Below, one piece after another: positions 1-64,000 of a stretch of DNA of 64,000 nucleotides. The DNA is from Patescibacteria group bacterium. Lineage in GTDB: Bacteria > Patescibacteriota > Patescibacteriia > JAHJFT01. The stretch spans positions 359,397 through 423,396 of the forward strand of contig JAQTTB010000001.1 in the NCBI GenBank assembly GCA_028710985.1, given 5' to 3'. The notes under the pieces were generated by a model. It had not been told where the DNA came from. It saw nothing but the letters and a program-made list of their open reading frames with translations, and ran no database searches. Every line of letters begins with the position of its first letter. Positions within the stretch are counted from its first letter, which is position 1. The position numbers were made by a program, and so were the translations under genes.

Positions 1-778
1 GGTTGGCTCTATTCTTTGCCATGTCCGCTTCCACCTGGGGGCGGAGCTCGGCCACCTTTTCGGGCGGCAGAAGGGGCTCGCGCGGCGCGGCCTTGGGAGC
101 CTCGGGGGCGGGCATGGCCTCGGCCGGCGCGGCCTTGGGGGCCTTGGCAGCCTCCGCGTCGACTCGCGCCATCTCATCCTCGAACGATCCTCTCGAGATG
201 ACGCCGCCCTCGTAAAGGCCTCTGAGGACCGCCCTCTTCTCGTCCGGGGTGTTGGGGCACTTCTTGGTAGCGGGGGCTTCGGTCTTGGGAACCCTGCCCC
301 GGACTTCGGCCATGGTTACCAGGGCGTTGAACCCCAGCTTCACCGACTTGTCGCGGAGGGCTAGCAGCAGGTCGCGAAGCTCCATGGCCCGCTTGAGCAC
401 GTCGTCCGAGAGATAAAAAGTTATCTCCGGAGCGAGTGGCGTTCCGCTTTCATCGGGCGGGGCGTAGTGAGTCACTCTGGTTTCCTCGTCGGCTTCCTTG
501 TAGAGAACCTCGATCTTGCCGCCGTCCTTGGTGTTCACCGCGATCTTCTCCTTACCGCGGTAGGCGGCAAGGAGCAGGGCGAACGAGATGAATACCGAGC
601 GCGCCCGTATCTTCTCTCCCTCGGTCATGGGGTCCAGATTAACCTGGATCTGGAGCGCCTCGAGCACGGGCTCGAGGAGCGAGCGAAGCGCGAGCACGAC
701 CGTGTACCAGCAGCCGTCCGAAGCCTTGACCTCGCCGATCCTCATCTTTACTATGGTCCTTATGCTCTTTCCCTTCAT
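1..778 (-). CDS. hypothetical protein, C-terminus cut by the window edge (ATG at 778-776; at least 259 aa; Ala/Pro-rich distal part)
   Basis: Manual reverse-complement translation gives an uninterrupted frame from ATG 778 to position 1 (MKGKSIRTIVKMRIGEVKASDGCWYTVV...). A GGAGG/AAGGAG RBS lies 7-15 nt upstream. The ORF track lists only complete ORFs, so this one is missing from it. GC about 65%, against about 50-55% for the rest of the window. Confidence 0.5.
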   Translation of the reverse strand, partial: MKGKSIRTIVKMRIGEVKASDGCWYTVVLALRSLLEPVLEALQIQVNLDPMTEGEKIRARSVFISFALLLAAYRGKEKIAVNTKDGGKIEVLYKEADEETRVTHYAPPDESGTPLAPEITFYLSDDVLKRAMELRDLLLALRDKSVKLGFNALVTMAEVRGRVPKTEAPATKKCPNTPDEKRAVLRGLYEGGVISRGSFEDEMARVDAEAAKAPKAAPAEAMPAPEAPKAAPREPLLPPEKVAELRPQVEADMAKNRAN

Positions 779-943
779 GACTGAACTCCTTATTGCCTCC
801 CGCACTGCGGGGGGACTTGGCTTGGGTTTAAGGAACTAAGTTTCGCATCAGCCGCCAATTGTGATTCGCGGCTAGTGTGATGGCACGAAAGTTCGTGCCG
901 TGTGGTGTGAGAAAAGCGGATTGGAACTGTGAAAGGTGAGTGG

Positions 944-1333
944 CTACAGGATGCAGCCGTGCTTGCGAAGCAGTGCCTCGGCGGCGCGCTGGCGCTCCGA
1001 AGCGCGCTTCGCGGTCTCGATCGCGGCGAGGATCTCGGAGGCTGAACGGGCGCGGACCACAGCGATCGACGCCTTGGCGTAATCCGCCTTGGCCGCGGGA
1101 ATCTGCTCGAAGGTCCGGATGACCTCGGACGCTGCGCCCATCCGGCGGATGGCGGCGGAGACGGCCTGGGGTGTCGCGGCCTGGAGCAGGTCGCACTTGG
1201 CGGCGCGGCGGAGCACGATGCTCTGTCGGATGACCGCTACGCCCTCGCGGGTGATCGGCGTGCCGGCGGGCTCGGGCGCGGGGAGAACCGGAACGATCTG
1301 GATCAGACCGGGGGCCATGATGATGCTCGACAT
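944..1333 (-). CDS. hypothetical protein (129 aa)
   Basis: Complete ORF with an AGGAG RBS 8 nt upstream of the ATG. Same strand and same high GC as the 1-778 gene. No recognisable motif. Confidence 0.4.
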   Translation of the reverse strand: MSSIIMAPGLIQIVPVLPAPEPAGTPITREGVAVIRQSIVLRRAAKCDLLQAATPQAVSAAIRRMGAASEVIRTFEQIPAAKADYAKASIAVVRARSASEILAAIETAKRASERQRAAEALLRKHGCIL

Positions 1334-1879
1334 GCAGAGCTCCTTCTATATACCTCGACACTCGGTCGAGGATTTGCTTGGGGTTATATCACCGCTTCCC
1401 AGCTGGAGGAGAACCGTGGCACTAATTGGCGAGCTAAAATGCTCTTAATTATTTGAATGCCTGGTTAAACCCCCTCCATGTGGCAGGCGGTAATTTTTCC
1501 GGGAAAGAACTGGAGGCGTGTCTATTTGCGGGTTGCGCACGAGGCGCGCCGCAAATATAGGTTCTGCGAATGTACATGTTTTAGTAAACTCCTTGCGGAG
1601 ACCAAAACGGACATCCTTGGAACCGCCTCCGACTTGCTTTGTCCCAAAGGGACTGGGCTCGCCGTTGGTTGACCCCTCCATTTCTTTCTTGGAAAAAATC
1701 GCGGACGCGGAATTGGAGGCAGCGCCCGGGCATGGCCAATAAATTGGTCTTCCCGAGCAAATGGCATCCCTGTGACAAGGATTCACGAAGATTGCTCCTC
1801 GATTGATCCTTGAAGATGCCGCAGTTCGCATTGCCCGCTCCTCAACGGGCGGCGCGAAACAGTTGCTGTATATCCCGAT

Positions 1880-1898
1880 CTGCCTGCCGGTAGGCAGG
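1880..1898. repeat. copy of the 20-nt palindrome family (CTGCCTGCCGGTAGGCAGG), nested in the longer palindrome CCCGAT...ATCGGG (1874-1908)
   Basis: Direct read. It matches the perfect copies at 13248, 36130 and 36524 with 1-2 changes. Confidence 0.7.
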
Positions 1899-2366
1899 TG
1901 TTATCGGGACCTCCTCCAAATCTGCGTCCGCGATTGAATTGTGATGAACAAAAAAGAGATTATTTAGTCGCGGAGAGTATAATCTCAAAACAAATAATCT
2001 CTTTCTTGATCCCGAATAACAAAATGGTAATCGGGACCCTATTTTCTCTCTCCTCGTATTAAATTGTATGGTTCAAATACTTATTGATTTTTGATTTTTA
2101 ACAAGTAACTATACCATAGGCTAAGGGATTTGTCAAGACCTGCTGACAGATATTTTAGCTAAATTAAGCCTTTTATGCATAGATTAGCCAAAATATGTCA
2201 AAAACTAAAATATAAGGGCAAACAAGCGAATTTTAATGTGACTGTGGATAATCTTGGGGATAATTTTTTAAATATCCGGCTTGACGAAGCAAAAAATATT
2301 AAAAAATGGCTTATTTTAGCCATATTATCGCATCTCTTGACAAGCTCAAAGTTATACCCACAAAAC

Positions 2367-2395
2367 TTGACAGTTTTGAGAAGTCTTGTTAAAAT
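2367..2395 (+). promoter_or_regulatory. sigma70-like promoter (TTGACA-17-TAAAAT) upstream of rpoB
   Basis: Consensus -35 at 2367-2372, a 17-nt spacer, and TAAAAT at 2390-2395. It sits about 210 nt upstream of the rpoB start. Confidence 0.4.
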
Positions 2396-2606
2396 TAGGG
2401 CACGCTGTTTGATTTTTGGCTTATTTTCCGCTATAAAGTCATACTTTCTAAGAGTGGAACAAGTCTCAAACATGACACATCAGTAGCAAAATTTTTTTTG
2501 GCTGCCCTAGCCATTTATTGGCGCGGGGATTTTTTATTTTTAGACCCTAAAAATTTATCAAAATTTCTTAATAAAATAATTTCCGCAAGATATTTATTAA
2601 CACCCT

Positions 2607-5600
2607 ATGATATTTAAAAGAATGGCGCCGACCGAGCCGGGCAGAAAATATTTTACCCGCTTGCGCGAGGCGATTCCGCTCCCGAACCTAATTCAGGTCC
2701 AGCTGGACTCATATCGCTGGTTTCTTGAAAACGGTATTCGCGAGCTTTTTAACGAGATTTCGCCGATTAAGGATTTTATCGGCCGTGATCTTGAGTTATA
2801 TTTTGAAGATTATTATTTCGACGAGCCCAAGTTTGACGAGCCGACATCGCGCGAAAAAAATATTACTTACGAAGCGCCGCTCCGTGTGCGCGCCAAGCTC
2901 ATGAACCGCCGCACCGAAGAAGAGCGCGAGCAGGATATTTATCTCGGCGACTTGCCGGTAATGACTGACCGCGGCACTTTTATCATCAATGGTATCGAGC
3001 GCGCGGTTGTCACCCAGCTCGTGCGTTCGGCCGGCGCTTTTTTTACTTCCGAATTCAACCGCGGACGCAAGTATTACGGAGCGAAACTGATTCCCAACCG
3101 CGGCGCCTGGCTTGAATTTGAAACCGACGCGAGCAATGTCATCTGGGTGAAGATTGATCGTAAAAGAAAAGTCGTGGTTACGGCGCTCATGCGTTCGTTC
3201 GGATATTCCACGGATGAGGAAATTATCAAAGAGTTTAAGGACGTGGATATTCACCCGACCAATCGTTACATTGAATCAACCATCGCGAAAGATGTTTCGC
3301 ATGATCAGGACGGCGGCTTGATCGAGGTGTACAAAAGAATTCGTCCTGGCGATCTTGCAACTCCAGATAATGCCAAAAGCTTGATACACGCCATGTTTTT
3401 TAATTACGATCGTTATGATTTGGGTAAAGTCGGTCGTTATAAATTCAATCTGCGTTTCGGACTGGATACGGCAAAAAAACACGTTGAAGATGAAAAGAAT
3501 CGCATTCTCCGACCCGAAGACATTGTCATGATTGTCCGTGAAATTATCCGGCTGAATATTAGCCAGGGAGACGCCGATGATGTCGATCATCTCGGCAACC
3601 GCCGCGTTCGCGCGGTCGGAGAACTGGTGCAGGCGCGTTTCCGCGTCGGCCTCGCGCGCATGGAGCGCATTGTCAAAGACCGCATGAGCACCATTGATGT
3701 TTCGGCCCTGACTTCCGGAAAATTGGTCAACGCCCGCCCGGTTATCGGCGCGGTGCGCGAATTTTTTATGTCATCCCAGCTTTCGCAGTTCATGGATCAG
3801 ACCAATCCTCTGGCCGAACTTGAGCACAAGCGCCGGCTCTCGGCCATGGGCCCGGGCGGCTTATCGCGCGAACGCGCCGGATTTGAAGTCCGTGACGTCC
3901 ACCCGACTCACTACGGCCGCATCTGCCCGATTGCCACTCCCGAAGGACCGAACATCGGCTTGGTGGGCCATCTTTCCTGCTACGCGCTTGTTAATGAATA
4001 CGGTTTTATTGAATCTCCTTACCGTCGCGTGGTGCATGATGTGCCGAACGACGGCAAGTCCGCGGTCGGGGAATATGCCCGCCATGATTTGAAAGACGCT
4101 GAAGGCAAAATTGTTGTTTCCGCCGAAGAAAAGATTACCAAAGAAATCGCTGCGAAACTTATAGGCAACGGAACGGAAACCATTCCGCTCAAGCCGCGCG
4201 TCACCAATGATATTGAATATTTGAACGCGTTTCACGAAGAAAAATCAATCTGCGCTTCGGCCACCACTGCAATCGACGAAAAAGGATTCTTTCTGGAAAC
4301 GCAGGTCGGCGTCCGCAAACGCGGCGAGCCGAGCGTTGAAGACGTTCACTCCATTGATTACATGGACGTTGCTTCAAAGCAGATTGTGAGTATCGCCACT
4401 GCCTTGATCCCGTTCCTGGAACATGATGACACTGTCCGCGCCTTGATGGGCACGAACATGCAGCGCCAGGCAGTGCCGTGTGTTAAAGCCGATGCTCCGA
4501 TTGTTGGCACCGGCGTGGAGGAGCGCGCGGCGCGCGATTCCGGGCATATGATATCGGCCGAAGAAGACGGTGTGGTGAAATATATTGACGCCGCCCGCAT
4601 TATTATTGAGAAGAAAGACGGCGACGCGCATGAATATGTGATGAAAAAATTTCTGCGCTCCAATGCTTCCACCTGCATCAACCAGACTCCGGTTGTTTCA
4701 CCCGGCCAAAAAATTAAGATTGGAGATGTTCTCGCCGACGGTTCGGGCATCGATCAGGGCGAACTTGCCCTGGGCCAGAATGTTTTCGTGGCTTTCATGG
4801 CCTGGGAAGGGTACAACTACGAGGACGCGGTTATTATTTCCGAGCGCCTTGTGCAGGACGACCGTTATACATCAGTGAATATTGAACACTGCGTGGTTGA
4901 TGTGCGCGATACCAAACTCGGGCCGGAAGTGGTTACTTCGGATATTCCGAATATCGGCGAAGAAAAACTCCGCAATTTAGATGAGAACGGCATTGTACGC
5001 GTCGGCGCCGAAGTCACATCCGGCGATATTTTGGTCGGCAAAATTACTCCCAAGGGCGAAACCGAACTTTCGGCCGAAGAAAAACTCCTGCGTGCCATTT
5101 TCGGCGAGAAGGCCCGCGACGTGCGCGACAGTTCGCTTTATCTTGAGCACGGTGAACATGGCAAGGTAGTGGATATTAAAATTTTTTCACGCGAGGACGG
5201 CGACAAACTGCCGCCCGGCGTTATTAAATCAATTCAGGTTTCCGTGGCCGATCTCCGCAAGGTGCAGGTTGGCGACAAGCTCGCCGGCCGTCACGGCAAC
5301 AAAGGCGTTATTTCCAAGGTGGTTCCGATTGAAGACATGCCGTTTCTCGAAGACGGCACGCCGGTTGACATGATTCTTTCGCCGCTCGGCGTTGTCTCCC
5401 GCATGAACCTCGGCCAGATTCTGGAAACTCATCTTGGCCTTGCGGCCAACGCCCTTGGCTATCAGGTTGCGACTCCGGTTTTGGATGGCGTCTCGGAAGA
5501 AACTATTCACAGCGAACTCAAGCGCGCCGGTTTTCCGTCCGACGGAAAAATCAAGGTATTTGACGGCCGCACCGGCGACGCATTTGAAAACAAACCGACA

Positions 5601-6017
5601 GTTGGCTACATATATATGATGAAGCTCAACCATATGGTTGAAGATAAAATTCATCAGCGCTCCATTGGGCCATACTCGCTCATCACTCAGCAGCCCCTTG
5701 GGGGCAAAGCCCAGTTCGGCGGCCAGAGGTTCGGTGAAATGGAAGTCTGGGCGCTCGAGGCTTACGGCGCGGCGCATACCCTGCAGGAAATACTCACCAT
5801 CAAATCCGACGACGTGCCCGGCCGCAGCAAGGCATATGAATCAATTATCAAGGGTGAGGAAATCAAAAAACTCAATATTCCGGAATCATTCAATGTATTG
5901 GTGCGCGAGCTCAAGGGCCTTTGTCTGGATGTGGAACTCCTGAAAGACGGTGAGCGGGTTGACAGCATCATTGATTCTGGAGAAGTGACGAAACGGCCTG
6001 ACTCATTTCAAAAATAA
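2607..6017 (+). CDS. rpoB: DNA-directed RNA polymerase subunit beta (short form, 1136 aa)
   Basis: Conserved blocks are readable, for example GTFIINGIERAVVTQLVRS, rifampicin-cluster region, HGNKGVISKV and GGQRFGEMEVWALEAYGAA. The start could also be the Met at 2622. Confidence 0.95.
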   Translation: MIFKRMAPTEPGRKYFTRLREAIPLPNLIQVQLDSYRWFLENGIRELFNEISPIKDFIGRDLELYFEDYYFDEPKFDEPTSREKNITYEAPLRVRAKLMNRRTEEEREQDIYLGDLPVMTDRGTFIINGIERAVVTQLVRSAGAFFTSEFNRGRKYYGAKLIPNRGAWLEFETDASNVIWVKIDRKRKVVVTALMRSFGYSTDEEIIKEFKDVDIHPTNRYIESTIAKDVSHDQDGGLIEVYKRIRPGDLATPDNAKSLIHAMFFNYDRYDLGKVGRYKFNLRFGLDTAKKHVEDEKNRILRPEDIVMIVREIIRLNISQGDADDVDHLGNRRVRAVGELVQARFRVGLARMERIVKDRMSTIDVSALTSGKLVNARPVIGAVREFFMSSQLSQFMDQTNPLAELEHKRRLSAMGPGGLSRERAGFEVRDVHPTHYGRICPIATPEGPNIGLVGHLSCYALVNEYGFIESPYRRVVHDVPNDGKSAVGEYARHDLKDAEGKIVVSAEEKITKEIAAKLIGNGTETIPLKPRVTNDIEYLNAFHEEKSICASATTAIDEKGFFLETQVGVRKRGEPSVEDVHSIDYMDVASKQIVSIATALIPFLEHDDTVRALMGTNMQRQAVPCVKADAPIVGTGVEERAARDSGHMISAEEDGVVKYIDAARIIIEKKDGDAHEYVMKKFLRSNASTCINQTPVVSPGQKIKIGDVLADGSGIDQGELALGQNVFVAFMAWEGYNYEDAVIISERLVQDDRYTSVNIEHCVVDVRDTKLGPEVVTSDIPNIGEEKLRNLDENGIVRVGAEVTSGDILVGKITPKGETELSAEEKLLRAIFGEKARDVRDSSLYLEHGEHGKVVDIKIFSREDGDKLPPGVIKSIQVSVADLRKVQVGDKLAGRHGNKGVISKVVPIEDMPFLEDGTPVDMILSPLGVVSRMNLGQILETHLGLAANALGYQVATPVLDGVSEETIHSELKRAGFPSDGKIKVFDGRTGDAFENKPTVGYIYMMKLNHMVEDKIHQRSIGPYSLITQQPLGGKAQFGGQRFGEMEVWALEAYGAAHTLQEILTIKSDDVPGRSKAYESIIKGEEIKKLNIPESFNVLVRELKGLCLDVELLKDGERVDSIIDSGEVTKRPDSFQK

Positions 6018-6019
6018 TA

Positions 6020-9000
6020 TTGAAACATATGCCAGAACCAATCACGAAAATTGCCGACTTTGACGCCATGCGGCTTCGGCTCGCTTCTCCGGAAGCGATC
6101 CGCTCCTGGTCTTACGGCGAAGTTACAAAACCCGAGACCATTAATTACCGCACCCAGAAACCGGAAAAGAGCGGCCTTTTCGCCGAAGAAATTTTTGGGC
6201 CGTCCAAAGACTGGGAATGCTATTGCGGTAAGTATAAAAAAATCCGTTATAAAGGAATTGTCTGCGATAAATGCGGCGTTGAGGTCACGCATTCCATCGT
6301 GCGCCGCGAACGCATGGGCCACATTGAACTTGCTGCGCCGGTATCGCACATTTGGTTTTTACGCGGCGTGCCGTCCAAAATCGGCACCGTGCTTGATATG
6401 TCGGCGCAGGCGCTTGAAAAAGTAATTTATTTTGGATCATTTATCATAACCGGGGTTGATGAAGGAGCAAAGCGCGCCACTCTGGAACAGCTCAAATCCG
6501 AATACAAGAGCAAGCGCAAGATGATTGAAAACGAGCATAAGCGCGATTATGAACGCGCTCAGAAAAACGCCACCGAGAAAAATATCGGCGAAAAAGAACT
6601 GCAAACCGAATTGGAAAAACTTTACAGCATTAAAGAAAATAAACTCAAGGAACTTGATAAGGATTACAGCTCTACGGATAAGGAGCTCAAGGAGCTCAAG
6701 GTTTTAAAAATTATTTCCGAAGCCGAGTACCAGGATTATTCCCTAAAATTCGGCCACATCTTTAAGGCCGGCATCGGCGCCGAGGCGGTTCACTATCTCC
6801 TGTCCAAAATCGATCTTCCGGCGACCATCAAGGCGCTCGAAGAAGAGCTCGCGAATTCCAAGGCCGCAAAGCAGGACCGCATTGTCCGCCGCATCAAGCT
6901 CATGAAGAGTCTTGAAAAAAATGGGATCAAGCCCGACTGGATGATTCTCACGGTTGTTCCGGTCATTCCGCCGGATTTGCGCCCCATGGTCGCCCTGGAC
7001 GGCGGTCGGTTCGCTACCTCGGACTTGAATGATTTATATCGCCGTGTCATCAACCGCAATAACCGCCTCAAAAGGCTCAAGGAGCTGAACGCGCCGGAGG
7101 TTATCACGCGCAACGAGAAAAGAATGCTGCAGGAAGCCGCCGACGCCCTGATCGACAACAGCGCGCGCCATTCCAAAACCGTAATTGCCGCGACCGGCAA
7201 AAAGCGCCAGCTCAAGTCGCTCGCCGACACACTCAAGGGAAAGCAGGGACGCTTCCGCCAGAACCTGCTGGGTAAAAGAATCGATTACTCCGGCCGTTCG
7301 GTCATCGTAGTCGGCCCGTCGCTCAAGATCCACCAGTGCGGACTTCCGAAGAAAATGGCGCTTGAGCTCTTCAAGCCGTTTGTGATTTCCAAACTCATTG
7401 AGCGTGAATACGTTCATAATATAAGAAGCGCGAACCGTTTTATTGAATCCGATCGTCCCGAAGTCTGGGATATTCTTGAAGAAATTATCAAAGACGCCGT
7501 GGTTCTCCTAAACCGCGCGCCGACCCTGCACCGCCTCGGCATTCAGGCATTCTGCCCGATTTTGATTGAAGGAAAAGCGATTCAGGTTCATCCCATGGTC
7601 TGCTCGGCCTTTAATGCCGACTTTGACGGCGACCAAATGGCTGTGCACGTGCCGCTCACCGTTGAATCAAAGCGTGAAGCCCGCGAAATTATGCTTTCGT
7701 CAGTCAACCTCCTGAAGCCGGCCACCGGACATCCGGTCGCGACCGCGAATAAGGATGTTGCCTGGGGCTGTTATTATATGAGTACGCTGGTTGCTCCCGA
7801 GGGACGCGAGCCCAGGGCTTTGTATGGCATTGAAGAAGCGCTGTTCGCTTACAATTCCAAAAAAATCAGCATTCGTGAAAAAATCCGCGTTCCGTTAAGG
7901 CAAGGCGGTGAGCTTATTGAAACTAATGTCGGGCGGCTTCTCATTAATCGCTGCTTCCCGGAAAAGATCCCCTACATCAATGAGACAATGGGCGTAAAAA
8001 AACTTGGCGAAGTCGTTCGCCTGTGCCTTGAATATTACGGCAACGAGCGCACTGCCCAGCTTTTAGATGATTTGAAGGAACTCGGCTTTAAGCACATCAC
8101 ACTTTCCGGATATTCCTGGGGCATGAGCGATCTGCCGATTTTGGAAAAAAAGAAAGAACTTATTACCGAAGGAAACAATCAGGTTAATCTTATTCAGGGA
8201 CAATATGATCAGGGCTTACTCACGCAGGCGGAACGCCACAGCCAGATTATCAAAGTCTGGACGGATATTAAGGAACGGGTTACCAAGCTCTCTCGCGAAT
8301 CGTTGCCTAAAGACGGCTCGGTATTTTCCATGATTGAATCCGGCGCCCGCGGTTCCTGGGGCCAGCTCACCCAGATGGTCGGCATGAAAGGCCTGGTGTC
8401 CAATCCGGTTGGCGACATTATTGAGCTGCCGGTCAAGGCGAATTTTCGCGAAGGTTTTGACGTGCTTGAATTTTTTATCTCCACCCATGGCGCGAGAAAA
8501 GGTCTTTCCGATACCGCTCTTCGTACCGCGAGTGCGGGTTATCTTACTCGTCGCCTGGTTGATGTGGCGCAGGATATCGTTGTCACTCAAGAAGATTGCG
8601 GTGAATCGGAGGGCATTCTGATTACCAAAAAAGAACAGGAAGAAATTGGTGAAGCCGTCAATACCCGTATCCTCGGCCGATTTACTCTTTCGGATATTAA
8701 GAATCCAAAAACCGGCAAGGTTGTCATTAAACGCGATACCTTGATTACCGAAGAGCACCTTCGTAAACTCGAGGGCATTGAGATTGAAGAAGTGCGCGTC
8801 CGGAGCGTCGCGACCTGCAAATTGCACCGAGGTATCTGCCAGAAGTGCTATGGTTACGATCTCGCTTATAATAAACTGGTGGAATTCGGCACCGCGGTCG
8901 GCATTATGGCTGCGCAGTCAATCGGCGAGCCGGGTACCCAGCTTACTATGAGAACATTTCACACCGGCGGTGTGGCTGGTCAGGATATCACCCAGGGTTT

Positions 9001-9910
9001 GCCGCGCGTTGAAGAGCTCTTTGAGGCGCGTCCGCCCAAGCGCCGCGCTATCATCGCGGATTTCACCGGCAAGATTCGGATTGAAACCATTGAGCGCAAA
9101 ATTATTGAATCTCCGACCGGCCAGAAATATCTTGACCTGAATCAGCCCGGCCAGCGCATTATCAAAATTGAATACGAAGGCGTGGACGAAGAAAAATTCC
9201 GCGCCGACGAAGGCGATGAAATCAAGGTGAAGGATGGCACCAAGGTTTTTGAAGGCGATGAACTTATTGTGCGTAAAGACGGCGCCGCGATTCCGGCGCG
9301 CCGTGAAGGCACGGTAAAGGTGGAAAAAAATATTGTTCGGGTTGTCTTTTCAACAAAGAGCACTCACGAATACGTAATACCGCCTGGCGTTGTCATCTGG
9401 GTAAAGGATGGCGACGAAGTGCAGGCCGGCGACCAGCTCACCGAAGGCGACCTGGATCTCCAGCAGCTTTATACCCTCCGCGGCGGCGAATCGGTCAAGA
9501 AATATCTGCTCAAAGAAATTCTCTTTATTTACGCTTCGCAGGGACAGAAGCTCAATTCCAAACACATTGAGCTCATCATTCGCCAAATGTTCTCGCGCGT
9601 TTATGTCAAAGATGCCGGCGACACCGATCTCTTGCCCGGCGATATAGTGGAAAAAGCAAAATGGCTTGATGAAAACGAGAAGGCCGAAAAAACCAAGGGA
9701 CGTCCGGCCGAAGCCCATGAGCTTTTTCTCGGCGTGAGTAAGGTTTCGCTTTCCACCGAATCATTCCTCTCGGCCGCCTCCTTCCAAGAGACCGCCCGCG
9801 TCTTAATTAACGCCGCGGTCACCGGAAAGATTGATAAGCTTGAAGGCCTCAAGGAAAATGTTATCATCGGCCGCCTCATTCCGGCCGGCACCGGATTCCA
9901 CAAGCAATAG
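6020..9910 (+). CDS. rpoC: DNA-directed RNA polymerase subunit beta' (1296 aa), with a lineage-specific Lys/Glu-rich insertion around 6460-6900
   Basis: Zinc-binding CGKYKKIRYKGIVCDKCGV, NADFDGDQMAVHVP and FATSDLNDLYRRVINRNNRLKRL motifs. It starts 3 nt after the rpoB stop. Confidence 0.95.
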   Translation: MKHMPEPITKIADFDAMRLRLASPEAIRSWSYGEVTKPETINYRTQKPEKSGLFAEEIFGPSKDWECYCGKYKKIRYKGIVCDKCGVEVTHSIVRRERMGHIELAAPVSHIWFLRGVPSKIGTVLDMSAQALEKVIYFGSFIITGVDEGAKRATLEQLKSEYKSKRKMIENEHKRDYERAQKNATEKNIGEKELQTELEKLYSIKENKLKELDKDYSSTDKELKELKVLKIISEAEYQDYSLKFGHIFKAGIGAEAVHYLLSKIDLPATIKALEEELANSKAAKQDRIVRRIKLMKSLEKNGIKPDWMILTVVPVIPPDLRPMVALDGGRFATSDLNDLYRRVINRNNRLKRLKELNAPEVITRNEKRMLQEAADALIDNSARHSKTVIAATGKKRQLKSLADTLKGKQGRFRQNLLGKRIDYSGRSVIVVGPSLKIHQCGLPKKMALELFKPFVISKLIEREYVHNIRSANRFIESDRPEVWDILEEIIKDAVVLLNRAPTLHRLGIQAFCPILIEGKAIQVHPMVCSAFNADFDGDQMAVHVPLTVESKREAREIMLSSVNLLKPATGHPVATANKDVAWGCYYMSTLVAPEGREPRALYGIEEALFAYNSKKISIREKIRVPLRQGGELIETNVGRLLINRCFPEKIPYINETMGVKKLGEVVRLCLEYYGNERTAQLLDDLKELGFKHITLSGYSWGMSDLPILEKKKELITEGNNQVNLIQGQYDQGLLTQAERHSQIIKVWTDIKERVTKLSRESLPKDGSVFSMIESGARGSWGQLTQMVGMKGLVSNPVGDIIELPVKANFREGFDVLEFFISTHGARKGLSDTALRTASAGYLTRRLVDVAQDIVVTQEDCGESEGILITKKEQEEIGEAVNTRILGRFTLSDIKNPKTGKVVIKRDTLITEEHLRKLEGIEIEEVRVRSVATCKLHRGICQKCYGYDLAYNKLVEFGTAVGIMAAQSIGEPGTQLTMRTFHTGGVAGQDITQGLPRVEELFEARPPKRRAIIADFTGKIRIETIERKIIESPTGQKYLDLNQPGQRIIKIEYEGVDEEKFRADEGDEIKVKDGTKVFEGDELIVRKDGAAIPARREGTVKVEKNIVRVVFSTKSTHEYVIPPGVVIWVKDGDEVQAGDQLTEGDLDLQQLYTLRGGESVKKYLLKEILFIYASQGQKLNSKHIELIIRQMFSRVYVKDAGDTDLLPGDIVEKAKWLDENEKAEKTKGRPAEAHELFLGVSKVSLSTESFLSAASFQETARVLINAAVTGKIDKLEGLKENVIIGRLIPAGTGFHKQ

Positions 9911-9924
9911 AAAATCATAAAAAT

Positions 9925-9963
9925 CGTCCCGACGTTCACTTCGTTCAGTCGGGACGATTTTTT
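9925..9963 (+). terminator. rho-independent terminator after rpoC (GTCCCGAC-loop-GTCGGGAC hairpin plus a T-run)
   Basis: cgtcccgacgttcacttcgttcagtcgggacg followed by ttttttg. The same stem family recurs at tRNA scars (see findings). Confidence 0.7.
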
Positions 9964-10017
9964 GTTGAAAATTACCTGGATTTTTGATACTATTAAGTCA
10001 ATCCTAAACAATACTCT

Positions 10018-10725
10018 ATGTCCGGACACTCCAAGTGGGCAAACATAAAAAACCGAAAACAATCCGAGGACGCCAAAAAGGCCAAGGTTTTCACTAAAAT
10101 CGCGCGCACCATCACGGTCGCGGCGCGCGGCGGCGCCGATACGGCATCGAATTTTCAATTGCGCCTCGCGATTTCGCAGGCGCGCGCGGCCAACATGCCC
10201 CGCGAAAACGTTGACCGCGCCATTGCCCGCGCCACGGGTGAAGGCAAAGAACAGCTCGAAGAAGTGCTCTATGAGGCTTACGGCCCGTTCGGTATCGCGA
10301 TTTTGATTCAGGCATTGACCGATAACCGCAACCGCACGGTTTCCAATCTCAAACATATTTTTTCAAACTACGGCGGTTCGCTCGCCGGCGCCGGATCGGT
10401 AAAATACTTATTTGACCGCAAGGGCGTGGCGCGTGTCGCCTCGCTCGGTTCGGACCGCGAAGCCACGGAGCTCAAGCTCATTGATGGTGGGGCCGAAGAC
10501 ATTGCCGAGGAAGACGGGCTTTTCGTGATATATTCCGCGCCGGACAAACTCAAAAACATTCTCGCCGCGCTCGGCGATCTCGCGGTTGAATATTCGGGCC
10601 TGGAATGGATTGCCAAAGAGCGTATCGCGGTGAGCGACCCGGCGGTCAAGCAAAAACTTGAAGAATTGTATAATTCGCTCGATGAAGACGATGATGTCAA
10701 CGAATGGTACTCCAATGAAGCGTAA
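10018..10725 (+). CDS. yebC: YebC/PmpR family probable transcriptional regulator
   Basis: N-terminal MSGHSKWANIKNRK...NRNRTV is characteristic of the YebC family. It sits in the conserved yebC-ruvC arrangement. Confidence 0.9.
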   Translation: MSGHSKWANIKNRKQSEDAKKAKVFTKIARTITVAARGGADTASNFQLRLAISQARAANMPRENVDRAIARATGEGKEQLEEVLYEAYGPFGIAILIQALTDNRNRTVSNLKHIFSNYGGSLAGAGSVKYLFDRKGVARVASLGSDREATELKLIDGGAEDIAEEDGLFVIYSAPDKLKNILAALGDLAVEYSGLEWIAKERIAVSDPAVKQKLEELYNSLDEDDDVNEWYSNEA

Positions 10726-11203
10726 TTCAAAAATAATCCTGGGCATCGATCCGGGTTTTGCTCGCCTTGGCTGGGCCGTGATTGAGGACAGTGGTAAACT
10801 TGCGGCAATTGATTACGGCTGCATCGAAACATCCTCTCGGGACGAGCATGCCGGCCGGCTTCTAGAAATATCTCAAAGGCTCGATAAAATTATAAAAAAA
10901 TATAAGCCCGATATCGCGGGAATGGAAAAATTATTTTTTTCAAAAAACGTAAAAACCGCAATTCAGGTCGGCGAAGCGCGCGGCGCGATTTTGCTCACCC
11001 TCGCGAGCGCCGGAATTACACCGCTTGAATTCACGCCCGCGCAGATTAAACAGGCCGCCGCCGGATGGGGGAGCGCCGATAAGATTCAGATTCAGCGCAT
11101 GGTGAAAACCATTCTGAATCTCACCGAGATTCCGCGGCCCGATGATGCGGCCGACGCTCTGGCGATCGCGATTTGCGCCGCTACGACCAAGAAATTCAAT
11201 TAA
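10715..11203 (+). CDS. ruvC: crossover junction endodeoxyribonuclease RuvC
   Basis: ILGIDPGFARLGWAV... with acidic catalytic residues. The ATG at 10715 overlaps the yebC stop. The track's longer upstream start was rejected. Confidence 0.85.
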   Translation: MKRNSKIILGIDPGFARLGWAVIEDSGKLAAIDYGCIETSSRDEHAGRLLEISQRLDKIIKKYKPDIAGMEKLFFSKNVKTAIQVGEARGAILLTLASAGITPLEFTPAQIKQAAAGWGSADKIQIQRMVKTILNLTEIPRPDDAADALAIAICAATTKKFN

Positions 11204-11208
11204 AAAAT

Positions 11209-12132
11209 ATGAAACCAGAAATCCGCAAAGATTACATCCAGGAAAAATACGTGATTATCGCGCCGCGCCGCGGCAAGCGGCCGCACGAAATCGCGCCGCC
11301 CGAGTGTCTTTCCAGCCAGAAGAAAAAAACATGCGCTTTTTGTTCGCCGCGGATAGAGAAAGAAAAAGCTTTTCAGACGGTTGGCGGCCGGAAATGGAGG
11401 ATTAAAGTTCTGGAAAATAAATTTCCCGCGGTAACGCTCACGAATCCCCGCGCCTACGGCAAACAGGAGATTATCGTCGAAACGCCGGACCACGGACTTG
11501 AGCTTGAGGACTTGAGCGAACGCCAGATTGCCGATATTTTCCGGGTCTATTCCGACCGCACCGAGGCGATTTCCAAGAATAAAAAAATTGAATACATCCT
11601 GATTTTTAAAAATAACGGCGGTATAGCCGGCGCGTCGCTCGCGCACTCCCATTCGCAGATTTTTGCCACGCAATTTTTGCCGCCGCACCTCGGAGACAAA
11701 TGCCAAAAGGTCCAGGACTACAAGCTTCGCCATGGCCGGTGCGTCTTCTGTGACGTGATCCGCAAAGAATCGCGCGGACCGCGCCGCGTCTTCCATGGCC
11801 GGCACGTTGTCGCTTTTGCGCCGTACGCTTCAATGCACAATTACGAAGTCTGGATACTGCCCCGCCGCCACATTGATAACATTTCCGATCTAAACGACAA
11901 GGAGCGCCTTGAATGGGCGCGCGTCCTCAAGAAAATATTGCGCCAGATTTCCAAACTCGGCTTACCATATAATTTTTATTTTCATCAGGTTGTCTACGAC
12001 GAGGACCAGCATCTTTACATGAAGATTACGCCGCGGGGGAGCGTCTGGGCCGGCGTGGAAATCGGCTCCGGGCTCATCATCAATCCGGTCGCGCCTGAAG
12101 AAGCGGCTAAATTCTACCGAAAAGCATTCTAA
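11209..12132 (+). CDS. HIT-superfamily GalT-like nucleotidyltransferase (galactose-1-phosphate uridylyltransferase / ApA-phosphorylase-like)
   Basis: CxxC zinc motif (CAFCSP) and an HxHxQ-type active site (AHSHSQIF). Start chosen at the ATG at 11209, which gives a 5-nt gap after ruvC. Confidence 0.65.
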   Translation: MKPEIRKDYIQEKYVIIAPRRGKRPHEIAPPECLSSQKKKTCAFCSPRIEKEKAFQTVGGRKWRIKVLENKFPAVTLTNPRAYGKQEIIVETPDHGLELEDLSERQIADIFRVYSDRTEAISKNKKIEYILIFKNNGGIAGASLAHSHSQIFATQFLPPHLGDKCQKVQDYKLRHGRCVFCDVIRKESRGPRRVFHGRHVVAFAPYASMHNYEVWILPRRHIDNISDLNDKERLEWARVLKKILRQISKLGLPYNFYFHQVVYDEDQHLYMKITPRGSVWAGVEIGSGLIINPVAPEEAAKFYRKAF

Positions 12133-12145
12133 AATCAATTGAAAA

Positions 12146-12172
12146 ATCCTCCCGTTCGCGGGGGGATTTTTT
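12146..12172. terminator. rho-independent terminator (CCTCCCG-TTCG-CGGGGGG plus a T-run), possibly bidirectional
   Basis: atcctcccgttcgcggggggat followed by ttttttg. It lies between convergent genes. Confidence 0.6.
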
Positions 12173-12207
12173 GATATAGCGTAAACTGGATCGCCTCTGA
12201 TTAGGGT

Positions 12208-12897
12208 TTATTTTATAAGCAGTTTCGCGTACCTTCTCACTTCTCGCTTCCATGAATTCGAATCCGTGGTATCAATTTCAGCAAAAATCGGGAATGGAAA
12301 CTTTTTAATAATCCACTTACCGCCCTCTTGATTAACCCAACGATAATGATGGGGAGTGCGGCGCCACATCTCGCGAATCTTCACGGCAGCGCCCTTCGAT
12401 TGTTCGCTTCCTTGCCACCTGGACTTCGCGCCGCCAAAGAAGTCGTCAGCACTATCGTGGTAGGTTGCGGTAATTACGCGTCCAACTATGACATCAATGT
12501 CGCAATGAGTACGAACGAAAACAAGGCGAACGCCTGCTTTTTGCGCTTTTTCGCGAGCACTGGCGCGATTCTTCGCATCCACGAAGTCCGAATCGAGGAT
12601 AACATTACCGCCTCGTTTTAAAACTTCAAGCGCGGCATTTTCACCGATAGCACGGACTCGCTCATAGCATTCGTTTTGTTTGCGAAGTTCAATACGAATG
12701 TCGTCGCCCTTGATAATCGTCGCACCGATGTGCTTGGCAAGTTCTTGCGCCACCGTGCTCTTGCCAGAACCGACGAGGCCGATAATGGCCACGATGGTCG
12801 GCTTTTTAGACTTGCGTTTCTTGACGCTAAGCATTGACAAGAAAGATTCTTGGGCGCGTTGCTCTCTTTGTGTAAATTTTTTGTGTTCGTGAACCAT
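12208..12897 (-). CDS. P-loop NTPase / AAA_33-like kinase (zeta-toxin-like fold is possible)
   Basis: Walker A GLVGSGKST. Start placed at MVHEHKK (12897), so the ORF does not overlap the 12947 hairpin. Confidence 0.55.
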   Translation of the reverse strand: MVHEHKKFTQREQRAQESFLSMLSVKKRKSKKPTIVAIIGLVGSGKSTVAQELAKHIGATIIKGDDIRIELRKQNECYERVRAIGENAALEVLKRGGNVILDSDFVDAKNRASAREKAQKAGVRLVFVRTHCDIDVIVGRVITATYHDSADDFFGGAKSRWQGSEQSKGAAVKIREMWRRTPHHYRWVNQEGGKWIIKKFPFPIFAEIDTTDSNSWKREVRRYAKLLIK

Positions 12898-12964
12898 ACT
12901 GTAAATCTTAAGTAAAATATTTGAGTTGTCGATTTTAATTTGGAGCCCGCCAAAGGCGGACAAA

Positions 12965-12982
12965 AGCGGGCGACCGGAATCC
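12965..12982 (-). repeat. partial copy of the tRNA-Gly 3' end (T-loop through acceptor: agcgggcgaccggaatcc)
   Basis: Identical to 13076-13093 of the intact tRNA-Gly up to the T-loop. It lies 100 nt downstream of the gene. Confidence 0.7.
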
Positions 12983-13024
12983 CTGCCTTCGCCCCTCGAT
13001 AAGCTCGGGGCTACGGCAGGCAGG
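12982..13024. repeat. palindrome-family variant: CCTGCC + 27-nt internal segment + GGCAGGCAGG
   Basis: cctgcc-ttcgcccctcgataagctcggggctac-ggcaggcagg. The termini equal the arms of the 20-nt palindrome. Confidence 0.55.
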
Positions 13025-13075
13025 AAACCGGCATTCTATTTCGAGGATCCCGATCGGGTTGTTTAAAAAATTATC

Positions 13076-13147
13076 AGCGGGCGACCGGAATCGAACCGGC
13101 ATCTTCAGCTTGGAAGGCTAACATAATAGCCATTATACGACGCCCGC
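13076..13147 (-). tRNA. tRNA-Gly (anticodon TCC)
   Basis: Manual fold: GCGGGCG acceptor, anticodon loop CTTCCAA, T-arm GCCGG-TTCGATT-CCGGT, discriminator U, no encoded CCA. Leader and trailer form an extended inverted repeat (aaaaaattatca / tgataatttttt and ttcgaggatccc / gggatcctcgaa). Confidence 0.85.
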
Positions 13148-13222
13148 TGATAATTTTTTAAGGACTCTTACGGGCGGGATCCTCGAAAATTCAACCTCGC
13201 TTCGCTTCGGGAATTTTCGGGA

Positions 13223-13248
13223 GAAGGCTAACGTAATAGCCATTATAC
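13223..13248 (-). repeat. partial copy of tRNA-Gly positions about 10-35 (D-arm to anticodon loop), joined directly to the 20-nt palindrome
   Basis: gaaggctaacgtaatagccattatac matches 13113-13138 with 1 mismatch. The copy ends within the anticodon loop. Confidence 0.7.
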
Positions 13249-13267
13249 CTGCCTGCCGGCAGGCAGG
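13248..13267. repeat. 20-nt perfect palindrome CCTGCCTGCCGGCAGGCAGG
   Basis: Exact self-complementary 20-mer. Confidence 0.9.
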
Positions 13268-13279
13268 CGACACTCGCGA

Positions 13280-14269
13280 TTAAAATGCTGATCCAATAAT
13301 GCGATTAAGGATTTGCTTATATGATAATCCCTCATTGATTAACAGTCGTGGGAACATCGAAATGTCTGTAAAACCTGGAAGCGTGTTAATTTCATTTATA
13401 TAAACACGATTGTTATTTATAAAAAAATCGATTCGCGCAAAGCCGCGGCAGTCGCAAAGCCGATAAGCGCGTGAGGCGTAATTTAGAATTATGGAGGCTT
13501 GAGAGGTAGTCAATTTTGCTGGAATATTAATTTGCGTTTTATTGAGTTTATATTTGTCATCAAAATCGTAAAATTCATTTACCGGCACTATTTCGCCGGG
13601 TTTAGAAATCAGCGGGTCATGATTGCCTATAACCGCTACTTCAATTTCTTGCGGATTTTTAAGCCCCTGCTCAATCAATATTTTCTGATCATGCCGTCGG
13701 GCTTTGTTTATCGCCGCTGGCAGTTGAGAAAAACTATTAACTCTCGAAATTCCGATTGAAGATCCGGAGTTTGAAGGTTTTACAAAAATTGGCAAGTTAA
13801 AGGTTTTTTTAATTTTTTTTAATTTAATATCAATTTCTTTTTTTGAAAGAGTAGAATAATCAATTGATGCGAATCTGACTTGAGGGATACGATTATATTT
13901 AATAAAATTTTTAAAAAAAGATTTATCCATGCAAAGAGCCGAAGACAGAACGCGGCAGCCGCAATATTTGATGCCGCAATTTTCGAGCATGGCCTGCAAT
14001 ATCCCATCCTCGCCAAAACGGCCATGCGTTATGGGAAATGCAATATCAATAATTTTTTTAAAATCTTTTAATTCAATTTTTTTCAAACCAAGACGTGAAA
14101 GGTTATTGAAATTTTTTACAATATTGAATTCTCCATTTTTCCGCCAATACATTAACACCAGTGAGTATTTTTTAAAATCAAAGTTCTCGGCAATATTCTT
14201 CGCGGAAATTATGGATATATCCGATTCATTCCCCGGACCGCCAAGGATTAAACCTATTCTTTTTTTCAT
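13280..14269 (-). CDS. ddl: D-alanine--D-alanine ligase
   Basis: ATP-grasp Ddl layout: N-terminal GGxxxE..., a central ATP-grasp region and a C-terminal ...EINTLPGFT motif. GC is about 30%, far below its surroundings. Confidence 0.85.
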   Translation of the reverse strand: MKKRIGLILGGPGNESDISIISAKNIAENFDFKKYSLVLMYWRKNGEFNIVKNFNNLSRLGLKKIELKDFKKIIDIAFPITHGRFGEDGILQAMLENCGIKYCGCRVLSSALCMDKSFFKNFIKYNRIPQVRFASIDYSTLSKKEIDIKLKKIKKTFNLPIFVKPSNSGSSIGISRVNSFSQLPAAINKARRHDQKILIEQGLKNPQEIEVAVIGNHDPLISKPGEIVPVNEFYDFDDKYKLNKTQINIPAKLTTSQASIILNYASRAYRLCDCRGFARIDFFINNNRVYINEINTLPGFTDISMFPRLLINEGLSYKQILNRIIGSAF

Positions 14270-14277
14270 ATAAACTT

Positions 14278-14340
14278 TGGTCGGGGATGAGAGACTCGAA
14301 CTCTCGACCTTCCCGACCCAACGTCGGGACGCGCTACGAA
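14278..14340 (-). pseudogene. tRNA-Pro-derived fragment (D-stem 3' strand through CCA) with the anticodon arm replaced by a GTCCCGAC-GTTGG-GTCGGGA hairpin; no 5' acceptor strand
   Basis: TAGCGCG...AGGTCGAGAGTTCGAGTCTCTCATCCCCGACCA is identical to the intact tRNA-Pro. Upstream sequence cannot pair with the acceptor 3' strand. Confidence 0.7.
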
Positions 14341-14354
14341 TTATTTATTACAGA

Positions 14355-14395
14355 TGGTCGGGGCGGTGAGATTTGAACTCACGATCTCATGCTCC
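14355..14395 (-). pseudogene. 3' half of a split tRNA-Pro: GGA-GCATG-AGATC-GTGAG-TTCAAAT-CTCAC-CGCCCCG-A-CCA
   Basis: Pairs perfectly with the 5' half at 14510-14544 (see findings). Confidence 0.75.
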
Positions 14396-14509
14396 CCCGC
14401 CTGCCGTCGCCTTGGTCGGGGATGAGAGACTCGAACTCTCGACCTCCTGCTCCCAAAGCAGGCGCGCTACCAACTGCGCTAATCCCCGGCTCAGGCCATG
14501 GCGGGCAGG
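14396..14509 (-). mobile_element. 114-nt insertion splitting a tRNA-Pro in its anticodon loop; it carries a complete tRNA-Pro(TGG) and ends in CCCGCCTGCC...GGCGGGCAGG
   Basis: Boundaries defined by where the two tRNA halves stop pairing. Mobility is inferred. Confidence 0.45.
14413..14488 (-). tRNA. tRNA-Pro (anticodon TGG), CCA encoded
   Basis: CGGGGAT-TA-GCGC-AGTTGGTA-GCGC-G-CCTGC-TTTGGGA-GCAGG-AGGTC-GAGAG-TTCGAGT-CTCTC-ATCCCCG-A-CCA. C1:G72 and A73 are Pro identity elements. Confidence 0.9.
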
Positions 14510-14544
14510 CAAAGCATGCGCCTTAGCCGCTAGGCCACGCCCCG
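14510..14544 (-). pseudogene. 5' half of the split tRNA-Pro: CGGGGCG-TG-GCCT-AGCGGCTA-AGGC-G-CATGC-TTTG
   Basis: Acceptor, D-arm and anticodon-stem 5' strand. Complements 14355-14395. Confidence 0.75.
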
Positions 14545-14626
14545 GATAAATTTATTCTAATAATAGCAGAAATCACTAAATAAATCAAGATGCCCGGCTG
14601 GATTTTTTTGCTAAGATAAGCCATTT

Positions 14627-14662
14627 TAAAACCGTTCCGACAATTTGCCGGAACGGTTTTTT
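14627..14662. terminator. bidirectional rho-independent terminator downstream of tRNA-Phe
   Basis: aaaaccgttccg-acaatttgc-cggaacggtttttt: a 12-bp stem flanked by an A-run and a T-run. Confidence 0.65.
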
Positions 14663-14674
14663 GAAAATCCGTAA

Positions 14675-14746
14675 ATGCCTGGGGACAGAATTGAACTGTC
14701 GACACGTGGATTTTCAGTCCACTGCTCTACCACTGAGCTACCCAGG
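14675..14746 (-). tRNA. tRNA-Phe (anticodon GAA)
   Basis: GCCTGGG-TA-GCTC-AGTGGTA-GAGC-A-GTGGA-CTGAAAA-TCCAC-GTGTC-GACAG-TTCAATT-CTGTC-CCCAGGC-A. Confidence 0.9.
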
Positions 14747-14767
14747 CCCAGGGCTTTATAAAATTGA

Positions 14768-14844
14768 TGGTGGGCGCACGTGGACTCGAACCACGGACCT
14801 CGTCATTATCAGTGACGCGCTCTAACCAGCTGAGCTATGCGCCC
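14768..14844 (-). tRNA. tRNA-Ile (anticodon GAT), CCA encoded
   Basis: GGGCGCA-TA-GCTC-AGCTGGTTA-GAGC-G-CGTCA-CTGATAA-TGACG-AGGTC-CGTGG-TTCGAGT-CCACG-TGCGCCC-A-CCA. This is the classic tRNA that follows 16S in rrn operons. Confidence 0.9.
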
Positions 14845-15092
14845 AATATGTCATGGCTGATTCTTGCTTGTAAAAAGCGCCTCCCAAATCCGGTCTTAAA
14901 ATATTTTTCTCGCTTAAGGGCAAGTTCTTTGCTCAGGCAGGCTTCATAATATACCAGTTTCAATGGACGGCGTATTCGCGTTGAGTCCACTTTGCCCAAC
15001 GCATGCTCTTGGCAGCGTTTTTTTAAATCATCCGTAAAACCGATATAAAATTTCTTATCTTTTAAACTTAATAAAACGTAGGTAAAAAACAT
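14835..15092 (-). CDS. GIY-YIG nuclease family protein (85 aa)
   Basis: YVLLSLKDKKFYIGFTDDLKKRCQEH matches the GIY-YIG motif. Its 3' end overlaps the tRNA-Ile 5' end by about 10 nt. Confidence 0.7.
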   Translation of the reverse strand: MFFTYVLLSLKDKKFYIGFTDDLKKRCQEHALGKVDSTRIRRPLKLVYYEACLSKELALKREKYFKTGFGRRFLQARISHDILGA

Positions 15093-15107
15093 TATTCGCG
15101 AGTCCTC

Positions 15108-15488
15108 CTATGCACCCTTGGTTTCCAGGGTGACATTGATATTGGATGGATTGAATTTGTCCTGTATGTATTCTTTGATTTTATTCGGAGTATCCGAGCT
15201 GCCGCAGGTCAGAATGTCGATTGAGCAGTAGCCGTATTCTGGCCAGGTATAAATCGCGGCGTGGGATTCTTCCAGTATCGCGACTGCCGAGACCCCCTGG
15301 TGTTTAGTCAGCTCGCCGTTGAAAATTTTGTGATGGTAGTCAACAAAATTTACCAAATGTAAGCCGGCTTTGCTTATGGCAGATGTCAGAGTTTCTTTGA
15401 TTAGATTTCGGTCATTGAGCAATTGTTCGTTGACCCCATAGAACTCGGCGTAAAGATGATAGAGCCGAGGCGTATAGAGTTGTTCCAT
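15108..15488 (-). CDS. speH: S-adenosylmethionine decarboxylase proenzyme (class 1b, pyruvoyl)
   Basis: The self-cleavage motif ILEESHAAIYTWPEYGY is present. Size is about 126 aa. Confidence 0.85.
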   Translation of the reverse strand: MEQLYTPRLYHLYAEFYGVNEQLLNDRNLIKETLTSAISKAGLHLVNFVDYHHKIFNGELTKHQGVSAVAILEESHAAIYTWPEYGYCSIDILTCGSSDTPNKIKEYIQDKFNPSNINVTLETKGA

Positions 15489-15677
15489 TTCTTTATCCTC
15501 AATATTGGCGCGGCGGAAAGGCCCGTCAATATAAAAAAGACTATAAATTATGTAGCTACAGTATATTAATTTTCTGTAAGGATCGCAAGAGACTTTGTCC
15601 CTGTGGATACATAATTTAAAGCCTTCTCAACTTAGAAAGTGATAGGATTTCCTTCTTTGGGATATTTACTCCCTAGA

Positions 15678-17175
<1,498 letters not shown>

Positions 17176-17430
17176 TGTTGTTACTTTGAGCTTACGGGGA
17201 AATTCTCGTTGGGCTCAAAGTGATGATATTTTGTTGTGATGTGAATCTGCCGTCAGGCAGATTCGAGGAATCCTATCACTTTCTAAATTGGAAAAGAGCT
17301 AAACTTAGCTTTTTTTAATTGCTCCAATATGATATACCAAGCGCAATTGTATGTCAAGAGCTTAAAATGGTCAAGTCCAAGGCGTATTTTAGCCAAAAAA
17401 TGGTATGGGTCGCATATATGCGAGCCATGC

Positions 17431-17458
17431 AAAAAAAGTCCTCCGCGGGGCGGAGGAC
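17431..17458 (-). terminator. rho-independent terminator after the 17476-17955 gene (GTCCTCCGC-GGGG-CGGAGGAC plus a T-run in minus sense)
   Basis: Hairpin preceded by an A-run on the plus strand. Confidence 0.6.
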
Positions 17459-17475
17459 AGGGGGAGGGCGGAAGG

Positions 17476-17955
17476 TCAGATGAAGCGCGCTCCGAGTCCC
17501 GAGATGAGCCGAGTGCAGAACACCCTGAGTTCCGAGGGCGACTTGCGTTTCGCGCAGTCAATCTCGTAGGCTGAGAGGGCGCTGGCGTAGGCAGTTGGAC
17601 TGACGCGGTGGCTCGTGACGAGCTTCGCCGCCTGCGATGGCAGTCCGCCGTCAATCGCTGAAGCGATGGCGCGTTCGGCCCACTGATCCACGATCGATCC
17701 GAACTGCCAGCGATCGCCGAGCGCAACGAGGCGTCCCCAGTCTCCCGTTTTCTCGAGAACCCGGATATTCATTAGCAGAATATTGGTGAGTCCCAGAATA
17801 TTCCACCAGGTCATTTCATAGCGGTTGCGGTCGATGCCGAGGTGAAAGAGAAAGCGCTTGAACTCGAACCCGTTCGTCGGATGGCGCGTCCGCCACTTGA
17901 TCGCCTCTTGCTTGAAACCCTCGGTGTTTATTTCGCCTGTGAATTCTTCGCTCAT
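17476..17955 (-). CDS. hypothetical protein (159 aa); first gene of the GC-rich island
   Basis: GGAGGAGTG-ATG RBS and a terminator downstream. GC about 62%. Confidence 0.5.
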   Translation of the reverse strand: MSEEFTGEINTEGFKQEAIKWRTRHPTNGFEFKRFLFHLGIDRNRYEMTWWNILGLTNILLMNIRVLEKTGDWGRLVALGDRWQFGSIVDQWAERAIASAIDGGLPSQAAKLVTSHRVSPTAYASALSAYEIDCAKRKSPSELRVFCTRLISGLGARFI

Positions 17956-18135
17956 CACTCCTCCTTGCGAAATGTTTCCCCCCGAAAAGAACCAAGATGC
18001 CGAATAGTATAATATAATATTTTATTATTGTCAATGGAAAAATAAAACAGCCGCATTTGGCTGTTTTTCCGCATGAGCCGTGAATCATCTGTACCATCGG
18101 AATTACTTGTTCATCCAATACCGATAATTATTAAT

Positions 18136-18178
18136 TCGCGTCTCATGTGGAGGCACGATCAAGCGATCATGCCAGTGG
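18136..18178 (-). repeat. island-specific intergenic element, copy 1 (hairpin plus TCCACATGAGACGC); copy 2 is at 19021-19063
   Basis: gcgtctcatgtggaggca(c/t)ga...tcatgccagt is conserved between two intergenic spacers of the island. Confidence 0.55.
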
Positions 18179-18212
18179 GAAGGAGCTTGGGGTTGAGGTG
18201 GCGGGGAATGTC

Positions 18213-18686
18213 CTAGATATCGGAGACATCGACGAGCATGTCTTCGGACATGTCTTTGATGTGCATCTCTTTTTGCCAGTCCCTGTATGTGTCCTCCAGA
18301 ATGGACGTGTCACGGCCAGCAGAACGCAGGTACTCTTCGTATGCCAGGCACTCTTCGATCTTGTCCTTGTCCTCGTGGGGCTCCATGCTCTCGCACCACT
18401 CGTAGAAATCCTCATCCCCCTCGTCGCTCATCTGTTCCAGGGCCACGCGGCCAGTCATCTTGAGTTCCACGCGCGCGGACTGACGGTCGGCGCGGAAGTA
18501 GCGGTTTCGAATCGCGTGTAACTTTTTCCGCCCGGCGTTGCTCTTCTCTTCAGTGAAGAGATAGTTTCTCCGCTTCCACTCAGCGAAGAGATGGTCTATC
18601 TGCTTCCGCCGATTGCTGAGACGGTGTGGGCATCTTCTGACTTCGATATCCATGTTGTCCTCCTCGATACTTGCATTGGAGCGCAA
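18213..18686 (-). CDS. hypothetical acidic protein (about 146-157 aa)
   Basis: ORF only. Codon usage matches the island. Confidence 0.4.
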   Translation of the reverse strand: MRSNASIEEDNMDIEVRRCPHRLSNRRKQIDHLFAEWKRRNYLFTEEKSNAGRKKLHAIRNRYFRADRQSARVELKMTGRVALEQMSDEGDEDFYEWCESMEPHEDKDKIEECLAYEEYLRSAGRDTSILEDTYRDWQKEMHIKDMSEDMLVDVSDI

Positions 18687-18737
18687 TCAAGCAATCCTAG
18701 CACGAATTGCCAAATTGCACAAGGGCGCCGGGTTCGG

Positions 18738-18974
18738 TCAGGCTTCGGGCCTTGGCCGGCTCGCCAGGGCGATGCCGATGGAAATCGGCCAGAGCAGGGT
18801 GAACAGCATGGCCGCGCCCAGGCTCTTGAAGAACAGGTTGTCCTTCTTCGGCCGGTTCGGGAGATCGCGCAGCCGGATGCCGCCGACCTTGAGCTCCAGG
18901 CCGATGATGACCATGGCGCCGATCGTGTACCAGACCGAAAAGATCAGGATGGCAACGTAGATTACGAGCTCCAT
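18738..18974 (-). CDS. small membrane protein (78 aa, 2 predicted TM helices)
   Basis: AAGGAGG RBS 5 nt upstream and two hydrophobic segments. Confidence 0.45.
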   Translation of the reverse strand: MELVIYVAILIFSVWYTIGAMVIIGLELKVGGIRLRDLPNRPKKDNLFFKSLGAAMLFTLLWPISIGIALASRPRPEA

Positions 18975-19020
18975 GAAATCCTCCTTGTTATTATGTCCGC
19001 ATCAGCCGCCGATTTGCATC

Positions 19021-19063
19021 AGCGTCTCATGTGGAGGCATGACGTAAGAATGTCATGCCAGTT
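19021..19063 (-). repeat. island-specific intergenic element, copy 2
   Basis: See 18136-18178. Confidence 0.55.
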
Positions 19064-19087
19064 AGGTGGGTAGGAAAGAGCGGATTG

Positions 19088-21055
19088 TCAGAACGACAGG
19101 ATGCCCGTGGAGGTTCTCGTGACGCCGGTGAATGTCCAGCCGGAGTCATAGAGGTTGATCCACGCGCGATGCCGCGGTGTGCCGCGTGTGCCAATGGCGA
19201 AGACCAGGAACTCGTCATTCCAGTCCGGAATCCGGATGAAGTATGACGAGCTGTCGTTCGCATAGCTCGTGCACACTGGGAACGCGGGGTCGGTGTGGTA
19301 GGTGTCCGGATCCCAGACCTGGTCGTCCCAGTCTTCGGACCCGTAGGTCACGCAGAGCGCGCCGATTTCCTCTGTCCCTTCCAGGGCAAAGGGGTTGTCG
19401 CTGAACGCGGCCGCGTGATGAGCCTCGAGCGTGCCGCGGATCTCAATCTCGCGGTAGCCCGACATGGTCCGGCCGGTGATGCTGTACGTGCCCGAGGTCG
19501 TTGAGCTTGAACAGCCCTCGTCCACGGTACCGTCGCAGTCATCATCTGCCGAGTTGCAGGACTCGCCCGGCGGAACGCAGGTCCCCCAGCTGCACGAAGT
19601 ATCGCAGGTCTGGGTGCCGGTCGTTGAGCACGAACTCGTGCAGGTGCGGGTTGAGTAGCGGACGCAGGTGAACGTCTCGTCCGTGAGCCCGTCGGAATCG
19701 TTGTCGCTGCCGTCGCAGATTTCGGTTCCGGATATTGGAGGCGTTGCACCTCCGCAGGAGCCGAGTCCCCACGCCGTAAGCGCGGTGTTTGACGCGGTGC
19801 GGCAGAGATCGCCGGCGAGCACGAGCTGTGTCACATCCATCTTGAGGATTGCTCCCCAGGAGGTGATGACCGCGGGTTTCACCTGCGTGAACCCGCAGAG
19901 CGTGAAGCCCATGGGCTCGCCGTCGCCCGGGTAGTCGAGCGAGAAGCACGCGCTGTCCAGGCAGCCCGTTGTGGCGTCATGGTAGGCCGTGACCCGGTCG
20001 ATGTACTCGCCCGGATTCAAGGGCCGCACCAGCCCGTAGCCGTCGCGCGAGTCCAAGTAGAACGTGCCGGAGAAGTTGACGCATGACCCGATTGCGACCC
20101 CGGAGAGCCGGCTTATCTGGTCCGGCGTGGCCGGCGGCTCCCAGAACGTATCGCAGTCCGGGTCGTCGTCGTCCGTCACTCCGTCGTGATCGTTATCCGC
20201 ACCGTCGGTGCAGACATCCATCTCCGGGAGGGCCGGGCAGCGCAGTGCGAGCCGGGTCGTGCCGCCATCCGAGGCGGCCGCACGGTAGCAGGGCTCCGTG
20301 CTCACGAAGTCGAACTTGGAAAGATCGAGCTCGTACGTCGCCGAACCGAGCTGGAAGAACCAGCCCGTGTCGCCGCCCCGGGTGTACCAGAGGCTGCCCG
20401 GTGTGGCCGTTTCCGACCACGTCTTGCAGATCCGACCGGTCGTGGTTGACCAGCTGTTCCAGCTGCCGAAGGCGCAGAGCGCGCTCGGCCGGCCGGGGAG
20501 TGTGGCGAACGTTCCGGAGAGCATGTCTCCGTAGATTCGCGACTCCACCGCGTCGCCGGGGTTTGAAACCCAGTCGCGGAACTCGGCATAGATCGTGCCG
20601 ATTGGGGCAGGCGGGCCGGGGATTTCCCCGCCATGCGGGGAATCATCGGTCGCGGTGTCCACGGCCGTGTCCGGAGTTGTGTCCGGAACCGTGTCCGTGG
20701 TCGTATCGGTTGCCGTGTCAGTCGCCGTGTCGCAGGTCGTATCCGGCTCGGTGGCCGCATCGTCGGTCCCTGTGTCGGTCGTCGTGTCCGCGGCCGTGTC
20801 AGAATCAGTTGCCGCGTCCGTACCGCCGATGCAGTCCTCCTCGTCCACGAACCCGTCGATGTCGTCGTCCCAGCCGTTGCCGCAGATCTCGGGGGCGGGT
20901 GCGTCGGAATCGGTTCCGGCATCGCAGATCTCGTCCACGAGTCCGTTGCCGTCGTTGTCCACGCCGTCGCAGATCTCCGGGGGCCAGCCCATTGGCTCGT
21001 TGGTGCAGCCAGTGAGCATCCAGATCGTCGCGATCGTCCAAAGCGTCTTCTTCAT
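19088..21055 (-). CDS. secreted lipoprotein (lipobox LTGC) with repeated CxDGxDNDxDGxxDE metal-binding-type motifs and Thr/Asp-rich low-complexity segments
   Basis: Signal peptide MKKTLWTIATIWMLTGC and multiple EICDGVDNDGNGLVDE-type repeats (MopE-like putative metal-binding motif). The family assignment comes from motif recognition only. Confidence 0.7.
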   Translation of the reverse strand: MKKTLWTIATIWMLTGCTNEPMGWPPEICDGVDNDGNGLVDEICDAGTDSDAPAPEICGNGWDDDIDGFVDEEDCIGGTDAATDSDTAADTTTDTGTDDAATEPDTTCDTATDTATDTTTDTVPDTTPDTAVDTATDDSPHGGEIPGPPAPIGTIYAEFRDWVSNPGDAVESRIYGDMLSGTFATLPGRPSALCAFGSWNSWSTTTGRICKTWSETATPGSLWYTRGGDTGWFFQLGSATYELDLSKFDFVSTEPCYRAAASDGGTTRLALRCPALPEMDVCTDGADNDHDGVTDDDDPDCDTFWEPPATPDQISRLSGVAIGSCVNFSGTFYLDSRDGYGLVRPLNPGEYIDRVTAYHDATTGCLDSACFSLDYPGDGEPMGFTLCGFTQVKPAVITSWGAILKMDVTQLVLAGDLCRTASNTALTAWGLGSCGGATPPISGTEICDGSDNDSDGLTDETFTCVRYSTRTCTSSCSTTGTQTCDTSCSWGTCVPPGESCNSADDDCDGTVDEGCSSSTTSGTYSITGRTMSGYREIEIRGTLEAHHAAAFSDNPFALEGTEEIGALCVTYGSEDWDDQVWDPDTYHTDPAFPVCTSYANDSSSYFIRIPDWNDEFLVFAIGTRGTPRHRAWINLYDSGWTFTGVTRTSTGILSF

Positions 21056-21091
21056 GATCTTCTTTCTCCTATGTTGCTATCTTGCTGTTTC

Positions 21092-21195
21092 AATGTACTC
21101 TTCATGAACCCACCATCCCAATGATGGCGGACTCATGTGAGTGCGCGACTGATTCAGGGGATGAATCATTATGTCGCGCAAGTTGGTGTGAAAGA
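21092..21195 (-). promoter_or_regulatory. 104-nt conserved leader, copy B (upstream of the lipoprotein gene); contains a GCGCGAC...GTCGCGC hairpin and a short uORF whose stop overlaps the main ATG
   Basis: About 98% identical to 22342-22445. Each copy sits directly 5' of a minus-strand Cys-rich gene. Confidence 0.6.
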
Positions 21196-21200
21196 GCAAT

Positions 21201-22304
21201 CTATTTATTCTGTGCTGCCTTTTTCTTAGCACGGCGTTCACGCGCGTAGCAGGTGCCGCAGACAGGTCCTTGGTCATTCCGTATTTTCACCGGCCTTACC
21301 TTGTGGCAGCAAATGCATTCTTCCTCAGACCGCTTGTAGCAGTTTACGCAGACAGGTCCTTGGTCAGTCCGCTGATTAACCGGCCTTACCTTGTGGCAGC
21401 AAATGCATTCTTCCTCAGGCCGCTTGTAGCAGTTTACGCAGACAGGTCCTTGGTCAGTCCGCTGATTCACCGGCCTTACCTTGTGGCAGCAAATGCATTC
21501 TTCCTCAGGTGGTTGGTAGGCCTTATAATAGCAACTTGCGCATATGGGGCCGTCATCAGTACGTTTATGAACAGGCTGCTCTTTATGGCAACGAACGCAT
21601 TCTTCTTCAGGCGCTCGGTAGCATCTATCACAGACAGGGCCGTCATCTAAGCGCTTCCTAACTGTTCTTACCCGATGGCAGAGTATGCACTTTTCTTTAG
21701 GGCGTAGGTGAGTCTTTCTGTAGCAGGCATCACAGATTGGACCCTCGTCCGTGCGCTGAACCACGGGCCTTACCCTATGGCAACAAATGCATTCTTCTTC
21801 CGGGCATTTATAGCAACAGTCACAGATTGGACCCTCGTCCGTGCGCTGAACCACGGGCCTTACCCTATGGCAACAAATGCATTCTTCTTCCGGGCGTTGG
21901 TAGGTTTTATTGTAGCAGCTTGCGCAAATGGGGCCATCGCTCGTGCGCTGCAAAACCGGCCTTACACTGTGACAGCGAACGCATTCTTCAAGGGCCGTAT
22001 GGTAACACTTGCCGCAGACTAGGCCGCCGTCCATGCGTTGAAAATTAATTTCGCTCCTTTCGTTGCAGACGCAGCAAATATCAATTTTCCTGTGGGACTC
22101 CAGGCCGGCGCATTGCCGACAGACGAGCGCGCCGGTTTGATTGAAATATTTTAGCGCTCGCAGATTATTGCAGTCCGGACATTTGCTCCGGGGCTTTGGC
22201 TGGCCTTGGCCCTCGCGTCGTGTTGGCTCGTGCATGCGCACGCAGTCTTCGTCTCCACAAACCGGGCAAATATGCCCGTGCGTTTCAGTGTGATTCTCGC
22301 ACAC
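21201..22304 (-). CDS. tandem zinc-ribbon-like repeat protein (367 aa; about 10 repeats of C-x-C-C-H-x10-GP-x-C-x2-C-Y)
   Basis: The protein repeats EEECICCHKVRPVNQRTDQGPVCVNCYKRP. The underlying 99-bp DNA repeats at 21289-21486 are near-identical. Probable GTG start. Confidence 0.65.
   Translation of the reverse strand: MCENHTETHGHICPVCGDEDCVRMHEPTRREGQGQPKPRSKCPDCNNLRALKYFNQTGALVCRQCAGLESHRKIDICCVCNERSEINFQRMDGGLVCGKCYHTALEECVRCHSVRPVLQRTSDGPICASCYNKTYQRPEEECICCHRVRPVVQRTDEGPICDCCYKCPEEECICCHRVRPVVQRTDEGPICDACYRKTHLRPKEKCILCHRVRTVRKRLDDGPVCDRCYRAPEEECVRCHKEQPVHKRTDDGPICASCYYKAYQPPEEECICCHKVRPVNQRTDQGPVCVNCYKRPEEECICCHKVRPVNQRTDQGPVCVNCYKRSEEECICCHKVRPVKIRNDQGPVCGTCYARERRAKKKAAQNK
21289..21486 (-). 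repeat. two near-identical 99-bp tandem repeats (plus diverged copies up to about 22000) inside the Zn-ribbon repeat gene
   Basis: ccggccttaccttgtggcagcaaatgcattcttcctcag... repeated with 1-2 mismatches. Confidence 0.85.
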
Positions 22305-22341
22305 GGCATACCTACCTTTCTGTGGTTAGATTTTGTTGTCG

Positions 22342-22445
22342 AATGTACTCTTCATGAACCCACCATCCCAATGATGGCGGACTCGTGTGAGTGCGCGACT
22401 GATTCAGGGGATGAATCATTATGTCGCGCAAGTTGGTGTGAAAGA
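22342..22445 (-). promoter_or_regulatory. 104-nt conserved leader, copy A (upstream of the Zn-ribbon repeat gene)
   Basis: See 21092-21195. Confidence 0.6.
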
Positions 22446-22446
22446 A

Positions 22447-22797
22447 CTAGTCGTCTCCGCGGCGGAGACGGTCGTAGCGAATCCGGTTGTATGCCCACTG
22501 GACGTGCCGCTCGTCGTAGCTCTCGCCCGGGTTGGGCAATGGCCGACCGCCGGGGAAAAGGCCGGTCTCGGGGTCGAACTTCTTCGGCCTGGGAAGCTTG
22601 GGCCGGCGGGACTGTTTTACAATCCGGTTGTAGGCCATGACCGGCAATACGGCCGGGGCGAGGAACACGAGGAATATCCGGTCGAGGATGTCGGTCGTCT
22701 CGCGTCCCATGCAGAACGCGCCGATGGTCCAGCAGATGATGTTCCATGGTGGGGTGACGAGGGCGGCGATGGTGAGAATTCTATAGAAAGCGCGCAT
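22447..22797 (-). CDS. small membrane protein (116 aa)
   Basis: Two hydrophobic helices at the N-terminus. Last gene of the GC-rich island. Confidence 0.45.
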   Translation of the reverse strand: MRAFYRILTIAALVTPPWNIICWTIGAFCMGRETTDILDRIFLVFLAPAVLPVMAYNRIVKQSRRPKLPRPKKFDPETGLFPGGRPLPNPGESYDERHVQWAYNRIRYDRLRRGDD

Positions 22798-23195
22798 GCT
22801 CTTCCTTTCCTAGAGGCAATGCCTCCCTCTTTGGCAAATGGCTTGTAAAGAACGACTCTGGGAGAGAGTATTTTTTATTGCCATCGGCCAAAGGGGGAGA
22901 CCCGCCTCAAACAAAAAGGCGAAGTCAGCTTGGGAAGAGTATTTCCAGTCTAACTTCGCCCATATAGCCAAATCCGGCTATATTTTGCGATTATTTATGA
23001 TATTTCTCTCTCCCCGATATTTGATTGTTAACGGGGTATAATATCATATTTTTGCGATTTTGTCAAGAGTGGCCGCCGGCCGAGCCGGCGGCAATTTTAA
23101 GTTGTAAATTTTAAATTTTAACTCAAATCCCAATTTTAAATGATAAATTACTTAATGTCGGGTCGCTTCGCCATTAAAGCATTCAAAATTTTTCA

Positions 23196-23240
23196 TTTAA
23201 AATTGAATTAAAATTTAAAACTTAAAATTTAAAATTAAAA
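23196..23240. repeat. AT-rich 41-bp unit tttaaaattgaattaaaatt|taaaacttaaaatttaaaatt: the 'empty site' version of 36106-36170
   Basis: The same unit at 36106-36170 carries the 20-nt palindrome exactly at the marked junction. Confidence 0.8.
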
Positions 23241-23894
23241 TCACGCTGATTTTTCCCGCCATTTCTTGATTTTTGCGTGATCGCCGGAAAGCAGGATTTT
23301 GGGCACTTTTTTGCCCTTATAATTTTCCGGCCGGGTATATTGGGGAAACTCTTTATATCCTTTCTTGGAATAGGTTTCTCCTTCAAGCGATATCTCGCAT
23401 CCGATTGTCCCGGGAATGTGCCGGCCGACCGCATCGGCAATAATCATGGCAGCCAGCTCTCCGCCGGTAATAATATATTCGCCGACGCTAAGCTCTTCAT
23501 CCGCCACGAGTTCGCTGACCCGTTCATCGACCGATGAATAACGCCCGCACAAAAATATCAGCTGATCATAATTTATGAGCCGCGGCACATCTTTTTGCGA
23601 AAAAATATTACCCCGGGGAGAGAGCAATATTACGCGGGTTTTTTTACCGCGTTTTTTTACTGCTTTAACCGCCCGGTCAAACGGTTCAACCATCATTACC
23701 ATGCCGGCGCCGCCGCCGTAAGGCTGATCGTCAACCGACCGGTGCCTGTCACTGGTCCATTTTCTAAGATTGTGCACCTTGATTGTAATCAATTTATTCT
23801 TAACCGCCTTGCCCAAAACACCAACCTCGAAATAAGGCTCAAACACTTCGGGAAAAATCGATATAAAATCAAATTGTATTGTTTTTTTCTTCAT
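23241..23894 (-). CDS. trmD: tRNA (guanine37-N1)-methyltransferase
   Basis: SPOUT fold motifs (...GGGAGMVMM...LLCGRYSSVDERV...). It lies in an rpsP-KH-trmD operon. Confidence 0.9.
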   Translation of the reverse strand: MKKKTIQFDFISIFPEVFEPYFEVGVLGKAVKNKLITIKVHNLRKWTSDRHRSVDDQPYGGGAGMVMMVEPFDRAVKAVKKRGKKTRVILLSPRGNIFSQKDVPRLINYDQLIFLCGRYSSVDERVSELVADEELSVGEYIITGGELAAMIIADAVGRHIPGTIGCEISLEGETYSKKGYKEFPQYTRPENYKGKKVPKILLSGDHAKIKKWREKSA

Positions 23895-23966
23895 ATTTTT
23901 AACAAAAAACGCGGTATCTACATGATACCACGTTTTTGCCCCAATACTAAGGGGAAATGTTTGAAA

Positions 23967-24290
23967 TTATATGCTGAGGTCGTCAACAGCCGAAGTGTCG
24001 ATGTCGGCGTTTTCTGGCCTTGGTCTGGGTCCGCGGCCGCCTTCCGGCTCGTTGATCTTGAGGTTAACGCGAGCGTTGTTTTTCGCGCCAACGATCTTGA
24101 GGAGCGTGCGGATTGAGCGGGCGGTCTGGCCCTGCTTGCCAATAACATAGCCCATGTCGGCCGGATTCAGGAAAAGGGTGATTAAGACGCCGCGCTCGTC
24201 GACCGTGCGCTCGGTCTTAACATCCTTGGGGTTATTGACGATGCATCTTACAATTGTTTCAACAAATTCTTGATCGTCGTATTTCGCCAT
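23967..24290 (-). CDS. KH-domain RNA-binding protein (YlqC/KhpA-like)
   Basis: GYVIGKQGQTARSIRTLL matches the KH GxxG motif. Confidence 0.8.
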   Translation of the reverse strand: MAKYDDQEFVETIVRCIVNNPKDVKTERTVDERGVLITLFLNPADMGYVIGKQGQTARSIRTLLKIVGAKNNARVNLKINEPEGGRGPRPRPENADIDTSAVDDLSI

Positions 24291-24431
24291 ATCATTAATT
24301 TATGTGTAAGCATTTTAAGGTTCGAGACTTTCGACCGGTTTTTCCGCTATTTTGAGCGGAATCAAGCCCCGTTATAAAAAATATATCAAAAACCGGCCGC
24401 TGTGTCAATTGGCCGGTTTTGGTTTGTAATG

Positions 24432-24941
24432 TTACGCCTTTGGCTCCTCGGCGGGTGCTTCTGCCGGGGCCGGAGTTTCTGCCGGAGCGGGCGTTTCTGC
24501 AGCCGGAGTCGGAGTTTCCGGTACTGGTGCCGGGGTCTCTGCCGGAGCGGGCGGTTCGGGTTCCGGAGTCCCGACCGCTGTCGGGACTGCCGCGGCGGCG
24601 GCGGCTTCAGCCTTGGCTTTATCGGCTTCAGCCTTGGTTTTGGCTTCGGCAATTCGGGCGCGGCGCCGGTCCGATACTTTAACGCTCTTGCGTTTTTTGC
24701 CGGAAATAATTCCCTGGCTCACGAGCAAATTGTGCACCGTGTTTGAAGTCTGGGCGCCCCGCTCAATGTAATATTTGATGCGTTCAATATTGAAATTAAT
24801 GACTTTTTCTTTGGCGCGGGGATTATAGTTTCCCAGATTTTCAAGAACCCGGCCCCAGGGATCGCGGCTTTTTTCCGAAATAACCAGGCGGTAGGTCGGC
24901 TGTTTTACCTTGCCAACTCGCGCAAGTCGGATATGAAGCAT
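24432..24941 (-). CDS. rpsP: 30S ribosomal protein S16 with an Ala/Pro/Glu-rich C-terminal extension
   Basis: MLHIRLARVGKVKQPTYRLVISE... is a typical bS16 N-terminus. Confidence 0.9.
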   Translation of the reverse strand: MLHIRLARVGKVKQPTYRLVISEKSRDPWGRVLENLGNYNPRAKEKVINFNIERIKYYIERGAQTSNTVHNLLVSQGIISGKKRKSVKVSDRRRARIAEAKTKAEADKAKAEAAAAAAVPTAVGTPEPEPPAPAETPAPVPETPTPAAETPAPAETPAPAEAPAEEPKA

Positions 24942-25017
24942 AATTTAAGATGAAAATTTATTGATTATTTTGAGCACTTATGCAGCAGGGCTATTATAGA
25001 TAAAACCCGGTTTTTCG

Positions 25018-27261
25018 TCAAGCCTTGGCCGCGGCTTCCTCGAGCTTCACGGAAAGCATTTTTGAAACCCCGTCATCGCCCATGGTGACGCCGTAAAGAA
25101 CGCGCGCCACGTCCATGGTCGCGCGGTTATGCGAGATCACGATGAACTGGGTCTTCTTTGAAAGCTCATCAATGATTTTTGAGAATTTTATTGAGTTGGA
25201 CTCATCCAGCGCGGCGTCAACCTCGTCTAAGACGATAAACGGCGACGGATTGTTGGTCATTATCGCGCAAATCAGGGCAATCGAAGTAAGCGCGCGCTCG
25301 CCGCCGGAGAGCGCGTTGATGGATTTCAGGCGCTTGCCCGGGGGAGTGGCCTGAATCTCCACGCCGGTGATGATTTTTTTCTTGGCCGCGGGCTTTTCCT
25401 CAAACGGCATTTCTTCGGGCGCCTCTTCCCCGACGTTCCGCTCCGCGGAAGTCGGGGCCTCGGCCTCTTCCGGCTCCTCGTCGGTTATTTCTTCATTCAC
25501 CTGGATAAGTCGCGCTTCGCCGCCGCCGAATAGGAGTTTAAAATATTTTTCAAATTCGCGGTTCAGGTTGCGGAACGCGCTTTCGCTCTGGGCTTTTATT
25601 TTTTGGTCAAGCTCGCCGATGATTTGCTCGAGCGAATCAATCGCTCCGGAGAGATCCTTGGTTTGGCCTTCGAGATATGTAAATCGTTCCTGCGTCTCGT
25701 TGTATTCGGCGAGTGTCTCGGGATCAATCGCGCCGATGAGGTCAAGCTGATGTTTGAGCCGCGCCATCTCCGGATAGATCGCTTCGGGTGAAACCGATTC
25801 GGTCGGCACGTAAGATTTCATTTCTTCGGCGCGCTCGGCCAGATCCTGCCGCATTTCCTGTTCAAGCGATTCTCGTTTTGTCTCAAAGCGGGCTTGTTCT
25901 ATCTTCACGTCGTTCAGCCGCGACTCCAGATCGTGCACGCGTACGCCTTTTTCCTGCAGTTCGCGCTGAATGGAAAAAAATCGGCCGCGTTTTGCCTCTT
26001 CGTCTTTATTGAAATTGGTAATTTTTTGCTGGACCGCGGAAATTTTGTTGTCAATCGCAATGAGTCCCTTGGCAATCTCTTTTAGATCTTTTTCCATGCC
26101 CGGGTCGAGCGCCATCGCCTGGTCAGGCTGTTTTAGTTTGGCGAGCAGGTCTTTGATTTTTTTTGCCAGGGTCCGGATTTTTTCCGGCGCATCTCCGCCT
26201 GCTTCAATCGCGCGCATCGCCTCTTCGCCCAGGGCGTCAATCTCTTCAAGTTCGGACAGGATCATGGCCACGGGCACGGGCGGCGCCTTTTTTTCCTTGA
26301 GGCTCGCGAGTTCGATTTTTCTCTGCAGATCAAACTGCTTTTCGCGCAGAGCGGATTTCTCGTTCATGAGCTGCTGGTAGTCGTTCTGCAGGCCGGAGAA
26401 CACGTCGCCCCGCGGCTCTTCGCGCTCCATTTTGGAAAATTCGGACTGCAGGGTCTCAAGCCGGCTTTTGGCGTCAATGAGTTCCTCGTCAATCACTTTG
26501 TAATTCCGTTCCTGGATTACGATTTTTTCGGAAATATCTTTCCATAATGTGCCGTAATATTTTTTCTGGAGTTCGCCGAGCTCGGCCTCGGTTTCTTCGC
26601 GCCGTTCCAGCCTTTTCGCGAGCCGGGTGAGCGAGCGGAGCCGCGGCTCGATTTCCTGCATCACAAGCAATGCCTGGTTCAGATTTTCGCGGCTTGCTTC
26701 AAGTTTATTAACCGACGACTGTCTTTTTATTTGATATTGTTTGACCCCGGCCGCTTCATCAAAAAATTCTTTGCGCTCCTGCGGGGTAGCGACCAGGATA
26801 TGATCAACCATGCCCTGGCCGATGACCGCGTAGCTCCGCTGGCCGAAGTTTGCCTGCGCGAGCAAGAGCTGGATGTCCTGGAGACGCGCCTTGTTGTTGT
26901 TGAGGTAGTATTCGGTCACGCCGTCGCGGTAGAGCCGCCGCGTGATCACGAGTTCGGAATAATCAATATCCGCGGCGCGGTCTTCGTTATTGAGATACAG
27001 CGAAACCTCGGCAAAGCCGGCGCGGCTGCGCTTCGGCGTGCCCGAAAAAATCACGTCTTCGCTTTTCTTGCCGCGAAGAAGCTTGAGGCTCTGCTCGCCC
27101 ATTGCCCAGCGCACCGCGTCCGCGATGTTGGATTTGCCCGAGCCGTTCGGCCCGACAATCGCGGTGGTGCCCTTTTTGTCGCCGGCGGGCGCTAGGAATT
27201 CCAGGGTGGTTTTGAGCGCAAAGGTTTTAAAGCCTTGGAGCTCCAGTCTCTCTAAAAACAT
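25018..27261 (-). CDS. smc: SMC-family chromosome-segregation ATPase (short form, 747 aa)
   Basis: N-terminal Walker A GPNGSGKSN, C-terminal signature LSGGE and Walker B VLDEVDAALD, and long coiled coils. Confidence 0.8.
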   Translation of the reverse strand: MFLERLELQGFKTFALKTTLEFLAPAGDKKGTTAIVGPNGSGKSNIADAVRWAMGEQSLKLLRGKKSEDVIFSGTPKRSRAGFAEVSLYLNNEDRAADIDYSELVITRRLYRDGVTEYYLNNNKARLQDIQLLLAQANFGQRSYAVIGQGMVDHILVATPQERKEFFDEAAGVKQYQIKRQSSVNKLEASRENLNQALLVMQEIEPRLRSLTRLAKRLERREETEAELGELQKKYYGTLWKDISEKIVIQERNYKVIDEELIDAKSRLETLQSEFSKMEREEPRGDVFSGLQNDYQQLMNEKSALREKQFDLQRKIELASLKEKKAPPVPVAMILSELEEIDALGEEAMRAIEAGGDAPEKIRTLAKKIKDLLAKLKQPDQAMALDPGMEKDLKEIAKGLIAIDNKISAVQQKITNFNKDEEAKRGRFFSIQRELQEKGVRVHDLESRLNDVKIEQARFETKRESLEQEMRQDLAERAEEMKSYVPTESVSPEAIYPEMARLKHQLDLIGAIDPETLAEYNETQERFTYLEGQTKDLSGAIDSLEQIIGELDQKIKAQSESAFRNLNREFEKYFKLLFGGGEARLIQVNEEITDEEPEEAEAPTSAERNVGEEAPEEMPFEEKPAAKKKIITGVEIQATPPGKRLKSINALSGGERALTSIALICAIMTNNPSPFIVLDEVDAALDESNSIKFSKIIDELSKKTQFIVISHNRATMDVARVLYGVTMGDDGVSKMLSVKLEEAAAKA

Positions 27262-27291
27262 ATTGATAGATTATAGCGAAAATCCGCTCTA

Positions 27292-27320
27292 TTGACAAGG
27301 AAAATATCCAGCGTTATAAT
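27292..27320 (+). promoter_or_regulatory. consensus sigma70 promoter (TTGACA-17-TATAAT) for nrnA
   Basis: Perfect hexamers with a 17-nt spacer, about 25 nt upstream of the ATG at 27343. Confidence 0.6.
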
Positions 27321-27342
27321 GCCGGATTGAATATTCAGCCAT

Positions 27343-28305
27343 ATGACGCAAGAAATCACAAGCCAGCGCATTTTTAGCCGCATTATGGGGGCCAAAAGCC
27401 CGCTTTTTGTGATTCACAAAAAACCGGACGGCGATGCCATCGGTTCGGCGCTCGCGCTCGCGCACTGGCTGGAGGAATCGGGCCGGCCGGCGCCCGTGTT
27501 TTGCCGCGATCCTGCCCCCGGACATTATGATTTTTTGCCGCGTTTCGGAAATATTACCGCGGATGAGGAAATTTTTTTCCAGCCCGGCGTTGATCTCATT
27601 GTGGTCCTGGATTCCGGAGACGCCATGTACGCCGGCGTGCAGGAAATTTTCGCGCGCCTCTCGCCGGAGATTACGGTTATAAACATTGATCACCACCCGA
27701 CCAATCAGCATTACGGCGAGCTCAATCTGGTTGATGCCGGCGCTTCGTCAACCGCCGAAGTGATTTATAATTTTTTTGTGCATAACGGCGTGCGCGTTGA
27801 TAAGTACATGGCGACCGCCCTGCTTTCCGGCATTCTGACCGATACCACGAATTTCACCAATCCCGCCACCACGGTAAGTTCAATGAGCGCGGCTTCGGAT
27901 CTTGTGGGTTTGGGCGCGCGTGCAAACGATATTTCAAAATATCTGCTTAAGAACAAATCAATTGATGCGCTCCGCCTCTGGGGACGGGCGCTCGCGCGGC
28001 TTGAAGAAAACAAGCGGTTCAACATGGCGATTGCGGTCATCAAGCGCGAAGACCTTGCCGGCATTGAGGCCGAAGCCGAAGCGGTTGAAGGCGTGGCGAA
28101 TTTTTTGAACGCGCTTTTGAATGTCAAACTCGTCATGGTTCTCCGCGAAACCGAGGACGGATATGTCAAAGGCAGCATGCGCTCCACCGATGCCGATGTT
28201 TCGCTCCTTGCCAAAGCCATGGGCGGCGGCGGTCACAAAAAAGCCGCCGGTTTTTCGGTCCGCGGCCGGCTTGATAAAATTAATGGGCAATGGACAGTCG
28301 TATAA
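27343..28305 (+). CDS. nrnA: DHH/DHHA1 phosphoesterase (NrnA-like oligoribonuclease / pAp phosphatase)
   Basis: DHH motif VINIDHHPTN and a DHHA1 GGGH motif near the C-terminus. Confidence 0.8.
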   Translation: MTQEITSQRIFSRIMGAKSPLFVIHKKPDGDAIGSALALAHWLEESGRPAPVFCRDPAPGHYDFLPRFGNITADEEIFFQPGVDLIVVLDSGDAMYAGVQEIFARLSPEITVINIDHHPTNQHYGELNLVDAGASSTAEVIYNFFVHNGVRVDKYMATALLSGILTDTTNFTNPATTVSSMSAASDLVGLGARANDISKYLLKNKSIDALRLWGRALARLEENKRFNMAIAVIKREDLAGIEAEAEAVEGVANFLNALLNVKLVMVLRETEDGYVKGSMRSTDADVSLLAKAMGGGGHKKAAGFSVRGRLDKINGQWTVV

Positions 28306-28347
28306 AAAAATGCTACATTCTATATATAAAATATTAATAAATTTAGT

Positions 28348-28956
28348 ATGACAAAAAATAACCGTGAACCCGAATCCCAGATTCTGATACCGACCGTCAT
28401 CGAAAAAACAACCTATGGCGAGCGCGCCTATGATATTTATTCGCGCCTCCTCAAAGACCGGATTATCTTTTTAGGCATGCCGGTTGACGACAATGTCGCG
28501 AACATTATTATCGCCCAGCTTCTGTTTTTGGAATCACAGGATCCGAAAAAAGACATCAAGCTCTATATTAATTCTCCGGGCGGTTCGGTGACCGCCGGGC
28601 TTGCGGTCTACGACACCATGCAGCTTGTAAAACCCGATGTTTCCACCATCTGCGTCGGCATGGCCGCTTCAATGGCCGCGGTCTTGATGGCCGCCGGCGC
28701 CAAGGGCAAGCGCTTCGTATTGCCGAACTCGGAGATTATGATCCATCAGGTCATGGGCGGCATGGAAGGCCAGGCCGCGGACATCAAAATCCGCGCCGAA
28801 CGGATTCTGCGCATCAAAGACCGCCTGAATGAAATCCTTGCCGAGCACACCGGCCAGCCTATAGCCAAAGTTGAAAAAGACACGGACCGCGATTATTTTA
28901 TGACCCCGGAAGAGTCGGTAAAATATGGCATCGCGGATAAGGTGATTAAGAAATAA
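28348..28956 (+). CDS. clpP: ATP-dependent Clp protease proteolytic subunit
   Basis: [19 protein letters not shown]...[18 protein letters not shown]...IMIHQ covers the catalytic Ser/His/Asp regions. Confidence 0.9.
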
Positions 28957-28965
28957 TATATATTT

Positions 28966-29982
28966 ATGGAAAGTGAATCGCGCGGAGAATTACCAGTTGT
29001 TGAAAAAGAGGCTTCATCCGACGATGCCCGCGCACTTGAATTAATCACCAAATGGCAAACTGCGACAAATGAGGCGAAGGGCTATGGAGATCTCGGTCGG
29101 AGAAATTTTCGAAAATTGGGAGGGCAGCTCGAGGCGTTTGCGGATAGTAAAGACCGTACAACCTGGAATGAGGATGAAACGGAGCGAGCGCTCAGCGGTT
29201 TAGTTGCGTGGGAAAACGGGGATGAACCAAAAGATCTTTTGTCCGCGATAAAGGAAACAATGCAGTTCGCAATGCAGCATAATATGTTCAAAAGGGCGCG
29301 GGAGGTTGCGCAGCTGCTAGAGATGTGGGATGAGGAAGGAAAGATTAACCGCGCACATTTTGATAGTCTGGTAAGCAGGCTGGATAAAGAGGTAAAGAAT
29401 AATAACATTCTTGAAATATATGAAATAATCAAAGCTTATCTTGAGAAATCTGGTCAGCCAGATCTGGGAAAAGACTATGAAGGAAAAATTAAGGATTTCA
29501 ATGATCAATTATTCGAAATTCTGATCAAGGAATTCGCGAGCGAAAAAAGTGTCGAAATGAAAGGATATATTGTCCGCCCTTACGCCACTGAATTGGCGAA
29601 GATAAGCGGAGATGATGCCAAGATGCAAAAAGTAGAGGAGCTCAAACACGATCTTTTGCTTTATGAATTGCGAAATTGTTTCATTGGTCGAGTTAAGAAA
29701 TCAAAAATCGAAGAGGCTTTTTATAGTGCCATGAACATCTTGTCCGAGCATCCGATTGATTTAAAAACAGCCGATGCTGAACTTTGGGCTAGCATGCACG
29801 AAGGTGCAAGAGTGCGTATTAAAAAAATGATCGATGAAGCAAAAGAGCGATCGGGAACCATCCACGGTACCCTCCACCGTTATGTATGGTCGAAATTGAA
29901 TCAAACCCTAGAAAGCTATTTAGCCTTGGGGATAATGGATTTCGAAGAAGATGCTGACTTGATTGATGAAGTGACGGGATAA
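28966..29982 (+). CDS. hypothetical protein (338 aa, acidic, predicted all-alpha), in the position usually held by clpX
   Basis: Starts 10 nt after clpP. It has no Walker motifs and no zinc ribbon, so it is not ClpX. Confidence 0.55.
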   Translation: MESESRGELPVVEKEASSDDARALELITKWQTATNEAKGYGDLGRRNFRKLGGQLEAFADSKDRTTWNEDETERALSGLVAWENGDEPKDLLSAIKETMQFAMQHNMFKRAREVAQLLEMWDEEGKINRAHFDSLVSRLDKEVKNNNILEIYEIIKAYLEKSGQPDLGKDYEGKIKDFNDQLFEILIKEFASEKSVEMKGYIVRPYATELAKISGDDAKMQKVEELKHDLLLYELRNCFIGRVKKSKIEEAFYSAMNILSEHPIDLKTADAELWASMHEGARVRIKKMIDEAKERSGTIHGTLHRYVWSKLNQTLESYLALGIMDFEEDADLIDEVTG

Positions 29983-30027
29983 TTATGCCAGGCATCGCTA
30001 AACATAGCACGATTATTAAAAAATAAT

Positions 30028-30327
30028 ATGGAAAAAGAAACCTGGCGCGAGCCTCCCGAAGAAAAAGAAGAAGACGCCGAAGATGTCAGCCTTAGTCCGG
30101 AGTTGGAAAAGGCTTTACAGCAGCATCTGAATGACAACAAGTACGACTATATAATTGAAAAATTTGGAATCACCTTGCTGCAAAAGGCCGGTCTGACTAA
30201 GGAAGTTTTCAATGAATTGAACCAAGAAGATCCGGATCGGCTTGATGAATATCTTAGAGAAATCGGTGCGGCGCCGGATAGCAAGAGCGTCAAGAAAATA
30301 ATCAATGAATTGCTGGCTAAGGAATAG
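30028..30327 (+). CDS. hypothetical acidic protein (99 aa)
   Basis: ORF followed by a terminator. Confidence 0.45.
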   Translation: MEKETWREPPEEKEEDAEDVSLSPELEKALQQHLNDNKYDYIIEKFGITLLQKAGLTKEVFNELNQEDPDRLDEYLREIGAAPDSKSVKKIINELLAKE

Positions 30328-30351
30328 CCGGTTATCGATTAAATTTAAAAA

Positions 30352-30385
30352 ACAGGTGATACTTTTGATGGTCGCCTGTTTTTTC
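30352..30385 (+). terminator. rho-independent terminator
   Basis: acaggtgat...tcgcctgt stem plus ttttttc. Confidence 0.55.
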
Positions 30386-30474
30386 TTGCCGTTATCCTTA
30401 GCTTGACACGCCTTTGGCCCGGGTGTATAAAGGAGAGTCCGGAAGAGGGGTGGAAAAATGAATTTGTCAGCCCC

Positions 30475-30503
30475 TTGACAAGAGTTACAGACTCTGTTAT
30501 TAT
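30475..30503 (+). promoter_or_regulatory. near-consensus sigma70 promoter (TTGACA-17-TATTAT) driving a short transcript
   Basis: Hexamers at 30475-30480 and 30498-30503. Confidence 0.55.
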
Positions 30504-30509
30504 ATAGAG

Positions 30510-30791
30510 TTAATGAAGGAGGGAAAATGCTTTTTCCTCTTGTTTTATACAAAAAAACGCCCATTTGGGTAATCCGCTCTCACGACAAGCATGGGGATCT
30601 TTCCAAGGCAGCTTCTGGCGCAAGCTCGAACTCGCCTTAATAAGATCTTCTTGAGCGCGGATTACTTTTGCGGGTGTTTTTTATTTTGTATTTCAGCCAA
30701 TTGATGTTCCCCCTCCTTTGTAAAGGAGGGGGACAGAGCCCGCCCGCCACGCCTGAGGCGTAGCCGATAGCGGGCGGGGGTGTCTTTTTTT
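30510..30791 (+). ncRNA. candidate about 280-nt transcript: either an sRNA or the mRNA of a 37-aa ORF (30527-30640, RBS AAGGAGGG), ending in a strong terminator
   Basis: Promoter, RBS, ORF, two GC hairpins (ccccctcc-tttgtaa-aggaggggg; gcccgcccgc...gcgggcgggg) and a T8 run. Confidence 0.35.
30738..30791 (+). terminator. rho-independent terminator (10-bp GC stem with a nested hairpin, T8 run)
   Basis: gcccgcccgc-cacgcctgaggcgtagccgata-gcgggcgggg-gtgtctttttttt. Confidence 0.7.
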
Positions 30792-30793
30792 TA

Positions 30794-31150
30794 CTATTTA
30801 TTCTTTGGTTCTTGTTTAAATTCGATTGGAAGAAACGCGGATACATCGCTCGGCGAGTAACCTTGTTCCTTGAAGAAATCAAGAATTTTGGTCGTCGCCG
30901 CTTCGCTCGCCTTCGCGTCTCGAAAAGCAAGAACATCATCCATGATCTGCGCACTGAAGTTATCCCATAGCTCTTCCTCGAAATGTAGTTCGCCCATCCC
31001 TTCTTTTTTTTCGACGGCGTCGATAGCGTTAAAAAGATCGGCGAATGTCGTGTCCTTAGAAATGGACACTCTCAAATTCCGTTCCTTTTTTTCTGTCTCT
31101 TTTGCCCCCGGAAAGCCGGGGAATCCCCCCATTCGTTCAGGTGATTTCAT
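30794..31150 (-). CDS. hypothetical protein (118 aa)
   Basis: ORF only. Confidence 0.4.
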   Translation of the reverse strand: MKSPERMGGFPGFPGAKETEKKERNLRVSISKDTTFADLFNAIDAVEKKEGMGELHFEEELWDNFSAQIMDDVLAFRDAKASEAATTKILDFFKEQGYSPSDVSAFLPIEFKQEPKNK

Positions 31151-31179
31151 AATATAAATTATTAATTAATTATAATTTT

Positions 31180-31872
31180 TTATTCAAAAAATTCTTTTAT
31201 CTCCCCTCCGAGTGTAATAATCAGTGAAAGCAATAATTTTACCGAAAATACTTTTCTATCAAACGAAGACATCACAGACATTATAACTGGATCGGTTGGA
31301 TTAACTAAGTAATTAACATCTGTACAGCCAACACCAATGCCACGAATGACATCGTCATTTTCTTTCCAAAGCTTATTAAAATTTTTTAGGGTTGCCCGAA
31401 CATGAAAACTCCTAACTTTAATACTTGACAAAGAAGTATTCCTCATGTATTCACTATTCTCCGCCCATTCGTAAAAACTATTGATTTCAAAATGTTCCGG
31501 TTCCAGACTTACCGCAGCGATGCCGGCACCTAAAGGGTCATCGGGAGGCTCGGAATAAACCCGGATGCTTTCTTTATGTCTGTAGTCATGTTCCCGATCA
31601 GGAATAATGAATTCATAATCCTTGGTCATTGACACGAATCGTTCAACTGGCATATCGTCCTTAAGAAAGATATGCCCATTTTCAACTAAATCTGGGTTAC
31701 TCCCGGATATTCTTTCAAGGTTGGCTCGCATCAAGGCGATGTTTTCCTCAGTTGTGTTTTTATTATGGGGCCACGGGCAGGTTTGGTTATTCGGGTATTT
31801 CAATGACGCCAATATGCCTAAAATCACTATGAGCAAAACAAATGGCATTATAATCATTAACGGCTTTTTCAT
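31180..31872 (-). CDS. hypothetical membrane-anchored protein (230 aa)
   Basis: N-terminal TM helix MIIMPFVLLIVILGILASL. Confidence 0.5.
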   Translation of the reverse strand: MKKPLMIIMPFVLLIVILGILASLKYPNNQTCPWPHNKNTTEENIALMRANLERISGSNPDLVENGHIFLKDDMPVERFVSMTKDYEFIIPDREHDYRHKESIRVYSEPPDDPLGAGIAAVSLEPEHFEINSFYEWAENSEYMRNTSLSSIKVRSFHVRATLKNFNKLWKENDDVIRGIGVGCTDVNYLVNPTDPVIMSVMSSFDRKVFSVKLLLSLIITLGGEIKEFFE

Positions 31873-31891
31873 AAAATAACAAATTAGTTAC

Positions 31892-33832
31892 TCATTCCGG
31901 AATGACTGGTTCGGCCGGATTGTCGCCCGGCGTGCTCGCTTCATCAACCGGCGGGGTGGAGAGCTCGGCCACGCCGATAAGGCACACCGCGCCCCAGGGG
32001 CGGTAATGGGAGGTAAACGTGGTTTCTTTCACTTTGCCGTCCGGATAGGTTACTTTGTAATCAAATTCCGCATCGGCTCCGGCATGGGCGCTTTCGGTGC
32101 ACTTTTTTTCGCCCGGCGCGAGATCTAAAGTTTCCACCTCTTTAAGTGCCGGAGGAGAAGTGATATTAGTGATGCGCGAATCGGACTGATAAATCTCGCG
32201 GTTGTCGGGTGTGCCCCAAAATTCAAAAACCAATTCATCGCCCTCAATGCGCGTCTGGATTAAAATATAATTTTCCGTATCGTTTAAAAATCTCAAGTCC
32301 GGATGCATTTCATAGACTGCCGCGTCTTTTCCCGCGGGTTCGTAATAAACCACGCGGTATGAATGTGGATTGCGTTCGGTAATTGGCAGGCCGGCCGAAA
32401 TTGCGACGCGGAACATGGTCGTGCCGATCTGACAAAGGCCGCCGCCGTATTCGGGTAGGGTTTTATTTTCTTTAATTACAAGTTCAGGCAAATAGCCGTT
32501 TTCCGCGTTGACCGGGGCGAGATTCGTGATGGTTGAGAATTCCTCATCCGCCGGTACCAAGAGTCCGTTCAGTTTTTCGCTGCCCACGCGGATATTGTGG
32601 CGCCGGTTGACCGGCGAGCCCTTGAAATTGGAACGGCCGACGCCGATGAGCTCTTTGATGCCCAAATCATTTAAGTCCGCGATTTTAATTTCCGGTTCGG
32701 TAATTTTTACAATGATTGCGGCGTCCTTTTGTTTGTCGGTGAGCAGTAATTGCTCAAAATTTGCGATTGTCGCCGGCCAATCGATGGTGATTCCGTCGTT
32801 ACTGCCGGCAAATTCAATAACGCGGTTGTTTTCCATTTTAAATTTTGCATTCTGCGGTTCAACCTCAATCAAATTCGCGGCCTCGGCGAGGGTTGTTTTA
32901 ACCCCTTCTTCCAAAAAGCCGATCAGGATATTTCCGTCAGCCGCTTTTTTGAGAGTGAGCCACGCGGCAAAATCCTCGGACGCGATGTTCCAGCTGAAAT
33001 TTTCAAAATCAGTCGAGTATTTTATTTTGACCGGCGCGAGCGCCATGGCCTGGCTTATCGCAGGGAGCATCTCTTCGGCTTCCGCGGCACTAATCTCCGG
33101 CTCATCGGCCACGGATTCAAGTTCAATCGGCGCGGACTCAATAAGCAAGAGCTGTTTTTCAATTTCCGAAAGCGCGGCTGCATAATCAAGGGTCTGGCCC
33201 GAATGTTCGGGTTCAACCGTGAGAATCGGATTCGTGGAATTATCAGCCATGGTGATCATAATGCGCGCGTTCGCGGCCGGGGAATCGTATTCCTTGAAGA
33301 TGTTTTTCATAAATGCGACAACCGAATTTTCTTCAATGCCGAATTCTGCCGCAAGCTCAACGCCAAGCGTTCGGGCGCGTGCCTGGCTGCTTATTCTACT
33401 GAGCCAGGATGCTTCACGGCCCAGATTCCAGGCCGCGGAAATCATGCTGTCAATATTATAATTTACCAGTTCGCGGCTTGCTTCCGGATTCTGCTCATTA
33501 ATCTCGTTTGTCATAAGCGCGACCTGTTTGTCCGCGTGCTTGAGAGTGAAGCCATTGTCCAGAAAATCTTGGATCGCCTGCGACAGTTTTTCGGACGCCT
33601 GATCGCGGGTTAAACCGCCGATATCAACTGATCCGATTTTTACGCCCGGAAAAATTTTATTTTCATAATTTTTGGCGTATGCCCAGGACGTGCCGTAGAT
33701 AATTCCGCAAATCAAAACCGCGGCCAGCGCGCCGAGCACGGCCCAATGCGAAAAAATCCTTGCTAAAGCCGGGGGCAGCAAGGATTTATTGCGCTTTATT
33801 TCCGGTTTGTTTTTCTTATTCGTTTTCCCCAT
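31892..33832 (-). CDS. VanW-family protein with an N-terminal TM anchor (646 aa)
   Basis: VanW-like core ...GGGLCQIGTTMFRVAISAGLPITER.... Confidence 0.75.
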   Translation of the reverse strand: MGKTNKKNKPEIKRNKSLLPPALARIFSHWAVLGALAAVLICGIIYGTSWAYAKNYENKIFPGVKIGSVDIGGLTRDQASEKLSQAIQDFLDNGFTLKHADKQVALMTNEINEQNPEASRELVNYNIDSMISAAWNLGREASWLSRISSQARARTLGVELAAEFGIEENSVVAFMKNIFKEYDSPAANARIMITMADNSTNPILTVEPEHSGQTLDYAAALSEIEKQLLLIESAPIELESVADEPEISAAEAEEMLPAISQAMALAPVKIKYSTDFENFSWNIASEDFAAWLTLKKAADGNILIGFLEEGVKTTLAEAANLIEVEPQNAKFKMENNRVIEFAGSNDGITIDWPATIANFEQLLLTDKQKDAAIIVKITEPEIKIADLNDLGIKELIGVGRSNFKGSPVNRRHNIRVGSEKLNGLLVPADEEFSTITNLAPVNAENGYLPELVIKENKTLPEYGGGLCQIGTTMFRVAISAGLPITERNPHSYRVVYYEPAGKDAAVYEMHPDLRFLNDTENYILIQTRIEGDELVFEFWGTPDNREIYQSDSRITNITSPPALKEVETLDLAPGEKKCTESAHAGADAEFDYKVTYPDGKVKETTFTSHYRPWGAVCLIGVAELSTPPVDEASTPGDNPAEPVIPE

Positions 33833-34052
33833 CTTTTAAAATTTCATTGAGAATTGTTTTGGCGAGTTTCTCGCGCTCGGCTTCGTCGGTTTCGCTCGTG
33901 TAGAGCACGAGCCGCACGGCCGCGCCTTCGGCTAAGCCCTCCGGCAGGTCGGAAACCGGCCAGATAATATTCTGTCCGTCATCGAGCCGGATGACGGCCT
34001 TGTCGCCTTCAAACCGGTCAATCACGCCTTTTCTGAAAAGCTCTTTATTCAT
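33816..34052 (-). CDS. small hypothetical protein (DUF3006-like, about 79 aa)
   Basis: Start trimmed to MNKELFRKGVIDRFEG to avoid a 68-nt overlap with hsp20. Confidence 0.45.
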   Translation of the reverse strand: MNKELFRKGVIDRFEGDKAVIRLDDGQNIIWPVSDLPEGLAEGAAVRLVLYTSETDEAEREKLAKTILNEILKDGENE

Positions 34053-34452
34053 ATACCTCATCAAGCCCCTGCACCGCCACGCGCGCGGTTTTGTGCGCCC
34101 TGGGTATGACAATGGTCAGAACGCCGTTTTTTAAAATCGCTTCGGCTTCATCTCCCTTGATATGCACCGGCAGGATGATGGTGCGGGAAAAACTTCCCCA
34201 GTAGCATTCCTGAAAAAAATAATTCCGTCCGCGGGCCATGTCTTCTTCGTGGCGGCGGCCGCGGATGGTAATCATGTCGTTTTCAACGGAAATGTCCAGA
34301 TCCTCGGGCTTAACCCCGGCGATGGTTGAGCGGATGATGATATTGTCGCCCTGCTCAAAAACATCAACCGCAAGCTGGCCCTCCTCGGTCGGGGTAAAGT
34401 ATGTTTCCTGTTCGTTCGGCGTTCCGAATTGTTGGATAATCGGCGTTGGCAT
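34045..34452 (-). CDS. Hsp20/alpha-crystallin family small heat-shock protein
   Basis: ACD-domain signature ...ENDMITIRGRR...AILKNGVLTIVIPR. Confidence 0.85.
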   Translation of the reverse strand: MPTPIIQQFGTPNEQETYFTPTEEGQLAVDVFEQGDNIIIRSTIAGVKPEDLDISVENDMITIRGRRHEEDMARGRNYFFQECYWGSFSRTIILPVHIKGDEAEAILKNGVLTIVIPRAHKTARVAVQGLDEVYE

Positions 34453-34505
34453 AATTTTATTTAATTATAGAGGTAATTTACCGGGCTGTAAAGAGATGAT
34501 ATTGA

Positions 34506-34540
34506 CAAAAAAACCTCAGAACGTTTTTGTTGCTCTGAGG
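34506..34540 (-). terminator. rho-independent terminator, paralogous to the tRNA-Glu terminator, followed by a tRNA-3'-end-like scar (tttcttggtagcgcg, 34541-34556)
   Basis: CCTCAGA...TCTGAGG stem plus a T-run in minus sense. Compare 36325-36350. Confidence 0.55.
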
Positions 34541-34563
34541 TTTCTTGGTAGCGCGTGAAAAGC

Positions 34564-34594
34564 AAAAAAACTCCTACTCATAATAAGTAGGAGC
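34564..34594 (-). terminator. rho-independent terminator after the 34609-35376 gene
   Basis: gctcctact-tattatg-agtaggag plus ttttttt in minus sense. Confidence 0.6.
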
Positions 34595-34608
34595 CGCGTG
34601 TGCACGAT

Positions 34609-35376
34609 TTAAGTGAAGAGCTGAAGAGCTTTGATGAGGTATGCCTCGGCCATATGCCAGTCGATTGGATCCAAAGCGTTACCGCTTGGACGAAGTCGTG
34701 CCTGTGCGTCAATGCTCAAATCGGGAAATACTTTGATGAGCGGTTCGACCAAATGAATGGTTTCCGGCCCAAGTCCGCCCGCAGCCCCGATGCCAAACAT
34801 CGGAAAGCGTTCCCTGATCGCTCGAGCGAATGGTATTAGATCAACGGCATTCATGCCGAGACCCTTTCCCATACTCTTGTCGAGTAGAACGCGGTGTATC
34901 GCACCTTTGTAGTCGCCAAGTTTCTTGATAACAGCTTGCGGATTATTATTGACTTCCTTCAAAGCATTTTTTCCAATCTGGAGGACGACTTCGATGTGCT
35001 TGCGTGAGGCATGGACACCATCTATGATCTGATTCGGATCGGGCCAAGTCATGTCGAGTTGCAGAGCGTGCAGGCCGGCACCACCGCAAGAGATGGCGTC
35101 GGCAAGGCTTTTCCAGAGGCCGGAGTTGTTGCCATAGTCCACGTAGTGCAGGCAGTTGTATGCTTCATCCGAAGAGAAGATGTCGGCGACTGTTTCCTTC
35201 GGCGGAAAAGTATTCTGCCACTTGCTCGGAATGCCGTGAAGCGTCTTGTAGCTCATCATAACGCCGACATGCAACTTGCGCGTTGATCCAATTGGCAGAT
35301 GAGCGGCGAATATCCTGGACATGCTTTGAACTTGCTCGAATTTTGTAAAATCAGTAATGCCGATGTATGGGTTCAT
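34609..35376 (-). CDS. hypothetical enzyme (255 aa), possibly a TIM-barrel/FMN-binding fold
   Basis: Only weak resemblance (a Gly-rich IGAAGGLG segment near the C-terminus). The family is unresolved. Confidence 0.5.
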   Translation of the reverse strand: MNPYIGITDFTKFEQVQSMSRIFAAHLPIGSTRKLHVGVMMSYKTLHGIPSKWQNTFPPKETVADIFSSDEAYNCLHYVDYGNNSGLWKSLADAISCGGAGLHALQLDMTWPDPNQIIDGVHASRKHIEVVLQIGKNALKEVNNNPQAVIKKLGDYKGAIHRVLLDKSMGKGLGMNAVDLIPFARAIRERFPMFGIGAAGGLGPETIHLVEPLIKVFPDLSIDAQARLRPSGNALDPIDWHMAEAYLIKALQLFT

Positions 35377-35510
35377 TGCGTACCCCTTTCGTTTAAAAGG
35401 ACATTTTGTATTAAAAAATCCTATCCTATTTATGCTAAAAAGTCAAGGAAAAAGCCTTTATAATAAAAAAAGAGCAGTTTTAAGACTTGCTCGGGTCATA
35501 AGTCATTAAA

Positions 35511-36002
35511 CTATATATCATCCTCTTCCACGTATTGGGGGCGCAGAGAGCAAACTTCCTCCTCCCTCTCTCGCCTTTCCGCTTCATACCATGCCTGCGC
35601 CGCCGGATGGTTGGGGAAGATATCTTCGGACCCGCATGTTGGGCAAACATGCGCCTCGGCATCGGCCACGGGGATTGTCTTTCGGTCCCTGTAAGCAAAT
35701 TCGCACTTACAACTTTCGCACACCCACGGCGCATCCGGCTCGTGAGAGCGGGGATCGGAGTCAGGATGTATCCACTCCTGTGCCTCTTTTTCCCGCGCCC
35801 GGACACGGGCTTCATTGATTTCGTTTTGCTGCGCCTCGAGCCGCGACTTCTCCCGGCGCAGCTCCTCGAGCTTGTTCTCGGGAATGCCCGGCTCTTTGAG
35901 GATAATCGGGATTTCCTTGAGCCGCGAATCAATGAGTGTAAGTTCAAATGCAAGGTCCTGTTCCGAGGGCTGACCTTCGGGTTCCTTATTCTCAGCCGAC
36001 AT
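35511..36002 (-). CDS. hypothetical coiled-coil protein with a C-terminal CxxC...CxxC zinc ribbon (163 aa)
   Basis: WVCESCKC...HVCPTCG. Confidence 0.55.
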   Translation of the reverse strand: MSAENKEPEGQPSEQDLAFELTLIDSRLKEIPIILKEPGIPENKLEELRREKSRLEAQQNEINEARVRAREKEAQEWIHPDSDPRSHEPDAPWVCESCKCEFAYRDRKTIPVADAEAHVCPTCGSEDIFPNHPAAQAWYEAERREREEEVCSLRPQYVEEDDI

Positions 36003-36026
36003 GTTTTCCTCCTTTTAAGTATCTGC

Positions 36027-36054
36027 ATTTTACTGAATATTGCTAGAATGTCAA
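36027..36054 (-). promoter_or_regulatory. sigma70-like promoter (TTGACA-16-TAAAAT, minus sense) for the 35511-36002 gene
   Basis: Reverse complement of tgtcaa at 36049-36054 and atttta at 36027-36032. A GGAGG RBS follows. Confidence 0.5.
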
Positions 36055-36105
36055 TAAACAAAAAATCCCCCGGTTCTCGTGGGGAATTCCGTAATTGCTC
36101 AAATT

Positions 36106-36170
36106 TAAATTTAAAATTGAATTAAAATTCCTGCCTGCCGGCAGGCAGGTAAAACTTAAAATTTAAAATT
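36106..36170. repeat. AT-rich 41-bp unit (as at 23196-23240) carrying the 20-nt palindrome at 36130-36149: the 'filled site'
   Basis: tttaaaattgaattaaaatt-CCTGCCTGCCGGCAGGCAGG-taaaacttaaaatttaaaatt. Confidence 0.85.
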
Positions 36171-36181
36171 GCCCGAAGGGC

Positions 36182-36232
36182 TGGTAGCCCGTAGGGGAAT
36201 CGCCCCGACGTTTCGCTTCGCGAAAGTCGGGG
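36182..36232 (-). repeat. tRNA-Glu 3'-end copy (T-loop to CCA, 36182-36202) fused to a 30-nt hairpin CCCCGACGTTTCGCTTCGCGAAAGTCGGGG (36203-36232)
   Basis: tggtagcccgtaggggaatcg equals the 3' end of the intact tRNA-Glu. The hairpin core is identical (reverse orientation) to 52339-52366. Confidence 0.75.
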
Positions 36233-36353
36233 TACCGGGGCGCGGAGTTTATCTCGATGTATATCGGGACCTCTCGCGCCCGTTCGATTCCCTAAATTTA
36301 ATATTATTAAACATACAAAAAATCTCAGACATTTATCCGCGTCTGAGGTTTCT

Positions 36354-36428
36354 TGGTAGCCCGTAGGGGAATCGAACCCCTATTACCACATTGAAAGCGT
36401 GGTGTCCTAGCCATTAGACGAACGGGCC
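36354..36428 (-). tRNA. tRNA-Glu (anticodon TTC), CCA encoded, followed by its own terminator (36321-36350)
   Basis: GGCCCGT-TC-GTCT-AATGGCTA-GGAC-A-CCACG-CTTTCAA-TGTGG-TAAT-AGGGG-TTCGATT-CCCCT-ACGGGCT-A-CCA. Confidence 0.85.
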
Positions 36429-36510
36429 ATGAAATATGTTTTTAAATATGTTACCACATTGTCCGCCAAAGGCGGATGCGCCTCGCCTGTCCGCCTCTGG
36501 CGGAGGCGCA

Positions 36511-36565
36511 AAAGCGTGGTGTCCCTGCCTACCGGCAGGCAGGCTAGCCATTAGACGAACGGGCC
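36511..36565 (-). repeat. copy of the tRNA-Glu 5' half (positions 1-35, ending in the anticodon loop), interrupted after position 21 by the palindrome (36524-36543)
   Basis: GGCCCGTTCGTCTAATGGCTA-[CCTGCCTGCCGGTAGGCAGG]-GGACACCACGCTTT compared with the intact gene. Confidence 0.8.
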
Positions 36566-36659
36566 GTAAATTTATGGCCATATTATCAGGAAATTGAATA
36601 AAAGTCAAGATTCATGAACCGGGCTTTTTTATTTTAGGCTATAATGATAGAATAATCTC

Positions 36660-37706
36660 ATGAAAATTCTGGGCATTGAAACTTCTTGCGACGAAACCGC
36701 GCTCGCGGTCGTGGAGACCGACGGCCGGGATTTTAAGGTTATTAAAAACCTGGTTTATTCGCAGATCCCGATTCATGAGAAATACGGCGGCGTGGTGCCC
36801 GAGGTAGCGGCGCGGGCGCACGTGGAAAAAATGCCCGAGCTATTGATGTCTCTCGGAAGCCGCGATGGGAAGGGAATTGACGCCATTGCCGTCACTCACG
36901 GTCCGGGACTCGTTACTTCGCTCCGCGTGGGCGTGGAAACCGCCAAAACGCTCGCCTGGCTCTGGAAAAAACCACTTGTCGGGATCAACCACATTGAGGG
37001 CCACATCATGGCGAATTGGCTGGCGCCAATTCGCAAAATCCAAAATCCAAATAACAAATTCCAAAATATTAGATTTCCGGCGATTGCGCTCGTGGTATCC
37101 GGCGGGCATACCGAGCTTTTTCTTATGCCCCGCCTTGGGGAGTATAAAAAAATCGGCCAGACACTGGACGACGCGGCCGGCGAAGCCTTTGACAAGGTCG
37201 CGAAGATTTTAGACATCGGCTATCCCGGCGGACCGGCGGTCGCGCGGTGGGCTGAATCCGGAAGAACGGATGCATTTGACTTTCCGCGGCCCATGCTTGA
37301 CCGTCCGGATTTCAATTTTTCATTTTCCGGACTCAAGACCGCGGTGCTTTACCAAGTCATGAAAAATAAATCTAAAACCAAGAATCAAAAATATATGGCC
37401 GATGTCTGCGCCTCGTTTCAGGAGGCGGTTGTTGATACCCTGGTCGGAAAAACCATCAAAGCCGCGCAAGCGTCCGGCGTCAAGATTATTATGCTCGGCG
37501 GCGGCGTTTCGGCAAATGCGTGGCTCCGGCGCGAGCTCGAGATGGGAGTGACAAAATTTTTGCCTAACGTCGGTCTCGTACTTCCGGAAATCAAATATAC
37601 CGGCGACAACGCGGCCATGATCGCGGCCGCCGGATATCTCCATGCGATTAAGAAAGATTTTATTGATTGGCGGAAGATTGAGGTAGATCCCAATCTGTCT
37701 CTATGA
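36660..37706 (+). CDS. tsaD: tRNA N6-adenosine threonylcarbamoyltransferase
   Basis: MKILGIETSCDETALAVV...GHIMANWL...VSGGHTELF. It contains an in-frame AAAATCC-repeat insertion (KIQNPNN). Confidence 0.9.
   Translation: MKILGIETSCDETALAVVETDGRDFKVIKNLVYSQIPIHEKYGGVVPEVAARAHVEKMPELLMSLGSRDGKGIDAIAVTHGPGLVTSLRVGVETAKTLAWLWKKPLVGINHIEGHIMANWLAPIRKIQNPNNKFQNIRFPAIALVVSGGHTELFLMPRLGEYKKIGQTLDDAAGEAFDKVAKILDIGYPGGPAVARWAESGRTDAFDFPRPMLDRPDFNFSFSGLKTAVLYQVMKNKSKTKNQKYMADVCASFQEAVVDTLVGKTIKAAQASGVKIIMLGGGVSANAWLRRELEMGVTKFLPNVGLVLPEIKYTGDNAAMIAAAGYLHAIKKDFIDWRKIEVDPNLSL
37035..37070 (+). repeat. heptanucleotide (AAAATCC)n-like tract inside tsaD
   Basis: aaaatccaaaatccaaataacaaattccaaaatatt. Confidence 0.8.
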
Positions 37707-38143
37707 AAAAAATAATTAATTCCGAACAAGAGATGCACGCTTTCGCGGGCAATATCGCCAAAAAATTAAGAGCCGGCGATGTTTTGGCATTGGCCGGCGA
37801 TCTGGGCTCCGGAAAAACCACATTCGTGAAAGGCCTGGCGCGGGCGCTCGGCGTTAAAGAAACCGTGACCAGCCCGACTTTTGTTTTGCTCAAGCCATAC
37901 CAGACAAAAATCCAAAATCCAAAATCCAAAATCCAAAATTTAATCCACGTTGATGCGTATCGGATAGAGAAAGGCGAGGAGCTTATTTTCGTTGGGCTCG
38001 ATGAATTTTTTGAGAGTCCGGACACAGTCACGGTGATTGAGTGGGCGGACAAAGTTAAAAAAATTCTGCCTCGCGGCAGAACCAAATGGATTAAATTTTC
38101 TCTGGGCGCAAATCCAAACCAGCGGATTGTTGTTATTCCGTAA
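37703..38143 (+). CDS. tsaE: tRNA threonylcarbamoyladenosine biosynthesis protein TsaE (P-loop)
   Basis: Walker A GDLGSGKTTFVKG. Its start overlaps the tsaD stop. It contains KIQNPKSKIQN from the same DNA repeat. Confidence 0.85.
   Translation: MKKIINSEQEMHAFAGNIAKKLRAGDVLALAGDLGSGKTTFVKGLARALGVKETVTSPTFVLLKPYQTKIQNPKSKIQNLIHVDAYRIEKGEELIFVGLDEFFESPDTVTVIEWADKVKKILPRGRTKWIKFSLGANPNQRIVVIP
37906..37935 (+). repeat. (AAAATCC)x4 tract inside tsaE
   Basis: aaaaatccaaaatccaaaatccaaaattta. Confidence 0.85.
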
Positions 38144-39845
38144 CCCGAAACACTTCGTCAACCGAAGTCATGCCGTCCAGGGCTTTGAGGACGCCGTCCT
38201 GCACCATGGTAATCATGCCCTGCGCGGCGGCGAGTTCCTCCATCTTGTATTCAGCCACCTCTTCGGCGAGGATGGCTTTTTCTATATCCTTATTCATGGT
38301 GAAAATTTCATAAATGCCGACCCGCCCCTTGTAGCCGAGTCCGTTGCATGCGTCGCAGCCCGCACCTTTCCAGAATTTTAAATTTTTCATATCAACCTTG
38401 ACGCCGCTTTTCTCCGGAATCTTAGAGATGACTTCCAGGATGCGCGTTTGCGTTGCTGCGTCGAGTTTGATTTCCGCTTTGCATTTTGAACAAATTTTCC
38501 GGCAAAGGCGCTGGCCGATGACCGCGTTTAAGGCCGGCGCGAGCAAAAACCCCTTGGCGCCCATGGCAAGGAACCGGGGAATCGCGCCTGCCGCGTTATT
38601 CGTGTGGATGGTGGAAATCACCAGGTGCCCGGTGAGTGCCGCGTTGATGGCGATATCCGCGGTTTCCAGATCCCGGATTTCGCCGACCATGATGATATCC
38701 GGGTCCTGGCGCAGAATTGACCGCAGGCCCTTGGCAAATGTGTAATCATGGGACGGATCAATCTGGCTCTGGCTGATTCCCTCAAGCCGGTACTCAATCG
38801 GATCCTCAAGAGTGATGATTTTGAGTTCCGGATTTTTTATTTTTTTCAAAATCGCGTAAAGCGTGGTGGTTTTGCCGGATCCGGTCGGGCCGGTGGTGAG
38901 GATCATGCCGTTCGGCCGCGTGATCTGGGCCGAAAGAATCTCAAGCGCCCGTCCGCGGATGCCGAGCGCGTCAAACTCAAGGGCAATGGCTTTTTTGGAG
39001 AGTATTCTCATGACCACCGACTCGCCGTAATTCGTGGGAATCGCGGAGACGCGCACGTCAACCTCTTCGTCTTTCATGAAAATGGTAAATCTCCCGTCTT
39101 GCGGCTTGTCGGTTACGTTAATCTTGAGCCCGGCCACGAGTTTGATGCGTGAAATAATTTGTTTCCATTTTTTCTGGTCAATGTCGGCCGCATCCTGGAG
39201 CACGCCGTCGATTCTGAGACGCAGTTTTATGGCATGTTCTTCGGCTTCAACATGGATGTCGGAGGCGCCGAGCCGGAGCGCGGCCGCGATGGCGAGGGCG
39301 AGTATTTCGGTGGTGGAGACTTTGTTGATTTGCGCCTGAAGAGATTTAAAATCAGCCACCGTCTCCTGGAATTTTAAGAGGTCATCCGCCGAAATTTCCA
39401 CGCCTTTGATGATTTTCCGCGGTTCGGGCAATACATCGTAAAGCTTCATCGACCGGTTCAGGCTCTGCTCGGTGACCAGATAAATTTTTCCGTCCGTGTG
39501 CAGGCGTTCTTCAAGCTGGAAGAGAACCTCTTTGATTTTTTCGTCTGCCGGTTCAAGCGCGGCGAGCCGGAGCTCGGGTCCGGTGTAGAGAAAACATAAA
39601 ATCTTGAGCTTCTCCGCCTGCTCGCGGGGAATGAGCGCCAGCGCCTCCGGGCTTATGGCAAAGCCCTTGAGGTTGATATACGGAACGCCCAAAGACTGGG
39701 CCTTGCTCTCGGCAAGGCGCTCCAATTCCGCCTCGCGGACCTCGCCCATCTTTTCCTTGAGTTTTTCTCCGGTCGCCGAAGTCGCCCCCTTCTTTTGCCT
39801 TGAAGGAATGAGGTCTTCGATTGATTGTGGGCCCTGATTGGCCAT
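38133..39845 (-). CDS. pilB: type IV pilus assembly ATPase PilB / GspE family
   Basis: Walker A GPTGSGKTTTL, Asp/His boxes and a C-terminal tetracysteine CRKICSKC...CDAC. Confidence 0.9.
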   Translation of the reverse strand: MANQGPQSIEDLIPSRQKKGATSATGEKLKEKMGEVREAELERLAESKAQSLGVPYINLKGFAISPEALALIPREQAEKLKILCFLYTGPELRLAALEPADEKIKEVLFQLEERLHTDGKIYLVTEQSLNRSMKLYDVLPEPRKIIKGVEISADDLLKFQETVADFKSLQAQINKVSTTEILALAIAAALRLGASDIHVEAEEHAIKLRLRIDGVLQDAADIDQKKWKQIISRIKLVAGLKINVTDKPQDGRFTIFMKDEEVDVRVSAIPTNYGESVVMRILSKKAIALEFDALGIRGRALEILSAQITRPNGMILTTGPTGSGKTTTLYAILKKIKNPELKIITLEDPIEYRLEGISQSQIDPSHDYTFAKGLRSILRQDPDIIMVGEIRDLETADIAINAALTGHLVISTIHTNNAAGAIPRFLAMGAKGFLLAPALNAVIGQRLCRKICSKCKAEIKLDAATQTRILEVISKIPEKSGVKVDMKNLKFWKGAGCDACNGLGYKGRVGIYEIFTMNKDIEKAILAEEVAEYKMEELAAAQGMITMVQDGVLKALDGMTSVDEVFRVTE

Positions 39846-39847
39846 AA

Positions 39848-40876
39848 TTATTTTTTTCGTTTACTGATTTTTTTATGTTCGTGCAAATTCGCGAGTCCGT
39901 GGACCCAGCGGGCAAGTCGCGAAAGTCCGCCACGCGACGCGAGCCGCTCAAAAAGCATGACCCACGCCGTGTACTGGAAGGTGACCGTAAACGCACTTCC
40001 GAAAATCATGACTCCCGCAAAAATCAGCACCGAGAGGATGAGTATCACGAGGAATGCTGCGTTTGAGGCGAGTGCTACAGCCGCGAGAACGAGCAGCATA
40101 ATGGGGAGTGAGATCACGAGGAAGATAAGCACGATCGCAAGTCCAATGAGAAAAGAGATAACGAAAAGCAAAAATCCAAGTTCCATGCAGATGAGCCAGT
40201 GGCGTTTGAAAAGTTCCCAGGCATGGTACAGGGCCGAGCCGTAACCCTTGTTGCGGAGCATCACATAGCATGAAGCGAGCATGGCGATAAAATAAACGAT
40301 TACCGCCGCCGGTATAAATATCAGAAATGATACAAGATAAAGCGCGGCATTCAGGGCGATATTCGCGGAGAGCAGCAGGAACAGGGGAAATGTGGTGAAC
40401 ATCACGAGAAGCGCGATCGCAACCTTGAGTGACACATTGATGCCGAGAAGCGGCCAGAATTTATGCATCCCCAGCGTGAACGCGTCGCCGGCCGGCATTA
40501 ACTTATTTTTTGCCTTTCCGGCGGCCGCCGTAATGAGCGCGCCCTGTGAAGCGACTGAAAGCCAGATGAGCCCGAGTCCGATGGCAAGAGCCACGAGGAC
40601 CGCGGTAATCAGCCAAACGTTTTCCAGAGTGAATAATTGCTTTATGCCGCTCAATTTATCCGGCAATCCAAGAGCGGATTCAAATGGCATGCCCTGGCTA
40701 ACCGCCTGCCACGCCGAACCGAGATTGGTAACGCGGCCGAACATTTTAACACCCAGGTCGTAGATTCCGCCGCTCATCATGAGTCCGGCAAAAAATCCGA
40801 AGACCCAGAGTACTTTATTGCGCCAGGCGAAGAACCAGGCTTCACGAAGCACTTCACGGTATATTGGTTGATGCAT
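39848..40876 (-). CDS. polytopic membrane protein (342 aa, at least 8 TM helices), co-transcribed upstream of pilB; not PilC-like
   Basis: Continuous hydrophobic helices and a 2-nt gap to pilB. Confidence 0.55.
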   Translation of the reverse strand: MHQPIYREVLREAWFFAWRNKVLWVFGFFAGLMMSGGIYDLGVKMFGRVTNLGSAWQAVSQGMPFESALGLPDKLSGIKQLFTLENVWLITAVLVALAIGLGLIWLSVASQGALITAAAGKAKNKLMPAGDAFTLGMHKFWPLLGINVSLKVAIALLVMFTTFPLFLLLSANIALNAALYLVSFLIFIPAAVIVYFIAMLASCYVMLRNKGYGSALYHAWELFKRHWLICMELGFLLFVISFLIGLAIVLIFLVISLPIMLLVLAAVALASNAAFLVILILSVLIFAGVMIFGSAFTVTFQYTAWVMLFERLASRGGLSRLARWVHGLANLHEHKKISKRKK

Positions 40877-40930
40877 ATTCCTCCCTGTCTTGCCGAAGCC
40901 CCGACCGCAGTCGGGACGAAGGCAGACTCC

Positions 40931-42778
40931 TTATTTTTTAATTTTTTTGTTTTGTTGGTGGGATTTTTTCGGAACCTCGATATCCCGGAACAGCGCTTCG
41001 AATTCCTCCTGCTCCAGGGTTTCTTTTTCCATGAGATTTTTGACGATGAGTTCTAGTTTGTCTTTATGCTCGGTCAGAATTTTTTCCGCCAGGCCGCGCG
41101 CGTCTTCAATTAACGCGGCCATTTCCTTGTCGATTTTTTCCGCGGTTTTTTCGCTATAATCCTTTTCTTCGTGGAAATCGCGGCCAAGAAACACGAGCTC
41201 GTCTTTTCGTCCGAAGGTTCTGAGATCAGAACCCATTGCATAGGTTTTGACCATTTGCTCGGCGAGTTTGGTCGCTTGTTTCAGGTCATTGGAGGCGCCG
41301 GTCGTGACATCGCCAAAAATCATTTTTTCTGTGAGATATCCGGCCACCATTACCGCGATGTCGGCGGAAAATTCAGCCTTGGTATGCAGATATTTGTCTT
41401 CGGTCGGGAGCTTGAGGGTGTATCCGGCTGCCGGTCCGCGTGAAATTATTGAAACTTTGTGAACCGGATCCGCGTCCGGGAGCATTTCGGCAGTAAGCGC
41501 GTGCCCGGCTTCATGGTACGCCGTGACGCGGCGTTCGCGGTCGCTCAAAATATGGCTCCGGCGCTCCGGTCCGAGCATAACTTTTTCAATGCTTTCAAAC
41601 ACTTCGTCCAGGCCGATTTTATTTTTATTGCGCCGCGCCGTGAGAATCGCCGCCTCGTTCAGGAGGTTGGCGAGATCGGCTCCGGAAAATCCCGGAGTGC
41701 GCTCGGCAACGCGTCGGAGGTCAATGCCCGCCTCAAGTGGTTTATTGCGCGCATGAATTTTTAAAATTGCTTCGCGGTCGCGGATGTCCGGAAGATCCAG
41801 GATCACTCGCCGGTCGAAACGTCCCGGCCGCAGAAGCGCCGGATCAAGCACGTCCGGCCGGTTTGTCGCCGCGATCACGATGACGCCGATGTGCGGATCG
41901 AATCCGTCCATTTCAACGAGTATCTGGTTCAGCGTCTGTTCGCGCTCGTCATGCGAGCCGCCCAAGCCCGCGCCGCGCTGGCGCCCGACCGCGTCGATTT
42001 CATCCACGAACACGATGCAGGGCGCGTTCTTTTTCGCTTTTTGGAACAGATCACGGACGCGCGCCGCGCCCACGCCCACGAACATCTCCACGAACTCACT
42101 GCCCGAAATATGGAAAAACGGCACATTGGCCTCTCCGGCCACGGCGCGCGCGAGCAGGGTTTTGCCCGTGCCCGGGGCGCCCATGAGGAGAACGCCTTTG
42201 GGAATCTTGGCGCCGAGGGCGACGAATTTTTTCGGATTTTTCAAAAATTCAACAATTTCCTGCAATTCGTCTTTGGCTTCGGTGACTCCGGCCACATCCT
42301 TGAATGTGATTTTGTTTTTCGCGTTTTTGCCGGTTTCGCGCACGCGCGATTCGCCGAAAGATATCGCCTTGGCGTTCTGGCCCTGGACCTGGCGAAAAAA
42401 GAAATAAATGATAACGCCAAAAATGATAAGCGGCAGCAGGCTGGGGAGAAGCAGGGCGAGCCAGTCACTTTGCGGTTCGCTGACTTTTACATTAATTGCC
42501 GCGAGTCGTTCGGCCGGAACATCGTAATTTTTAAGCATTTCAGAAAACGATTCGCCGGATTCTTTATAAATCTCCGCGGTGCTCTGATCCTGGAATGTCG
42601 CGATAAGCTCCTGGCCCTTAACCTCAACGCCCGTAATTTCACCGGCCTTGATCTTGGCGACAAATTCAGAAATATCCATTTTCTTCGCGGATTCAAAATT
42701 GATATTGCTCATCACGAGCGCGATAATCAAAGCGGCGAGTGCCAGCCACAGCAGATTTTTTGTTAGAATTTTTTTCAT
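40931..42778 (-). CDS. ftsH: ATP-dependent zinc metalloprotease FtsH
   Basis: AAA+ [21 protein letters not shown] motif and HEAGHAL zinc site. Confidence 0.95.
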
Positions 42779-42860
42779 ATATACCTTATATTATAGTTGT
42801 TTTCGCGGAAAAATGAAATGGGGACGGATTAAACCGTCCCCATCTGTGTTTTTTCATTCC

Positions 42861-44051
42861 CTACTCGGCCACGGCCTCTTTTTTTTCTTCTTTTTTCTCT
42901 TCCTGTTTTTCATCCTGCTTCTCATCTTTTTTCTTTTCTTCTTTTGCCGGTTTGGCTGAGCGTTTCAGGCTCAAGCCCAGGCGATGATGTTCCGGTTCGA
43001 TTGAGATAATGGTGAATTCCAGGGTGTCGCCGACTTTTGCGAGCTCGCTGGTATCCTTTACCGGTTTGTCCGAAAGTTCGGAAATATGGGCCAGGCCGTG
43101 GATGTCCGGGTCAAGCTCCACGAAGAGCCCGAACGGATTGATTTTCAAGACCTTGCCCTTGACCTTCTGGCCGAGAGCGTATTTTTCCTTAACATTGCTC
43201 CACGGATCCGCCAGGAGTTTTCTCATGGATAAGAATATTTTTGAACCCTCGACTGAAATGATTTCCGCCTTGACATTGTCGCCGACTTTCACGAAGTCGC
43301 GCGGATTATCGATGCGCTGCCAGGCGATTTCCGAAATATGGACCAGGCCCTCGAGGTTGTCGAATTTCACGAACGCGCCGAAATCGGCAACCGCCGTGAT
43401 CGTTCCCTCAACCACATCGCCGATTTTGTAGCGGTCAATCAGCCCTTTCTGCTGCTCTTCCCAGACTGCCTTTTCGGAGACGATGAGCTTTTCGGTTTTT
43501 TTATCAACGTCAATGACGCGCACCTCGGATTCTTTGCCGATAAATTCTTTGAGTTTTTCCAGAATCTTGGCTTTGTCTCCGCCCGCGACGCGCGGATAAT
43601 TCTCCGGAGAAAGCTGGGAAACCGGCAAAAAGCCGATTACGCCCGCGTGCTTTATGATCAATCCGCCCTTGTTGGCGTCAAGTACTTTCACATGGATGAT
43701 TTCGCGGCTCGAGAGCAGATCAGCGAGTGTCTGCCAGGCCTTTTGATGGCCGGCGGAACGGAATGAGAGTTCTACCTCGCCATTCTCGTTTTCGAGGTCA
43801 ATGACCGTGGCTTCCACTTCCGCGCCCGGAACCAGTTTTTCAAATTCCGCCGCGTCCTCAAAAAGTTCGCGGCCGCGCACCACGCCGATGTTATATCCCG
43901 GGATATCGATTTTAACTTCGTTTTTTGAGGCCGAAATTACGGTGCCGCGCACCACGTCGCCGGGTTTTGGTATATTTAAAAATTGCTTCTCGGAGAGAAG
44001 TTTATTGAGTTCGCCGTCTTTTGGTTCGGCAATTTTCTTCTTTTTTGCCAT
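42861..44051 (-). CDS. rpsA: 30S ribosomal protein S1 (4 S1 domains) with a Lys/Glu-rich tail
   Basis: Repeated S1-fold blocks (GxV.G.V..I...G.FV). Confidence 0.8.
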   Translation of the reverse strand: MAKKKKIAEPKDGELNKLLSEKQFLNIPKPGDVVRGTVISASKNEVKIDIPGYNIGVVRGRELFEDAAEFEKLVPGAEVEATVIDLENENGEVELSFRSAGHQKAWQTLADLLSSREIIHVKVLDANKGGLIIKHAGVIGFLPVSQLSPENYPRVAGGDKAKILEKLKEFIGKESEVRVIDVDKKTEKLIVSEKAVWEEQQKGLIDRYKIGDVVEGTITAVADFGAFVKFDNLEGLVHISEIAWQRIDNPRDFVKVGDNVKAEIISVEGSKIFLSMRKLLADPWSNVKEKYALGQKVKGKVLKINPFGLFVELDPDIHGLAHISELSDKPVKDTSELAKVGDTLEFTIISIEPEHHRLGLSLKRSAKPAKEEKKKDEKQDEKQEEKKEEKKEAVAE

Positions 44052-44192
44052 ATTATTAATTAGCTTAGCTCATTTTGGCTGGGATGAGCCCCCGTCGCCC
44101 GGGACGGGGATATTAAATAAGTAAAAAAAGTATATACTATATTAAATATCTTGGCAAGAGGCGGCCGCGTTGATATAATATATATAGAATAT

Positions 44193-44867
44193 ATGCCGCA
44201 AAAATACCAAAACGAACTTAATCTCCTCAGAATAGCGATTGAAAAGACGCCGTTCTCTTTTTCGCGCGATGAACGCTCGAAATTTGAAACCCGCCTGGCC
44301 GCGCTTGAGGCTAATCCAGAAACAAAACGCGACGAGATTGAAACCGTGATTGTTGAAGTCGGCAAGGCGACCTGGCCGCATCGCAAGGCCTACGAGGGCA
44401 TGTTTGCCGCTTATGCCAAAGAAAAATACGAAGAGCAGTTTATCAACAATCTGGATGATGATCTTCGCGTCAAATATGAAAATTTTACCCGCGCCGGCGG
44501 CAGCCTGCACGATTACCGCCGCACCCGTGAAATGGAACAGGCCTTTACGCCGGAAGAGTATACTCGGCTAGAAGATGCGATTTTTGAAGCGCGCAAATTT
44601 CTGGATTCATACATGGAAACCGTGATCGCCGAAAACTCCGACGAATACAATGAATCCGTCAAACGGTACGAGTCCAAACAGCGCGACTGCGCCAATATGA
44701 TTGAGAGCCTGAAGGAAATCGCTCGCACCTCGGAAAAATGGGCACCAGAAATCATGGCCAAGGTGCGAAAATTTGAAGAGGGCTGGAGTGCGATTGAACG
44801 CGACTTTGATGAAGACCAATTGAAACATGAGATAGAGTATTGGCAGGGAGTGATCGGACTTGAGTAA
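44193..44867 (+). CDS. hypothetical protein (224 aa)
   Basis: ATG at 44193 with a TATAAT-like box immediately upstream and no clear RBS, so the mRNA may be leaderless. Confidence 0.5.
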   Translation: MPQKYQNELNLLRIAIEKTPFSFSRDERSKFETRLAALEANPETKRDEIETVIVEVGKATWPHRKAYEGMFAAYAKEKYEEQFINNLDDDLRVKYENFTRAGGSLHDYRRTREMEQAFTPEEYTRLEDAIFEARKFLDSYMETVIAENSDEYNESVKRYESKQRDCANMIESLKEIARTSEKWAPEIMAKVRKFEEGWSAIERDFDEDQLKHEIEYWQGVIGLE

Positions 44868-44953
44868 TCGGGCGTTTTTGTGGCTGATTTTCTCTTTACA
44901 CGCCCGTTTTTTTATGGTAAAATTATTCCATTAAATAAGGTCAATTTTAAGTT

Positions 44954-45607
44954 ATGCAAATCTCTTGGCACGGCTTGGCCTGCTTTGAAATCACGGCTAA
45001 GATCGGCGGTGAGGATGTTACCCTGGTTACCGACCCCTATCAAAATTCTACCGGATTGCGTTTCCCACGAACCCTGTCGGCGGATACTGTGCTCGTTTCC
45101 GAAAACCGTCCCGAACAGAATAACGTGGAATCCATTGCCGGCAATCCATTTATCATCAAGCACCCGGGTGAATATGAAATCGGGGGCGTTTTTATTTACG
45201 GAATAAACATCTTCAAAAACGATAATGGAGTAAAAGAGGGCCGGCGCCCGCTCATTTACCGCATCGAAATGGAAGGCATTACCATTGCCCATCTCGGCAC
45301 CATGTATCGCGAGCTTTCGGACGATGAATTGGCCAAGCTCCGGCAAATCGATATTCTTACCTTGCCGGTCGGCGGCGGTCCAGTAATCTCACCCGAACAG
45401 GCCGATAATCTCGTGAGCCAGATTGAGCCGCGCATTGTGCTGCCCATGTATTATGGCTCGCCTAACCTCAAAGAAAAATTGGAAAAGATTGACAAGTTTT
45501 GTAAAGAAATCGGCGTCTGTCAGACCGAACGGCCGAATAAATTTAAAATTTCAAAAAAAGATCTGCCCCAGGAAGACATGCGGGTAATTATATTGGAAAA
45601 AGCTTAA
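44954..45607 (+). CDS. MBL-fold metal-dependent hydrolase (UPF0173 family)
   Basis: MQISWHGLACFEI...VTLVTDPY... matches the UPF0173 N-terminus. Confidence 0.75.
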   Translation: MQISWHGLACFEITAKIGGEDVTLVTDPYQNSTGLRFPRTLSADTVLVSENRPEQNNVESIAGNPFIIKHPGEYEIGGVFIYGINIFKNDNGVKEGRRPLIYRIEMEGITIAHLGTMYRELSDDELAKLRQIDILTLPVGGGPVISPEQADNLVSQIEPRIVLPMYYGSPNLKEKLEKIDKFCKEIGVCQTERPNKFKISKKDLPQEDMRVIILEKA

Positions 45608-45608
45608 T

Positions 45609-46283
45609 ATGCCCAAGAAAGAAAAAGCAAAATCAATAAAGATCGTTGCCGAGGCAAAGCCCGCGGCAAAACCCCGGCCAAAAAAACGCATTTTGAAAGT
45701 CCGGAAAGCCGCGTCCGAGAAACTGGCGCCGCTTGCCGAAGTTGCGAATTTTCCGGTTGAGAGCGGGGAGGCCGGCCGCGCTGAACTCGATCGCCTCATT
45801 GTCCAGGAGGCGGTAAAAGACCAGCCTGTTTTTTCGATGGGCGAAGAAACAAAACCCGAGGAAAGCATTTTTAATACCATTGAAGAGCCGGCTGAGTTTG
45901 AGCCGGATGAAGATGGCACGATTTTTGTCAGCCCGGGCGAACCAGTGAGCCTTTACCGCCGGGTCCTGCTCTGGTCTTCGGTCAGCCTTTGCGCCGCGGT
46001 CATCGGTTTTGGTTGGATTCTAACCATCGGCGGCAGTTTGGGGCTTAAATCCCAGTCCAGCGCGGCTGAATATGAACCCATGACCATGGAAGAAATAAAT
46101 CGCGAAGTCAATTCCAATCTCGAAGATATAAAGGCCGCGGTGGATGAAGATGCTGCTAAGGCTATGATCGAGGACAATACTCTTGAAAAGATCATTGAAG
46201 AAGTAAAAAATTCTTCAAGTACCGGCGAAGTCGCGACCGGGGAGCGCGATATATTTTCACCCCCGTCCAGCACAACGGAATAA
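45609..46283 (+). CDS. hypothetical protein with a Lys-rich N-terminus and one TM helix
   Basis: ORF only. Confidence 0.5.
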   Translation: MPKKEKAKSIKIVAEAKPAAKPRPKKRILKVRKAASEKLAPLAEVANFPVESGEAGRAELDRLIVQEAVKDQPVFSMGEETKPEESIFNTIEEPAEFEPDEDGTIFVSPGEPVSLYRRVLLWSSVSLCAAVIGFGWILTIGGSLGLKSQSSAAEYEPMTMEEINREVNSNLEDIKAAVDEDAAKAMIEDNTLEKIIEEVKNSSSTGEVATGERDIFSPPSSTTE

Positions 46284-46319
46284 TTTTTAATTTTGCATTT
46301 TTAATTTTTAATTGTTGAG

Positions 46320-48785
46320 ATGCCTGACAAAGAAAAAAATTTGAATCCAATCGGCAAAGTCGAGAATCTCCCCATCGTCGAGGAGATGGAGACTTCGTAT
46401 TTGGATTACGCCATGAGCGTAATTATTTCCCGCGCCCTGCCGGATGTGCGCGACGGCTTAAAGCCGGTTCATCGTCGCATTCTATACGCCATGTGGAATG
46501 TGGGTTTGAAATCAAGCGGTAAATTCCGCAAATCCGCGACCGTAGTCGGTGAAGTTTTGGGCAAATACCATCCGCACGGCGATGCCGCGGTCTATGATTC
46601 CATGGTGCGTCTGGCGCAAGATTTTGCTTCGCGCTATCCGCTGATTGCCGGTCAGGGCAACTTTGGCTCCATGGACGGCGACTCGGCGGCCGCCATGCGC
46701 TACACCGAGGCCAAGCTCTCGGCCATCTCCGAAGAAATGCTCACTGATATTGAAAAAGAAACCGTTGATTTCATGCCGAATTATGACGGTACGCAGAAAG
46801 AACCCAAAGTTCTTCCGGCCCGGCTCCCGAACCTGCTCTTGAACGGCACGCTCGGCATCGCGGTCGGCATGGCGACCAATATTCCGCCCCACAATCTTAC
46901 CGAGCTCTGCGACGGTATTGCTCTTCTTATTGATAATCCCGATGTCTCGGTCGACGAACTCTGCGAGCACGTGAAGGGTCCGGATTTTCCGACCGGCGGA
47001 CTTATCTATGATGTCAAAGAAATAAAGCAGGCTTATGCCACCGGCAAGGGTCATATCGTGATGCGCGCCCAGACCGAAATCATTGAGGAAAAGAGCGGCT
47101 ATTTCCGCATCATCGTCCACGAAGTTCCGTTTCAGGTGAACAAGGCCACGCTTCTTGAGAAAATCGCCGAATTGGTTCAGGAAAAGAAAATTGATGGCAT
47201 CAAGGATATCCGCGACGAATCTTCCAAAGAAGGCGTTCGGATCGTGATTGAACTCAAACGAGAAGCTTTCCCCAAAAAAGTTTTAAATCGCCTTTTTAAA
47301 CTCACTCAACTGCAGGAAACATTCCATGTGAACATGCTTGCCCTGGTTGACGGCATCCAGCCTCGCGTTCTCACTCTGAAGATGATTCTTGAAGAGTACA
47401 TCAAACACCGTGAGCAGGTGGTGCGCCGCCGCGCCGAATTTGATCTGGCGCGCGCCCGCGAACGCGCTCATATTTTGGAGGGCCTAAAAATTGCCCTTGC
47501 GAAAATTGACCAGGTTATTGCCACCATCAAAAAATCAAAAGACCGCGAAGAGGCCAAGGTCAATCTCATAAAAAAATTCCGCCTCACCGAAGTCCAGGCG
47601 CTCGCGATTCTGGAAATGAAGCTCCAGCAGCTTGCCGGTTTGGAACGCCTCAAGGTTGAGCAGGAGCTCAAAGAAAAGCAAAAGATTATCAAAGAGCTGG
47701 AAGAACTTTTGAAATCAAAAAAGAAAGTTATGGCGCTCATTAAGAGCGAGCTTTTGGCAATAAAAGAAAAATACGGCGATGAACGCCGCACGAAGATCGT
47801 GCCCCACGGCGTTGAAGAATTCAAAGTGGAGGATCTGATTCCCAAAGAGCCGACGCTGGTCATGATTACGCGCGACGGCTATATCAAGCGCCTGCCCCCG
47901 GAGACCTTCCGCACCCAGGGGCGCGGCGGCAAGGGCATCATCGGCCTCACCACCAAAGAGGAAGACGAGGTTGAGCTTTTCTTTACCACCACTACTCATT
48001 CGGATTTGCTTTTCTTTACCACCAAAGGCCGCGTGTTCCAGCTTAAGGCCTACGATGTCCCGGCGGCGACGCGCACGGCCAAGGGCCAGGCATTGGTGAA
48101 TTTCCTTCAGCTCGCGCCCGGAGAGCTTGTCTCGGTCTGCCTGCCGCTTGATAATCTCGGCGACGCGAAATTCCTGGTCATGGTGACAAGCAAGGGCCTC
48201 GTCAAAAAAACCGATATCAAAGAATTTGAAAAGGTCCGCCGTTCCGGTCTCATTGCTTTAAAAATCAAGCCCGACGACAATCTCAAGTGGGTCAAGCCTT
48301 CAACCGGTAAAGATAACATCGTTATCATTACCGCGAACGGCCAATCCATTCAGTTCCCGGAGAAGCACGTGCGCGCCATGGGCCGCAATGCCGCCGGCGT
48401 GCGCGGCATCCGCCTCAAAAAAGCGGACGAGGTTCGCGGCATGGATATTGTTAATGCCGAACTTGTGCGCAAGGGCAAGCTTGAAATCGCGACCATCATG
48501 GAGCAGGGTTACGGCAAGCGCAGCAATCTTAAGGAATACCGCGTTCAGAGTCGCGGCGGTTCGGGCGTCAAAACCGCGAAAATTACTCCCAAAAACGGCA
48601 AAATCGTGAGCGGCTTTATTTCAGAAAGCGATGAAGAAAAAGACTTGATTGTTATTTCCGCCAAGGGCCAGGTCATCCGCCTGCCGTTCGCGAGCGTGCC
48701 GGCAATCGGCCGCGCCACCCAAGGGGTGCACATCATGCGCTTTAAAGAAGCCAAAGACCGGGTCGCGAATGTGAGCCTGATCTAA
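46320..48785 (+). CDS. gyrA: DNA gyrase subunit A
   Basis: [29 protein letters not shown], the catalytic Tyr region and C-terminal beta-pinwheel repeats. Confidence 0.95.
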
Positions 48786-48902
48786 AAAATATGATATTTC
48801 AAAGAGGCGGACCGCATCCGCCTCTTTTTCTTGCCTAATTTACGCTCTTTTGTTATAATTTCCACAAGTTTGATATAATTATAAATAAGAAAAGAATTTC
48901 AT

Positions 48903-49169
48903 ATGGTGCAAATGAAACGGAGGACAAGGTCCCAGAAAAGAAGGAGAGCGTCGCACTTCGCCCTGAAGCGCACGAGTTTTACCAAATGCAGCCACTGCGG
49001 CAAGGCAGTGCTTCCGCATCGCGCCTGTCAGTATTGCGGATATTACCGTGGACGCGTGGTTTTGGAAGTTGAAGCCAAGCTCCTCAAGAAAATGGAAAAA
49101 GAAAAAGCCAAGCGCGAGAAAGAAGAAAAGAAGGAAGAGAAAAAAGAGGAGAAAAAAGAAAAAAAATAA
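48903..49169 (+). CDS. rpmF: 50S ribosomal protein L32 with a Lys/Glu-rich C-terminal extension
   Basis: KRRTRSQKRRRASHFAL...CSHCGK...CQYCGYY zinc ribbon. Confidence 0.8.
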   Translation: MVQMKRRTRSQKRRRASHFALKRTSFTKCSHCGKAVLPHRACQYCGYYRGRVVLEVEAKLLKKMEKEKAKREKEEKKEEKKEEKKEKK

Positions 49170-49190
49170 TATTTTAATAAATAGCTCTTT

Positions 49191-49679
49191 ATGTCAAATC
49201 GTCATCTCGCCCGTGCCATCGCCATGCAGTCACTTTATCAGTGGGATTTTCTGAAAGCCGCTGGCCAGGAAAAAAATATTCAGGAAATAACCGGTCATAA
49301 TCGTGAGGAATTCGCGCCGAATTTTGATGATAAGGGATTTATTGATGAACTCATTGAAGGCGTGGTTAAGCATGTGGACGAAATAAACACGCTTATTACC
49401 AAATACGCGCCCGAGTGGCCGCTCGAACAGATTACCACTGTCGATCGGAATATCTTGCGGCTCGGGGTGTTTGAGCTGAAGTTTTCTCCGAATATTCCGT
49501 CAAAAGTAGCGATCAATGAAGCAATCGAACTCGCCAAATCATTTGGCGGCGAATCGTCGGGCAAATTTGTAAACGGCGTACTCGGCGCGATTTACCGCGA
49601 CATGGTGGCCCGGGGCGAACTGAAAGAAATTGATACCGCAAAACCCGAAGAAAAAAAGTCCGAGGAGGCGGTCCAATAA
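49191..49679 (+). CDS. nusB: transcription antitermination factor NusB
   Basis: RHLARAIAMQSLYQWDF... Confidence 0.85.
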   Translation: MSNRHLARAIAMQSLYQWDFLKAAGQEKNIQEITGHNREEFAPNFDDKGFIDELIEGVVKHVDEINTLITKYAPEWPLEQITTVDRNILRLGVFELKFSPNIPSKVAINEAIELAKSFGGESSGKFVNGVLGAIYRDMVARGELKEIDTAKPEEKKSEEAVQ

Positions 49680-49698
49680 TTAATTGAATGTCTGTGTT

Positions 49699-50394
49699 AT
49701 GAATGAGAATTTATCGGAATTGCAGGAGCGTCTGGGGATAAAGTTTAAAAACGAAGATTTTTTGCGCCAGGCCATGGTGCATCGTTCATATTTAAATGAG
49801 CATCCGGATTTTCCGCTTGGCCACAACGAGCGTCTTGAGTTTTTAGGAGACGCGGTTCTTGAACTCGTGGTTACAAAACATCTTTACGAATCATATCAAA
49901 ATCCCGAGGGGGAGCTTACCAATTGGCGGGCTGCACTGGTGAACGCGCATATGCTCGCGACTCTGGCGCGTGAACTCAATATCGAAGAGTTTCTTTATCT
50001 TTCGCGCGGTGAGGAAAAAGACAACGAGTCAAAGGCTCGGCAGTATATTTTGGCGAACGCTTTTGAGGCTTTGATCGGCGCGATTTATCTCGATCAAGGC
50101 TGGGACGCTTCGGACGAATTTATCATGAAGAGCCTGATGATTAAGCTTCCGGAAATATTAAAATTAAAATTATATCTTGATCCAAAGAGCCGTTTTCAGG
50201 AAGCGGCGCAGGAGCAATTCGGCACTACGCCGACCTACCGAGTCGTTTCCGAAACCGGTCCGGACCACGACAAGCATTTTCGCATTGCCGTGCTGATTGG
50301 CGAAGATATTGTCGCCGAAGGCGACGGCTCTTCAAAGCAGGAGGCGCAGATTGAAGCCGCGAGAAACGCTCTTGAGGAAAAAGGCTGGTCGTAA
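49699..50394 (+). CDS. rnc: ribonuclease III
   Basis: ERLEFLGDAVLELVV signature and a C-terminal dsRBD. Confidence 0.9.
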   Translation: MNENLSELQERLGIKFKNEDFLRQAMVHRSYLNEHPDFPLGHNERLEFLGDAVLELVVTKHLYESYQNPEGELTNWRAALVNAHMLATLARELNIEEFLYLSRGEEKDNESKARQYILANAFEALIGAIYLDQGWDASDEFIMKSLMIKLPEILKLKLYLDPKSRFQEAAQEQFGTTPTYRVVSETGPDHDKHFRIAVLIGEDIVAEGDGSSKQEAQIEAARNALEEKGWS

Positions 50395-50418
50395 AAATTA
50401 AAATTCAAAATTAATTAT

Positions 50419-51468
50419 ATGGCTGAAGAAGGAACAGGAATAAAAAAATGGCTTAAATTCGTGATTTCCGAGAGCGCCTCGGATCTGCATCTCGTCGCCA
50501 ATAATCCGCCAGTCATCCGAGTTGACGGAGCTTTGCGGAAAATTGAAGGCGAACCAGTACTTACACCCGCGGATGTGGCTAGCGAAACATATTCAATTCT
50601 TACAAAAGAGCAGAAGGATTATTTTGAAACCAATAAAGATTTGGATTTTGCTTATCAGATTGATTCCGCGCGTTTCAGAATGAATCTACATTATGAACGC
50701 GGCAACGTGGCGCTTGCGGCGCGCGCCATTCCGGAGCAGATTCCGACCATGGAGGATGTGGCGCTTCCGGAGATTGCCTATGAACTCACGCGTCTGCCGC
50801 ACGGCATTATTCTTGTCACTGGTCCGACCGGCTCGGGAAAATCAACTACCCTAGCGGCCATGCTCAATCTCATTAACGAGGAGCGCACCGGCCACGTGAT
50901 TACGCTTGAAGATCCGATTGAATTTTTGTTTGAATCCAAAAACTGCGTCGTCGAGCAGCGCCAGCTTCACTCTGATATGGTGAGTTTTAGCGAAGGTCTG
51001 AAGCACGTTTTGCGCCAGGACCCGAACGTGGTCATGGTCGGCGAAATGCGCGACCTTGAGTCCATCGCCACGGCCCTGACACTCGCCGAGACCGGCCATC
51101 TTGTGCTTGCCACTCTCCATACCTATTCGGCCGCGCAGACCGTTGACCGCCTGATTGATGTTTTTCCACCACACCAGCAGATGCAGATTCGTCTGCAGGT
51201 CGCTCTCACGCTTCGCGGCGTAATTTCCCAGCAGCTCCTGCCGCGCATCGGCGGCGGTCGCGTCGCGGCGCGCGAAATTATGATCATGAATCCGGCCATT
51301 GCCAATCTTGTTCGTGAAAACAAAGTACCGCAGATAAAATCCGTGATTCAAACTAGCGCGGCGCAGGGCATGGTTACTCTGGTCCAGGATCTGAAAAGAT
51401 TGATTCAGGAAAAAGCCATTACTCAGGAGATTGCCGAAACATACGTGCTGGAAGAAAGTTTGAAGTAA
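50419..51468 (+). CDS. pilT: type IV pilus retraction ATPase PilT
   Basis: Walker A GPTGSGKSTTLAAM and HTYSAAQTVDRLIDVFP. Confidence 0.9.
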   Translation: MAEEGTGIKKWLKFVISESASDLHLVANNPPVIRVDGALRKIEGEPVLTPADVASETYSILTKEQKDYFETNKDLDFAYQIDSARFRMNLHYERGNVALAARAIPEQIPTMEDVALPEIAYELTRLPHGIILVTGPTGSGKSTTLAAMLNLINEERTGHVITLEDPIEFLFESKNCVVEQRQLHSDMVSFSEGLKHVLRQDPNVVMVGEMRDLESIATALTLAETGHLVLATLHTYSAAQTVDRLIDVFPPHQQMQIRLQVALTLRGVISQQLLPRIGGGRVAAREIMIMNPAIANLVRENKVPQIKSVIQTSAAQGMVTLVQDLKRLIQEKAITQEIAETYVLEESLK

Positions 51469-51527
51469 GGGCGATTCATGAATCGCCCTTACGTACGGCC
51501 GCAATATTTTGCGGCCGTACTTTTTTT
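51469..51527 (+). terminator. tandem-hairpin rho-independent terminator after pilT
   Basis: gggcgattcatgaatcgccc and gtacggccgcaatattttgcggccgtac, followed by ttttttt. Confidence 0.7.
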
Positions 51528-51588
51528 ATATAAAAAAAGGTCCCGACCTGCCAGTTGGTAGGTGGGACAGGGTTGGGACGAGACAAGG

Positions 51589-52023
51589 TCAGGTTTGGGC
51601 AATTTCTTCCGCAGATTCACGCCGTTCGCGTTTCCGGAGCACGAGAATGAAGACAGCCGCGGGGATCGGAAGAACGAGCAGGCTCCACCAGCGCAGCGCA
51701 TAGAATACGCTGCCGATTACTTCATGGCCGAGTAGTGTGCAGAGCCTGGAAGTGCCGTTCAGTATGACCGGCAGACTGACGAGTATGAGTGCCGCCGCGT
51801 TGAGCGCAATGACTTTCGGCAATCTGCCCGGGATAGAGTGCCGATCATGGATGCTCACCATGATGGAAATGATAATTATTCCCGCGACGATCGGAGCGAC
51901 GAGCGTCAGCGGCGCCGCGACCCAGAGTGGTCCGCCGGCGCAGCATGCGTAGCATACTGCGAGAACCGCGCCGATCAGTAAATAGTAGAATGCCTCCGCG
52001 AGGTCCAGACGGAAGTTACTCAT
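51589..52023 (-). CDS. hypothetical membrane protein (144 aa)
   Basis: GGAGGAGG RBS 4 nt upstream and 4 hydrophobic helices. Confidence 0.5.
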   Translation of the reverse strand: MSNFRLDLAEAFYYLLIGAVLAVCYACCAGGPLWVAAPLTLVAPIVAGIIIISIMVSIHDRHSIPGRLPKVIALNAAALILVSLPVILNGTSRLCTLLGHEVIGSVFYALRWWSLLVLPIPAAVFILVLRKRERRESAEEIAQT

Positions 52024-52142
52024 GCGCCTCCTCCTTTGTAAAAAAACGATTTTTCTCTATCTTACTTCTCGCAAAGTATATTGTCAATGCCTTGAATATT
52101 TGATTTATTTATGCTATTATACGTCAAAACATCCAGGCTCGT

Positions 52143-52214
52143 GCCCCTGTAGTGAAATGGACATCACGGCAGTCTTCGGAACTGCAATTTCAGGTTCGAA
52201 TCCTGGCGGGGGCA
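52143..52214 (+). tRNA. tRNA-Arg (anticodon TCG)
   Basis: GCCCCTG-TA-GTGA-AATGGACA-TCAC-G-GCAGT-CTTCGGA-ACTGC-AATT-TCAGG-TTCGAAT-CCTGG-CGGGGGC-A. Confidence 0.85.
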
Positions 52215-52336
52215 AGAGCGCGGGTGTTTTTTAATATTTTGGGTTCTGCGCCCGAGGCGCACTCGCCTTCGGCGAGGATTCCCTCTGGGCGCATTTTGTA
52301 ATTGACGTGGTTCGCCCCGACGCTTCGGTCGGGGGC

Positions 52337-52403
52337 GTCCCGACTTTCGCGAAGCGAAACGTCGGGACGAATCCTGGCGGGGCAAGAGCGCGGATGTTTT
52401 TTA
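52337..52403 (+). repeat. hairpin GTCCCGACTTTCGCGAAGCGAAACGTCGGGAC (52337-52368) fused to a 35-nt copy of the tRNA-Arg 3' end plus downstream flank (52369-52403, matching 52198-52233)
   Basis: gaatcctggcggggcaagagcgcggatgtttttta versus gaatcctggcgggggcaagagcgcgggtgtttttta. Confidence 0.8.
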
Positions 52404-52478
52404 TTTACATTCCGCTCCGGCTATGCTAATATGTCCGCAAAACGTTCCTTGGAAATAATAAGAAAAAAGGAGGTCGCG

Positions 52479-52727
52479 ATGCCGGAGCATGCAGTCACAG
52501 GCATGCAGTGGGTGCACATGAGTATCGTAATCGTCGTGACTTTAATTGTCTGGGCAATCGTTATTTTTATTTTCCTTCCGCGCTTGGAAAAGCGAGTTGA
52601 ACAGCGCAAGAAGATGAAAGACATTCGCCGTATTCCCGGACCGGAGGAACGGATGACGATCGAGGCACTCAACAGGGTCATTGAGAAGATTGGGTCGCCA
52701 TCCGACGAACCACCGACTGACCCCTGA
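52479..52727 (+). CDS. small membrane protein (82 aa)
   Basis: AGGAGG RBS, one TM helix, and a terminator at 52733-52762. Confidence 0.5.
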   Translation: MPEHAVTGMQWVHMSIVIVVTLIVWAIVIFIFLPRLEKRVEQRKKMKDIRRIPGPEERMTIEALNRVIEKIGSPSDEPPTDP

Positions 52728-52732
52728 TCCCT

Positions 52733-52762
52733 GGCTGGCGGCTCTTAGCCGCCAGCTTTTTT
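52733..52762 (+). terminator. rho-independent terminator
   Basis: gctggcggc-tctta-gccgccagc plus tttttt. Confidence 0.65.
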
Positions 52763-52835
52763 ATTGCATTTTTTATATAAAAAAAACGACCACCGTTAAG
52801 TCTCGGTAGTCGTAGGGGTGCACCAAGGGTTGGTG

Positions 52836-53132
52836 CTACATTATCTCCTCTTCCCTGTCGGAGTGCGACGGGGCATCGGGGTGCTCACGGCGCTCCTCTT
52901 CGGCCGCCTTCCAGTGCCCCTCGAACTCGGCGGAGAGTGCGGCTTCATCTTGCGGCACCCCGTTCTTGCCAGAGAACGGGTACATGGAGATGTAGGGATT
53001 CTTGTGGAAACTGACCGGACCGGCTCGCTCTAGAAAGCGGCGTTCGGCGGGGCTCATATCTTCTAGGGGAGAGAGCGGACGGCGCAGTTCTTCTTCGGTC
53101 GGCCGATAGCGTTTCTCTTGGTCGTTCGGCAC
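52836..53132 (-). CDS. hypothetical protein (98 aa), paralogous N-terminus MPNDQEK
   Basis: Shares an about 35-nt RBS-start region with the next gene. Confidence 0.4.
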   Translation of the reverse strand: MPNDQEKRYRPTEEELRRPLSPLEDMSPAERRFLERAGPVSFHKNPYISMYPFSGKNGVPQDEAALSAEFEGHWKAAEEERREHPDAPSHSDREEEIM

Positions 53133-53153
53133 GGTTTCCTCCTCCTTAATTTA

Positions 53154-53357
53154 TCAGCGGCGGTTACGCCTCAGAATCAATTCGGCGTCATGCATGGAAA
53201 TCTTTCCGCGCTTGAAACGCAGGTCGTGATAAACTTCCGGACCCAGTTCTCGGAGCAGGAACTCATTGGCTTCGCGGTGATCATGACCCGCTCGATCCAT
53301 CCCTGCTTCAAGTGGCTGACAGTGCAGCTCGCCCGTTTTCTCTTGGTCGTTCGGCAC
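53154..53357 (-). CDS. hypothetical protein (67 aa), paralogous N-terminus MPNDQEK
   Basis: See 52836-53132. Confidence 0.35.
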   Translation of the reverse strand: MPNDQEKTGELHCQPLEAGMDRAGHDHREANEFLLRELGPEVYHDLRFKRGKISMHDAELILRRNRR

Positions 53358-53412
53358 GGTTTCCTCCTTTGTAAGTTACGAAAACTTAATAGGTAAAGCG
53401 CAAAAAGTCAAG

Positions 53413-55383
53413 CTACTCTCCGGCCACGACCACGCCTTTGCCGCGGGCCGTTTCATCTTCCGGAATGTCCGTGGAAATCGGATCGGTCGTAATTATTAGC
53501 GTGTCGGTTGTTTTTTGATCAAGCGCCTCAAGCTTGCTTTCGGTCGCGAGTTTTATAAATGTGCCGACATCTTCCTCGCGCGGCTTGACGCTTACTTCAA
53601 AGCTTGCCGAAATTTGCTTCATTGAGGTTGGTAGGCGGTTGATTGTCCAGGTCACCATATTTGTCGATTCGTTAAAAGTAATGTCACCGGCTTCCACATT
53701 TTTGCGACCCGTCCAGGTAACATTCTGCGGCAGAGTGGCGGTGGCGCGGATATCTTGGATTTCGTGCAAAGAATTCGTAATCGTCCAAAAGACATGATAG
53801 CCCGTGGTCTCATTGACGCGCGGCGGAATCGGGCCAAACCCCAGAGTCTCTCCATCTGGATTAAAATACCGGCCGCTTGCCGTAAAGTCAAGGTCGGTAT
53901 TTATGGCGATTACGACTGGCGTTGTCTGAATCAGGCGGTTGGTTTCGAGATCGCCGATTTTCGCCACCTTTGATTCCGCCCAGATTTTCACCTCGTATTT
54001 TCCGGAAAGGGAAGAAAGCGGTTCGGCGACGAGCGGAATAGAAAAATCAATTGCTTCCCCGGCGTCTTTTTCGATTTTACCCAGGGCATCATAGTTTTCT
54101 TTTTTCCAAACGATGGTCTGATCTCTTACTTCCCCGGTTTTATCATCCGGCATGTTCAAATCCTTCCAGATTACCAAAGTTTCATTGTTTATTTTTGGAT
54201 CAGATTCAACATGAACCGTAAACTCAACATTTTCCATTGTTTCGCCACTCTTATTGTCGTACGAGAGTGAGAGTCGCAGATTTTCGCCAAAATTAAGATT
54301 CTGGCTGGCTTCGGTGCCATTTATAAAAAGATGGGTGACCAGATCGCCGGCCAGCACCTCGGTCTGAACCCTTGCTTCTTTTTGCAGGCGGAATTCATTA
54401 TTGTTGATAAATCCGAATTTAAAAACCATATCTTGGAGTCCCTGGCCCTGGGCGGTGAAATTGCCCTTTATTTTAATAATTCCTTCGGTACCGCTCGCGA
54501 GTTCCGTGATTCGCCAGCGGTCACCGCCATCCGATGTCGCGGCGGGTTCACTGCTTGCAAAAATAAAATTTTCTGGGAATACGGCCGCAATCTCGGTCTC
54601 GCCATAGGCAAATTCACTCGTATTTTTGTATTTAACGGTATATTCAACCTCGTCGCCGGGCACTGCCTTGGCCGGCCCCTCGGCCGCCATATCAACGCGG
54701 CTGTCGCTCAAGAGAACGGAAAGAGTTTTTATATCCTGGAAATCCGAACTGAAGTTCGCCGGCCGGTAGGTGATGATAGCTTGGATATTGAGCGAAGTCT
54801 TAACTTCATCGCGAAAATATCCTTCAAATTTTATTGTCCCTTTGCCGCCGACGTCCATACTGCCGAGCTGCCAGACATTTCCCTCGTCCGTGGGCGCCGG
54901 TTCGGTTGAAATAACCATGAAACCGGACGGTAGATTTGTCTGAACCTCCACCGCGGCGAGCGGAACCGTATTCCGGTTTTCATATTCAATTTGGTAAATC
55001 ACGCGTTCGCCGTTTATTACCTGACTCGGGCCGGCAATTTCAAGCCCGACGCCGCCCCTGTCTGGTCGTTCCCACGGTTTCCAAAAAACCCAGCCTGCAT
55101 AAATTGCCGCCGCCACGGCTCCCAAGAATAGCAAAACAAAAAGACCGGCAAGCCATAATCGCCTTGGCCGGCGTTCAAGCCGGCTCATGTCCGGCATATC
55201 ACCTTCGGCTTCGTAGATTTCCTTGAGCTCTGCGGTGATTTTGTCGGTTTTTACCGCCGAGCGCTTTATGGATTTTTTTATAATACGCTCTTCTTTCGGC
55301 TCGGGAATTTTTACAATTTCAATTTCTTTCGGCTCCTCAACCGGTCCGGCGATCTTCTTTTCTTTTTTATTTTTATTCTTCAT
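53413..55383 (-). CDS. large membrane-anchored surface protein with repeated beta-domain (DUF11-like) segments
   Basis: N-terminal TM helix LWLAGLFVLLFLGAVAAAIYA, then repetitive Thr/Asn/Gly-rich beta-like segments. The start lies 1 nt after the upstream gene's stop. Confidence 0.6.
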   Translation of the reverse strand: MKNKNKKEKKIAGPVEEPKEIEIVKIPEPKEERIIKKSIKRSAVKTDKITAELKEIYEAEGDMPDMSRLERRPRRLWLAGLFVLLFLGAVAAAIYAGWVFWKPWERPDRGGVGLEIAGPSQVINGERVIYQIEYENRNTVPLAAVEVQTNLPSGFMVISTEPAPTDEGNVWQLGSMDVGGKGTIKFEGYFRDEVKTSLNIQAIITYRPANFSSDFQDIKTLSVLLSDSRVDMAAEGPAKAVPGDEVEYTVKYKNTSEFAYGETEIAAVFPENFIFASSEPAATSDGGDRWRITELASGTEGIIKIKGNFTAQGQGLQDMVFKFGFINNNEFRLQKEARVQTEVLAGDLVTHLFINGTEASQNLNFGENLRLSLSYDNKSGETMENVEFTVHVESDPKINNETLVIWKDLNMPDDKTGEVRDQTIVWKKENYDALGKIEKDAGEAIDFSIPLVAEPLSSLSGKYEVKIWAESKVAKIGDLETNRLIQTTPVVIAINTDLDFTASGRYFNPDGETLGFGPIPPRVNETTGYHVFWTITNSLHEIQDIRATATLPQNVTWTGRKNVEAGDITFNESTNMVTWTINRLPTSMKQISASFEVSVKPREEDVGTFIKLATESKLEALDQKTTDTLIITTDPISTDIPEDETARGKGVVVAGE

Positions 55384-55384
55384 C

Positions 55385-58039
55385 TCAGAATTTTTTTTCG
55401 AGAAGAATTGCAAAAAAAGCATCGGTTGTCAGTTTCTGTTCAAGCTTTCCCATCATCAGTTCCGGAACATTGGACCAGAGCGCCTGATAACGCGCTGGAT
55501 AAATAATCGACTGGCTGAAATCAATTTTTTCGGCGCCCGGTTGTCTCTGCAAAAGCATGGAGTAAGTTTGCGTGATTGGAAAACCAAGCTTTTCTTTAGC
55601 CGTGGCCAAAAGTCCGGTTGGTTCCGCGGATGAGATGCGGAACGGCAGGCGGTATTTAAAGGTAATTAGGGTTGATTCGCCGGGCTTGGTTTGTGTCCAA
55701 CCGCCAAAAACCGTTTTACCAAATTCGTTATTGATCTTGGCGCCGGAATTATGAAAGCTCCATGTTCCCTCAATTTCGGCAAGATCCGAATCAACCCCCG
55801 CGCCCTTTCGCGGTTCGTCAAAAAGTTCTGGTGCCGGTGGATTGAACCCCGATGCGTTAAGAAGCTCGGCGCCTTGCGGTACATAGACCCGTAGATAATT
55901 TACATTGTTCACGCCGGAAAATCCCTGATTTTTTATTCCATCATGCGCTCTTGCCACCGTCAGTGTATTGACGATGTCGCCGTTTTCCGAAATTTCGGTT
56001 TTTAAATCAACGTTCTGCGAAATGACGCCGTCGGTTTTGCCTCCGGCAATATTTGCGTTCACGAGCATAAGATAATCCTGATCCGCTTTTTTGATTTCGC
56101 CGGTCCAGCCATGCTCCGAAAGGCCCCGCTCAATCGCCGCGTTCTGGTGATAAATCATAATCTGCCGTTCGGTGAGGCTCGAACCCAGAGCCTCGAGGGT
56201 TTCAATGAATTGTTCGCGGTTTGCGTGCATCATGCGGTCAAGAAGGATTGGCGCGAGATCGCCGATGACTTTCTTGGGCTTGTTTTCAGTTTTGTCATAT
56301 TCAAGTTCAACGATTTTTTGGGTTTCTTCAATAAAATTTTCCGCGGTAAACGTTCGGCCGTAGGCCGGCATTTCAATGGGCCCGTAAATTTCAAGGAGCC
56401 GCTCCATCACCGTGGCCGTAATGACCACCACGCCGTCCGGCGTCGGGCCGCCTGAATGCTCATAGAACCAGATTATTTTTTTGGCCGAGGTCGGAAAATC
56501 GGCAAACCAATTCGCGTCCTGAAATTCCCAGCGGTCGGCAATCAGGCGCAGGGGTTCGGGCGGAATGACATCCGTGTCCAGGCTGCCTTGCATATCGTAG
56601 GTGCCGCCGCCCGGAACCTCGATGTTTTTAATTTCGCCGCGGTCCATGTCGATAAGAGCGAAGGATCCCATGAATCCGCCGGTCGGCCGGATCTCGGTAT
56701 TATTTTCAAAAATAAATAAATATCGCTGGTTTTGTTCCTTTCCAAGAAAGAGTTCCATGGTTTCGCCGAGATTTATAAAGTCGTTCAGGCTTTGTTGGAT
56801 AAGGGTAAGATTGCCGTAGGCGAGTGAGAAATTTTTTTGATATTCTTCCGGAAGCGCGCCGAGGTCCACGGCCCGGGCCTGTTCTTCGGCCAGTGTTATG
56901 AGCGGTTCGGCCTGACGGACATAAGCAAGCATTGCGTCAAGTTTTGTCACGAGATTAATGCTGTCTTCGGCGAGAAGCCCCTGCGCTCCTTTGGCGAGAA
57001 GCACCGCCGCGGCGGTCAGATTATCCCCCATGGCGATAAGCGCTTCTCCGGTCTGGACTTTTTTTCCGGCGCTCGGGGTAAGTTCCGCGATTTCAATGAG
57101 CAGGCGATTCACGCGGCTGAGTTCTTGCCCGGCTTCGCGGAAAGAGCGGTTTGCCTGTTCGATAGAAAACAGCGCGCGCGTCAGATCTTCTCCGCCTTTG
57201 GCTGCGGCCGAGAGCTCGGCCACGGCATCACGGCCATAACGCTCGATCGTATCTTTTGTGTCGCGGACGTTTTTATAATAAGCATATCCCTCGAACGGGA
57301 GCACGACGACAAGCACGAGCCCGGCGAGCGATACGATGGCCCGCATCCAGCCCTGGGGCGGCTCAAAAATAATCGGCGCGGCAAGATGCTCAAGGGGAGT
57401 TTCGATAAAATCTTCGCGGAAGCGATCCGCCGCCGGCCGCAGGAATGAAAATGGCCAATTGAGCCCGCGTTCCAGCTTGCAGAGGACAAGCCCGGCGATT
57501 TCCGCCACGCCAAAAAGCGCGAGTTCGCCGACTGGTGTGGCATCTTCTTTTTTAAAATCATCCATCAGCTCTTCGATATTGATTTCTGAGTCAGTGATAT
57601 TGAGTCCGGCATTCGGGCCGCCGTCCCGAAGTTCGGCGAACGTCTGTTCAACCGTGAGCGCCGATTCGGGCGAGGTCAAATCCATGCGCTCGAGCCGGGG
57701 TGGCCGTTCATCTTCGTAATACAAATCAACCACAAAAGGCGATCTTGCGGTTTTTTCGAGTTTCACGGGGATTATTTTATGCGTTGGTTTTTTTGCGGTT
57801 ATGCGGACGGTTTCGGCTTGAGGCGTGGCCGCCTTAACTTCAATATTCATTCGGGCGGCTGGTCTTCGGGTCGTTTTTTTTCGGCGTGATATTTTTTTTG
57901 CCGCCTTTTTTGACCGAATCGGCAAAATCCGCTTTTTCTTAAGCGGTTTTTTCAGAGTCTTTTTCACCGGTTTTTTTGTCTTTTTTGCGGATTTTTTGCC
58001 GGCCAATGTTTTCTTGATTTTTTTCCTCTCTTGAGCCAT
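55385..58039 (-). CDS. large hypothetical membrane/extracellular protein (884 aa), Lys-rich N-terminus
   Basis: ORF. The middle carries a hydrophobic anchor AIVSLAGLVLVVVLPF. Confidence 0.6.
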   Translation of the reverse strand: MAQERKKIKKTLAGKKSAKKTKKPVKKTLKKPLKKKRILPIRSKKAAKKISRRKKTTRRPAARMNIEVKAATPQAETVRITAKKPTHKIIPVKLEKTARSPFVVDLYYEDERPPRLERMDLTSPESALTVEQTFAELRDGGPNAGLNITDSEINIEELMDDFKKEDATPVGELALFGVAEIAGLVLCKLERGLNWPFSFLRPAADRFREDFIETPLEHLAAPIIFEPPQGWMRAIVSLAGLVLVVVLPFEGYAYYKNVRDTKDTIERYGRDAVAELSAAAKGGEDLTRALFSIEQANRSFREAGQELSRVNRLLIEIAELTPSAGKKVQTGEALIAMGDNLTAAAVLLAKGAQGLLAEDSINLVTKLDAMLAYVRQAEPLITLAEEQARAVDLGALPEEYQKNFSLAYGNLTLIQQSLNDFINLGETMELFLGKEQNQRYLFIFENNTEIRPTGGFMGSFALIDMDRGEIKNIEVPGGGTYDMQGSLDTDVIPPEPLRLIADRWEFQDANWFADFPTSAKKIIWFYEHSGGPTPDGVVVITATVMERLLEIYGPIEMPAYGRTFTAENFIEETQKIVELEYDKTENKPKKVIGDLAPILLDRMMHANREQFIETLEALGSSLTERQIMIYHQNAAIERGLSEHGWTGEIKKADQDYLMLVNANIAGGKTDGVISQNVDLKTEISENGDIVNTLTVARAHDGIKNQGFSGVNNVNYLRVYVPQGAELLNASGFNPPAPELFDEPRKGAGVDSDLAEIEGTWSFHNSGAKINNEFGKTVFGGWTQTKPGESTLITFKYRLPFRISSAEPTGLLATAKEKLGFPITQTYSMLLQRQPGAEKIDFSQSIIYPARYQALWSNVPELMMGKLEQKLTTDAFFAILLEKKF

Positions 58040-58158
58040 GATATTGCAATAAAATGTTCTTGAATTATATCATTTTTAGGGCATTAAAACAAAACTTTTT
58101 AACCACAATTTAAAAACCGGGCCAACGGGCCCGGCGAATGCGACAAGGCGTTAATTGT

Positions 58159-58635
58159 TTAAGCCATTTCGTAATGAAATTCGTCGTCATCTGTGTTCGG
58201 ACTGGTCGCGATTACTAGGAGAACCGCGCCGGCCTTTTTTGCGGTTACGCGATGGCTGATGAGCGAAGGCACGAAAAACACCGCACCTTCAGCCGAGCGC
58301 AAATCGAGTTGGACGCGTTCTTTTGTGTCAATGTCTTCCAGGGTGACGGTAAAACTTCCGCAGATCGGAATAAAGAGCTCTTTTTTCTTTTGATGATAGT
58401 GGTTGCCGGCCGAATTGCCGTCTTCCAGAAATCGGACATAGTAAGAATAGTGCGCCTTAAAGCTCGGAATTATTGGAAATCGGTCATCGAAATTTACCAC
58501 AAGCTCACGGCCAGGCTTCGCCGGATTTCGTCGCGGCGTCATATAAAATAACGTTCCGAGTTTATAATCCTTTTTATCTGTCGGATGAGAGAATTGATCC
58601 ATGGGATCTTCCTGGCGGGGGATAATATTTTCCAT
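58159..58635 (-). CDS. cupin-fold sugar isomerase-like protein (WxcM/FdtA-like)
   Basis: AGNHYHQKKKELF resembles the FdtA HxH...Q metal site. It sits in a glycosyltransferase cluster. Confidence 0.5.
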   Translation of the reverse strand: MENIIPRQEDPMDQFSHPTDKKDYKLGTLFYMTPRRNPAKPGRELVVNFDDRFPIIPSFKAHYSYYVRFLEDGNSAGNHYHQKKKELFIPICGSFTVTLEDIDTKERVQLDLRSAEGAVFFVPSLISHRVTAKKAGAVLLVIATSPNTDDDEFHYEMA

Positions 58636-58637
58636 GC

Positions 58638-59780
58638 TTAGAGTGCTTTAGAATAAATTTCTAATATTTCTCTTGCCATTTTTTGCCAGTCGTATTTTTG
58701 CATATGCAATTTTCCGGCGTTCAGGATGGTCCGGCGCAATATCTTGTTGTCCAGGCCTTCGGCAATGGCGCGGGCCATGTCATCTGGGTCGCGCGGATTA
58801 AAATAGATCGCGCCCGGACCGAGAATCTCGGGGAGACACGACGCGTTCGAGCTCGCGACCGGCAGATTGAAGCTCGCGGCCTCGAGCGGCGGCAGGCCGA
58901 ATCCCTCGGAGAGCGAAGGAAATACATAAAGGCTCGCTCGCCGGTAGAGCCGCGGCAGGTCGCGGTCGTCAATGAATCCGGTAAAATTTACTTCTTCGGG
59001 CACTTTAATTCCCCGGCCGCGGGTTTCGCGCTCCAGACGTTCGTAAAAAAAGTTTTTTTGCCCGGCGAGCACGAGCTGGAGTTCGGGCTTGGTTTCGCGG
59101 AGCCGTAAAAAAGCTTGGATGAGCATTTCCAGATTCTTGTGCGGATAAGCGTTGCCAAGATACAGGATAAACGGCTCACGGATTTTGCGTTCCGCTAAAA
59201 ATGCGGCGTCCTGCTCCAGTCCGAGGCTGGCTTCATCGAGCCGCGTCATGCCTTCGTAAACAACTTTGATTTTTTGCGCCACGGTTTTGGGAAAATATTT
59301 CAATATGCTCGCTTTTACATATTCTGACGGCACAATAATACTCTGCGAGCGCGAAACCGCGTGGCCGAGTATTTGTCGGTACGCCGCATATTTAATTCCG
59401 TAGATGAGCGGACCGAGCGTGGTCGCGCGCGTGCTCGGATGTTCAAGCAGGATCAGGTCGTGGATTGTCACCACGAACGGGGTTTTGTCAAAAAGCGGAA
59501 CATTAAAATGCGGATAATGCACAAGCTCGCAGCCAGTCTCTCGGACGAGCCGCGGCATCTCGGTTTGTTCTTTGAATGAGTACCAGGGGATATCGGCCAG
59601 TATCTTATGGAAGTTCGCGGTTTCTGACGCCTCGTGCCAGTTGCTTTTACGCAAAAATAAAAAATAGTCATTCTCGCGGTCAATCCGCTGAAGATTGATG
59701 ACCAGCTCTTTGATATAGCGGCCCAGTCCGCCGCCGGCGGTTTTTGGCCCCAAAAGCCTTGCGTCAATGCCGATTTTCAT
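58638..59780 (-). CDS. glycosyltransferase family 4
   Basis: C-terminal EGFGLPPLEA...P motif of GT4/GT1. Confidence 0.85.
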   Translation of the reverse strand: MKIGIDARLLGPKTAGGGLGRYIKELVINLQRIDRENDYFLFLRKSNWHEASETANFHKILADIPWYSFKEQTEMPRLVRETGCELVHYPHFNVPLFDKTPFVVTIHDLILLEHPSTRATTLGPLIYGIKYAAYRQILGHAVSRSQSIIVPSEYVKASILKYFPKTVAQKIKVVYEGMTRLDEASLGLEQDAAFLAERKIREPFILYLGNAYPHKNLEMLIQAFLRLRETKPELQLVLAGQKNFFYERLERETRGRGIKVPEEVNFTGFIDDRDLPRLYRRASLYVFPSLSEGFGLPPLEAASFNLPVASSNASCLPEILGPGAIYFNPRDPDDMARAIAEGLDNKILRRTILNAGKLHMQKYDWQKMAREILEIYSKAL

Positions 59781-59810
59781 ACGCGGCTATTTTAACTAAA
59801 AATTCGTCCC

Positions 59811-59839
59811 TTGACAAACCGTCCTCTCCGTGTTAAGCT
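59811..59839 (+). promoter_or_regulatory. sigma70-like promoter (TTGACA-17-TAAGCT)
   Basis: Upstream of 59866. An AGGAGG RBS follows. Confidence 0.45.
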
Positions 59840-59865
59840 TTCATGATTCATGATAGGAGGATGTT

Positions 59866-60330
59866 ATGTCGTCTGATGAGTCATCCACTTCCATTCCCGA
59901 TGGTTCTTTCATTGAGATTTTGGGCGTAAAATTCAGGCGTTCCGCCAATTTGGCCGGTCGCGCCGATTTCCAGATCAGAGAAGATACCGGCAACCCCGCC
60001 TATCGGATGCTTGAACCATGTTTCCGGATGGAAATATTGGTGCGTCCAAACGTTGGTGAACGGGTGCGCCGAGCACTCCAAGAGAACACTTACGTAGACA
60101 AGGAGTCGATTCAGCCAAGGTCACCGGATAAGGGCTGGATGCGCTGGAAGGCGATTGTCCGTTTTAAGACCGCCGGCGATCCCCGGACCGAGGACGGTCT
60201 GCACATGCGCGAGGAGTCCATCGAGTTCGTCTGGCAGCGTCTTGTTGCCATATTGACCGAGGCAGTTCTGGTCGCGTCGTCGCCACGCCGCGAACGTCCG
60301 CTATCCTACATCTGCTCCCGGCAAAACTGA
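59866..60330 (+). CDS. hypothetical protein (154 aa), opposite strand within the glycosyltransferase cluster
   Basis: Promoter, RBS, and a terminator at 60329-60362. Confidence 0.5.
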   Translation: MSSDESSTSIPDGSFIEILGVKFRRSANLAGRADFQIREDTGNPAYRMLEPCFRMEILVRPNVGERVRRALQENTYVDKESIQPRSPDKGWMRWKAIVRFKTAGDPRTEDGLHMREESIEFVWQRLVAILTEAVLVASSPRRERPLSYICSRQN

Positions 60331-60362
60331 TCCGTCTGTCTCATGCAGCGGATCGTTTTTTT
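60329..60362 (+). terminator. rho-independent terminator (GATCCG...CGGATC plus T7)
   Basis: Direct read. Confidence 0.6.
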
Positions 60363-61438
60363 ATAAGCGCGAGCATTTCCTGCCCGGCTTTGTCCCAGGA
60401 ATATTTTTTGAGAATCTCTGCGCTGCGGTTCCGGAGATTCTGTCGCAGTGTCTCGTCGGTGAGCGCCGTTTCCATCGCCGCGGCGAGTTCAGCCGGATTG
60501 TCCGGATTCGCAAAAACGGCCGCGTCTTCGAGCACCTCGGGAAGAGAACCGGCGTGACTTGCCACCACTGGCGTTCCGGCGGACATTGCTTCAAGCGGCG
60601 GAAAACCGAAGCCTTCGTAAAAGCTCGGATAGGCAAAAAGTCCGGCAAGCGCGTAGAGCGCGGCTTTGTCGTTCGGATCCACGTAGTCAATTGTGCGGAT
60701 TTTATCCGCTCCCCAGCCGCGCGGCCCGGCAACCACGAGCTCGTGAGTCAGGCCGGAATTTTTTTTCATTATTTTAAAAGCCCGGATCAGGGCCGGAAGG
60801 TTCTTGCGCGATTCAACCGCGCCGAGATAGAGAATAAATTTTTCCGGCAGGTTGTATTTTTCGCGCACGCGATCAAGCGACGCCCGGTCGTATACCATGC
60901 GCGCCACGCCCGGATAGATTACGGAAATTTTTTCCTCCGGTATGCCAAAAATACTGATTAAATCCCGCTTGGTGTTCTCCGAAACCGCGGTAATCGCGTC
61001 GGCGGCGTGGCACATTTTTTTGGCATTTACCGCCCAGTGCCAGGCCCGGCTCTTTGGTGAAAAAAACCCCGGATTAATCGAAAAGCTTAAATCATGGACC
61101 ACGAGTATTTTTTTGATCCCCGCGGAAAGCGCATAAAAATTCAGATTTGGAAAAATGAACGCGTCCAATTTTTCGCCGATCAGGCTGTCAATTCGCGGCG
61201 CGCAAAAAGATTTGAAATACAAATTGAGAGTCTTGTTCGGAAAACGAAAATGCTTGTCGTGAATATTGCTGCCGCCCTCGGGCAGGGGGACGGCAGCAAG
61301 ATTTTTCGCATTGGAGAAAATGTAATAATCGTTTTCCCGATCAATCTTAAAAATGGCGTCCAAGAGATGCCAGGTGTATTCTCCGACGCCGCTTCTCTTC
61401 CGTTCCTGGAGTGGCCGCGCATCAATACCGATTTTCAT
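60341..61438 (-). CDS. glycosyltransferase family 4
   Basis: EGFGFPPLEAMSAGTPVVAS motif. Confidence 0.85.
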   Translation of the reverse strand: MKIGIDARPLQERKRSGVGEYTWHLLDAIFKIDRENDYYIFSNAKNLAAVPLPEGGSNIHDKHFRFPNKTLNLYFKSFCAPRIDSLIGEKLDAFIFPNLNFYALSAGIKKILVVHDLSFSINPGFFSPKSRAWHWAVNAKKMCHAADAITAVSENTKRDLISIFGIPEEKISVIYPGVARMVYDRASLDRVREKYNLPEKFILYLGAVESRKNLPALIRAFKIMKKNSGLTHELVVAGPRGWGADKIRTIDYVDPNDKAALYALAGLFAYPSFYEGFGFPPLEAMSAGTPVVASHAGSLPEVLEDAAVFANPDNPAELAAAMETALTDETLRQNLRNRSAEILKKYSWDKAGQEMLALIKKRSAA

Positions 61439-62540
61439 AAAATCTTTTTTGGCCGAATTCGGTCCATTTATTATTCACGTAATCTCGGATTTGCGCCTTA
61501 AATCTCTCTTCGTCGAACTGCGCCGCGTATTCTTTAATGGTTTGGGGATTGTATTTTTCCGGCTGGAAGCGGATGATGAGCGCGCCAAGCTCTTCCCAGG
61601 ACTGTTCATCCATGAATTCCCCGGTTTGTCCGGGCACCACGGTTTCCATGGCGCCGCCGGCCGCGTATGCGATAACCGGCCGGCCTGAGGCCATTGCCTC
61701 CACGGCTGTAATGCCAAAATCTTCAATCTGCGGATGAATGTAGGCGATGCATTTTGAATAAAGCCCGGCCCTCTCTTCGTCCGAAACGTGGCCCAAAAAT
61801 TCAATGTTCGACTTTGCAAGAGCGCGGAGTTTGTTCATCGCTGGTCCGACGCCAAAAATTTTGAGTGGTATGCCGAGTTTATTGAAGGCGCGGATGGCGA
61901 TGTCAAACCTTTTGTATCCGACCAGCCGACCGCCCGCCAGGAAATAATTTTCCGGACGCGAAATTGAAAAGAGTTTTGTTTCCACGGGTGGATAGATGAT
62001 ATCGCTGGGCCGGCGGTAGTATTTTTGGATGCGGTCACGCACGGTTGCCGAATTTGCCACGAACCGGTCGACGCGGCCGGCGGCCATCATGTCCCACTGA
62101 CGCAGGCTTTTTAAGACGAACGGAATAATTTTTTTTATAAAACGATTATAGTTCAGATCCTCGATGTACTGATGCATGTCGCTCCAGAGGAAGCGCGTCG
62201 GCGTATGACAGTAGCAGACGTGGAGGGTGCGCGGATTGGTAATCGCGCCTTTGGAAAATGCGGACGAACTTGAGAGTACGATGTCGTAATCCTCTAGATT
62301 ATGCTGTTCGGTGGCGAGGGGCATGAGCGGAAGATACCACTGATATTTTTTTATGCCCGCCGGCATGTTTTGCAAAAAAGAAGTGCGGATATCTTTATTC
62401 AAAAACACCGGGTTTGATTTTTCCCGGTCGTGCAGCAGCACGTATGTGGGGGATTCTGGCCAGACTTGCTGGAATGATTTTAATACTTTCTCCGCCCCCC
62501 CGTCTTGGATCAAGTAGTCATGAACTAATGCAATCTTCAT
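61422..62540 (-). CDS. glycosyltransferase family 4
   Basis: EDFGITAVEAMASGRPVIA motif. Confidence 0.85.
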   Translation of the reverse strand: MKIALVHDYLIQDGGAEKVLKSFQQVWPESPTYVLLHDREKSNPVFLNKDIRTSFLQNMPAGIKKYQWYLPLMPLATEQHNLEDYDIVLSSSSAFSKGAITNPRTLHVCYCHTPTRFLWSDMHQYIEDLNYNRFIKKIIPFVLKSLRQWDMMAAGRVDRFVANSATVRDRIQKYYRRPSDIIYPPVETKLFSISRPENYFLAGGRLVGYKRFDIAIRAFNKLGIPLKIFGVGPAMNKLRALAKSNIEFLGHVSDEERAGLYSKCIAYIHPQIEDFGITAVEAMASGRPVIAYAAGGAMETVVPGQTGEFMDEQSWEELGALIIRFQPEKYNPQTIKEYAAQFDEERFKAQIRDYVNNKWTEFGQKRFYENRY

Positions 62541-62567
62541 GTTTGAAATTTGGTATCTGGATTTTAT

Positions 62568-63995
62568 TTAGTAGACGCCTTTTCTTTGTATTACCACAAA
62601 AGGAGTCTTTAGTAAAATCCAGATATCGAGCCAGAGAGACCAGTGCTCGATGTAATATATGTCCAGTCGCGCTTCTTCTTCAAATTCAAGGTCAGAACGG
62701 CCGGAAATCTGGGCAAGGCCGGTGACGCCCGGACGGATGAAGTGAATCTGCTTCTGTTCGGCCGCGTAATTTTCTACCTCGCGGGGCTGGTGCGGCCGTG
62801 GTCCGACAAGCGACATACTGCCCGCCAGAACGTTGAAAAATTGCGGCAGCTCGTCAATGCTGAAGCGCCGGATAAAACGGCCGACACGCGTGACGCGCGG
62901 GTCGTCGGCGATTTTGTAGACCGGACCCTCCTTAATACTGCGTTCTTTAATTAGTCTTTGTTCCAATTCCAAGGCTTTATTCTGGTTTTTGAACTGTGCG
63001 CCGATGCAGTATTCTTTATACATGGACCGGAATTTATATGTGAAAAATTTTTTTCCGAATACACCGACCCGTTCGTTTTTAAAAATTATCGGCCCCCTTG
63101 ATTCTAAGCGAATAATAATGGCAGTTAGAGTAAGGAGCGGTGAAGTTATGACAATGAGAAAGAGAGACCCGGTGATGTCAAACGCGCGTTTCAGTATCCG
63201 GCCCCAGCCCCGGAGCGGCGTGCGCGCCATTTCAATAATCGGAATGCCGGCCAGGGTTTCAAACGTGATGTTTGTCGCTTGCGTGGCAAAAAGATCGGCC
63301 GTATATTTAAAAATAATGTGGTGCTCGTCGGCAAAGCTCAGGATTTTAAGTGCGAGTCCTTTTGCGGCCCTGGGGTCAGAAAGAAGAATTTCGTCAATGC
63401 GTTCGCGGCCGTGGATTTTAAGTATTTCCCTTTCAATCGTCGTGTCAAAACTGTTAAAATTCGCGACCACCGCAAAACCCAGGCCCGGATTGGCGCGCAA
63501 GAGATGGATGATATTATCCGTGATTTTATCCGAACCGATGACGATCACGCGGTTAAGCCCGACTCCGGCGCGGTAGAGTGTATGCTGGATTACCCGGACG
63601 ATGAGGCGGGCAAGCGCCACGAACAGGATGCTAAAAATCCACGCGGCGATAACCAAAAAACGCGAAGAAAAAAGTTCGCGCTGGAAAAATATAAGCACAA
63701 TCACCGCGAGTATTCCGGTTGAGCAGGCGAGGAGTATTCTGACGAATTCGTTTGAGACCTTGCGGCGTTTTATTTGATACAGGCCGGCGGCGGCGAAAAT
63801 CAAAAGCCAGGCCGTGGCAATGATCATGCTCGCTCCGAAATAATCGCGGAACGGCAGTTCATAAATCACCGGCCGGAGTTCGGTCACGGCCGCGGATTGA
63901 AAGCGCAGAAAATAGGCGGTTGCCGCCGCGAGGGCGAGCATCAAAAAATCAAGCGGCAAAAGCAGGGCGGAGAAGAATAGCTGGAATTTTTTCAT
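62568..63995 (-). CDS. polyprenyl-phosphate sugar-phosphotransferase (bacterial sugar transferase, WbaP/CpsE-like)
   Basis: C-terminal KFRSM...[21 protein letters not shown] signature and an N-terminal TM bundle. Confidence 0.85.
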
Positions 63996-64000
63996 ACTGA

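What the first reader, a model, noticed from the sequence alone, without database searches (positions are those of the whole stretch)
12947..13267. Every tRNA locus except Phe/Ile carries partial copies of its own 5' half and/or 3' end: an integration-scar signature
- Gly: a 3'-end copy at 12965-12982 (T-loop to acceptor) and a copy of positions 10-35 at 13223-13248 abutting the palindrome.
- Glu: a 3'-end copy at 36182-36202 and a copy of the 5' half (positions 1-35) at 36511-36565.
- Arg: a 35-nt copy of the 3' end plus flank at 52369-52403.
- Pro: the 3' fragment at 14278-14340 and the split gene.

The 5'-side copies end in the anticodon loop, and the 3'-side copies begin in the T-loop. These are the two crossover positions used by tRNA-targeting tyrosine integrases (established knowledge about such elements).

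The spacers between gene and copy are only 100-170 nt of hairpins, so the elements themselves are gone or miniature. No integrase is encoded in the window.
Basis: partly seen in the sequence, partly recalled or inferred. Interest (0 to 1): 0.7.

Follow-up and report, generated by a model that had tools for sequence, protein, structure and literature searches.

The report
Broken shadow copies around tRNA genes
Four of six tRNA genes in this Patescibacteria (candidate phyla radiation) genome piece sit beside or inside broken second copies of themselves, cut up by small GC-rich hairpin insertions that elsewhere travel with a tiny GIY-YIG nuclease gene; this looks like a little-described mobile element that targets tRNA genes, not integrase scars.

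Summary
All listed partial tRNA copies exist at the stated coordinates, on the tRNA strand, far above chance. Logan contigs from two sequencing runs (independent assemblies) reproduce the parts of these loci they cover.

The interpretation needs changing. The "breakpoints" are mostly not ends of homology. They are precise insertions, without target duplication, of GC-rich hairpin modules into a second "shadow" tRNA copy. These sit in the D-arm, at anticodon position 35/36 and in the T-loop, and the copies resume on the far side. At Gly, Glu and Pro the intact tRNA lies nested between the shadow's 5' and 3' parts and is bracketed by inverted repeats. The two outer Pro halves join into a perfect second tRNA-Pro(TGG).

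No integrase was found among the about 45 ORFs scanned. One 85-aa GIY-YIG nuclease gene abuts tRNA-Ile.

The same 20-nt palindrome and module family occur in over 160 environmental and viral contigs. In 9 independent contexts of close homologues of that nuclease, 7 have a tRNA within 100 nt downstream and all 9 carry a module. Several show a module-bearing 5' shadow. In one, the ORF lies between the module arms.

Best reading (about 0.5): footprints of a nuclease-associated, palindrome-ended element family that targets tRNA genes and brings a replacement copy.

The parts
13268..13277 (-). Shadow tRNA-Gly nt 1-10 (GCGAGTGTCG, 8/10 identical to the intact gene); begins 2 nt after the Ddl stop codon
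   Evidence: a weak match on its own, supported by its position directly 5' of the palindrome
13248..13267 (-). 20-nt palindrome PAL (CCTGCCTGCCGGCAGGCAGG) inserted precisely in the D-arm of shadow Gly (GTCG|PAL|TATAAT)
13223..13247 (-). Shadow tRNA-Gly nt 11-35; ends after anticodon position 35
   Evidence: (25/26, E 2e-7)
13149..13222 (-). Spacer holding the hairpin CGAAAATTC..GAATTTTCG and the left arm of the inverted repeat that brackets the intact tRNA-Gly (TTTTCGAGGATCCCG..TTAAAAAATTATCA)
13075..13148 (-). Intact tRNA-Gly(UCC), nested between the shadow parts
   Evidence: 60.1 bits
13039..13074 (-). Right arm of the bracketing inverted repeat (TGATAATTTTTTAA..CGGGATCCTCGAAA); it extends the acceptor helix seamlessly
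   Evidence: z -8.2; 14-bp exact arm
13026..13036 (-). Shadow tRNA-Gly variable region and T-stem 5' strand (GAATGCCGGTT; 9 nt exact)
12982..13024 (-). Hairpin module in the shadow T-loop (CCTGCCTGCC GTAGCC..GGCGAA GGCAGG)
12965..12981 (-). Shadow tRNA-Gly nt 57-73 (T-loop 3' part to discriminator)
   Evidence: 17/17, E 2e-4
12946..12960 (-). Trailing hairpin TCCGCCTTTGGCGGG (TCCGCC..GGCGGA family)
14510..14544 (-). 5' half (nt 1-35) of a second gene, tRNA-Pro'(UGG)
14489..14509 (-). Left module arm (CCTGCCCGCCAT..) bracketing the inner tRNA-Pro
   Evidence: same termini as modules next to GIY-YIG ORFs in L177
14413..14488 (-). Intact inner tRNA-Pro(UGG) with encoded CCA, sitting in the anticodon loop of Pro'
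   Evidence: 71.4 bits
14396..14412 (-). Right module arm (AGGCGACGGCAGGCGGG)
14355..14395 (-). 3' half (nt 36-76) of tRNA-Pro'; joined to 14510-14544 it gives a perfect cloverleaf
   Evidence: ARAGORN: tRNA-Pro(tgg), 76 nt
14278..14337 (-). Third partial Pro copy: D-stem 3' strand, then hairpin TCCCGACGTTGGGTCGGGA in place of the anticodon arm, then nt 44-76 exact
   Evidence: (33/33, E 6e-14); same design in L060 tRNA-Ala copies
14835..15092 (-). 85-aa stand-alone GIY-YIG nuclease ORF; its stop codon lies inside tRNA-Ile
   Evidence: PF01541, E 3e-14; UPF0213 structures
14768..14844 (-). tRNA-Ile(GAU), directly abutted by the GIY-YIG ORF; no shadow and no module
36544..36565 (-). Shadow tRNA-Glu nt 1-22 (exact)
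36524..36543 (-). PAL variant (CCTGCCTGCCGGTAGGCAGG) inserted precisely in the D-arm (GGCTAG|PAL|GACACC)
36511..36523 (-). Shadow tRNA-Glu nt 23-35 (exact)
36462..36510 (-). 49-nt hairpin module inserted at anticodon position 35/36; contains two TCCGCC..GGCGGA hairpins
36451..36461 (-). Shadow tRNA-Glu nt 36-46 (CAATGTGGTAA, exact)
36429..36450 (-). Left AT-rich bracket (ATTTAAAAACATA) before the intact gene
36354..36428 (-). Intact tRNA-Glu(UUC), nested
   Evidence: 61.8 bits
36295..36351 (-). Terminator hairpin of the inner tRNA-Glu, then the right AT-rich bracket (TATGTTTAA..TAAAT)
36289..36294 (-). Shadow tRNA-Glu nt 47-52 (TAGGGA, 5/6). Short and weak; supported by position and by pairing with 36182-36202 in the fold
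36203..36288 (-). Hairpin modules in the shadow T-loop, ending in CCCCGACTTTCGCGAAGCGAAACGTCGGGG
36182..36202 (-). Shadow tRNA-Glu nt 55-75 (CGATTCCCCTACGGGCTACCA, exact)
36130..36149 (.). Solo PAL copy amid short-period AT-rich repeats downstream of the Glu locus
52142..52215 (+). Intact tRNA-Arg(UCG)
52216..52308 (+). Spacer: native 3' flank and terminator-like AAGAGCGCGGGTGTTTTTT, then small GC hairpins (TGCGCCCGAGGCGCA, CTCGCCTTCGGCGAG)
52309..52314 (+). Shadow tRNA-Arg T-loop start (GGTTCG, 6/6), immediately 5' of the modules
52315..52367 (+). Two CCCGAC..GTCGGG hairpin modules inserted in the shadow T-loop
52368..52404 (+). Shadow tRNA-Arg from T-loop C56 to the 3' end plus a copy of the 3' flank (one G deleted in the acceptor strand)
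   Evidence: (D5)
1879..1898 (.). PAL-like copy (2 mismatches) at the apex of a CCCGAT/ATCGGG hairpin, in the long non-coding stretch before rpoB

Best explanation
Each affected locus holds two tRNA copies: an intact, functional one and a "shadow" broken into pieces.

What breaks the shadow:
- Precise insertions, with no target-site duplication, of a family of GC-rich modules whose two ends pair.
- The outer stem is CCYGCCYGCC...GGCRGGCRGG. The 20-nt palindrome CCTGCCTGCCGGCAGGCAGG is the minimal form.
- CCCGAC..GTCGGG and TCCGCC..GGCGGA hairpins also occur.
- At Gly, Glu and Pro, the insertion carries the intact tRNA itself, bracketed by inverted repeats.

Proposed origin:
- These modules are the miniature, non-autonomous relatives of a mobile cassette built around an 80-98-aa stand-alone GIY-YIG nuclease. 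In other Patescibacteria, and at tRNA-Ile here, that cassette sits directly on tRNA genes.

Proposed mechanism:
1. The nuclease breaks a conserved tRNA gene.
2. Recombinational repair from a cassette-bearing template copies in the cassette together with a replacement copy of all or part of the target. The essential gene stays intact, and the resident gene's 5' and/or 3' parts are pushed aside as shadows.
3. The nuclease ORF is later deleted. It is gone at Gly, Glu, Pro and Arg and still present at Ile.
4. The dispensable shadows go on collecting modules at their loops.

Shown: the anatomy, the recurrence of the modules, and the association of nuclease, tRNA, module and shadow in independent contigs.

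Inferred: that the nuclease makes the breaks, the order of events, and the loss of the ORF.
For: Anatomy of the four window loci:
- Module insertions are precise. GGCTAG|PAL|GACACC and CTTT|49 nt|CAATG match the intact Glu sequence.
- Removing PAL from the tRNA-Met on viral contig L154 restores a normal tRNA.
- The outer Pro' halves join into a perfect tRNA-Pro(UGG) that differs in sequence from the inner gene.

Bracketing repeats:
- Long exact ones flank shadowed intact tRNAs: window Gly 14 bp, L060 Ala 13 bp, L072 Asn 12 bp.
- The brackets at window Pro and Glu are imperfect (longest exact run 7 bp; seen).
- Unshadowed tRNAs reach at most 9 bp.

Module enrichment in the window:
- CCYGCCYGCC: 10 sites against 1.0 expected, 8 of them at tRNA loci.
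- CCCGAC-N-GTCGGG: 8 against 0.07 expected, 4 in shadows.

PAL elsewhere:
- At least 120 metagenome contigs and 48 IMG/VR contigs.
- It lies inside tRNA fragments, nested in itself, and in hairpin loops.

Same architecture with an ORF present:
- L113, L080, L072 and L165 show [5' shadow with PAL] - GIY-YIG ORF - tRNA.
- L060 and L083 show ORF-less nested or 3' shadows with T-loop modules, as in the window.

Sample not selected on PAL:
- Homologues of the window nuclease were fetched in 9 distinct contexts.
- 7 have a tRNA 3-100 nt downstream.
- All 9 carry a CCYGCCCGCC..GCGGGCGGGG module.
- L171, L172, L177 and L189 have a module-bearing 5' shadow.

L183:
- The ORF lies between the module arms (ACCCGCCCGC ... 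GCGGGCGGGT).
- The unit is inserted after codon 11 of an epimerase gene.
- A 33-nt 5' shadow is left upstream and an intact gene copy starts downstream.

Mobility:
- Nuclease homologues are 65-79% identical across CPR lineages, whereas Ddl reaches at most 60%. This fits horizontal movement.

Precedent:
- The phage T4/T6 GIY-YIG enzyme SegB cuts inside tRNA genes, with motif RAWTSGAAC, which is the complement of the T-loop sequence.
- It drives recombination-dependent segmental amplification of tRNA genes, and its homologues co-localise with tRNAs (PMC13096335, sections 9-10; PMC2330249).
Against: - No nuclease ORF or detectable remnant lies in the Gly, Glu, Pro or Arg spacers (tblastn).
- The one GIY-YIG gene in the window, at tRNA-Ile, has neither module nor shadow.
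- The protein is a bare catalytic domain of UPF0213 type with no DNA-binding domain. Site-specific homing is unproven and it could be a housekeeping enzyme.
- Some GIY-YIG-adjacent tRNAs show no shadow (L065, L083 Ser-gct, L086).
- No empty-site versus filled-site pair was found, because there are no close relatives.
- Module positions in the D-arm vary (10/11 to 22/23), so they arose by repeated independent insertion, not by inheritance of one cassette.
- 3' shadows with an ORF present are poorly documented (only L140).
Confidence: 0.5

Rival explanations
1. Passive decay. tRNA genes were duplicated locally by slippage or unequal recombination. The redundant copies are among the few dispensable sequences in a streamlined genome, so dispersed REP- or MITE-like palindromes accumulate there. 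The GIY-YIG gene next to tRNAs is unrelated, for example a housekeeping UPF0213 enzyme co-transcribed with tRNAs.
For: - CCCGAC..GTCGGG hairpins also occur outside tRNA loci (9928, 24570, 25429, 40900).
- Most PAL sites in other contigs are not in tRNAs. Only 1 of 190 PAL deletions restores a tRNA.
- L060 shows tandem repeated 3' units that include the terminator, as slippage would give.
- No ORF remnant is present in the window spacers.
Against: - Tandem duplication does not give nesting. The Pro' halves fit exactly around a different tRNA-Pro gene.
- The intact genes are bracketed by inverted repeats.
- Modules recur at the same loop positions in independent loci: T-loop in window Gly, Glu and Arg and in L060 and L083; 35/36 in Gly, Glu and Pro.
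- 9 of 9 nuclease contexts carry a module, and one ORF lies between module arms with a target 5' duplication in a protein-coding gene.
Confidence: 0.25
2. The copies are attL/attR remnants of elements inserted by tRNA-targeting tyrosine integrases, with crossover in the anticodon loop or T-loop; the elements were later deleted down to about 100-170 nt.
For: - 3' copies lie downstream of the intact gene, as in att duplications.
- At Arg the identity runs about 20 nt past the tRNA end.
- L015 shows a plain T-loop-to-end copy without modules.
- Sublocation preference of integrases for these loops is established knowledge.
Against: - No integrase among about 45 ORFs scanned.
- 5' halves lie upstream of the gene, and the D-arm and variable loop are also interrupted.
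- Homology resumes beyond the "breakpoints".
- Spacers are built of the same hairpin modules seen in unrelated contigs.
- Nested complete genes carry inverted-repeat brackets.
Confidence: 0.08
3. The interrupted copies are functional genes. The hairpins and the nested tRNA act as intron-like inserts removed at the RNA level, giving mature tRNAs; Pro' in particular would be a working split or intron-containing tRNA.
For: - Every insert has paired ends, so the outer cloverleaf can still form (folds, z -3.7 to -8.4).
- Pro' is a perfect tRNA once the insert is removed.
- Glu shadow exons are 100% identical to the intact gene.
- The G.U-type PAL variant is in the tRNA sense strand in 3 of 3 informative cases.
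- Patescibacteria do carry self-splicing introns at 35/36 (PMC13011429).
Against: - The inserts are blunt helices with no bulge-helix-bulge motif and no group I core (no Rfam hit).
- Shadow Gly and Glu lack segments and are not recognised as tRNAs after in-silico removal of the inserts.
- An intact isoacceptor with the same anticodon is present at each locus.
- No bacterial enzyme set for such splicing is known.
Confidence: 0.07
4. The anticodon-loop inserts at 35/36 are degenerate remnants of group I introns, which are common at exactly this position in Patescibacteria tRNA genes.
For: - The 35/36 site matches PMC13011429.
- The Glu 5' exon ends in U35.
- The Pro junction can be drawn as U|...G.
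- L165 has a true group I intron in the tRNA-Lys next to a GIY-YIG ORF (86 bits).
Against: - Inserts of 49 and 114 nt are too small and have no Intron_gpI signal.
- This does not explain the D-arm or T-loop inserts, the duplications or the nesting.
- The Gly 5' exon ends in C35.
Confidence: 0.05
5. Assembly artefact at repeat-rich sites.
For: - Logan contigs break inside the repeated tRNA sequences.
- The Pro' 5' junction (14389-14544) and the Glu 3' shadow region (below 36392) have no second assembly.
Against: - Independent Logan assemblies from two runs match the window over the Gly locus, the Pro 3' part, the Glu 5' shadow and the Arg locus.
- The same architecture appears in contigs from unrelated projects.
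Confidence: 0.02

Closest known systems
Free-standing GIY-YIG homing endonuclease SegB of phages T4/T6 (Seg family)
   Same: - A GIY-YIG nuclease gene embedded among tRNA genes.
- It cuts within tRNA genes at a motif that is the T-loop sequence.
- Break repair by recombination duplicates or amplifies tRNA-containing segments.
- Homologues co-localise with tRNAs (PMC13096335; PMC2330249).
   Different: - SegB is about 220 aa with a DNA-binding part; here the protein is an 80-98-aa catalytic domain only.
- The host is a bacterium, not a phage; there is no hit in annotated phages.
- Here there are conserved GC-rich hairpin modules and stable, module-riddled shadows rather than transient tandem arrays.
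- No cleavage data exist.
UPF0213 / YhbQ-type stand-alone GIY-YIG proteins (prokaryotic Slx1-like cluster; PDB 1zg2, 1ywl)
   Same: Best sequence match, same size and same single-domain architecture (PMC1564403).
   Different: For this family, the papers I searched and read describe no mobile behaviour, no tRNA adjacency and no companion palindromes. Its biological role is unknown.
tRNA-targeting integrative elements (tyrosine integrases; att duplication of the tRNA 3' part)
   Same: Insertion into an essential tRNA gene is tolerated because the incoming DNA restores the gene, and a displaced fragment remains as a direct repeat.
   Different: - No integrase and no island.
- 5' fragments as well as 3' ones, and whole-gene nesting.
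- Interruptions also in the D-arm.
REP/BIME elements with RAYT transposases, MITEs, and Rickettsia palindromic elements
   Same: - Short GC-rich palindromes dispersed in many copies, some nested in each other.
- Apparently derived from, or served by, a protein-coding partner.
- Rickettsia palindromic elements insert into genes, including RNA genes (my own knowledge, not checked here).
   Different: - The partner here would be a GIY-YIG nuclease, not an HUH/Y1 or DDE transposase.
- The 20-nt core is identical across many divergent hosts and viral contigs.
- There is a strong link to tRNA gene fragments.
Group I introns at position 35/36 of Patescibacteria tRNA genes
   Same: Same phylum and same insertion position in the anticodon loop (PMC13011429).
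   Different: The inserts here have no ribozyme core, occur in redundant copies, and also hit the D-arm and T-loop.
Archaeal multi-intron and split tRNA genes (Thermoproteales, Nanoarchaeum)
   Same: tRNA genes interrupted at several positions, including non-canonical ones; halves flanked by complementary sequences (my own knowledge).
   Different: - Bacterial host.
- No bulge-helix-bulge motif.
- An intact copy is always present, so no splicing is required.

Membership tests
Tyrosine-integrase att scars at tRNA genes | Integrase gene, or its remnant, next to the repeat-bounded segment | tested here: not met
   Pfam scans of about 45 ORFs in the window found no Phage_integrase hit. The last 5 ORFs (58.6-64 kb) and rpoB/rpoC were not scanned.
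Tyrosine-integrase att scars at tRNA genes | The direct repeat equals the tRNA segment from the crossover point to the 3' end, and identity stops at the crossover | tested here: not met
   Homology resumes 5' of the T-loop inserts (Gly 9-11 nt, Arg 6/6, Glu 5/6; L060 and L083 with long stretches). 5' halves are also duplicated.
Tyrosine-integrase att scars at tRNA genes | Element DNA (kb scale) lies between the repeats | tested here: not met
   Spacers are 16-190 nt and made of hairpin modules, brackets and terminators.
Free-standing GIY-YIG homing endonuclease cassette | GIY-YIG catalytic domain with conserved Y, Y, R, E residues | tested here: met
   PF01541, E 3e-14. Y5, Y16, R26 and E50 are invariant in 13 homologues.
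Free-standing GIY-YIG homing endonuclease cassette | Separate DNA-binding domain that gives long-site specificity | tested here: not met
   The protein is 85 aa and a single domain; the best structural relatives are UPF0213 proteins.
Free-standing GIY-YIG homing endonuclease cassette | The gene sits beside or inside a conserved target gene | tested here: met
   The stop codon lies inside tRNA-Ile. 7 of 9 homologue contexts have a tRNA within 100 nt; one is in an epimerase gene.
Free-standing GIY-YIG homing endonuclease cassette | Cleaves the cassette-free allele; presence/absence polymorphism at the same site | not testable with these tools
   No close relatives and no biochemistry.
REP/MITE-like palindromic repeats | A short palindrome in many dispersed copies, above chance | tested here: met
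   within the window; across collections.
REP/MITE-like palindromic repeats | A full-length autonomous element whose ends equal the miniature element's arms | tested here: inconclusive
   One case only: in L183 the ORF lies between ACCCGCCCGC and GCGGGCGGGT. In the other contexts the complete module lies beside the ORF.
Group I intron in tRNA (Patescibacteria 35/36 type) | Catalytic core detectable with RF00028 | tested here: not met
   No hit in the window at the gathering threshold, nor at E<=1 over 12800-15000. Positive control: L165 scores 86 bits.
Archaeal-type bulge-helix-bulge introns / split tRNA | Bulge-helix-bulge motif at exon-intron junctions | tested here: not met
   By inspection and folding, the inserts are blunt-ended helices without 3-nt bulges.

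The most novel reading that the evidence does not exclude
Patescibacteria carry a previously undescribed mobile-element family. Its autonomous form would be an ORF of about 250 nt for a bare GIY-YIG nuclease, held between GC-rich palindromic arms. Its derivatives would shrink to 20-50-nt hairpins; the 20-nt palindrome would be among the smallest mobile DNAs known. Some copies would carry a tRNA gene as cargo. The element would invade essential tRNA genes, and occasionally protein-coding genes, at loop-coding positions, and would survive by bringing a replacement copy of its target. A GIY-YIG enzyme acting as the nuclease of a palindrome-ended insertion element has, to my knowledge, no described prokaryotic precedent.
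Probability: 0.3. Interest if true: 0.8.

Novelty: new variant of a known kind. Interest (0 to 1): 0.62.

Why it matters
- **Genome economy.** Patescibacteria have tiny genomes and mostly single-copy tRNA genes, so anything that invades tRNA genes is under strong constraint. If this reading holds, it shows how selfish DNA persists there: by carrying a spare copy of its target.
- **Annotation.** The shadows explain tRNA-like debris that confuses tRNA annotation in these genomes. Split or interrupted copies can be missed or miscalled.
- **A handle on a poorly understood protein family.** It links a widespread family of uncharacterised function (UPF0213, stand-alone GIY-YIG) to a concrete DNA partner, the hairpin modules, and to a testable activity.
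- **Cross-host spread.** A 20-nt palindrome conserved across many hosts and viral contigs points to active exchange between these bacteria and their phages.

Tried and rejected
- **Close relatives for locus comparison.** A scan of genome contigs with Ddl found only a 35% Bdellovibrionales hit. The nearest Ddl in the protein database is 60% identical. No orthologous empty site could be examined.
- **Known RNA families.** Rfam, at gathering threshold and at permissive E-value, found no family for the modules and no group I intron in the window.
- **"Modules always insert in hairpin loops".** Only partly true. 10.5% of 181 distinct PAL sites have a flanking stem of 6 bp or more, against 2.0% in controls. 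Most PAL sites lie in low-complexity AT-rich repeats.
- **"PAL sits in otherwise intact tRNAs".** Rejected. Deleting PAL restores a tRNA in only 1 of 190 sites, the viral tRNA-Met in L154.
- **Nuclease remnants in the window spacers.** tblastn with three proteins found none.
- **Annotated phages and viral contigs.** No match to the nuclease in the phage collection. A scan of viral contigs with the nuclease alignment gave two partial hits only.
- **Literature on the exact palindrome.** No paper holds the sequence.
- **SegB motif.** GTTCSAWTY fits the T-loops of Gly, Glu and Arg (which have T-loop inserts) and not those of Pro, Ile and Phe. It fails for L060 tRNA-Ala, so I treat it as a lead only.
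Full report
**Source and setting**

The window is bacterial. It holds a full-length 16S rRNA gene (15677-17174, minus strand), followed by an AdoMet decarboxylase gene, a small ORF, tRNA-Ile, tRNA-Phe and a tRNA-Pro cluster. The Ddl protein encoded between the Pro and Gly loci is 100% identical to an NCBI protein from "MAG: Patescibacteria group bacterium" on a 744,538-bp contig. Its next best homologue is only 60% identical, so no close relatives are available. A scan of species-representative genomes found none either.

Yes. All are on the tRNA strand and within 160 nt of the gene:
- Gly nt 11-36 at 13248-13223 (25/26, E 2e-7).
- Gly nt 57-73 at 12981-12965 (17/17).
- Pro nt 44-76 at 14310-14278 (33/33, E 6e-14).
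- Glu nt 1-22, 23-35 and 55-75, all exact.
- Arg nt 56-70 plus about 20 nt of 3' flank.
- Phe and Ile have none.

Logan contigs from two sequencing runs, built by a different assembler, match the window over three regions. These are 9280-14388 (the Gly locus and the 3' part of the Pro cluster, 1 mismatch), 36392-37936 (the Glu 5' shadow, 100%) and 50389-53141 (the whole Arg locus, 100%). The Pro' 5' half and its junction, and the Glu 3' shadow region, have no second assembly.

**What the copies really look like**

They are pieces of a second, "shadow" tRNA copy interrupted by small inserts.

*Glu, read on the minus strand:*
- nt 1-22
- 20-nt palindrome
- nt 23-35
- 49-nt hairpin insert
- nt 36-46
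- 22 nt, then the intact tRNA-Glu with its own terminator, then 21 nt
- TAGGGA (nt 47-52, 5/6)
- 86 nt of hairpins
- nt 55-76

The shadow exons are identical to the intact gene, and each junction is exact. GGCTAG|insert|GACACC and CTTT|insert|CAATG show no duplicated or lost target bases.

*Gly:*
- GCGAGTGTCG (8/10 of nt 1-10)
- palindrome
- nt 11-35
- 74-nt spacer
- intact tRNA-Gly
- 36 nt
- GAATGCCGGTT
- 43-nt hairpin insert
- nt 57-73

*Pro:*
- A different tRNA-Pro gene (Pro') is split after anticodon position 34 or 35.
- The insert is 114 nt: CCTGCCCGCCAT.., then the intact tRNA-Pro(UGG), then ..GGCGACGGCAGGCGGG.
- Joined in silico, the Pro' halves give a perfect 76-nt tRNA-Pro(UGG).
- A third Pro fragment follows. 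Its anticodon arm is replaced by the hairpin TCCCGACGTTGGGTCGGGA.

*Arg:*
- Only a 3' shadow is present: GGTTCG, then two CCCGAC..GTCGGG hairpins, then CGAATCC..3' end plus a copy of the flank.

So the "T-loop breakpoints" and two of the three "anticodon-loop breakpoints" are insert sites inside longer copies. The D-arm is hit as well.

The intact nested genes are bracketed by inverted repeats. At Gly the leader and trailer extend the acceptor helix by 13 bp and then by a further 14 bp. At Pro and Glu the brackets are imperfect.

**The inserts form families**

- CCYGCCYGCC occurs 10 times in the window against 1.0 expected; 8 of these are at tRNA loci.
- CCCGAC-N(3-20)-GTCGGG occurs 8 times against 0.07 expected; 4 are in shadows.
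- TCCGCC-N-GGCGGA occurs twice against 0.01 expected.
- The 20-nt palindrome CCTGCCTGCCGGCAGGCAGG has four copies.

**They are not private to this genome**

That is far more than chance allows for a 20-mer. Its contexts:
- Inside tRNA fragments: the D-arm in L113, L165, L080 and L072; the T-arm in L060 and L140; the variable loop of a viral tRNA-Met in L154.
- Nested at the centre of another copy of itself (L046, L047, L051, L053, L121).
- In loops of other hairpins: 10.5% of sites against 2.0% in controls.
- Most often, amid short-period AT-rich repeats.

Contig L060 repeats the window's architecture with other tRNAs. A tRNA-Ala(CGC) is nested in a shadow and bracketed by a 12-13-bp inverted repeat. 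Tandem 3' shadows of tRNA-Ala(GGC) have the anticodon arm replaced by TCCCGACGTACGTCGGGA, and their T-loop is split by TCCGCCAGAGGCGGA plus CCCCGAC..GTCGGGG. L083 shows a 3' shadow with GGTTCG|CCTGCCCGCC..GGCAGG|AATCC.

**The link to a nuclease**

In several palindrome-bearing contigs the shadow and the intact tRNA are separated by a small ORF. All such ORFs match the Pfam GIY-YIG domain.
- L113: 5' shadow of tRNA-Lys with the palindrome, then the ORF, then a tRNA.
- L080: the same with tRNA-Ser, with two shadows.
- L072: tRNA-Asn; the ORF's stop codon is inside the tRNA.
- L165: tRNA-Lys; the downstream copy carries a true group I intron.

The window has one such ORF (15092-14835, 85 aa). Its stop codon lies inside tRNA-Ile. 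It has no module and no shadow.

Its homologues are 65-79% identical in many CPR lineages, higher than housekeeping Ddl reaches. I fetched nine distinct genomic contexts of homologues, chosen only for contig length:
- Seven have a tRNA 3-100 nt downstream (Val, Val, Lys, His, Lys, Lys, Lys).
- All nine carry a module of the CCYGCCCGCC...GCGGGCGGGG type.
- Four have a tRNA 5' fragment with that module in its D-arm just upstream of the ORF.

In L183 the ORF lies between the two module arms (ACCCGCCCGC ... GCGGGCGGGT). The whole unit sits after codon 11 of an epimerase gene, whose first 33 nt remain as a shadow, and an intact copy of the gene starts 35 nt downstream. The bracket around the window's inner tRNA-Pro has the same arm sequences.

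**Literature**

- The T4/T6 GIY-YIG enzyme SegB cuts inside tRNA genes at a motif that is the complement of the T-loop. It drives recombination-dependent amplification of tRNA-containing segments, and its homologues co-localise with tRNAs (PMC13096335, sections 9-10; PMC2330249).
- Patescibacteria carry group I introns at 35/36 of tRNA genes (PMC13011429).
- The stand-alone GIY-YIG proteins closest to ours (UPF0213; PDB 1zg2, 1ywl) have no assigned role (PMC1564403).
- I found no paper describing the palindrome, the modules or a GIY-YIG/tRNA association in CPR. The library is incomplete, so this is not proof of novelty.

**Most likely mechanism (confidence about 0.5)**

1. A nuclease-associated, palindrome-ended element family targets conserved genes, chiefly tRNA genes.
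2. Break repair copies in the element together with a replacement for all or part of the target.
3. The resident gene's parts are left as shadows.
4. The ORF decays, and miniature modules keep inserting into the dispensable shadows.

The anatomy and the associations are shown. The causal role of the nuclease, the order of events and the loss of the ORF at four loci are inferred.

Points against:
- There is no ORF remnant in the window spacers.
- The window's own nuclease gene has no module.
- The enzyme lacks a DNA-binding domain.
- No empty site was seen.

**Rivals**

- Passive accumulation of REP-like palindromes in slippage-generated duplicates (0.25). It does not explain nesting, the exact Pro' split, the brackets or L183.
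- Integrase scars (0.08). They fail on four counts: no integrase found, kb-scale element DNA absent, duplicated 5' halves, and D-arm inserts.
- Functional intron-like inserts (0.07). There is no known splicing signal, and the Gly and Glu shadows are incomplete.
- Degenerate group I introns (0.05).
- Assembly artefact (0.02).

**Verdict**

The integrase reading is only partly supported: mobile-DNA scars yes, that mechanism no. The feature is best filed as a new variant of homing-endonuclease-type cassettes combined with REP/MITE-like palindromes. A plausible, more novel reading is that the GIY-YIG gene and the palindromes form one element family.

Noticed in passing
L003-L170 (metagenome and IMG/VR contigs); window 1879, 13248, 36130, 36524: The exact 20-nt palindrome CCTGCCTRCCGGYAGGCAGG is shared by at least 120 environmental contigs and 48 viral contigs from many projects. 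It is often nested in itself or flanked by short-period AT-rich repeats. No paper in the library holds the sequence.
   Followed up: partly
L154:2239-2330 (IMG/VR contig); related L125:8616: A viral tRNA-Met(CAU) carries the palindrome in its variable loop, and ARAGORN still calls it a tRNA with a long extra arm. This is the only case where an interrupted tRNA might still work.
   Followed up: partly
L165:515-1416: One locus combines a 5' shadow of tRNA-Lys holding the palindrome, a GIY-YIG ORF, and a tRNA-Lys 5' exon followed by a group I intron (Rfam 86 bits).
   Followed up: partly
L183:1134-1570: A GIY-YIG ORF lies between the module arms and is inserted after codon 11 of a NAD-dependent epimerase gene. 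The gene's 5' end is duplicated. So the targets are not only tRNA genes.
   Followed up: partly
window 14835-17174: The 16S rRNA gene is followed by an AdoMet decarboxylase gene, the GIY-YIG ORF, tRNA-Ile and tRNA-Phe. No 23S gene appears in the window, so the rRNA genes seem unlinked.
   Followed up: no
window 1832-2606: About 770 nt of non-coding DNA lie upstream of the large ORFs at 2607-9910 (rpoB/rpoC by position; not checked). It holds a PAL-like hairpin and repeated ATCGGGACC / GATCCCGA motifs, which also occur in the Gly and Glu loci.
   Followed up: no
window 21092-21195 and 22342-22445; 21245-22018: Two 104-nt direct repeats (99% identical) flank ORF 21201-22304. That ORF contains 192-nt tandem repeats and has no Pfam hit.
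   Followed up: no
window 24570-24585, 25429-25456, 9928-9953, 40900-40915: CCCGAC..GTCGGG hairpins of the same family as the shadow T-loop inserts also lie inside the S16 gene's long repetitive C-terminal extension, inside the SMC gene, and in two intergenic spots.
   Followed up: no
window 53112-53153 and 53337-53378: A 42-nt direct repeat (90% identical) spaced 225 nt apart, ending in a Shine-Dalgarno-like CCTCC on the opposite strand; unexplained.
   Followed up: no
window tRNA T-loops (Gly, Glu, Arg versus Pro, Ile, Phe): The three tRNAs whose shadows have T-loop inserts carry GTTCGAWTC, which fits the published SegB cleavage motif. The three without do not. L060 tRNA-Ala breaks the rule, so this may be coincidence.
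   Followed up: partly

Follow-up and report, generated by a model that had tools for sequence, protein, structure and literature searches.

How does a tRNA gene come to lie inside another tRNA gene for the same amino acid, and what is left of the gene that encloses it? The question is raised by a tRNA-Pro locus on the minus strand of a 64,000-nucleotide stretch of a Patescibacteria genome (contig JAQTTB010000001.1), hereafter called the window. Positions 14544-14510 and 14395-14355, when joined, form a canonical tRNA-Pro(UGG), the outer gene, and the 114 nt between its halves (14396-14509) contain a complete, different tRNA-Pro(UGG) at 14488-14413, the inner gene. A third Pro-derived piece occupies 14278-14340. 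A preliminary description of the locus had reported all three, and they are real, with every coordinate and sequence as given there; its view of a tRNA gene disrupted by a small tRNA-carrying insertion is still the best description. We believe that the locus is probably a scar, at the DNA level, left by a selfish module that takes up residence in tRNA genes, the outer gene being a dead copy whose promoter would now drive the live inner tRNA.

Once rejoined, the outer gene has the cloverleaf and the conserved core of a tRNA. Its 5' half (14510-14544) corresponds to positions 1-35, with the 5' strand of the acceptor stem, the D arm, the 5' strand of the anticodon stem and the loop bases TTTG, and its 3' half (14355-14395) to positions 36-76, including CCA. 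After deletion of 14396-14509 in silico, a check that the preliminary description had proposed, ARAGORN indeed calls a 76-nt tRNA-Pro(tgg) with an acceptor stem paired 7/7, a D stem of 4 bp, anticodon and T stems of 5 bp each, the anticodon TGG and a CCA encoded in the gene. The joined sequence has the cloverleaf as its minimum-free-energy (MFE) fold, and by direct reading U8, A14, G18G19, U33, G37, C1:G72 and A73 are all kept, with the T-loop TTCAAAT. The restored junction would read CAUGCUUUGGGAGCAUG, where a run of G places the insertion point at either 34/35 or 35/36. The two halves are exactly complementary, with no base gained or lost, and the outer sequence resumes exactly across the insertion, with no target-site duplication. 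The inner tRNA-Pro(tgg) (14413-14488) is called by ARAGORN, scores 71.4 bits against Rfam RF00005, has the cloverleaf as its MFE fold, encodes its CCA and is presumed to be the live gene. Outer and inner tRNAs share only 75% identity, so that the inner gene did not arise as a plain copy of the outer. Which of the two types is native did not emerge from a comparison with other tRNA-Pro genes (for locus L222, identities of 83% versus 79%).

The insertion starts with a 5' arm, CCTGCCCGCCATGGCCTGAGC (14489-14509), that opens with CCTGCC, and finishes with a 3' arm, AGGCGACGGCAGGCGGG (14396-14412), that closes with GGCAGG(CGGG), both on the minus strand. These ends had been noted to resemble a family of 20-nt palindromes, and they match the ends of insertions in other dead tRNA copies. 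The arms are complementary save for a 2-nt bulge (GCCTGCC-CGCC / GGCG-ac-GGCAGGC), a pairing modestly above that of shuffled arms (158 of 5000 shuffles as good, p ~0.03). For the whole locus, as a 281-nt transcript, the predicted fold is a cloverleaf nested in a cloverleaf (-122.9 kcal/mol; z = -3.3; 0 of 200 shuffles equally good). Within the 5' arm, the string ATGGCCTGA might represent a start joined directly to a stop, although its 9 nt are too few to build on.

The predicted fold of the precursor brings the two junctions together, as would suit an RNA-level intron whose removal, with ligation of the outer halves, would yield two functional tRNA-Pro per precursor. The outer exons are intact and exactly contiguous without the insertion, and the site at 34/35 or 35/36 coincides with that of group I introns in Patescibacteria tRNA genes (PMC13011429). 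However, 114 nt that include a 76-nt tRNA are too small for a group I or group II core. The insertion has no Rfam match even at E <= 10, and no group I or group II match was found at that threshold from 12800 to 15000. Self-splicing can thus be excluded, since the insertion is 114 nt long, is mostly tRNA and matches no Rfam ribozyme, in agreement with the earlier dismissal of a group I intron. Bulge-helix-bulge splicing had been set aside as well, and its geometry is indeed absent: the predicted junctions face each other directly in a near-continuous helix, not as two 3-nt bulges 4 bp apart. To our knowledge, moreover, bacteria have no tRNA splicing endonuclease. ARAGORN in intron mode did not report the outer gene in the unedited sequence, and what remains is an anticodon split by 114 nt with neither ribozyme nor bulge-helix-bulge, not a contiguous gene or one with a removable intron. 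Two tRNAs with one anticodon would be redundant, and in the sister nests described below the outer copies are clearly defective (the anticodon stem of the Gly copy has no 3' strand, and the T-loop of the Glu copy is damaged). We therefore regard an RNA-level intron as very unlikely.

The outer halves might instead stay paired after release of the inner tRNA and act as a two-piece tRNA or a tRNA-like regulator. They could be held together by 7 + 5 bp and by ~11-15 bp of arm pairing, and split tRNAs are known in Nanoarchaeum. Nevertheless, the break lies inside the anticodon, so that decoding would be impossible without ligation, the sister nests are visibly decaying, and no sign of conservation was seen, a 21-mer of the outer 5' half having 0 exact matches in 185,579 species-representative genomes. 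This possibility too seems highly improbable.

A structure of this kind in a metagenome-assembled genome could also be a chimeric join of repeats, considering that a 33-nt exact repeat is present at the locus and that an independent short-read assembly breaks 7 nt from the junction. That same Logan assembly (L001), however, agrees with the window from 14388 downwards at 99.985% identity, which corroborates ddl, the third piece and the 3' half of the outer gene. The locus lies on a contig of 744 kb, a chimera would not yield two exactly complementary tRNA halves, and dozens of independent assemblies, curated complete genomes and isolates among them, have equivalent structures. We consider an assembly artefact extremely unlikely. 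A close relative or an alternative allele with an empty Pro site was not found: the closest Ddl homologue has no more than 60% identity, gene order is not kept, the ddl loci of three relatives have no rRNA/tRNA synteny, and GIY-YIG and AdoMet-decarboxylase proteins with exactly the present sequences are not on record.

The third piece (14278-14340, minus strand) is, by comparison with the inner tRNA, a dead inner-type copy. Over its last 33 nt it matches positions 44-76 of the inner tRNA at 100% identity, its GTAGCGCG corresponds to positions 19-26, and in place of the anticodon arm there is a hairpin, TCCCGAC-GTTGG-GTCGGGA (14311-14329). Dead tRNA copies at two other loci have undergone a similar exchange, one with the same stem (L119) and one with TCCGCC-TTCG-GCGGA (L169). 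An exact repeat of a tRNA 3' end recalls attL and attR, and the locus might be what a tyrosine-integrase element left after it entered tRNA-Pro, duplicated the 3' end of the tRNA and was later almost wholly deleted. Fragments starting in the T-loop at the Gly, Glu and Arg loci of the window resemble common att sites, and tRNA gene fragments derived from such elements are well known (bioRxiv 10.1101/2022.07.05.498093). However, an integrated element should give a complete tRNA, an island and a 3' fragment, not an anticodon split around a different complete tRNA. The repeats are only 102 nt apart, neither an integrase nor an island lies between them, and no integrase gene is encoded in the 6.7 kb downstream. 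Related loci have a GIY-YIG nuclease between the copies instead of an integrase, and their commonest fragments are 5' fragments, a type that integrases seldom make. An integrase scar is thus quite unlikely.

The nested tRNA-Pro is not an isolated oddity. Related scars are found at four of the six tRNA genes of the window, and many tRNAs of other phyla also have dead copies of themselves; in the window, tRNA-Gly and tRNA-Glu each lie inside broken copies of themselves. As read from the sequence, the tRNA-Gly nest (12965-13277, minus strand) has a dead 5' copy made of GCGAGTGTCG, an exact palindrome (13248-13267) and positions 11-36. The live tRNA-Gly (13075-13148) follows between long inverted repeats that abut its acceptor stem, with a complementarity matched by 0 of 5000 shuffles. 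The dead 3' piece has its T-loop broken by a palindrome-armed hairpin (~12982-13024) and continues with positions 57-73. In the tRNA-Glu nest (36182-36565, minus strand) the outer copy runs through positions 1-22, a palindrome with 1 mismatch (36524-36543), positions 23-35, a 49-nt GC-rich insertion at 35/36 and positions 36-46. The live tRNA-Glu (36354-36428), which has a terminator-like hairpin, follows, and after it a degenerate stretch resembling positions 47-58, a T-loop insertion and positions 55-75; all clear outer pieces are 100% identical to the live gene. The anticodon-loop site of the Pro insertion is also hit by non-intron insertions in the Glu and Gly nests. At the tRNA-Arg locus (52142-52400, plus strand) a live tRNA-Arg (52142-52215) with a terminator-like tail is followed ~85 nt downstream by a dead 3' copy, composed of GGTTCG, a 56-nt T-loop hairpin insertion and AATCCTGGCGGGG, and then by a second copy of the tail. 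The hairpin CCCGAC-TTTCGCGAAGCGAAAC-GTCGGG is common to the Arg locus and the Glu nest.

A candidate for the enzyme behind these scars, overlooked in the preliminary description, lies close to the Pro nest. An intact 85-aa GIY-YIG ORF (14835-15092, minus strand; Pfam PF01541, 53.3 bits), whose closest solved structure is UPF0213 BH0048, is directly followed by tRNA-Ile (14768-14844) and tRNA-Phe (14676-14747), also on the minus strand. Its stop codon TAG (14835) forms nt 8-10 of tRNA-Ile and lies 291 nt upstream of the start of the outer tRNA-Pro (14544). It is the only intact copy of this nuclease in the window; tblastn found no second copy, and in the Pro, Gly, Glu and Arg nests it returned only noise in place of nuclease remnants.

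The palindrome CCTGCCTGCCGGCAGGCAGG is unchanged in more than 150 places, in distant phyla and in viral contigs. Exact matches number more than 120 in species-representative genomes, which span many phyla and include cultured Bacteroidota, and occur in 35 viral-contig stretches versus ~1 expected; at least 198 distinct exact copies of the 20-mer were collected. The window itself has four copies at <=3 mismatches against 0.01 expected, among them a solo exact copy (36130-36149) 33 nt past the 3' end of the outer tRNA-Glu and a variant with 2 mismatches (1879-1898) inside the loop of another hairpin (ATCCCGAT...ATCGGGA). Hairpins within hairpins also occur in the Gly nest and at the Arg locus. 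As a general rule, though, a targeting of hairpin loops had to be rejected: a flanking helix of >=6 bp was found for 5.1% of copies versus 0.7% of controls, an enrichment confined to a small minority. Flank preference is weak (A at -1, T at +1).

The insertions in dead tRNA copies belong to one family: their ends are CCTGCC...GGCAGG, and their interiors range from 0 to 96 nt. Right junctions are alike, with GGCAGGCGGG followed by GAGCAT at locus L213 and by GGAGCATG at Pro, and in all readable cases the tRNA sequence resumes without loss or duplication (e.g. positions 1-22, then 23-37), as it does at Pro. The family has terminal inverted repeats common to many copies, as MITEs and palindromic repeats do, and target-site duplications were seen neither at many of its loci nor at Pro. 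The only protein consistently near the palindromes is the GIY-YIG nuclease, and no transposase family was identified. In a search for palindrome arms around cargo elsewhere, nearly all matches were neighbouring copies and only small hairpins such as that of L141 qualified; the Pro locus is the sole case seen of a palindrome-family element that encloses a tRNA.

The association of nuclease, palindrome and tRNA fragments was surveyed in 80 metagenome loci chosen solely by the nuclease motif REKYLKSG and retrieved with GIY-YIG alignment A2, of which 72 were evaluable for tRNAs. A same-strand tRNA starts between -45 and +60 nt from the ORF stop in 51 of these 72, and 5' fragments of that tRNA, mostly 100% identical to it, are present in 45 of the 51, a proportion to be read against a control for tRNA self-fragments in unselected genomes that comprises only 2 tRNAs. 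The palindrome (<=3 mismatches) lies 13-54 nt upstream of the ORF in 38/80 and usually splits the fragment exactly at 21-23; the ends of dead fragments cluster at 33-39 and 49-56. There are also mirror-image modules, in which a live tRNA is followed by the ORF and then by a dead 3' copy that the palindrome interrupts at 53/54 or 30/31. As around SegB, then, duplicated tRNA segments flank the nuclease gene, as 5' fragments or, in mirror modules, as 3' copies. Live tRNAs flanked by both dead 5' and dead 3' pieces occur in nuclease-selected loci (14/101 tRNAs) and palindrome-selected loci (4/45 tRNAs), examples being L040, L075 and L167, which still have the ORF or its remnants. The module ORFs are of UPF0213 type, of ~80 aa with the catalytic domain only, and reside in cellular chromosomes of CPR, Bacteroidota and other phyla, including cultured strains such as Agriterribacter humi YJ03. 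The catalytic residues Y5, Y16, G18, R26, H30 and E62 are invariant (alignment A1) in these presumed nucleases; there is a weak TIGR01453 match, and sequence similarity to phage nucleases is weak.

Could the same arrangement have arisen by local duplication or rearrangement with no dedicated element, through slippage or unequal recombination and later scrambling, the hairpins being unrelated filler and the nearby nuclease a coincidence? Both Pro types and the third piece lie within 270 nt, the anticodon loops of the two types share the 12 bases GCTTTGGGAGCA, a possible template-switch site, and no nuclease remnant is present in the nest. However, simple duplication gives tandem and not nested copies, and the outer halves fit together to the base. 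Moreover, the ends of the insertion match an element family found across phyla, scars recur at most tRNA genes of the window, and the association just described is very strong in a sample selected by protein alone. We judge this explanation unlikely.

According to these data, the scar of a tRNA-colonising module is the reading that we favour. Such a module consists of a ~80-aa GIY-YIG nuclease ORF abutting a tRNA that is complete and live, a dead copy of that tRNA, or a fragment of it, beyond the other end of the ORF, and a precise, duplication-free insertion of CCTGCCTGCCGGCAGGCAGG or a CCTGCC...GGCAGG relative inside the dead copy. It is seen intact at other loci and, in the window, beside tRNA-Ile. 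The Pro nest itself has no nuclease ORF or remnant in or beside it, and its link to the module is suggested by analogy and by the family ends of the insertion. In the module reading, the outer tRNA-Pro would be a dead copy cut at 35/36 by a palindrome-family element whose interior is the live tRNA-Pro, the third piece would be a further dead copy, of the inner type, and the nuclease ORF would since have been lost. Against it, the 75% identity of outer and inner tRNAs contrasts with near-100% between dead and live copies in typical modules, and the palindrome of the stereotyped module forms a closed hairpin beside the live tRNA, not around it.

The way in which the live tRNA entered the hairpin, and the order of events, can be pictured by two routes. 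By the first, a palindrome-ended, tRNA-carrying element would have inserted into the resident gene, and the insertion would survive only because it brings a replacement tRNA. By the second, a break would occur upstream of the live tRNA, and the acceptor-stem hairpin would then prime snap-back DNA synthesis, so that the 3' trailer would be copied into a new 5' arm and the ORF deleted. Perfect extensions of the acceptor stem, the signature expected of snap-back synthesis, scored 10-17 bp at the tRNA-Gly of the window, L167 and L075 against <=5 bp at the other 150 of 153 tRNAs, scores that begin with -1 paired to the discriminator and are about one too high if counted beyond pair 1:72. At Pro this signature is weak, since arm complementarity is modest and -1 is unpaired with A73.

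With regard to expression, a promoter-like site, TTGATT-17 nt-TATTAT (14560-14588, minus strand; consensus scan, 9/12 matches, TG before the -10), lies just upstream of the outer 5' half and is the only such site open to the inner tRNA; a hairpin and T run after tRNA-Phe (14628-14660) set the Pro unit apart from the upstream tRNAs. Judging from its position, this site may be the promoter of the outer gene and start transcription of the unit. The arms would then pair, letting the live tRNA fold independently, and RNase P and 3' processing would free it. The outer halves would be non-functional by-products, since a cut between G35 and G36 divides the anticodon and makes decoding impossible.

A bolder reading, to which we give a small chance, is that the small UPF0213-type GIY-YIG nucleases and the CCTGCC...GGCAGG family form a minimal mobile system acting on folded nucleic acid, in which units with paired ends (the palindrome, hairpins or a whole tRNA) are cut and pasted precisely, mostly into tRNA genes and with no duplication of the target. 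If so, the Pro locus would be a self-rescuing insertion, in which an essential gene was destroyed, its replacement was carried along and the host cannot lose the element, and tRNA genes could be replaced horizontally between phyla in this way.

If the module reading is true, then in ultra-small CPR bacteria, Bacteroidota, Omnitrophota, Planctomycetota and others the tRNA genes are contested ground for a compact selfish module. It would account for tRNA-like debris, for nested or duplicated tRNA genes that confuse annotation, and for assemblies that break at tRNA loci, as the Logan contig does at the Pro nest. An essential gene would here have survived in the wreck of its predecessor by borrowing its promoter, which suggests how tRNA genes can be replaced horizontally. 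The constancy of the palindrome across phyla calls for a mechanism, and the sequence could be a nuclease target, an element end or a guard against recombinational deletion of the element. In the searchable literature there was no match to the palindrome and no paper tying small GIY-YIG or UPF0213 genes to bacterial tRNA genes, and the module is apparently undescribed.

The earlier statement that the arrangement has no precedent stands for the nesting, as far as the literature is searchable, but not for the nuclease, given that GIY-YIG homing endonucleases tied to tRNA genes and duplicating them are known in phages. SegB is a free-standing enzyme of this type in the tRNA clusters of phages T4 and T6 (Brok-Volchanskaya 2008; PMC13096335); it cuts tRNA-containing DNA, the break and recombination duplicate tRNA-plus-nuclease units, and the end of its gene shares microhomology with the tRNA 5' end (PMC13096335). 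In both systems a GIY-YIG gene lies directly beside tRNA genes of many isotypes, here at tRNA-Ile and at 51 of 72 surveyed loci but not inside the Pro nest, and the microhomology of SegB has a counterpart in the module ORF stop inside the tRNA. SegB, with ~220 aa and a DNA-binding part, is a larger, phage protein, whereas the module ORFs are short, catalytic-domain-only genes of cellular chromosomes. Moreover, SegB gives tandem repeats of whole units, while the module copies are partial, dead, interrupted by palindromes and sometimes nested.

Group I introns at 35/36 of tRNA genes in Patescibacteria (Nakagawa et al. 2026, PMC13011429) share with the Pro insertion the phylum, the type of host gene and the same or an adjacent anticodon-loop site, and standard tRNA finders miss both; hairpins, palindromes and nested tRNAs are not mentioned in that paper. 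Unlike those introns, the Pro insertion has no ribozyme and consists of 114 nt that are mostly tRNA. GIY-YIG nucleases are classic passengers of group I introns. The tRNA fragments left by att duplication are likewise partial copies identical to the adjoining live gene, but in the module a nuclease and not an integrase lies between the copies, 5' fragments dominate, a conserved palindrome interrupts the fragments and true nesting occurs.

In archaeal and algal disrupted tRNAs (non-canonical introns, split and permuted genes), D-, anticodon-, variable- and T-loops are also broken by short GC-rich helices, and similar insertions are common to different tRNAs. Those systems need a bulge-helix-bulge and a splicing endonuclease, and the interrupted gene is functional there, whereas here no such motif is present, a copy without interruption always lies next to the broken ones, whose decay is plain to see. 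The GC clusters of yeast and fungal mitochondria, Rickettsia palindromic elements, REP elements and MITEs are also short GC-rich hairpin units in many copies, inserted in genes and in each other, often near homing-endonuclease genes. The families known so far are lineage-specific, whereas the present 20-mer is identical across phyla and in viral contigs, makes no target-site duplication, occurs in close association with dead tRNA copies and a single small nuclease gene, and has in its family one member that carries a whole tRNA gene.

The preliminary description of the Pro locus, a tRNA-Pro gene split around a second, complete tRNA-Pro and followed by a third Pro-derived piece, was confirmed in every detail by ARAGORN, Rfam and folding. 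On the minus strand, a promoter-like site (14588-14560) is followed by the 5' half of the outer tRNA-Pro (14544-14510), the 21-nt 5' arm of the insertion (14509-14489), the complete inner tRNA-Pro(UGG) (14488-14413; called by ARAGORN and by Rfam with 71.4 bits), the 17-nt 3' arm (14412-14396) and the outer 3' half including CCA (14395-14355). An AT-rich spacer of 14 nt separates the latter from the 63-nt third piece (14340-14278), and the start codon of a D-Ala-D-Ala ligase gene lies 8 nt further on the same strand. When 14396-14509 was removed in silico, the joined outer halves were called by ARAGORN as a clean 76-nt tRNA-Pro(UGG), as had been anticipated, and their minimum free energy fold is a cloverleaf; the whole 281-nt stretch is predicted to fold as a cloverleaf nested in a second cloverleaf (z = -3.3). 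At 75% identity, the outer and inner genes are distinct tRNA-Pro sequences. The third piece, a shortened copy of the inner type, matches the inner tRNA perfectly over its last 33 nt and carries a GC hairpin where the anticodon arm should be. At the extreme contig end of an independent Logan assembly of the locus (L001:1-10), CAAGAGGTC is found where the window has CATGAGATC (14388-14395, variable region of the outer tRNA-Pro), which could reflect strain variation, gene conversion at the locus or a mere contig-end error.

It had been argued that the insertion is not an intron, and our data agree. The archaeal-type splicing enzyme requires junctions in two bulges, and the predicted fold puts the insertion junctions face to face in a near-continuous helix, so this type of splicing was rejected. 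A group I or other ribozyme intron was also discarded, since the insertion is too small and Rfam yielded nothing for it, even with a cutoff of E <= 10. Its site, 34/35 or 35/36, is the same as that of the group I introns recently reported in Patescibacteria tRNAs, which are true ribozymes, with nothing resembling the Pro insertion among them (PMC13011429).

The Pro locus is not an isolated case: the Glu, Gly, Arg and Ile genes are marked as well, which leaves tRNA-Phe as the one unmarked gene among the window's six tRNA genes, and similar arrangements recur in other genomes. The live (complete) tRNA-Glu (36354-36428) is enclosed in a second, outer copy (36182-36565, minus strand), whose pieces 1-22, 23-35, 36-46 and 55-75 are each 100% identical to the live gene. 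Altogether, four or five insertions interrupt this outer copy: a 20-nt palindrome (22/23), a GC-rich insert of 49 nt (35/36), the cassette with the live gene (46/47) and an insert in the T-loop; it seems that insertions outpace point changes by far, or that the copies are homogenised. Likewise, the live tRNA-Gly (13075-13148) is placed between dead (broken) 5' and 3' pieces (12965-13277, minus strand), with the exact palindrome at 10/11 of the former and a hairpin with palindrome arms in the T-loop of the latter; the outer tRNA-Gly is clearly defunct, because the 3' strand of its anticodon stem is gone. The live tRNA-Gly is also the tip of a ~43-nt interrupted inverted repeat (two blocks, 14-15 bp each) that begins exactly at the acceptor stem, discriminator included. 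Downstream of the live tRNA-Arg, a dead 3' copy, its T-loop interrupted by a double hairpin of 56 nt, is accompanied by a second terminator-like tail (52216-52400, plus strand); this tail is present twice beside the gene (AGAGCGCGG[G/A]TGTTTTTT).

Directly upstream of tRNA-Ile there is an intact 85-aa ORF encoding a GIY-YIG nuclease (14835-15092, minus strand; Pfam 53 bits), with a stop codon formed by nucleotides 8-10 of the tRNA. This ORF and an AdoMet-decarboxylase-like ORF (15108-15488, minus strand) separate tRNA-Ile from the 16S rRNA gene (15677-17174), which appears unlinked from 23S, since neither tRNA-Ala nor 23S rRNA follows it within the window. Elsewhere on the plus strand, a 39-nt hairpin-forming sequence (TGCGCGAC...GTCGCGCA) occurs in two identical copies spaced 1250 nt apart (21142-21180 and 22392-22430), which may be the ends of an insertion sequence or of a duplicated segment.

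The palindrome, CCTGCCTGCCGGCAGGCAGG, has four copies in the window at up to 3 mismatches, with 0.01 expected. The exact 20-mer was found in at least 120 stretches of species-representative genomes, from many CPR lineages, Bacteroidota (cultured strains too), Omnitrophota, Planctomycetota, Thermodesulfobacteriota and Proteobacteria-labelled MAGs, and in 35 stretches of viral contigs, where about one exact match is expected by chance. It is identical across distant phyla and viral contigs (L002-L121, L127-L161), often stands amid 7-8-nt tandem repeats (e.g. L046, L083, L102, L051, L059), and in ~5% of copies occupies the loop of another hairpin. This perfect palindrome looks more like a DNA-level site. 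In about ten genome loci it breaks up a tRNA-like stretch and a complete tRNA of that type is close by, and among palindrome-selected loci 22 of 45 complete tRNAs had fragments of themselves within 1 kb, the control from unselected genomes being negligible in size. Cultured Bacteroidota carrying it include L013, L034, L066, L067, L083, L091 and Agriterribacter humi YJ03 (L086, contig end); in A. humi it comes after the C-terminal end of a GIY-YIG ORF and splits a tRNA-like copy, and therefore the system could be studied in culture.

At several palindrome loci a GIY-YIG ORF of ~80 aa fills the gap between a dead 5' fragment and the live tRNA. To avoid selection bias, 80 metagenome loci were chosen by the nuclease motif REKYLKSG only, a retrieval in which 523 of the first 600 candidates were confirmed. 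A same-strand tRNA started -45 to +60 nt from the ORF stop in 51/72 evaluable loci, the stop often being inside the tRNA, as the TAG of GTAGCTCA or of GGTAGA, and 45 of these 51 had 5' fragments of the same tRNA, mostly at 100% identity, just upstream of the ORF. Moreover, the palindrome was located 13-54 nt upstream of the ORF in 38/80 loci, usually cutting the dead fragment exactly at 21-23 (tRNA-Leu: 15/16) with zero bases gained or lost; the fragments tend to end at 33-39, in the anticodon loop, or at 49-56, in the T arm. Isotypes in this module of nuclease, live tRNA, dead copy and palindrome include Arg, Asn, Lys, Leu, Phe, Gly, Met, Thr, Ser, Gln and Pro, and in a mirror-image form (live tRNA, ORF, dead 3' copy) the palindrome is found at 53/54 or 30/31. 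The nuclease is a member of UPF0213, a group that has received little study, and retains its catalytic residues (Tyr, Tyr, Arg, His and Glu). In one genome (L061:3861-4151) the palindrome, translated as PACRQAG, and the GIY-YIG domain are in frame mid-way in a long ORF resembling hsdS, the type I restriction specificity subunit; therefore, the element is not restricted to tRNAs.

Insertions in dead copies share CCTGCC...GGCAGG ends, enclosing no further sequence in the 20-mer itself and up to 96 nt in others. The likeness to this palindrome family noted earlier for the ends of the Pro insertion was borne out: an insertion in L213 ends GGCAGGCGGG with the tRNA sequence resuming directly after it, a right junction nearly as at the Pro locus. 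Since the Pro insertion has in common with the family its ends, its precise, duplication-free insertion and its site, 35/36 (shared with L030 and with the nests of Glu and Gly), the outer tRNA-Pro has the properties of a dead copy cut by such an element, an unusual one with a live tRNA as interior. The third piece can be accounted for by the GC hairpins that replace the anticodon arm of dead copies in L119 (with the same TCCCGAC/GTCGGGA stem) and L169. L119:2503-2855 is a small dead-copy array ahead of a live tRNA-Gly, three tandem ~92-nt units each carrying the dead tRNA-Gly 5' part (1-26) and a GC hairpin instead of the anticodon arm. Many dead-copy GC hairpins (window 52260-52370; L167, L169, L222, L204) have UUCG or GNRA-type tetraloops (e.g. 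CTCGCC-TTCG-GCGAG, CCTCCC-TTCG-GGGAGG, CGCC-GGAA-GGCG), a hint of a role in RNA and of selection on RNA structure rather than DNA; perhaps they prevent mispairing between the live tRNA and dead fragments.

Dead pieces flank the live tRNA on both sides in 14/101 tRNAs of nuclease-selected and 4/45 of palindrome-selected loci, and in L040, L075 and L167 the flanked tRNAs still have the ORF or a remnant. The acceptor stem is extended by a perfect inverted repeat in the window tRNA-Gly, L167 and L075, scoring 10-17 bp, of which register adds about one pair; the other 150 tRNAs have extensions of at most 5 bp. In each of them the discriminator is paired with base -1, which makes the 5' arm a reverse-complement copy of discriminator and trailer. 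Palindrome formation at breaks beside short inverted repeats is well established, and such extensions are as expected of break-and-fold-back synthesis, in which a break upstream of the tRNA would be resected, the 3' tail would fold on the acceptor stem and, its unpaired flap trimmed, the paired end would be extended along the trailer. The Pro arms are imperfect (p about 0.03), so this signature is weak or old there.

The sole promoter-like site at the Pro locus precedes the outer 5' half, so the inner gene would be transcribed from it with a leader of ~70 nt carrying the dead 5' half. According to the predicted folds, the arms may pair and shield the live cloverleaf from flanking sequences that resemble it, and RNase P and 3' processing could release the inner tRNA; the outer halves would be unable to decode because the anticodon is cut. 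Taken together, the Pro locus is probably the scar of a selfish module. Our confidence in this reading is kept moderate because tblastn found no nuclease remnant in the nest, the outer gene was not the template of the inner one, other assemblies yielded no alternative allele, the collections contain no relative near enough to reveal an empty site (nearest Ddl homologue 60% identical) and the control from unselected genomes was negligible.

In the open-access literature and bioRxiv we found no paper on the palindrome sequence or on small GIY-YIG/UPF0213 genes tied to bacterial tRNA genes, and no description of a tRNA nested within a tRNA, in agreement with the lack of precedent stated before. 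Fragments of tRNA left by integrating elements are well known (bioRxiv 10.1101/2022.07.05.498093). The nearest characterised system to the GIY-YIG/tRNA module is that of the phage homing endonuclease SegB, also a GIY-YIG enzyme and widely co-located with tRNA genes, which cleaves tRNA-containing DNA, break and recombination leading to tandem duplication of the tRNA plus segB (PMC13096335).

Follow-up and report, generated by a model that had tools for sequence, protein, structure and literature searches.

Gene content of the trmD-16S island

In the window (the whole 64,000-nt stretch of DNA analysed), the interval from trmD to the 16S rRNA gene contains six ORFs, all on the minus strand, in agreement with the original prediction of six genes at this place (Table 1). 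From the trmD side to the 16S side they encode proteins of 116, 367, 655, 78, 157 and 160 aa. Four of them are exact matches of NCBI-annotated proteins from a Patescibacteria MAG (744,538-bp contig), and a fifth, the 160-aa one, is annotated in NCBI as PHW53_01795 (159 aa), with a start one codon later. All the island proteins are ORFans.

Table 1. Features of the island and of the window start (positions counted from the first nucleotide of the window).
Feature	Position	Strand	Evidence and remarks
Second GC3-rich mini-island	2-1333	-	Two genes, 129-aa and 323-aa
Divergent module copy	837-909	-	Between the 129-aa and 323-aa genes; CM R1 15.8 bits, E 6.5e-4 (scan with filters off)
16S rRNA gene	15677-17174	-	Downstream island boundary; Rfam RF00177, 1456 bits
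16S rRNA promoters	17329-17374	-	Two overlapping sigma-70-like sites, then boxA-like AGCTCTTTTCCAATTTAG in leader
Intrinsic-terminator-like hairpin + T7	17438-17458	-	Closes island; consensus scan and sequence
160-aa all-helical repeat protein, family F05	17476-17958	-	Family in 5 loci
Promoter-like site TTGACA-17-TATACT	18006-18034	-	Upstream of 160-aa gene; 11/12 consensus matches
Terminator-like hairpin + U-tract	18044-18067	-	3' of 157-aa gene; consensus scan
Weak divergent module variant (probable)	18098-18183	-	Second hairpin extended; CM R1 14 bits, E about 0.1
157-aa soluble protein, family F04	18213-18686	-	Conserved core partner; family in 5 loci
78-aa orphan protein	18738-18974	-	ORF; two hydrophobic segments; NCBI MDD4995180.1
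Module copy C ("40-nt hairpin element")	18989-19069	-	CM R1 41.9 bits, E about 1e-9; 3' of lipoprotein gene
655-aa Cys/Asp/Thr-rich lipoprotein	19088-21055	-	Island core gene; the actual GC-rich segment
Module copy B	21092-21190	-	CM R1 69.7 bits; 99% identical to copy A
367-aa zinc-ribbon-type protein	21201-22304	-	Variable accessory gene of island
Module copy A	22342-22440	-	CM R1 69.6 bits, E about 1e-17; repeat D4; core of 104-nt repeat
116-aa small membrane protein (putative)	22447-22797	-	ORF; NCBI MDD4995183.1; family with a72, d71 and others in relatives
Promoter-proximal 120-nt unit	22912-23031	-	Alignment of five genomes
Strong sigma-70-type promoter TTGACA-17-TATTAT	23038-23066	-	Extended -10 TG; 11/12 consensus matches; conserved in relatives
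AT-rich inverted-repeat tract	23093-23240	.	GC about 0.32; between trmD and island promoter; inverted repeats I1-I4
trmD	23241-23894	-	Upstream housekeeping boundary; ORF; NCBI name TrmD

A lipobox (LTGC), whose C17 is invariant in the family, and a conserved Cys framework characterise the 655-aa protein; export, a lipid anchor at Cys17 and display on the cell surface are predicted for it. The MopE-like repeats attributed to it were recovered as five CxDGxDNDxDGxxDE-type motifs, with 30 Cys counted, and Pfam PF11617 matched with 31.3 bits against a cutoff of 27. In MopE itself, the copper site consists of His132, His203 and kynurenine-130 (PMC3423442). The PF11617 motif is not that site, the earlier "metal-binding-type" label is at most tentative, and for the Asp-rich MopE/thrombospondin-type motifs of the lipoprotein Ca2+ binding seems more likely than copper binding. 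The family profile matched no solved structure, MopE included, and the structure model was poor (pLDDT 50). Seven full-length homologs, with 42-55% identity over about 90% of the length, were obtained in the first search, and locus scans led to twelve related sequence types. The protein appears to be fast-evolving and, judging from its sequence features, may serve as a surface adhesin.

The 367-aa protein, for which about 10 zinc-ribbon-like repeats had been claimed, indeed contains ten CxxC-x15-17-CxxC units (52 Cys), which most likely hold structural zinc; its gene has tandem 90-nt repeats of 93-100% identity. No match was found in Pfam or PDB. Homologs with 56-65% identity occur at differing island positions in two relatives (L009 and L015), while distant zinc-ribbon homologs lie in mobile-element-looking contexts (SSB, Replic_Relax, methyltransferase, HTH). 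Hydrophobic segments mark the 78-aa and 116-aa products as putative membrane proteins. The latter has homologs in the islands of L001, L008, L016 and L014, and the former showed no similarity to the 78-aa family of the relatives. The 157-aa protein, basic at its N-terminus and acidic at its C-terminus, gave nothing significant in Pfam or PDB. The F05 gene is in every case the last before 16S; the AlphaFold model of its product (pLDDT 80.5) has eight helices, and a fold search with this model returned nothing significant (best match E 0.74, TM 0.41).

Among five control regions that were aligned, those of the window, L001, L004 and L006 share the sequence CTTGACAAAAnCGCAAAAATrTGnTATTAT; in the fifth, from L016, the fetched segment begins downstream of the -35 box. 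The 120-nt unit that follows consists of a GGGGAGAGAG box, a small hairpin, a long conserved hairpin and then a U-tract (intrinsic terminator), and it folds with a terminal hairpin and U5-7 in all five genomes. It had no match in an Rfam search and could represent a small RNA gene or, alternatively, an attenuating leader. On the trmD side, the AT-rich tract has 68-nt arms that are 74% complementary.

Base composition and codon usage

The 62-66% GC originally ascribed to the whole of 17290-22830 applies to about 19000-21000, i.e. the lipoprotein gene, but not to the complete interval, where the only other stretches of this composition are short patches at 17400-17700 and 22500-22800. Since the zinc-ribbon gene does not rise above background (GC 0.53, GC3 0.56) and the internal spacers have a GC of 0.46, the island is not a homogeneous 5.5-kb GC block. 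GC is also heterogeneous along the whole window, from 0.33 to 0.70 per gene.

For the lipoprotein gene, the observed GC is 0.652, compared with 0.592 expected from its amino acids and a background of 0.518; about 55% of the excess comes from amino-acid composition. The remainder is due to synonymous sites, as a GC3 shift that relatives also show but spacers (GC 0.40-0.50) lack. The difference between observed and expected GC (+0.060) compares with a standard deviation of 0.014 and a maximum of +0.027 among housekeeping genes, and the lipoprotein genes of two relatives deviate with the same sign (L001 +0.084, L004 +0.031). GC3 reaches 0.83 in the 116-aa gene (0.65 expected) and 0.91 in the 78-aa gene. 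Zinc-ribbon genes are module-flanked (see below), yet their codon shift is opposite in direction, the GC3 of the one in the window being lower than the 0.63 expected. It is the coding sequences that are GC-rich, and they show a persistent preference for G/C-ending codons.

The 5' segment 1-1450 had likewise been described as GC-rich, and a GC of 0.62-0.70 was found there. Its two genes have a GC3 of 0.88 (129-aa gene, 944-1333) and 0.81 (323-aa gene, first 259 codons at 2-778). A stronger module copy (36.5 bits) is located just outside the window (L023 4031-4124), and at the second locus, about 20 kb away, a module has an identical hairpin-1 interior.

A two-hairpin module between the genes

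The island carries its own repeats, as was first noticed. The 104-nt repeat is present twice (21092-21195 and 22342-22445, 99% identical, 0 expected by chance), and a second pair of 21 nt (19022-19042 and 18138-18158, 95% identity) has a hairpin before each copy. The elements described earlier as a 104-nt leader and a 40-nt hairpin element are both members of one family of structured modules between cistrons. Copy A begins 6 nt past the stop codon of the 116-aa gene, copy B folds as RNA into two hairpins (-51 kcal/mol, z = -5.07), and copy C was detected although it was outside the CM R1 training set. The sequence at 18098-18183, probably a module variant, matches an L001 spacer (14040-14091) with 90% identity over 52 nt by blastn. 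The original observation is partly confirmed by these results, and its interpretation partly supported.

In the 162 kb scanned, 51 module copies were found at E<=1e-6, all of them on the sense strand. A module typically begins 13 nt beyond a stop codon and finishes 42 nt short of the following ORF (both medians). There were none in the housekeeping flanks of L001, L004, L016, L018 and L020, none (E<=1e-6) elsewhere in the window beyond the two GC-rich patches, and none in viral contigs; a comparison with Rfam gave no match. The module is a previously uncatalogued RNA element that separates nearly every gene of the operon.

The module has four parts: a C-rich box, hairpin 1, which is GC-rich, the linker UCCCC, and hairpin 2, whose sequence is conserved. 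The stems covary: RNAalifold reported compensatory changes in 11 of 17 pairs, 91.8% of the cells are paired compared with 73.5% after shuffling and 28-42% in slid registers, and double changes numbered 158 against 48. G.U pairs, at about 11% of the cells, make the structure strand-specific. What comes after hairpin 1 is UCCCC and not a U-run, and the sequence classes of this hairpin track the upstream gene family across genomes. Two of the twelve pairs of hairpin 2 are invariant, and its CAUGAA...UUCGUG core recurs across genomes. This conserved apical stem and loop sequence exceeds what exonuclease protection needs and suggests recognition by a specific factor. Copies reduced to hairpin 2 (L006 4262 and 4386, L004 12953, L001 9874) are preceded by AT-rich promoter-like tracts, which fits hairpin 2 as a 5'-leader element.

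Relatives and origin of the island

The lipoprotein operon is carried by the twelve related sequence types, which come from other assemblies. It directly follows trmD in eight contigs of four lineages (L001, L002, L018, L004, L006, L010, L016 and L020) and directly precedes 16S in seven contigs of five lineages (L001, L018, L004, L006, L010, L013 and L014); wherever the flanks are visible in relatives, it occupies the same trmD-16S slot. Identities to the window are 85-91% for 16S, 66-84% for TrmD and 65-75% for SMC, the individual values for trmD genes preceding an island being 84%, 72% and 66-67%; for the lipoprotein they are no higher than 41-54%. The lipoprotein gene of those relatives is richer in GC than its own flanks (0.63 vs 0.46; 0.60 vs 0.47). 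Families F00, F02, F04, F05, F07, F08 and F09 are shared and largely conserved in order, and the trmD-island spacer of the window is homologous to those of the relatives. The gene order is in part shuffled and duplicated genes are module-flanked, an observation that would also fit DNA-level recombination at the modules.

These data run against the earlier proposal of horizontal acquisition or a chimeric contig. A recent transfer, or the fusion of foreign GC-rich DNA to a CPR backbone, would account for the local GC and GC3 deviation, and it is among Myxococcota-like proteins that MopE-type motifs are most abundant; moreover, both island edges are places where independent short-read contigs of the same sample end (Logan contigs within 23093-23240), so that continuity in this genome is presumed. 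However, a repeat, an rRNA gene and an AT-rich palindrome are situated at those ends, each of them a usual reason for an assembly to stop, and the same slot is filled, again GC-rich, in four to five other lineages from independent assemblies and different samples. The homologous spacer likewise argues against a chimera. The protein search for foreign affinity pointed the same way: full-length lipoprotein homologs came only from Patescibacteria or unnamed metagenomic contigs, and Myxococcota-type matches were restricted to short motifs (8-25% of the query). No integrase or mobility genes were found at the island. Recent acquisition or chimerism is considered extremely improbable. An older capture by the ancestor of the clade, from a GC-richer plasmid, phage or integrative element that was domesticated but kept its own signals and codon style, would explain why distinct codon usage and private RNA signals occur together at two separate loci of the genome, and would agree with the ORFan status of the proteins and with the mobile-element-like contexts of the distant zinc-ribbon homologs. 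At the divergence seen (16S 85-91% identity, lipoprotein orthologs about 50%), however, synonymous sites should have drifted to host composition unless the bias were actively maintained. Integrase, replication and structural phage genes are lacking as well, PADLOC gave no signal, PHROG gave two weak hits of unknown function, and no viral-contig relatives of the lipoprotein or the module were found. This older origin is considered unlikely. Vertical inheritance of a lineage-specific accessory surface-protein operon in the trmD-16S slot of a Patescibacteria clade, with cistrons separated by processing or stabilising hairpins, is the account towards which the evidence leans.

Possible roles of the modules

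Several other roles for the modules were weighed. A specific regulator that binds RNA, or a specific nuclease, might recognise them; they would then act as translational operators or specific processing signals of a post-transcriptional regulon and not as general stabilisers, and the island-encoded F05 helical-repeat or zinc-ribbon protein might be that regulator. Hairpin 2 is conserved in sequence and not in structure alone, the module is confined to a small gene class, and F05 weakly and non-significantly resembles PUF and PPR RNA-binding repeats. The PUF match, however, is a sum of individually insignificant per-repeat hits, the Pfam PUF model is silent, the fold search described above speaks against it, and the zinc-ribbon gene is missing from most module-carrying islands; such a regulon is judged improbable. 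Were the modules instead recombination sites in DNA, the island would be a set of shufflable cassettes, integron-like but with no recognisable integrase. The F72/F09 families and the zinc-ribbon gene do lie before or after the lipoprotein gene depending on the relative, the zinc-ribbon gene of the window is bracketed by 99%-identical modules, that of L009 is tandemly duplicated together with its flanking modules, and the shared hairpin-1 interior at the second locus could be read in the same way. Nevertheless, no tyrosine or serine recombinase was found within or beside any locus. Integron core sites R''/R' read RYYYAAC / GTTRRRY; the module is two separate hairpins, and inspection did not find such sites in it. 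Gene order is mostly conserved, hairpin-1 classes stay with orthologous genes as under vertical descent, and passive homologous recombination between repeats explains the duplications, which makes cassettes quite unlikely. Finally, nut-like sites for processive antitermination (boxA-like plus hairpins) could allow read-through toward or with the adjacent rRNA operon. In the window, the sense strand of the island has five G[CT]TCTTT sites, all of them in intergenic positions shortly before a gene, and they resemble the boxA-like AGCTCTTTTCCAA in the 16S leader of this genome; the island has the same orientation as the 16S gene and immediately precedes it. In its two-hairpin shape the module also recalls HK022 put RNA. 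The YTCTTT core, however, is present in only 11 of 48 module copies and is thus not a feature of the family, and the island is set apart from 16S by a terminator and separate promoters, so that antitermination is very unlikely.

Under the favoured reading of a vertically inherited operon, the lipoprotein would be the core, with the small membrane proteins and the two small soluble ones, F04 and F05, alongside and the zinc-ribbon-repeat protein as a variable accessory. The polycistronic transcript would be cleaved in or near the UCCCC linker. Hairpin 1 would then stay with the upstream cistron and protect its 3' end, while hairpin 2 would become the 5' leader of the downstream cistron and cap its 5' end. 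Cleavage and capping could in this way give the mRNAs differing lifetimes and set the ratios of the proteins, on the pattern of selective RNA processing and stabilisation (SRPS). In SRPS, 28 of 33 stem-loops are without a U-run, as is hairpin 1 here (PMC4423207). A further likeness is that hairpin-1 classes stay with the upstream gene family, the same behaviour being described in a preprint (10.1101/2021.06.12.447814).

Gene content and composition of the island

The window has a GC content of 50.7% and lies on a 744,538-bp Patescibacteria (CPR) MAG contig with locus tags of the form PHW53_018xx. All six minus-strand genes predicted between the 16S rRNA gene and trmD were located. A GC content of 62-66% had been assigned to the whole of 17290-22830; it was found at about 19000-21000 (the lipoprotein gene) and in patches at 17400-17700 and 22500-22800, but not in the zinc-ribbon gene or the spacers. 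The lipoprotein gene has a GC of 0.65 and a GC3 of 0.83, while the zinc-ribbon gene is at background (GC 0.53, GC3 0.56) and the internal spacers have a GC of 0.46.

Features of the trmD-16S island and of the mini-island at the window start (window positions unless another contig is named)
Feature	Position	Strand	Remarks
trmD	23241-23894	minus	upstream flank of island
116-aa ORF	22447-22797	minus	
367-aa ORF (zinc-ribbon type)	21201-22304	minus	
655-aa ORF (lipoprotein)	19088-21055	minus	
Module copy, formerly described as a 40-nt hairpin element	18989-19069		41.9 bits with covariance model R1; not in training set
78-aa ORF	18738-18974	minus	
157-aa ORF	18213-18686	minus	
160-aa ORF	17476-17958	minus	
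16S rRNA gene	15677-17174	minus	downstream flank of island
129-aa gene	944-1333	minus	GC3 0.88
Divergent module copy	837-909		15.8 bits, E 6.5e-4
323-aa gene	runs past window edge	minus	GC3 0.81
96-aa gene	just beyond window start		GC3 0.73
Module copy	L023 4031-4124, just outside window		36.5 bits; hairpin-1 interior identical to 104-nt repeat

Expected GC values were computed from the codon table of 19 housekeeping genes in the window. For the lipoprotein, which is composed of 14% Thr, 12% Asp, 10% Gly, 4.6% Cys and 0.9% Lys, the amino acids predict a gene GC of 0.592, against an observed value of 0.652 and a background of 0.518. Amino-acid composition as the sole source of the high GC was therefore rejected, because it covers about 55% of the excess. 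The other 45% or so is a synonymous shift to G/C-ending codons, and this residual (+0.060 observed minus expected) lies about 4 sd beyond the housekeeping genes (sd 0.014, maximum +0.027). Positive synonymous shifts of +0.04 to +0.10 were found in five of the six island genes, including those of 116, 78, 157 and 160 aa, and the shift of the zinc-ribbon gene was opposite in sign (-0.034). Regional mutation bias or biased gene conversion is disfavoured as the cause, since the island spacers range from 0.40 to 0.50 GC and the effect is thus confined to coding sequence. Nor is there obvious support for selection on translational efficiency, the GC3 of rpoB/C and S16 being 0.55-0.59. Across the deep divergence of the relatives described below, the GC3 shift is kept in coding sequences and absent from spacers. 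Low-GC genes (0.33-0.39) also occur, at 2175-2486, 13280-14269 and 31180-31872, and the composition of the window is therefore heterogeneous in both directions.

A two-hairpin RNA module in the intercistronic spacers

The repeated elements that the original prediction regarded as private to the island are copies of one conserved RNA module. The 104-nt repeat was recovered at 21092-21195 and 22342-22445 (99% identical), and the second, shorter repeat pair was located near 19022 and 18138. When every island spacer was folded in the window and in five relatives, one recurring, oriented architecture was obtained. From 5' to 3', it consists of a C-rich box (about CCACCTnCTYG), a GC-rich hairpin 1, a UCCCC linker, hairpin 2 and AAGGGAAC, which is followed by an A-rich stretch, a Shine-Dalgarno sequence and the next start codon. 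Hairpin 1 varies in sequence between copies, its sequence classes being tied to the same upstream gene family across genomes. Hairpin 2 has a conserved core, CAUGAA...UUCGUG, and a covarying outer stem. The median distance is 13 nt from a stop codon to the module start and 42 nt from the module end to the following ORF, and copies made of hairpin 2 only follow AT-rich, promoter-like tracts (loci L006, L004 and L001, which, like the other L-numbered loci, come from other assemblies carrying related genes).

In an 18-sequence alignment, compensatory changes were observed at 11 of the 17 pairs of the consensus structure. With R1, the covariance model built from this alignment, 51 copies were retrieved from 162 kb of sequence at E<=1e-6; every one lies on the coding strand, and many were outside the training set. 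Beyond the two GC-rich patches, R1 gave no convincing match in the window, and no copy in the housekeeping flanks of L001, L004, L016, L018 and L020. In the 51-copy alignment, whose figures are somewhat inflated by its having been fitted to R1, standard pairs made up 91.8% of cells (73.5% after shuffling, 28-42% in slid registers) and double-sided changes numbered 158, against 48 in shuffles; the MAFFT-based result of 11 pairs in 17 is independent of that fitting. G.U pairs, which would mismatch on the opposite strand, make up about 11% of cells. The intercistronic module is under structural constraint and specific to one strand.

Apart from rRNA and tRNAs, Rfam 15 gave no match at the gathering threshold, and only noise at E<=10 in 17200-23300. 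A literature search on MopE-type proteins of Patescibacteria and on intergenic hairpin repeats of CPR found nothing relevant. The module is a new, well-supported intercistronic RNA family tied to a conserved, fast-evolving operon for predicted surface proteins in a CPR clade. Its 51 copies, strong covariation and absence from Rfam make this structured RNA a useful new result, which can be modelled and searched for. It also provides a tangible entry point to the study of post-transcriptional control in CPR; to our knowledge, gene regulation in episymbiotic-type bacteria is almost unknown.

In locus L006, the spacer that follows the lipoprotein gene contains hairpin 2 three times in tandem (4096-4506; also in L010), each copy preceded in L006 by an AT-rich TTGA-repeat tract. 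Here the leader half of the module has been amplified locally.

The GC-rich 5' segment noted at 1-1450 proved to be a mini-island of the same kind, also on the minus strand. It lies upstream of ftsK, a gene of normal composition, and is extended by positions 2473-4543 of L023, a contig reaching past the window start. None of its proteins has a homolog in the other loci. Because the mini-island spacers carry the module, GC3-rich ORFan genes and module co-occur at two separate places in this genome, and this association of a CDS-restricted GC3 shift with the module can be tested genome-wide.

The island is an old resident of its locus

From its composition and its MopE-type motifs, the island had been suggested to result from horizontal acquisition or from a chimeric contig. 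Neither a recent acquisition nor a chimera is supported, as the same operon is present at the orthologous trmD-16S site in four to five other lineages. The full-length lipoprotein homologs (42-55% identity over about 90% of the length) that have a taxonomic label are Patescibacteria, while matches in Myxococcota and similar taxa are limited to short motifs covering 8-25% of the query. A scan of species-representative genomes added one more carrier, also a Patescibacteria MAG, and a metagenome scan added ten more loci. The lipoprotein operon lies directly after S16-KH-trmD in L001, L002, L018, L004, L006, L010, L016 and L020, and directly before the 16S gene in L001, L018, L004, L006, L010, L013 and L014. 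These relatives are distant, sharing no more than 85-91% 16S identity with the window. With identities of 66-84% for TrmD and 65-75% for SMC but 41-54% for the lipoprotein, the latter is fast-evolving. In every one of these relatives the lipoprotein gene also exceeds its own flanks in GC, with 0.63 vs 0.46 in L001 and 0.60 vs 0.47 in L004, and the synonymous shift recurs in both of the latter (+0.084 and +0.031, respectively). The common ORFan order, largely kept, is trmD, small membrane ORF, lipoprotein, protein families F08, F07, F04 (the 157-aa protein), F02 and F05 (the 160-aa protein), and 16S; the window island is a reduced form of this order with the zinc-ribbon gene added. The partial shuffling of genes may stem from passive recombination between repeats or from a more organised process.

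Searches of the island proteins with Pfam, NCBIfam and PHROG revealed no integrase or transposase, and no tRNA or attachment site flanks the island. An origin from a phage or a defence island was rejected: viral contigs contained neither relatives of the island proteins nor module signatures, PADLOC found no match on the island, and PHROG gave only two weak matches of unknown function. Like genomic islands, the locus deviates locally in GC and codon usage and is made of ORFans. It differs from them in that its spacers are not GC-rich, it lacks mobility genes and, instead of being absent from the orthologous site in relatives, it occupies that site even in distant ones. As for a chimera, independent Logan short-read contigs from this sample are interrupted within the 104-nt repeat, at the 16S gene and in the AT-rich palindrome that follows trmD, all of them ordinary assembly break points. 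The trmD-island spacer of the window is homologous to that of the relatives, where it is contiguous with trmD. As judged by sequence comparison, synteny across genomes argues against a chimera. The GC-anomalous locus turns out to be ancient, syntenic and native to a CPR clade. This is a warning for calls of horizontal transfer or chimerism, as a strong local GC anomaly in a CPR MAG can be a native locus; about half of the anomaly here simply reflects the amino acids of a secreted protein rich in Thr, Asp, Gly and Cys.

On the other side of the 16S gene, no 23S gene follows within the window (14413-15677 region). Its place is taken by a 126-aa ORF (15108-15488), which is also kept after the 16S gene in L013, an 85-aa ORF (14835-15092), and tRNA-Ile, tRNA-Phe and tRNA-Pro, so that the rRNA genes of this genome appear to be unlinked or interrupted.

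Proteins encoded by the island

The description of the 655-aa protein as a lipoprotein with MopE-like repeats was confirmed: it has an N-terminal LTGC lipobox, five CxDGxDNDxDGxxDE-type motifs (regular expression) and 30 Cys. The sequence MKKTLWTIATIWMLTGC fits the lipobox pattern [LVI][ASTVI][GAS]C, and by motif reading Cys17 is invariant in 8 of 8 family members. Judging from these signals, it is most likely a lipid-anchored surface protein. NCBI names it 'MopE-related protein', and PF11617 (Cu-binding_MopE) matches it in two stretches with 31.3 bits (E 2.4e-7; gathering cutoff 27 bits); NCBIfam NF033662 (acidic double-disulfide repeat protein) scores 25.6 bits, below its curated cutoff of 41. 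Its structure model (pLDDT 50) was unusable for fold search, and the family profile matched no PDB sequence at E<=0.1, MopE included. Membership in the MopE/CorA copper-binding proteins was rejected, as the MopE* core is not matched and the motif-family matches span 8-25% of the query. With MopE of Methylococcus capsulatus and other PF11617 proteins, which are secreted or surface proteins, the lipoprotein has in common the short Asp/Cys-rich motif CxDxDxDGxxDxxD, but unlike in MopE its bulk is made of family-specific Cys-rich beta-type regions. Moreover, the Cu(I) site of MopE is built by His132, His203 and kynurenine-130 and not by the PF11617 motif, and calcium stabilises MopE (PMC3423442). 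The Asp-rich motifs would more plausibly be Ca2+-type structural repeats than copper sites.

The 367-aa protein does contain the expected array of about ten zinc-ribbon-like repeats. Ten CxxC-x15-17-CxxC units and 52 Cys were counted, and such repeated CxxC pairs about 15-17 residues apart are those of putative zinc ribbons or CxxC knuckles; no Pfam, NCBIfam or PDB family matched the protein. Homologs with 56-65% identity were found in L009 and L015 (BLASTP, tblastn). Zinc-ribbon genes move within the island and duplicate along with their flanking modules: the window has one gene between two modules (R-Zn-R) and L009 a tandem pair. Within the window gene, tandem 90-nt (30-codon) repeats occur at 21246-21509 and 21730-21895, and their identities of 93% and 100% indicate that the units were very recently expanded or gene-converted. 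Distant zinc-ribbon-repeat homologs (30-37% identity) are present in L021 and L022, where the gene neighbourhoods resemble mobile elements (SSB, Replic_Relax and HTH in L021; N6_N4 methyltransferase, HTH_26 and DUF4326 in L022), and one more comes from Amycolatopsis.

The 160-aa F05 protein is predicted to form an eight-helix repeat (pLDDT 80.5). Its fold search gave no significant match, the best being generic TPR/PPR-like (E 0.74). A PUF/Pumilio identity was discarded, since the per-repeat i-Evalues are at least 16 and the Pfam PUF model is silent, the score being a summed-repeat artefact.

Comparison of the module with known elements and possible function

The module was compared with several classes of structured elements. 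Neither of its hairpins fits a Rho-independent terminator, as hairpin 1 is followed by UCCCC and hairpin 2 by AAGGGAAC; GC-rich hairpins with a U-tract were found at the leader hairpin (about 22912-22960) and at 18044-18067 and 17438-17458. The REP/BIME elements of enterobacteria are repeated, imperfectly palindromic and intergenic, as the module is, and can stabilise upstream mRNA. REPs are, however, spread genome-wide in hundreds of copies and both orientations, while modules have a strict sense orientation and a pair of different hairpins, and the only places where they were seen are two small GC3-rich loci. As in integron cassette arrays, structured repeats stand after short, promoterless genes, many of them ORFans, and some genes are shuffled or duplicated. 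An attC site is a single imperfect, long bulged hairpin with R''(RYYYAAC)/R'(GTTRRRY) cores and has an integron integrase nearby; the module has two separate hairpins and, by inspection, no R''/R' cores, no locus contains a recombinase, and gene order is largely conserved and orthologous, so that an attC identity was rejected. Antitermination sites with hairpins, such as rrn and lambda nut boxA-boxB and the HK022 put RNA, are brought to mind by the two hairpins, the adjoining rRNA operon and a boxA-like GYTCTTT beside the hairpins in the window copies. Only 11 of 48 copies have the YTCTTT core, which excludes it as a feature of the module family, and a terminator and separate promoters precede the 16S gene. 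Translational coupling, in which the C-rich 5' box would pair with the Shine-Dalgarno sequence downstream, received no specific support, because the pairing is composition-driven (probability 0.33, vs 0.32 after shuffling of the first 30 nt).

We propose that a polycistronic transcript would start at the conserved strong promoter (23066-23038) and be cut in or near the UCCCC linkers. The upstream cistron would thereby retain hairpin 1 as its 3' cap, the downstream cistron would carry hairpin 2 as a 5' cap or leader, and this capping might tune mRNA lifetimes and protein ratios. Such a scheme would follow the principle of selective RNA processing and stabilisation (SRPS), known from the stem-loops of the Clostridium cellulolyticum cip-cel operon, which are proposed to set cistron stoichiometry (PMC4423207; PMC8219983; bioRxiv 10.1101/2021.06.12.447814). 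There, 28 of 33 stem-loops are without a U-run, and stem-loops co-evolve with genes (PMC4423207; 10.1101/2021.06.12.447814). The module likewise places a strong stem-loop, supported by covariation, directly 3' of cistrons of an extracellular or surface-protein operon, followed by UCCCC and not by a U-run, and these stem-loops travel with the upstream gene during operon evolution. The SRPS stem-loops, however, form no homologous sequence family, while here a module of about 90 nt is conserved at 85-91% 16S identity; it is also restricted to a small gene class, and its processing is a prediction. As SRPS leaves the sequence conservation of hairpin 2 unaccounted for, this conservation hints at a specific binding factor.

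A bolder reading, which we consider improbable, is that modules and GC3-rich ORFans form a semi-autonomous gene class, either a cassette system lacking a recognisable integrase or a regulon read by a putative hairpin-2-binding factor. Such a class would have its own RNA grammar and codon style and occupy a few fixed hotspots in minimal CPR genomes, one of them directly upstream of the 16S gene. In the cassette version, genes would be exchanged, duplicated and reordered by recombination at modules.

Promoter region, leader and boxA-like sites

The tract that separates the island promoter from the trmD stop codon (23093-23240) is AT-rich (GC about 0.32) and contains a long imperfect palindrome with 68-nt arms as well as TTAAAAT-type tandem repeats of 7 and 14 nt; it is one of the places where short-read contigs from this sample break off. 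The conserved strong promoter (23038-23066, minus strand) is followed by a unit of 120-156 nt (22912-23031, minus strand, in the window), which comprises a GGGGAGAGAG box, small hairpins and a long conserved hairpin, GGGYGAAGUUAG...CUGACUUCRCC, with U5-7. This unit was found in the window, L001, L016, L004 and L006 and has no Rfam match. It could encode a small RNA or, alternatively, serve as an attenuating leader ahead of the island. Because its 5' GGGGAGAG box is complementary to CUCUUCCC within the terminator hairpin, an antiterminator alternative fold is possible.

The 16S leader (about 17278-17299, minus strand) has a small hairpin followed by AGCTCTTTTCCAATTTAG, which we take to resemble the rrn boxA of E. 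coli. Within the island, GYTCTTT occurs at five intergenic positions on the sense strand (22853, 22447, 21197, 19081 and 17992).
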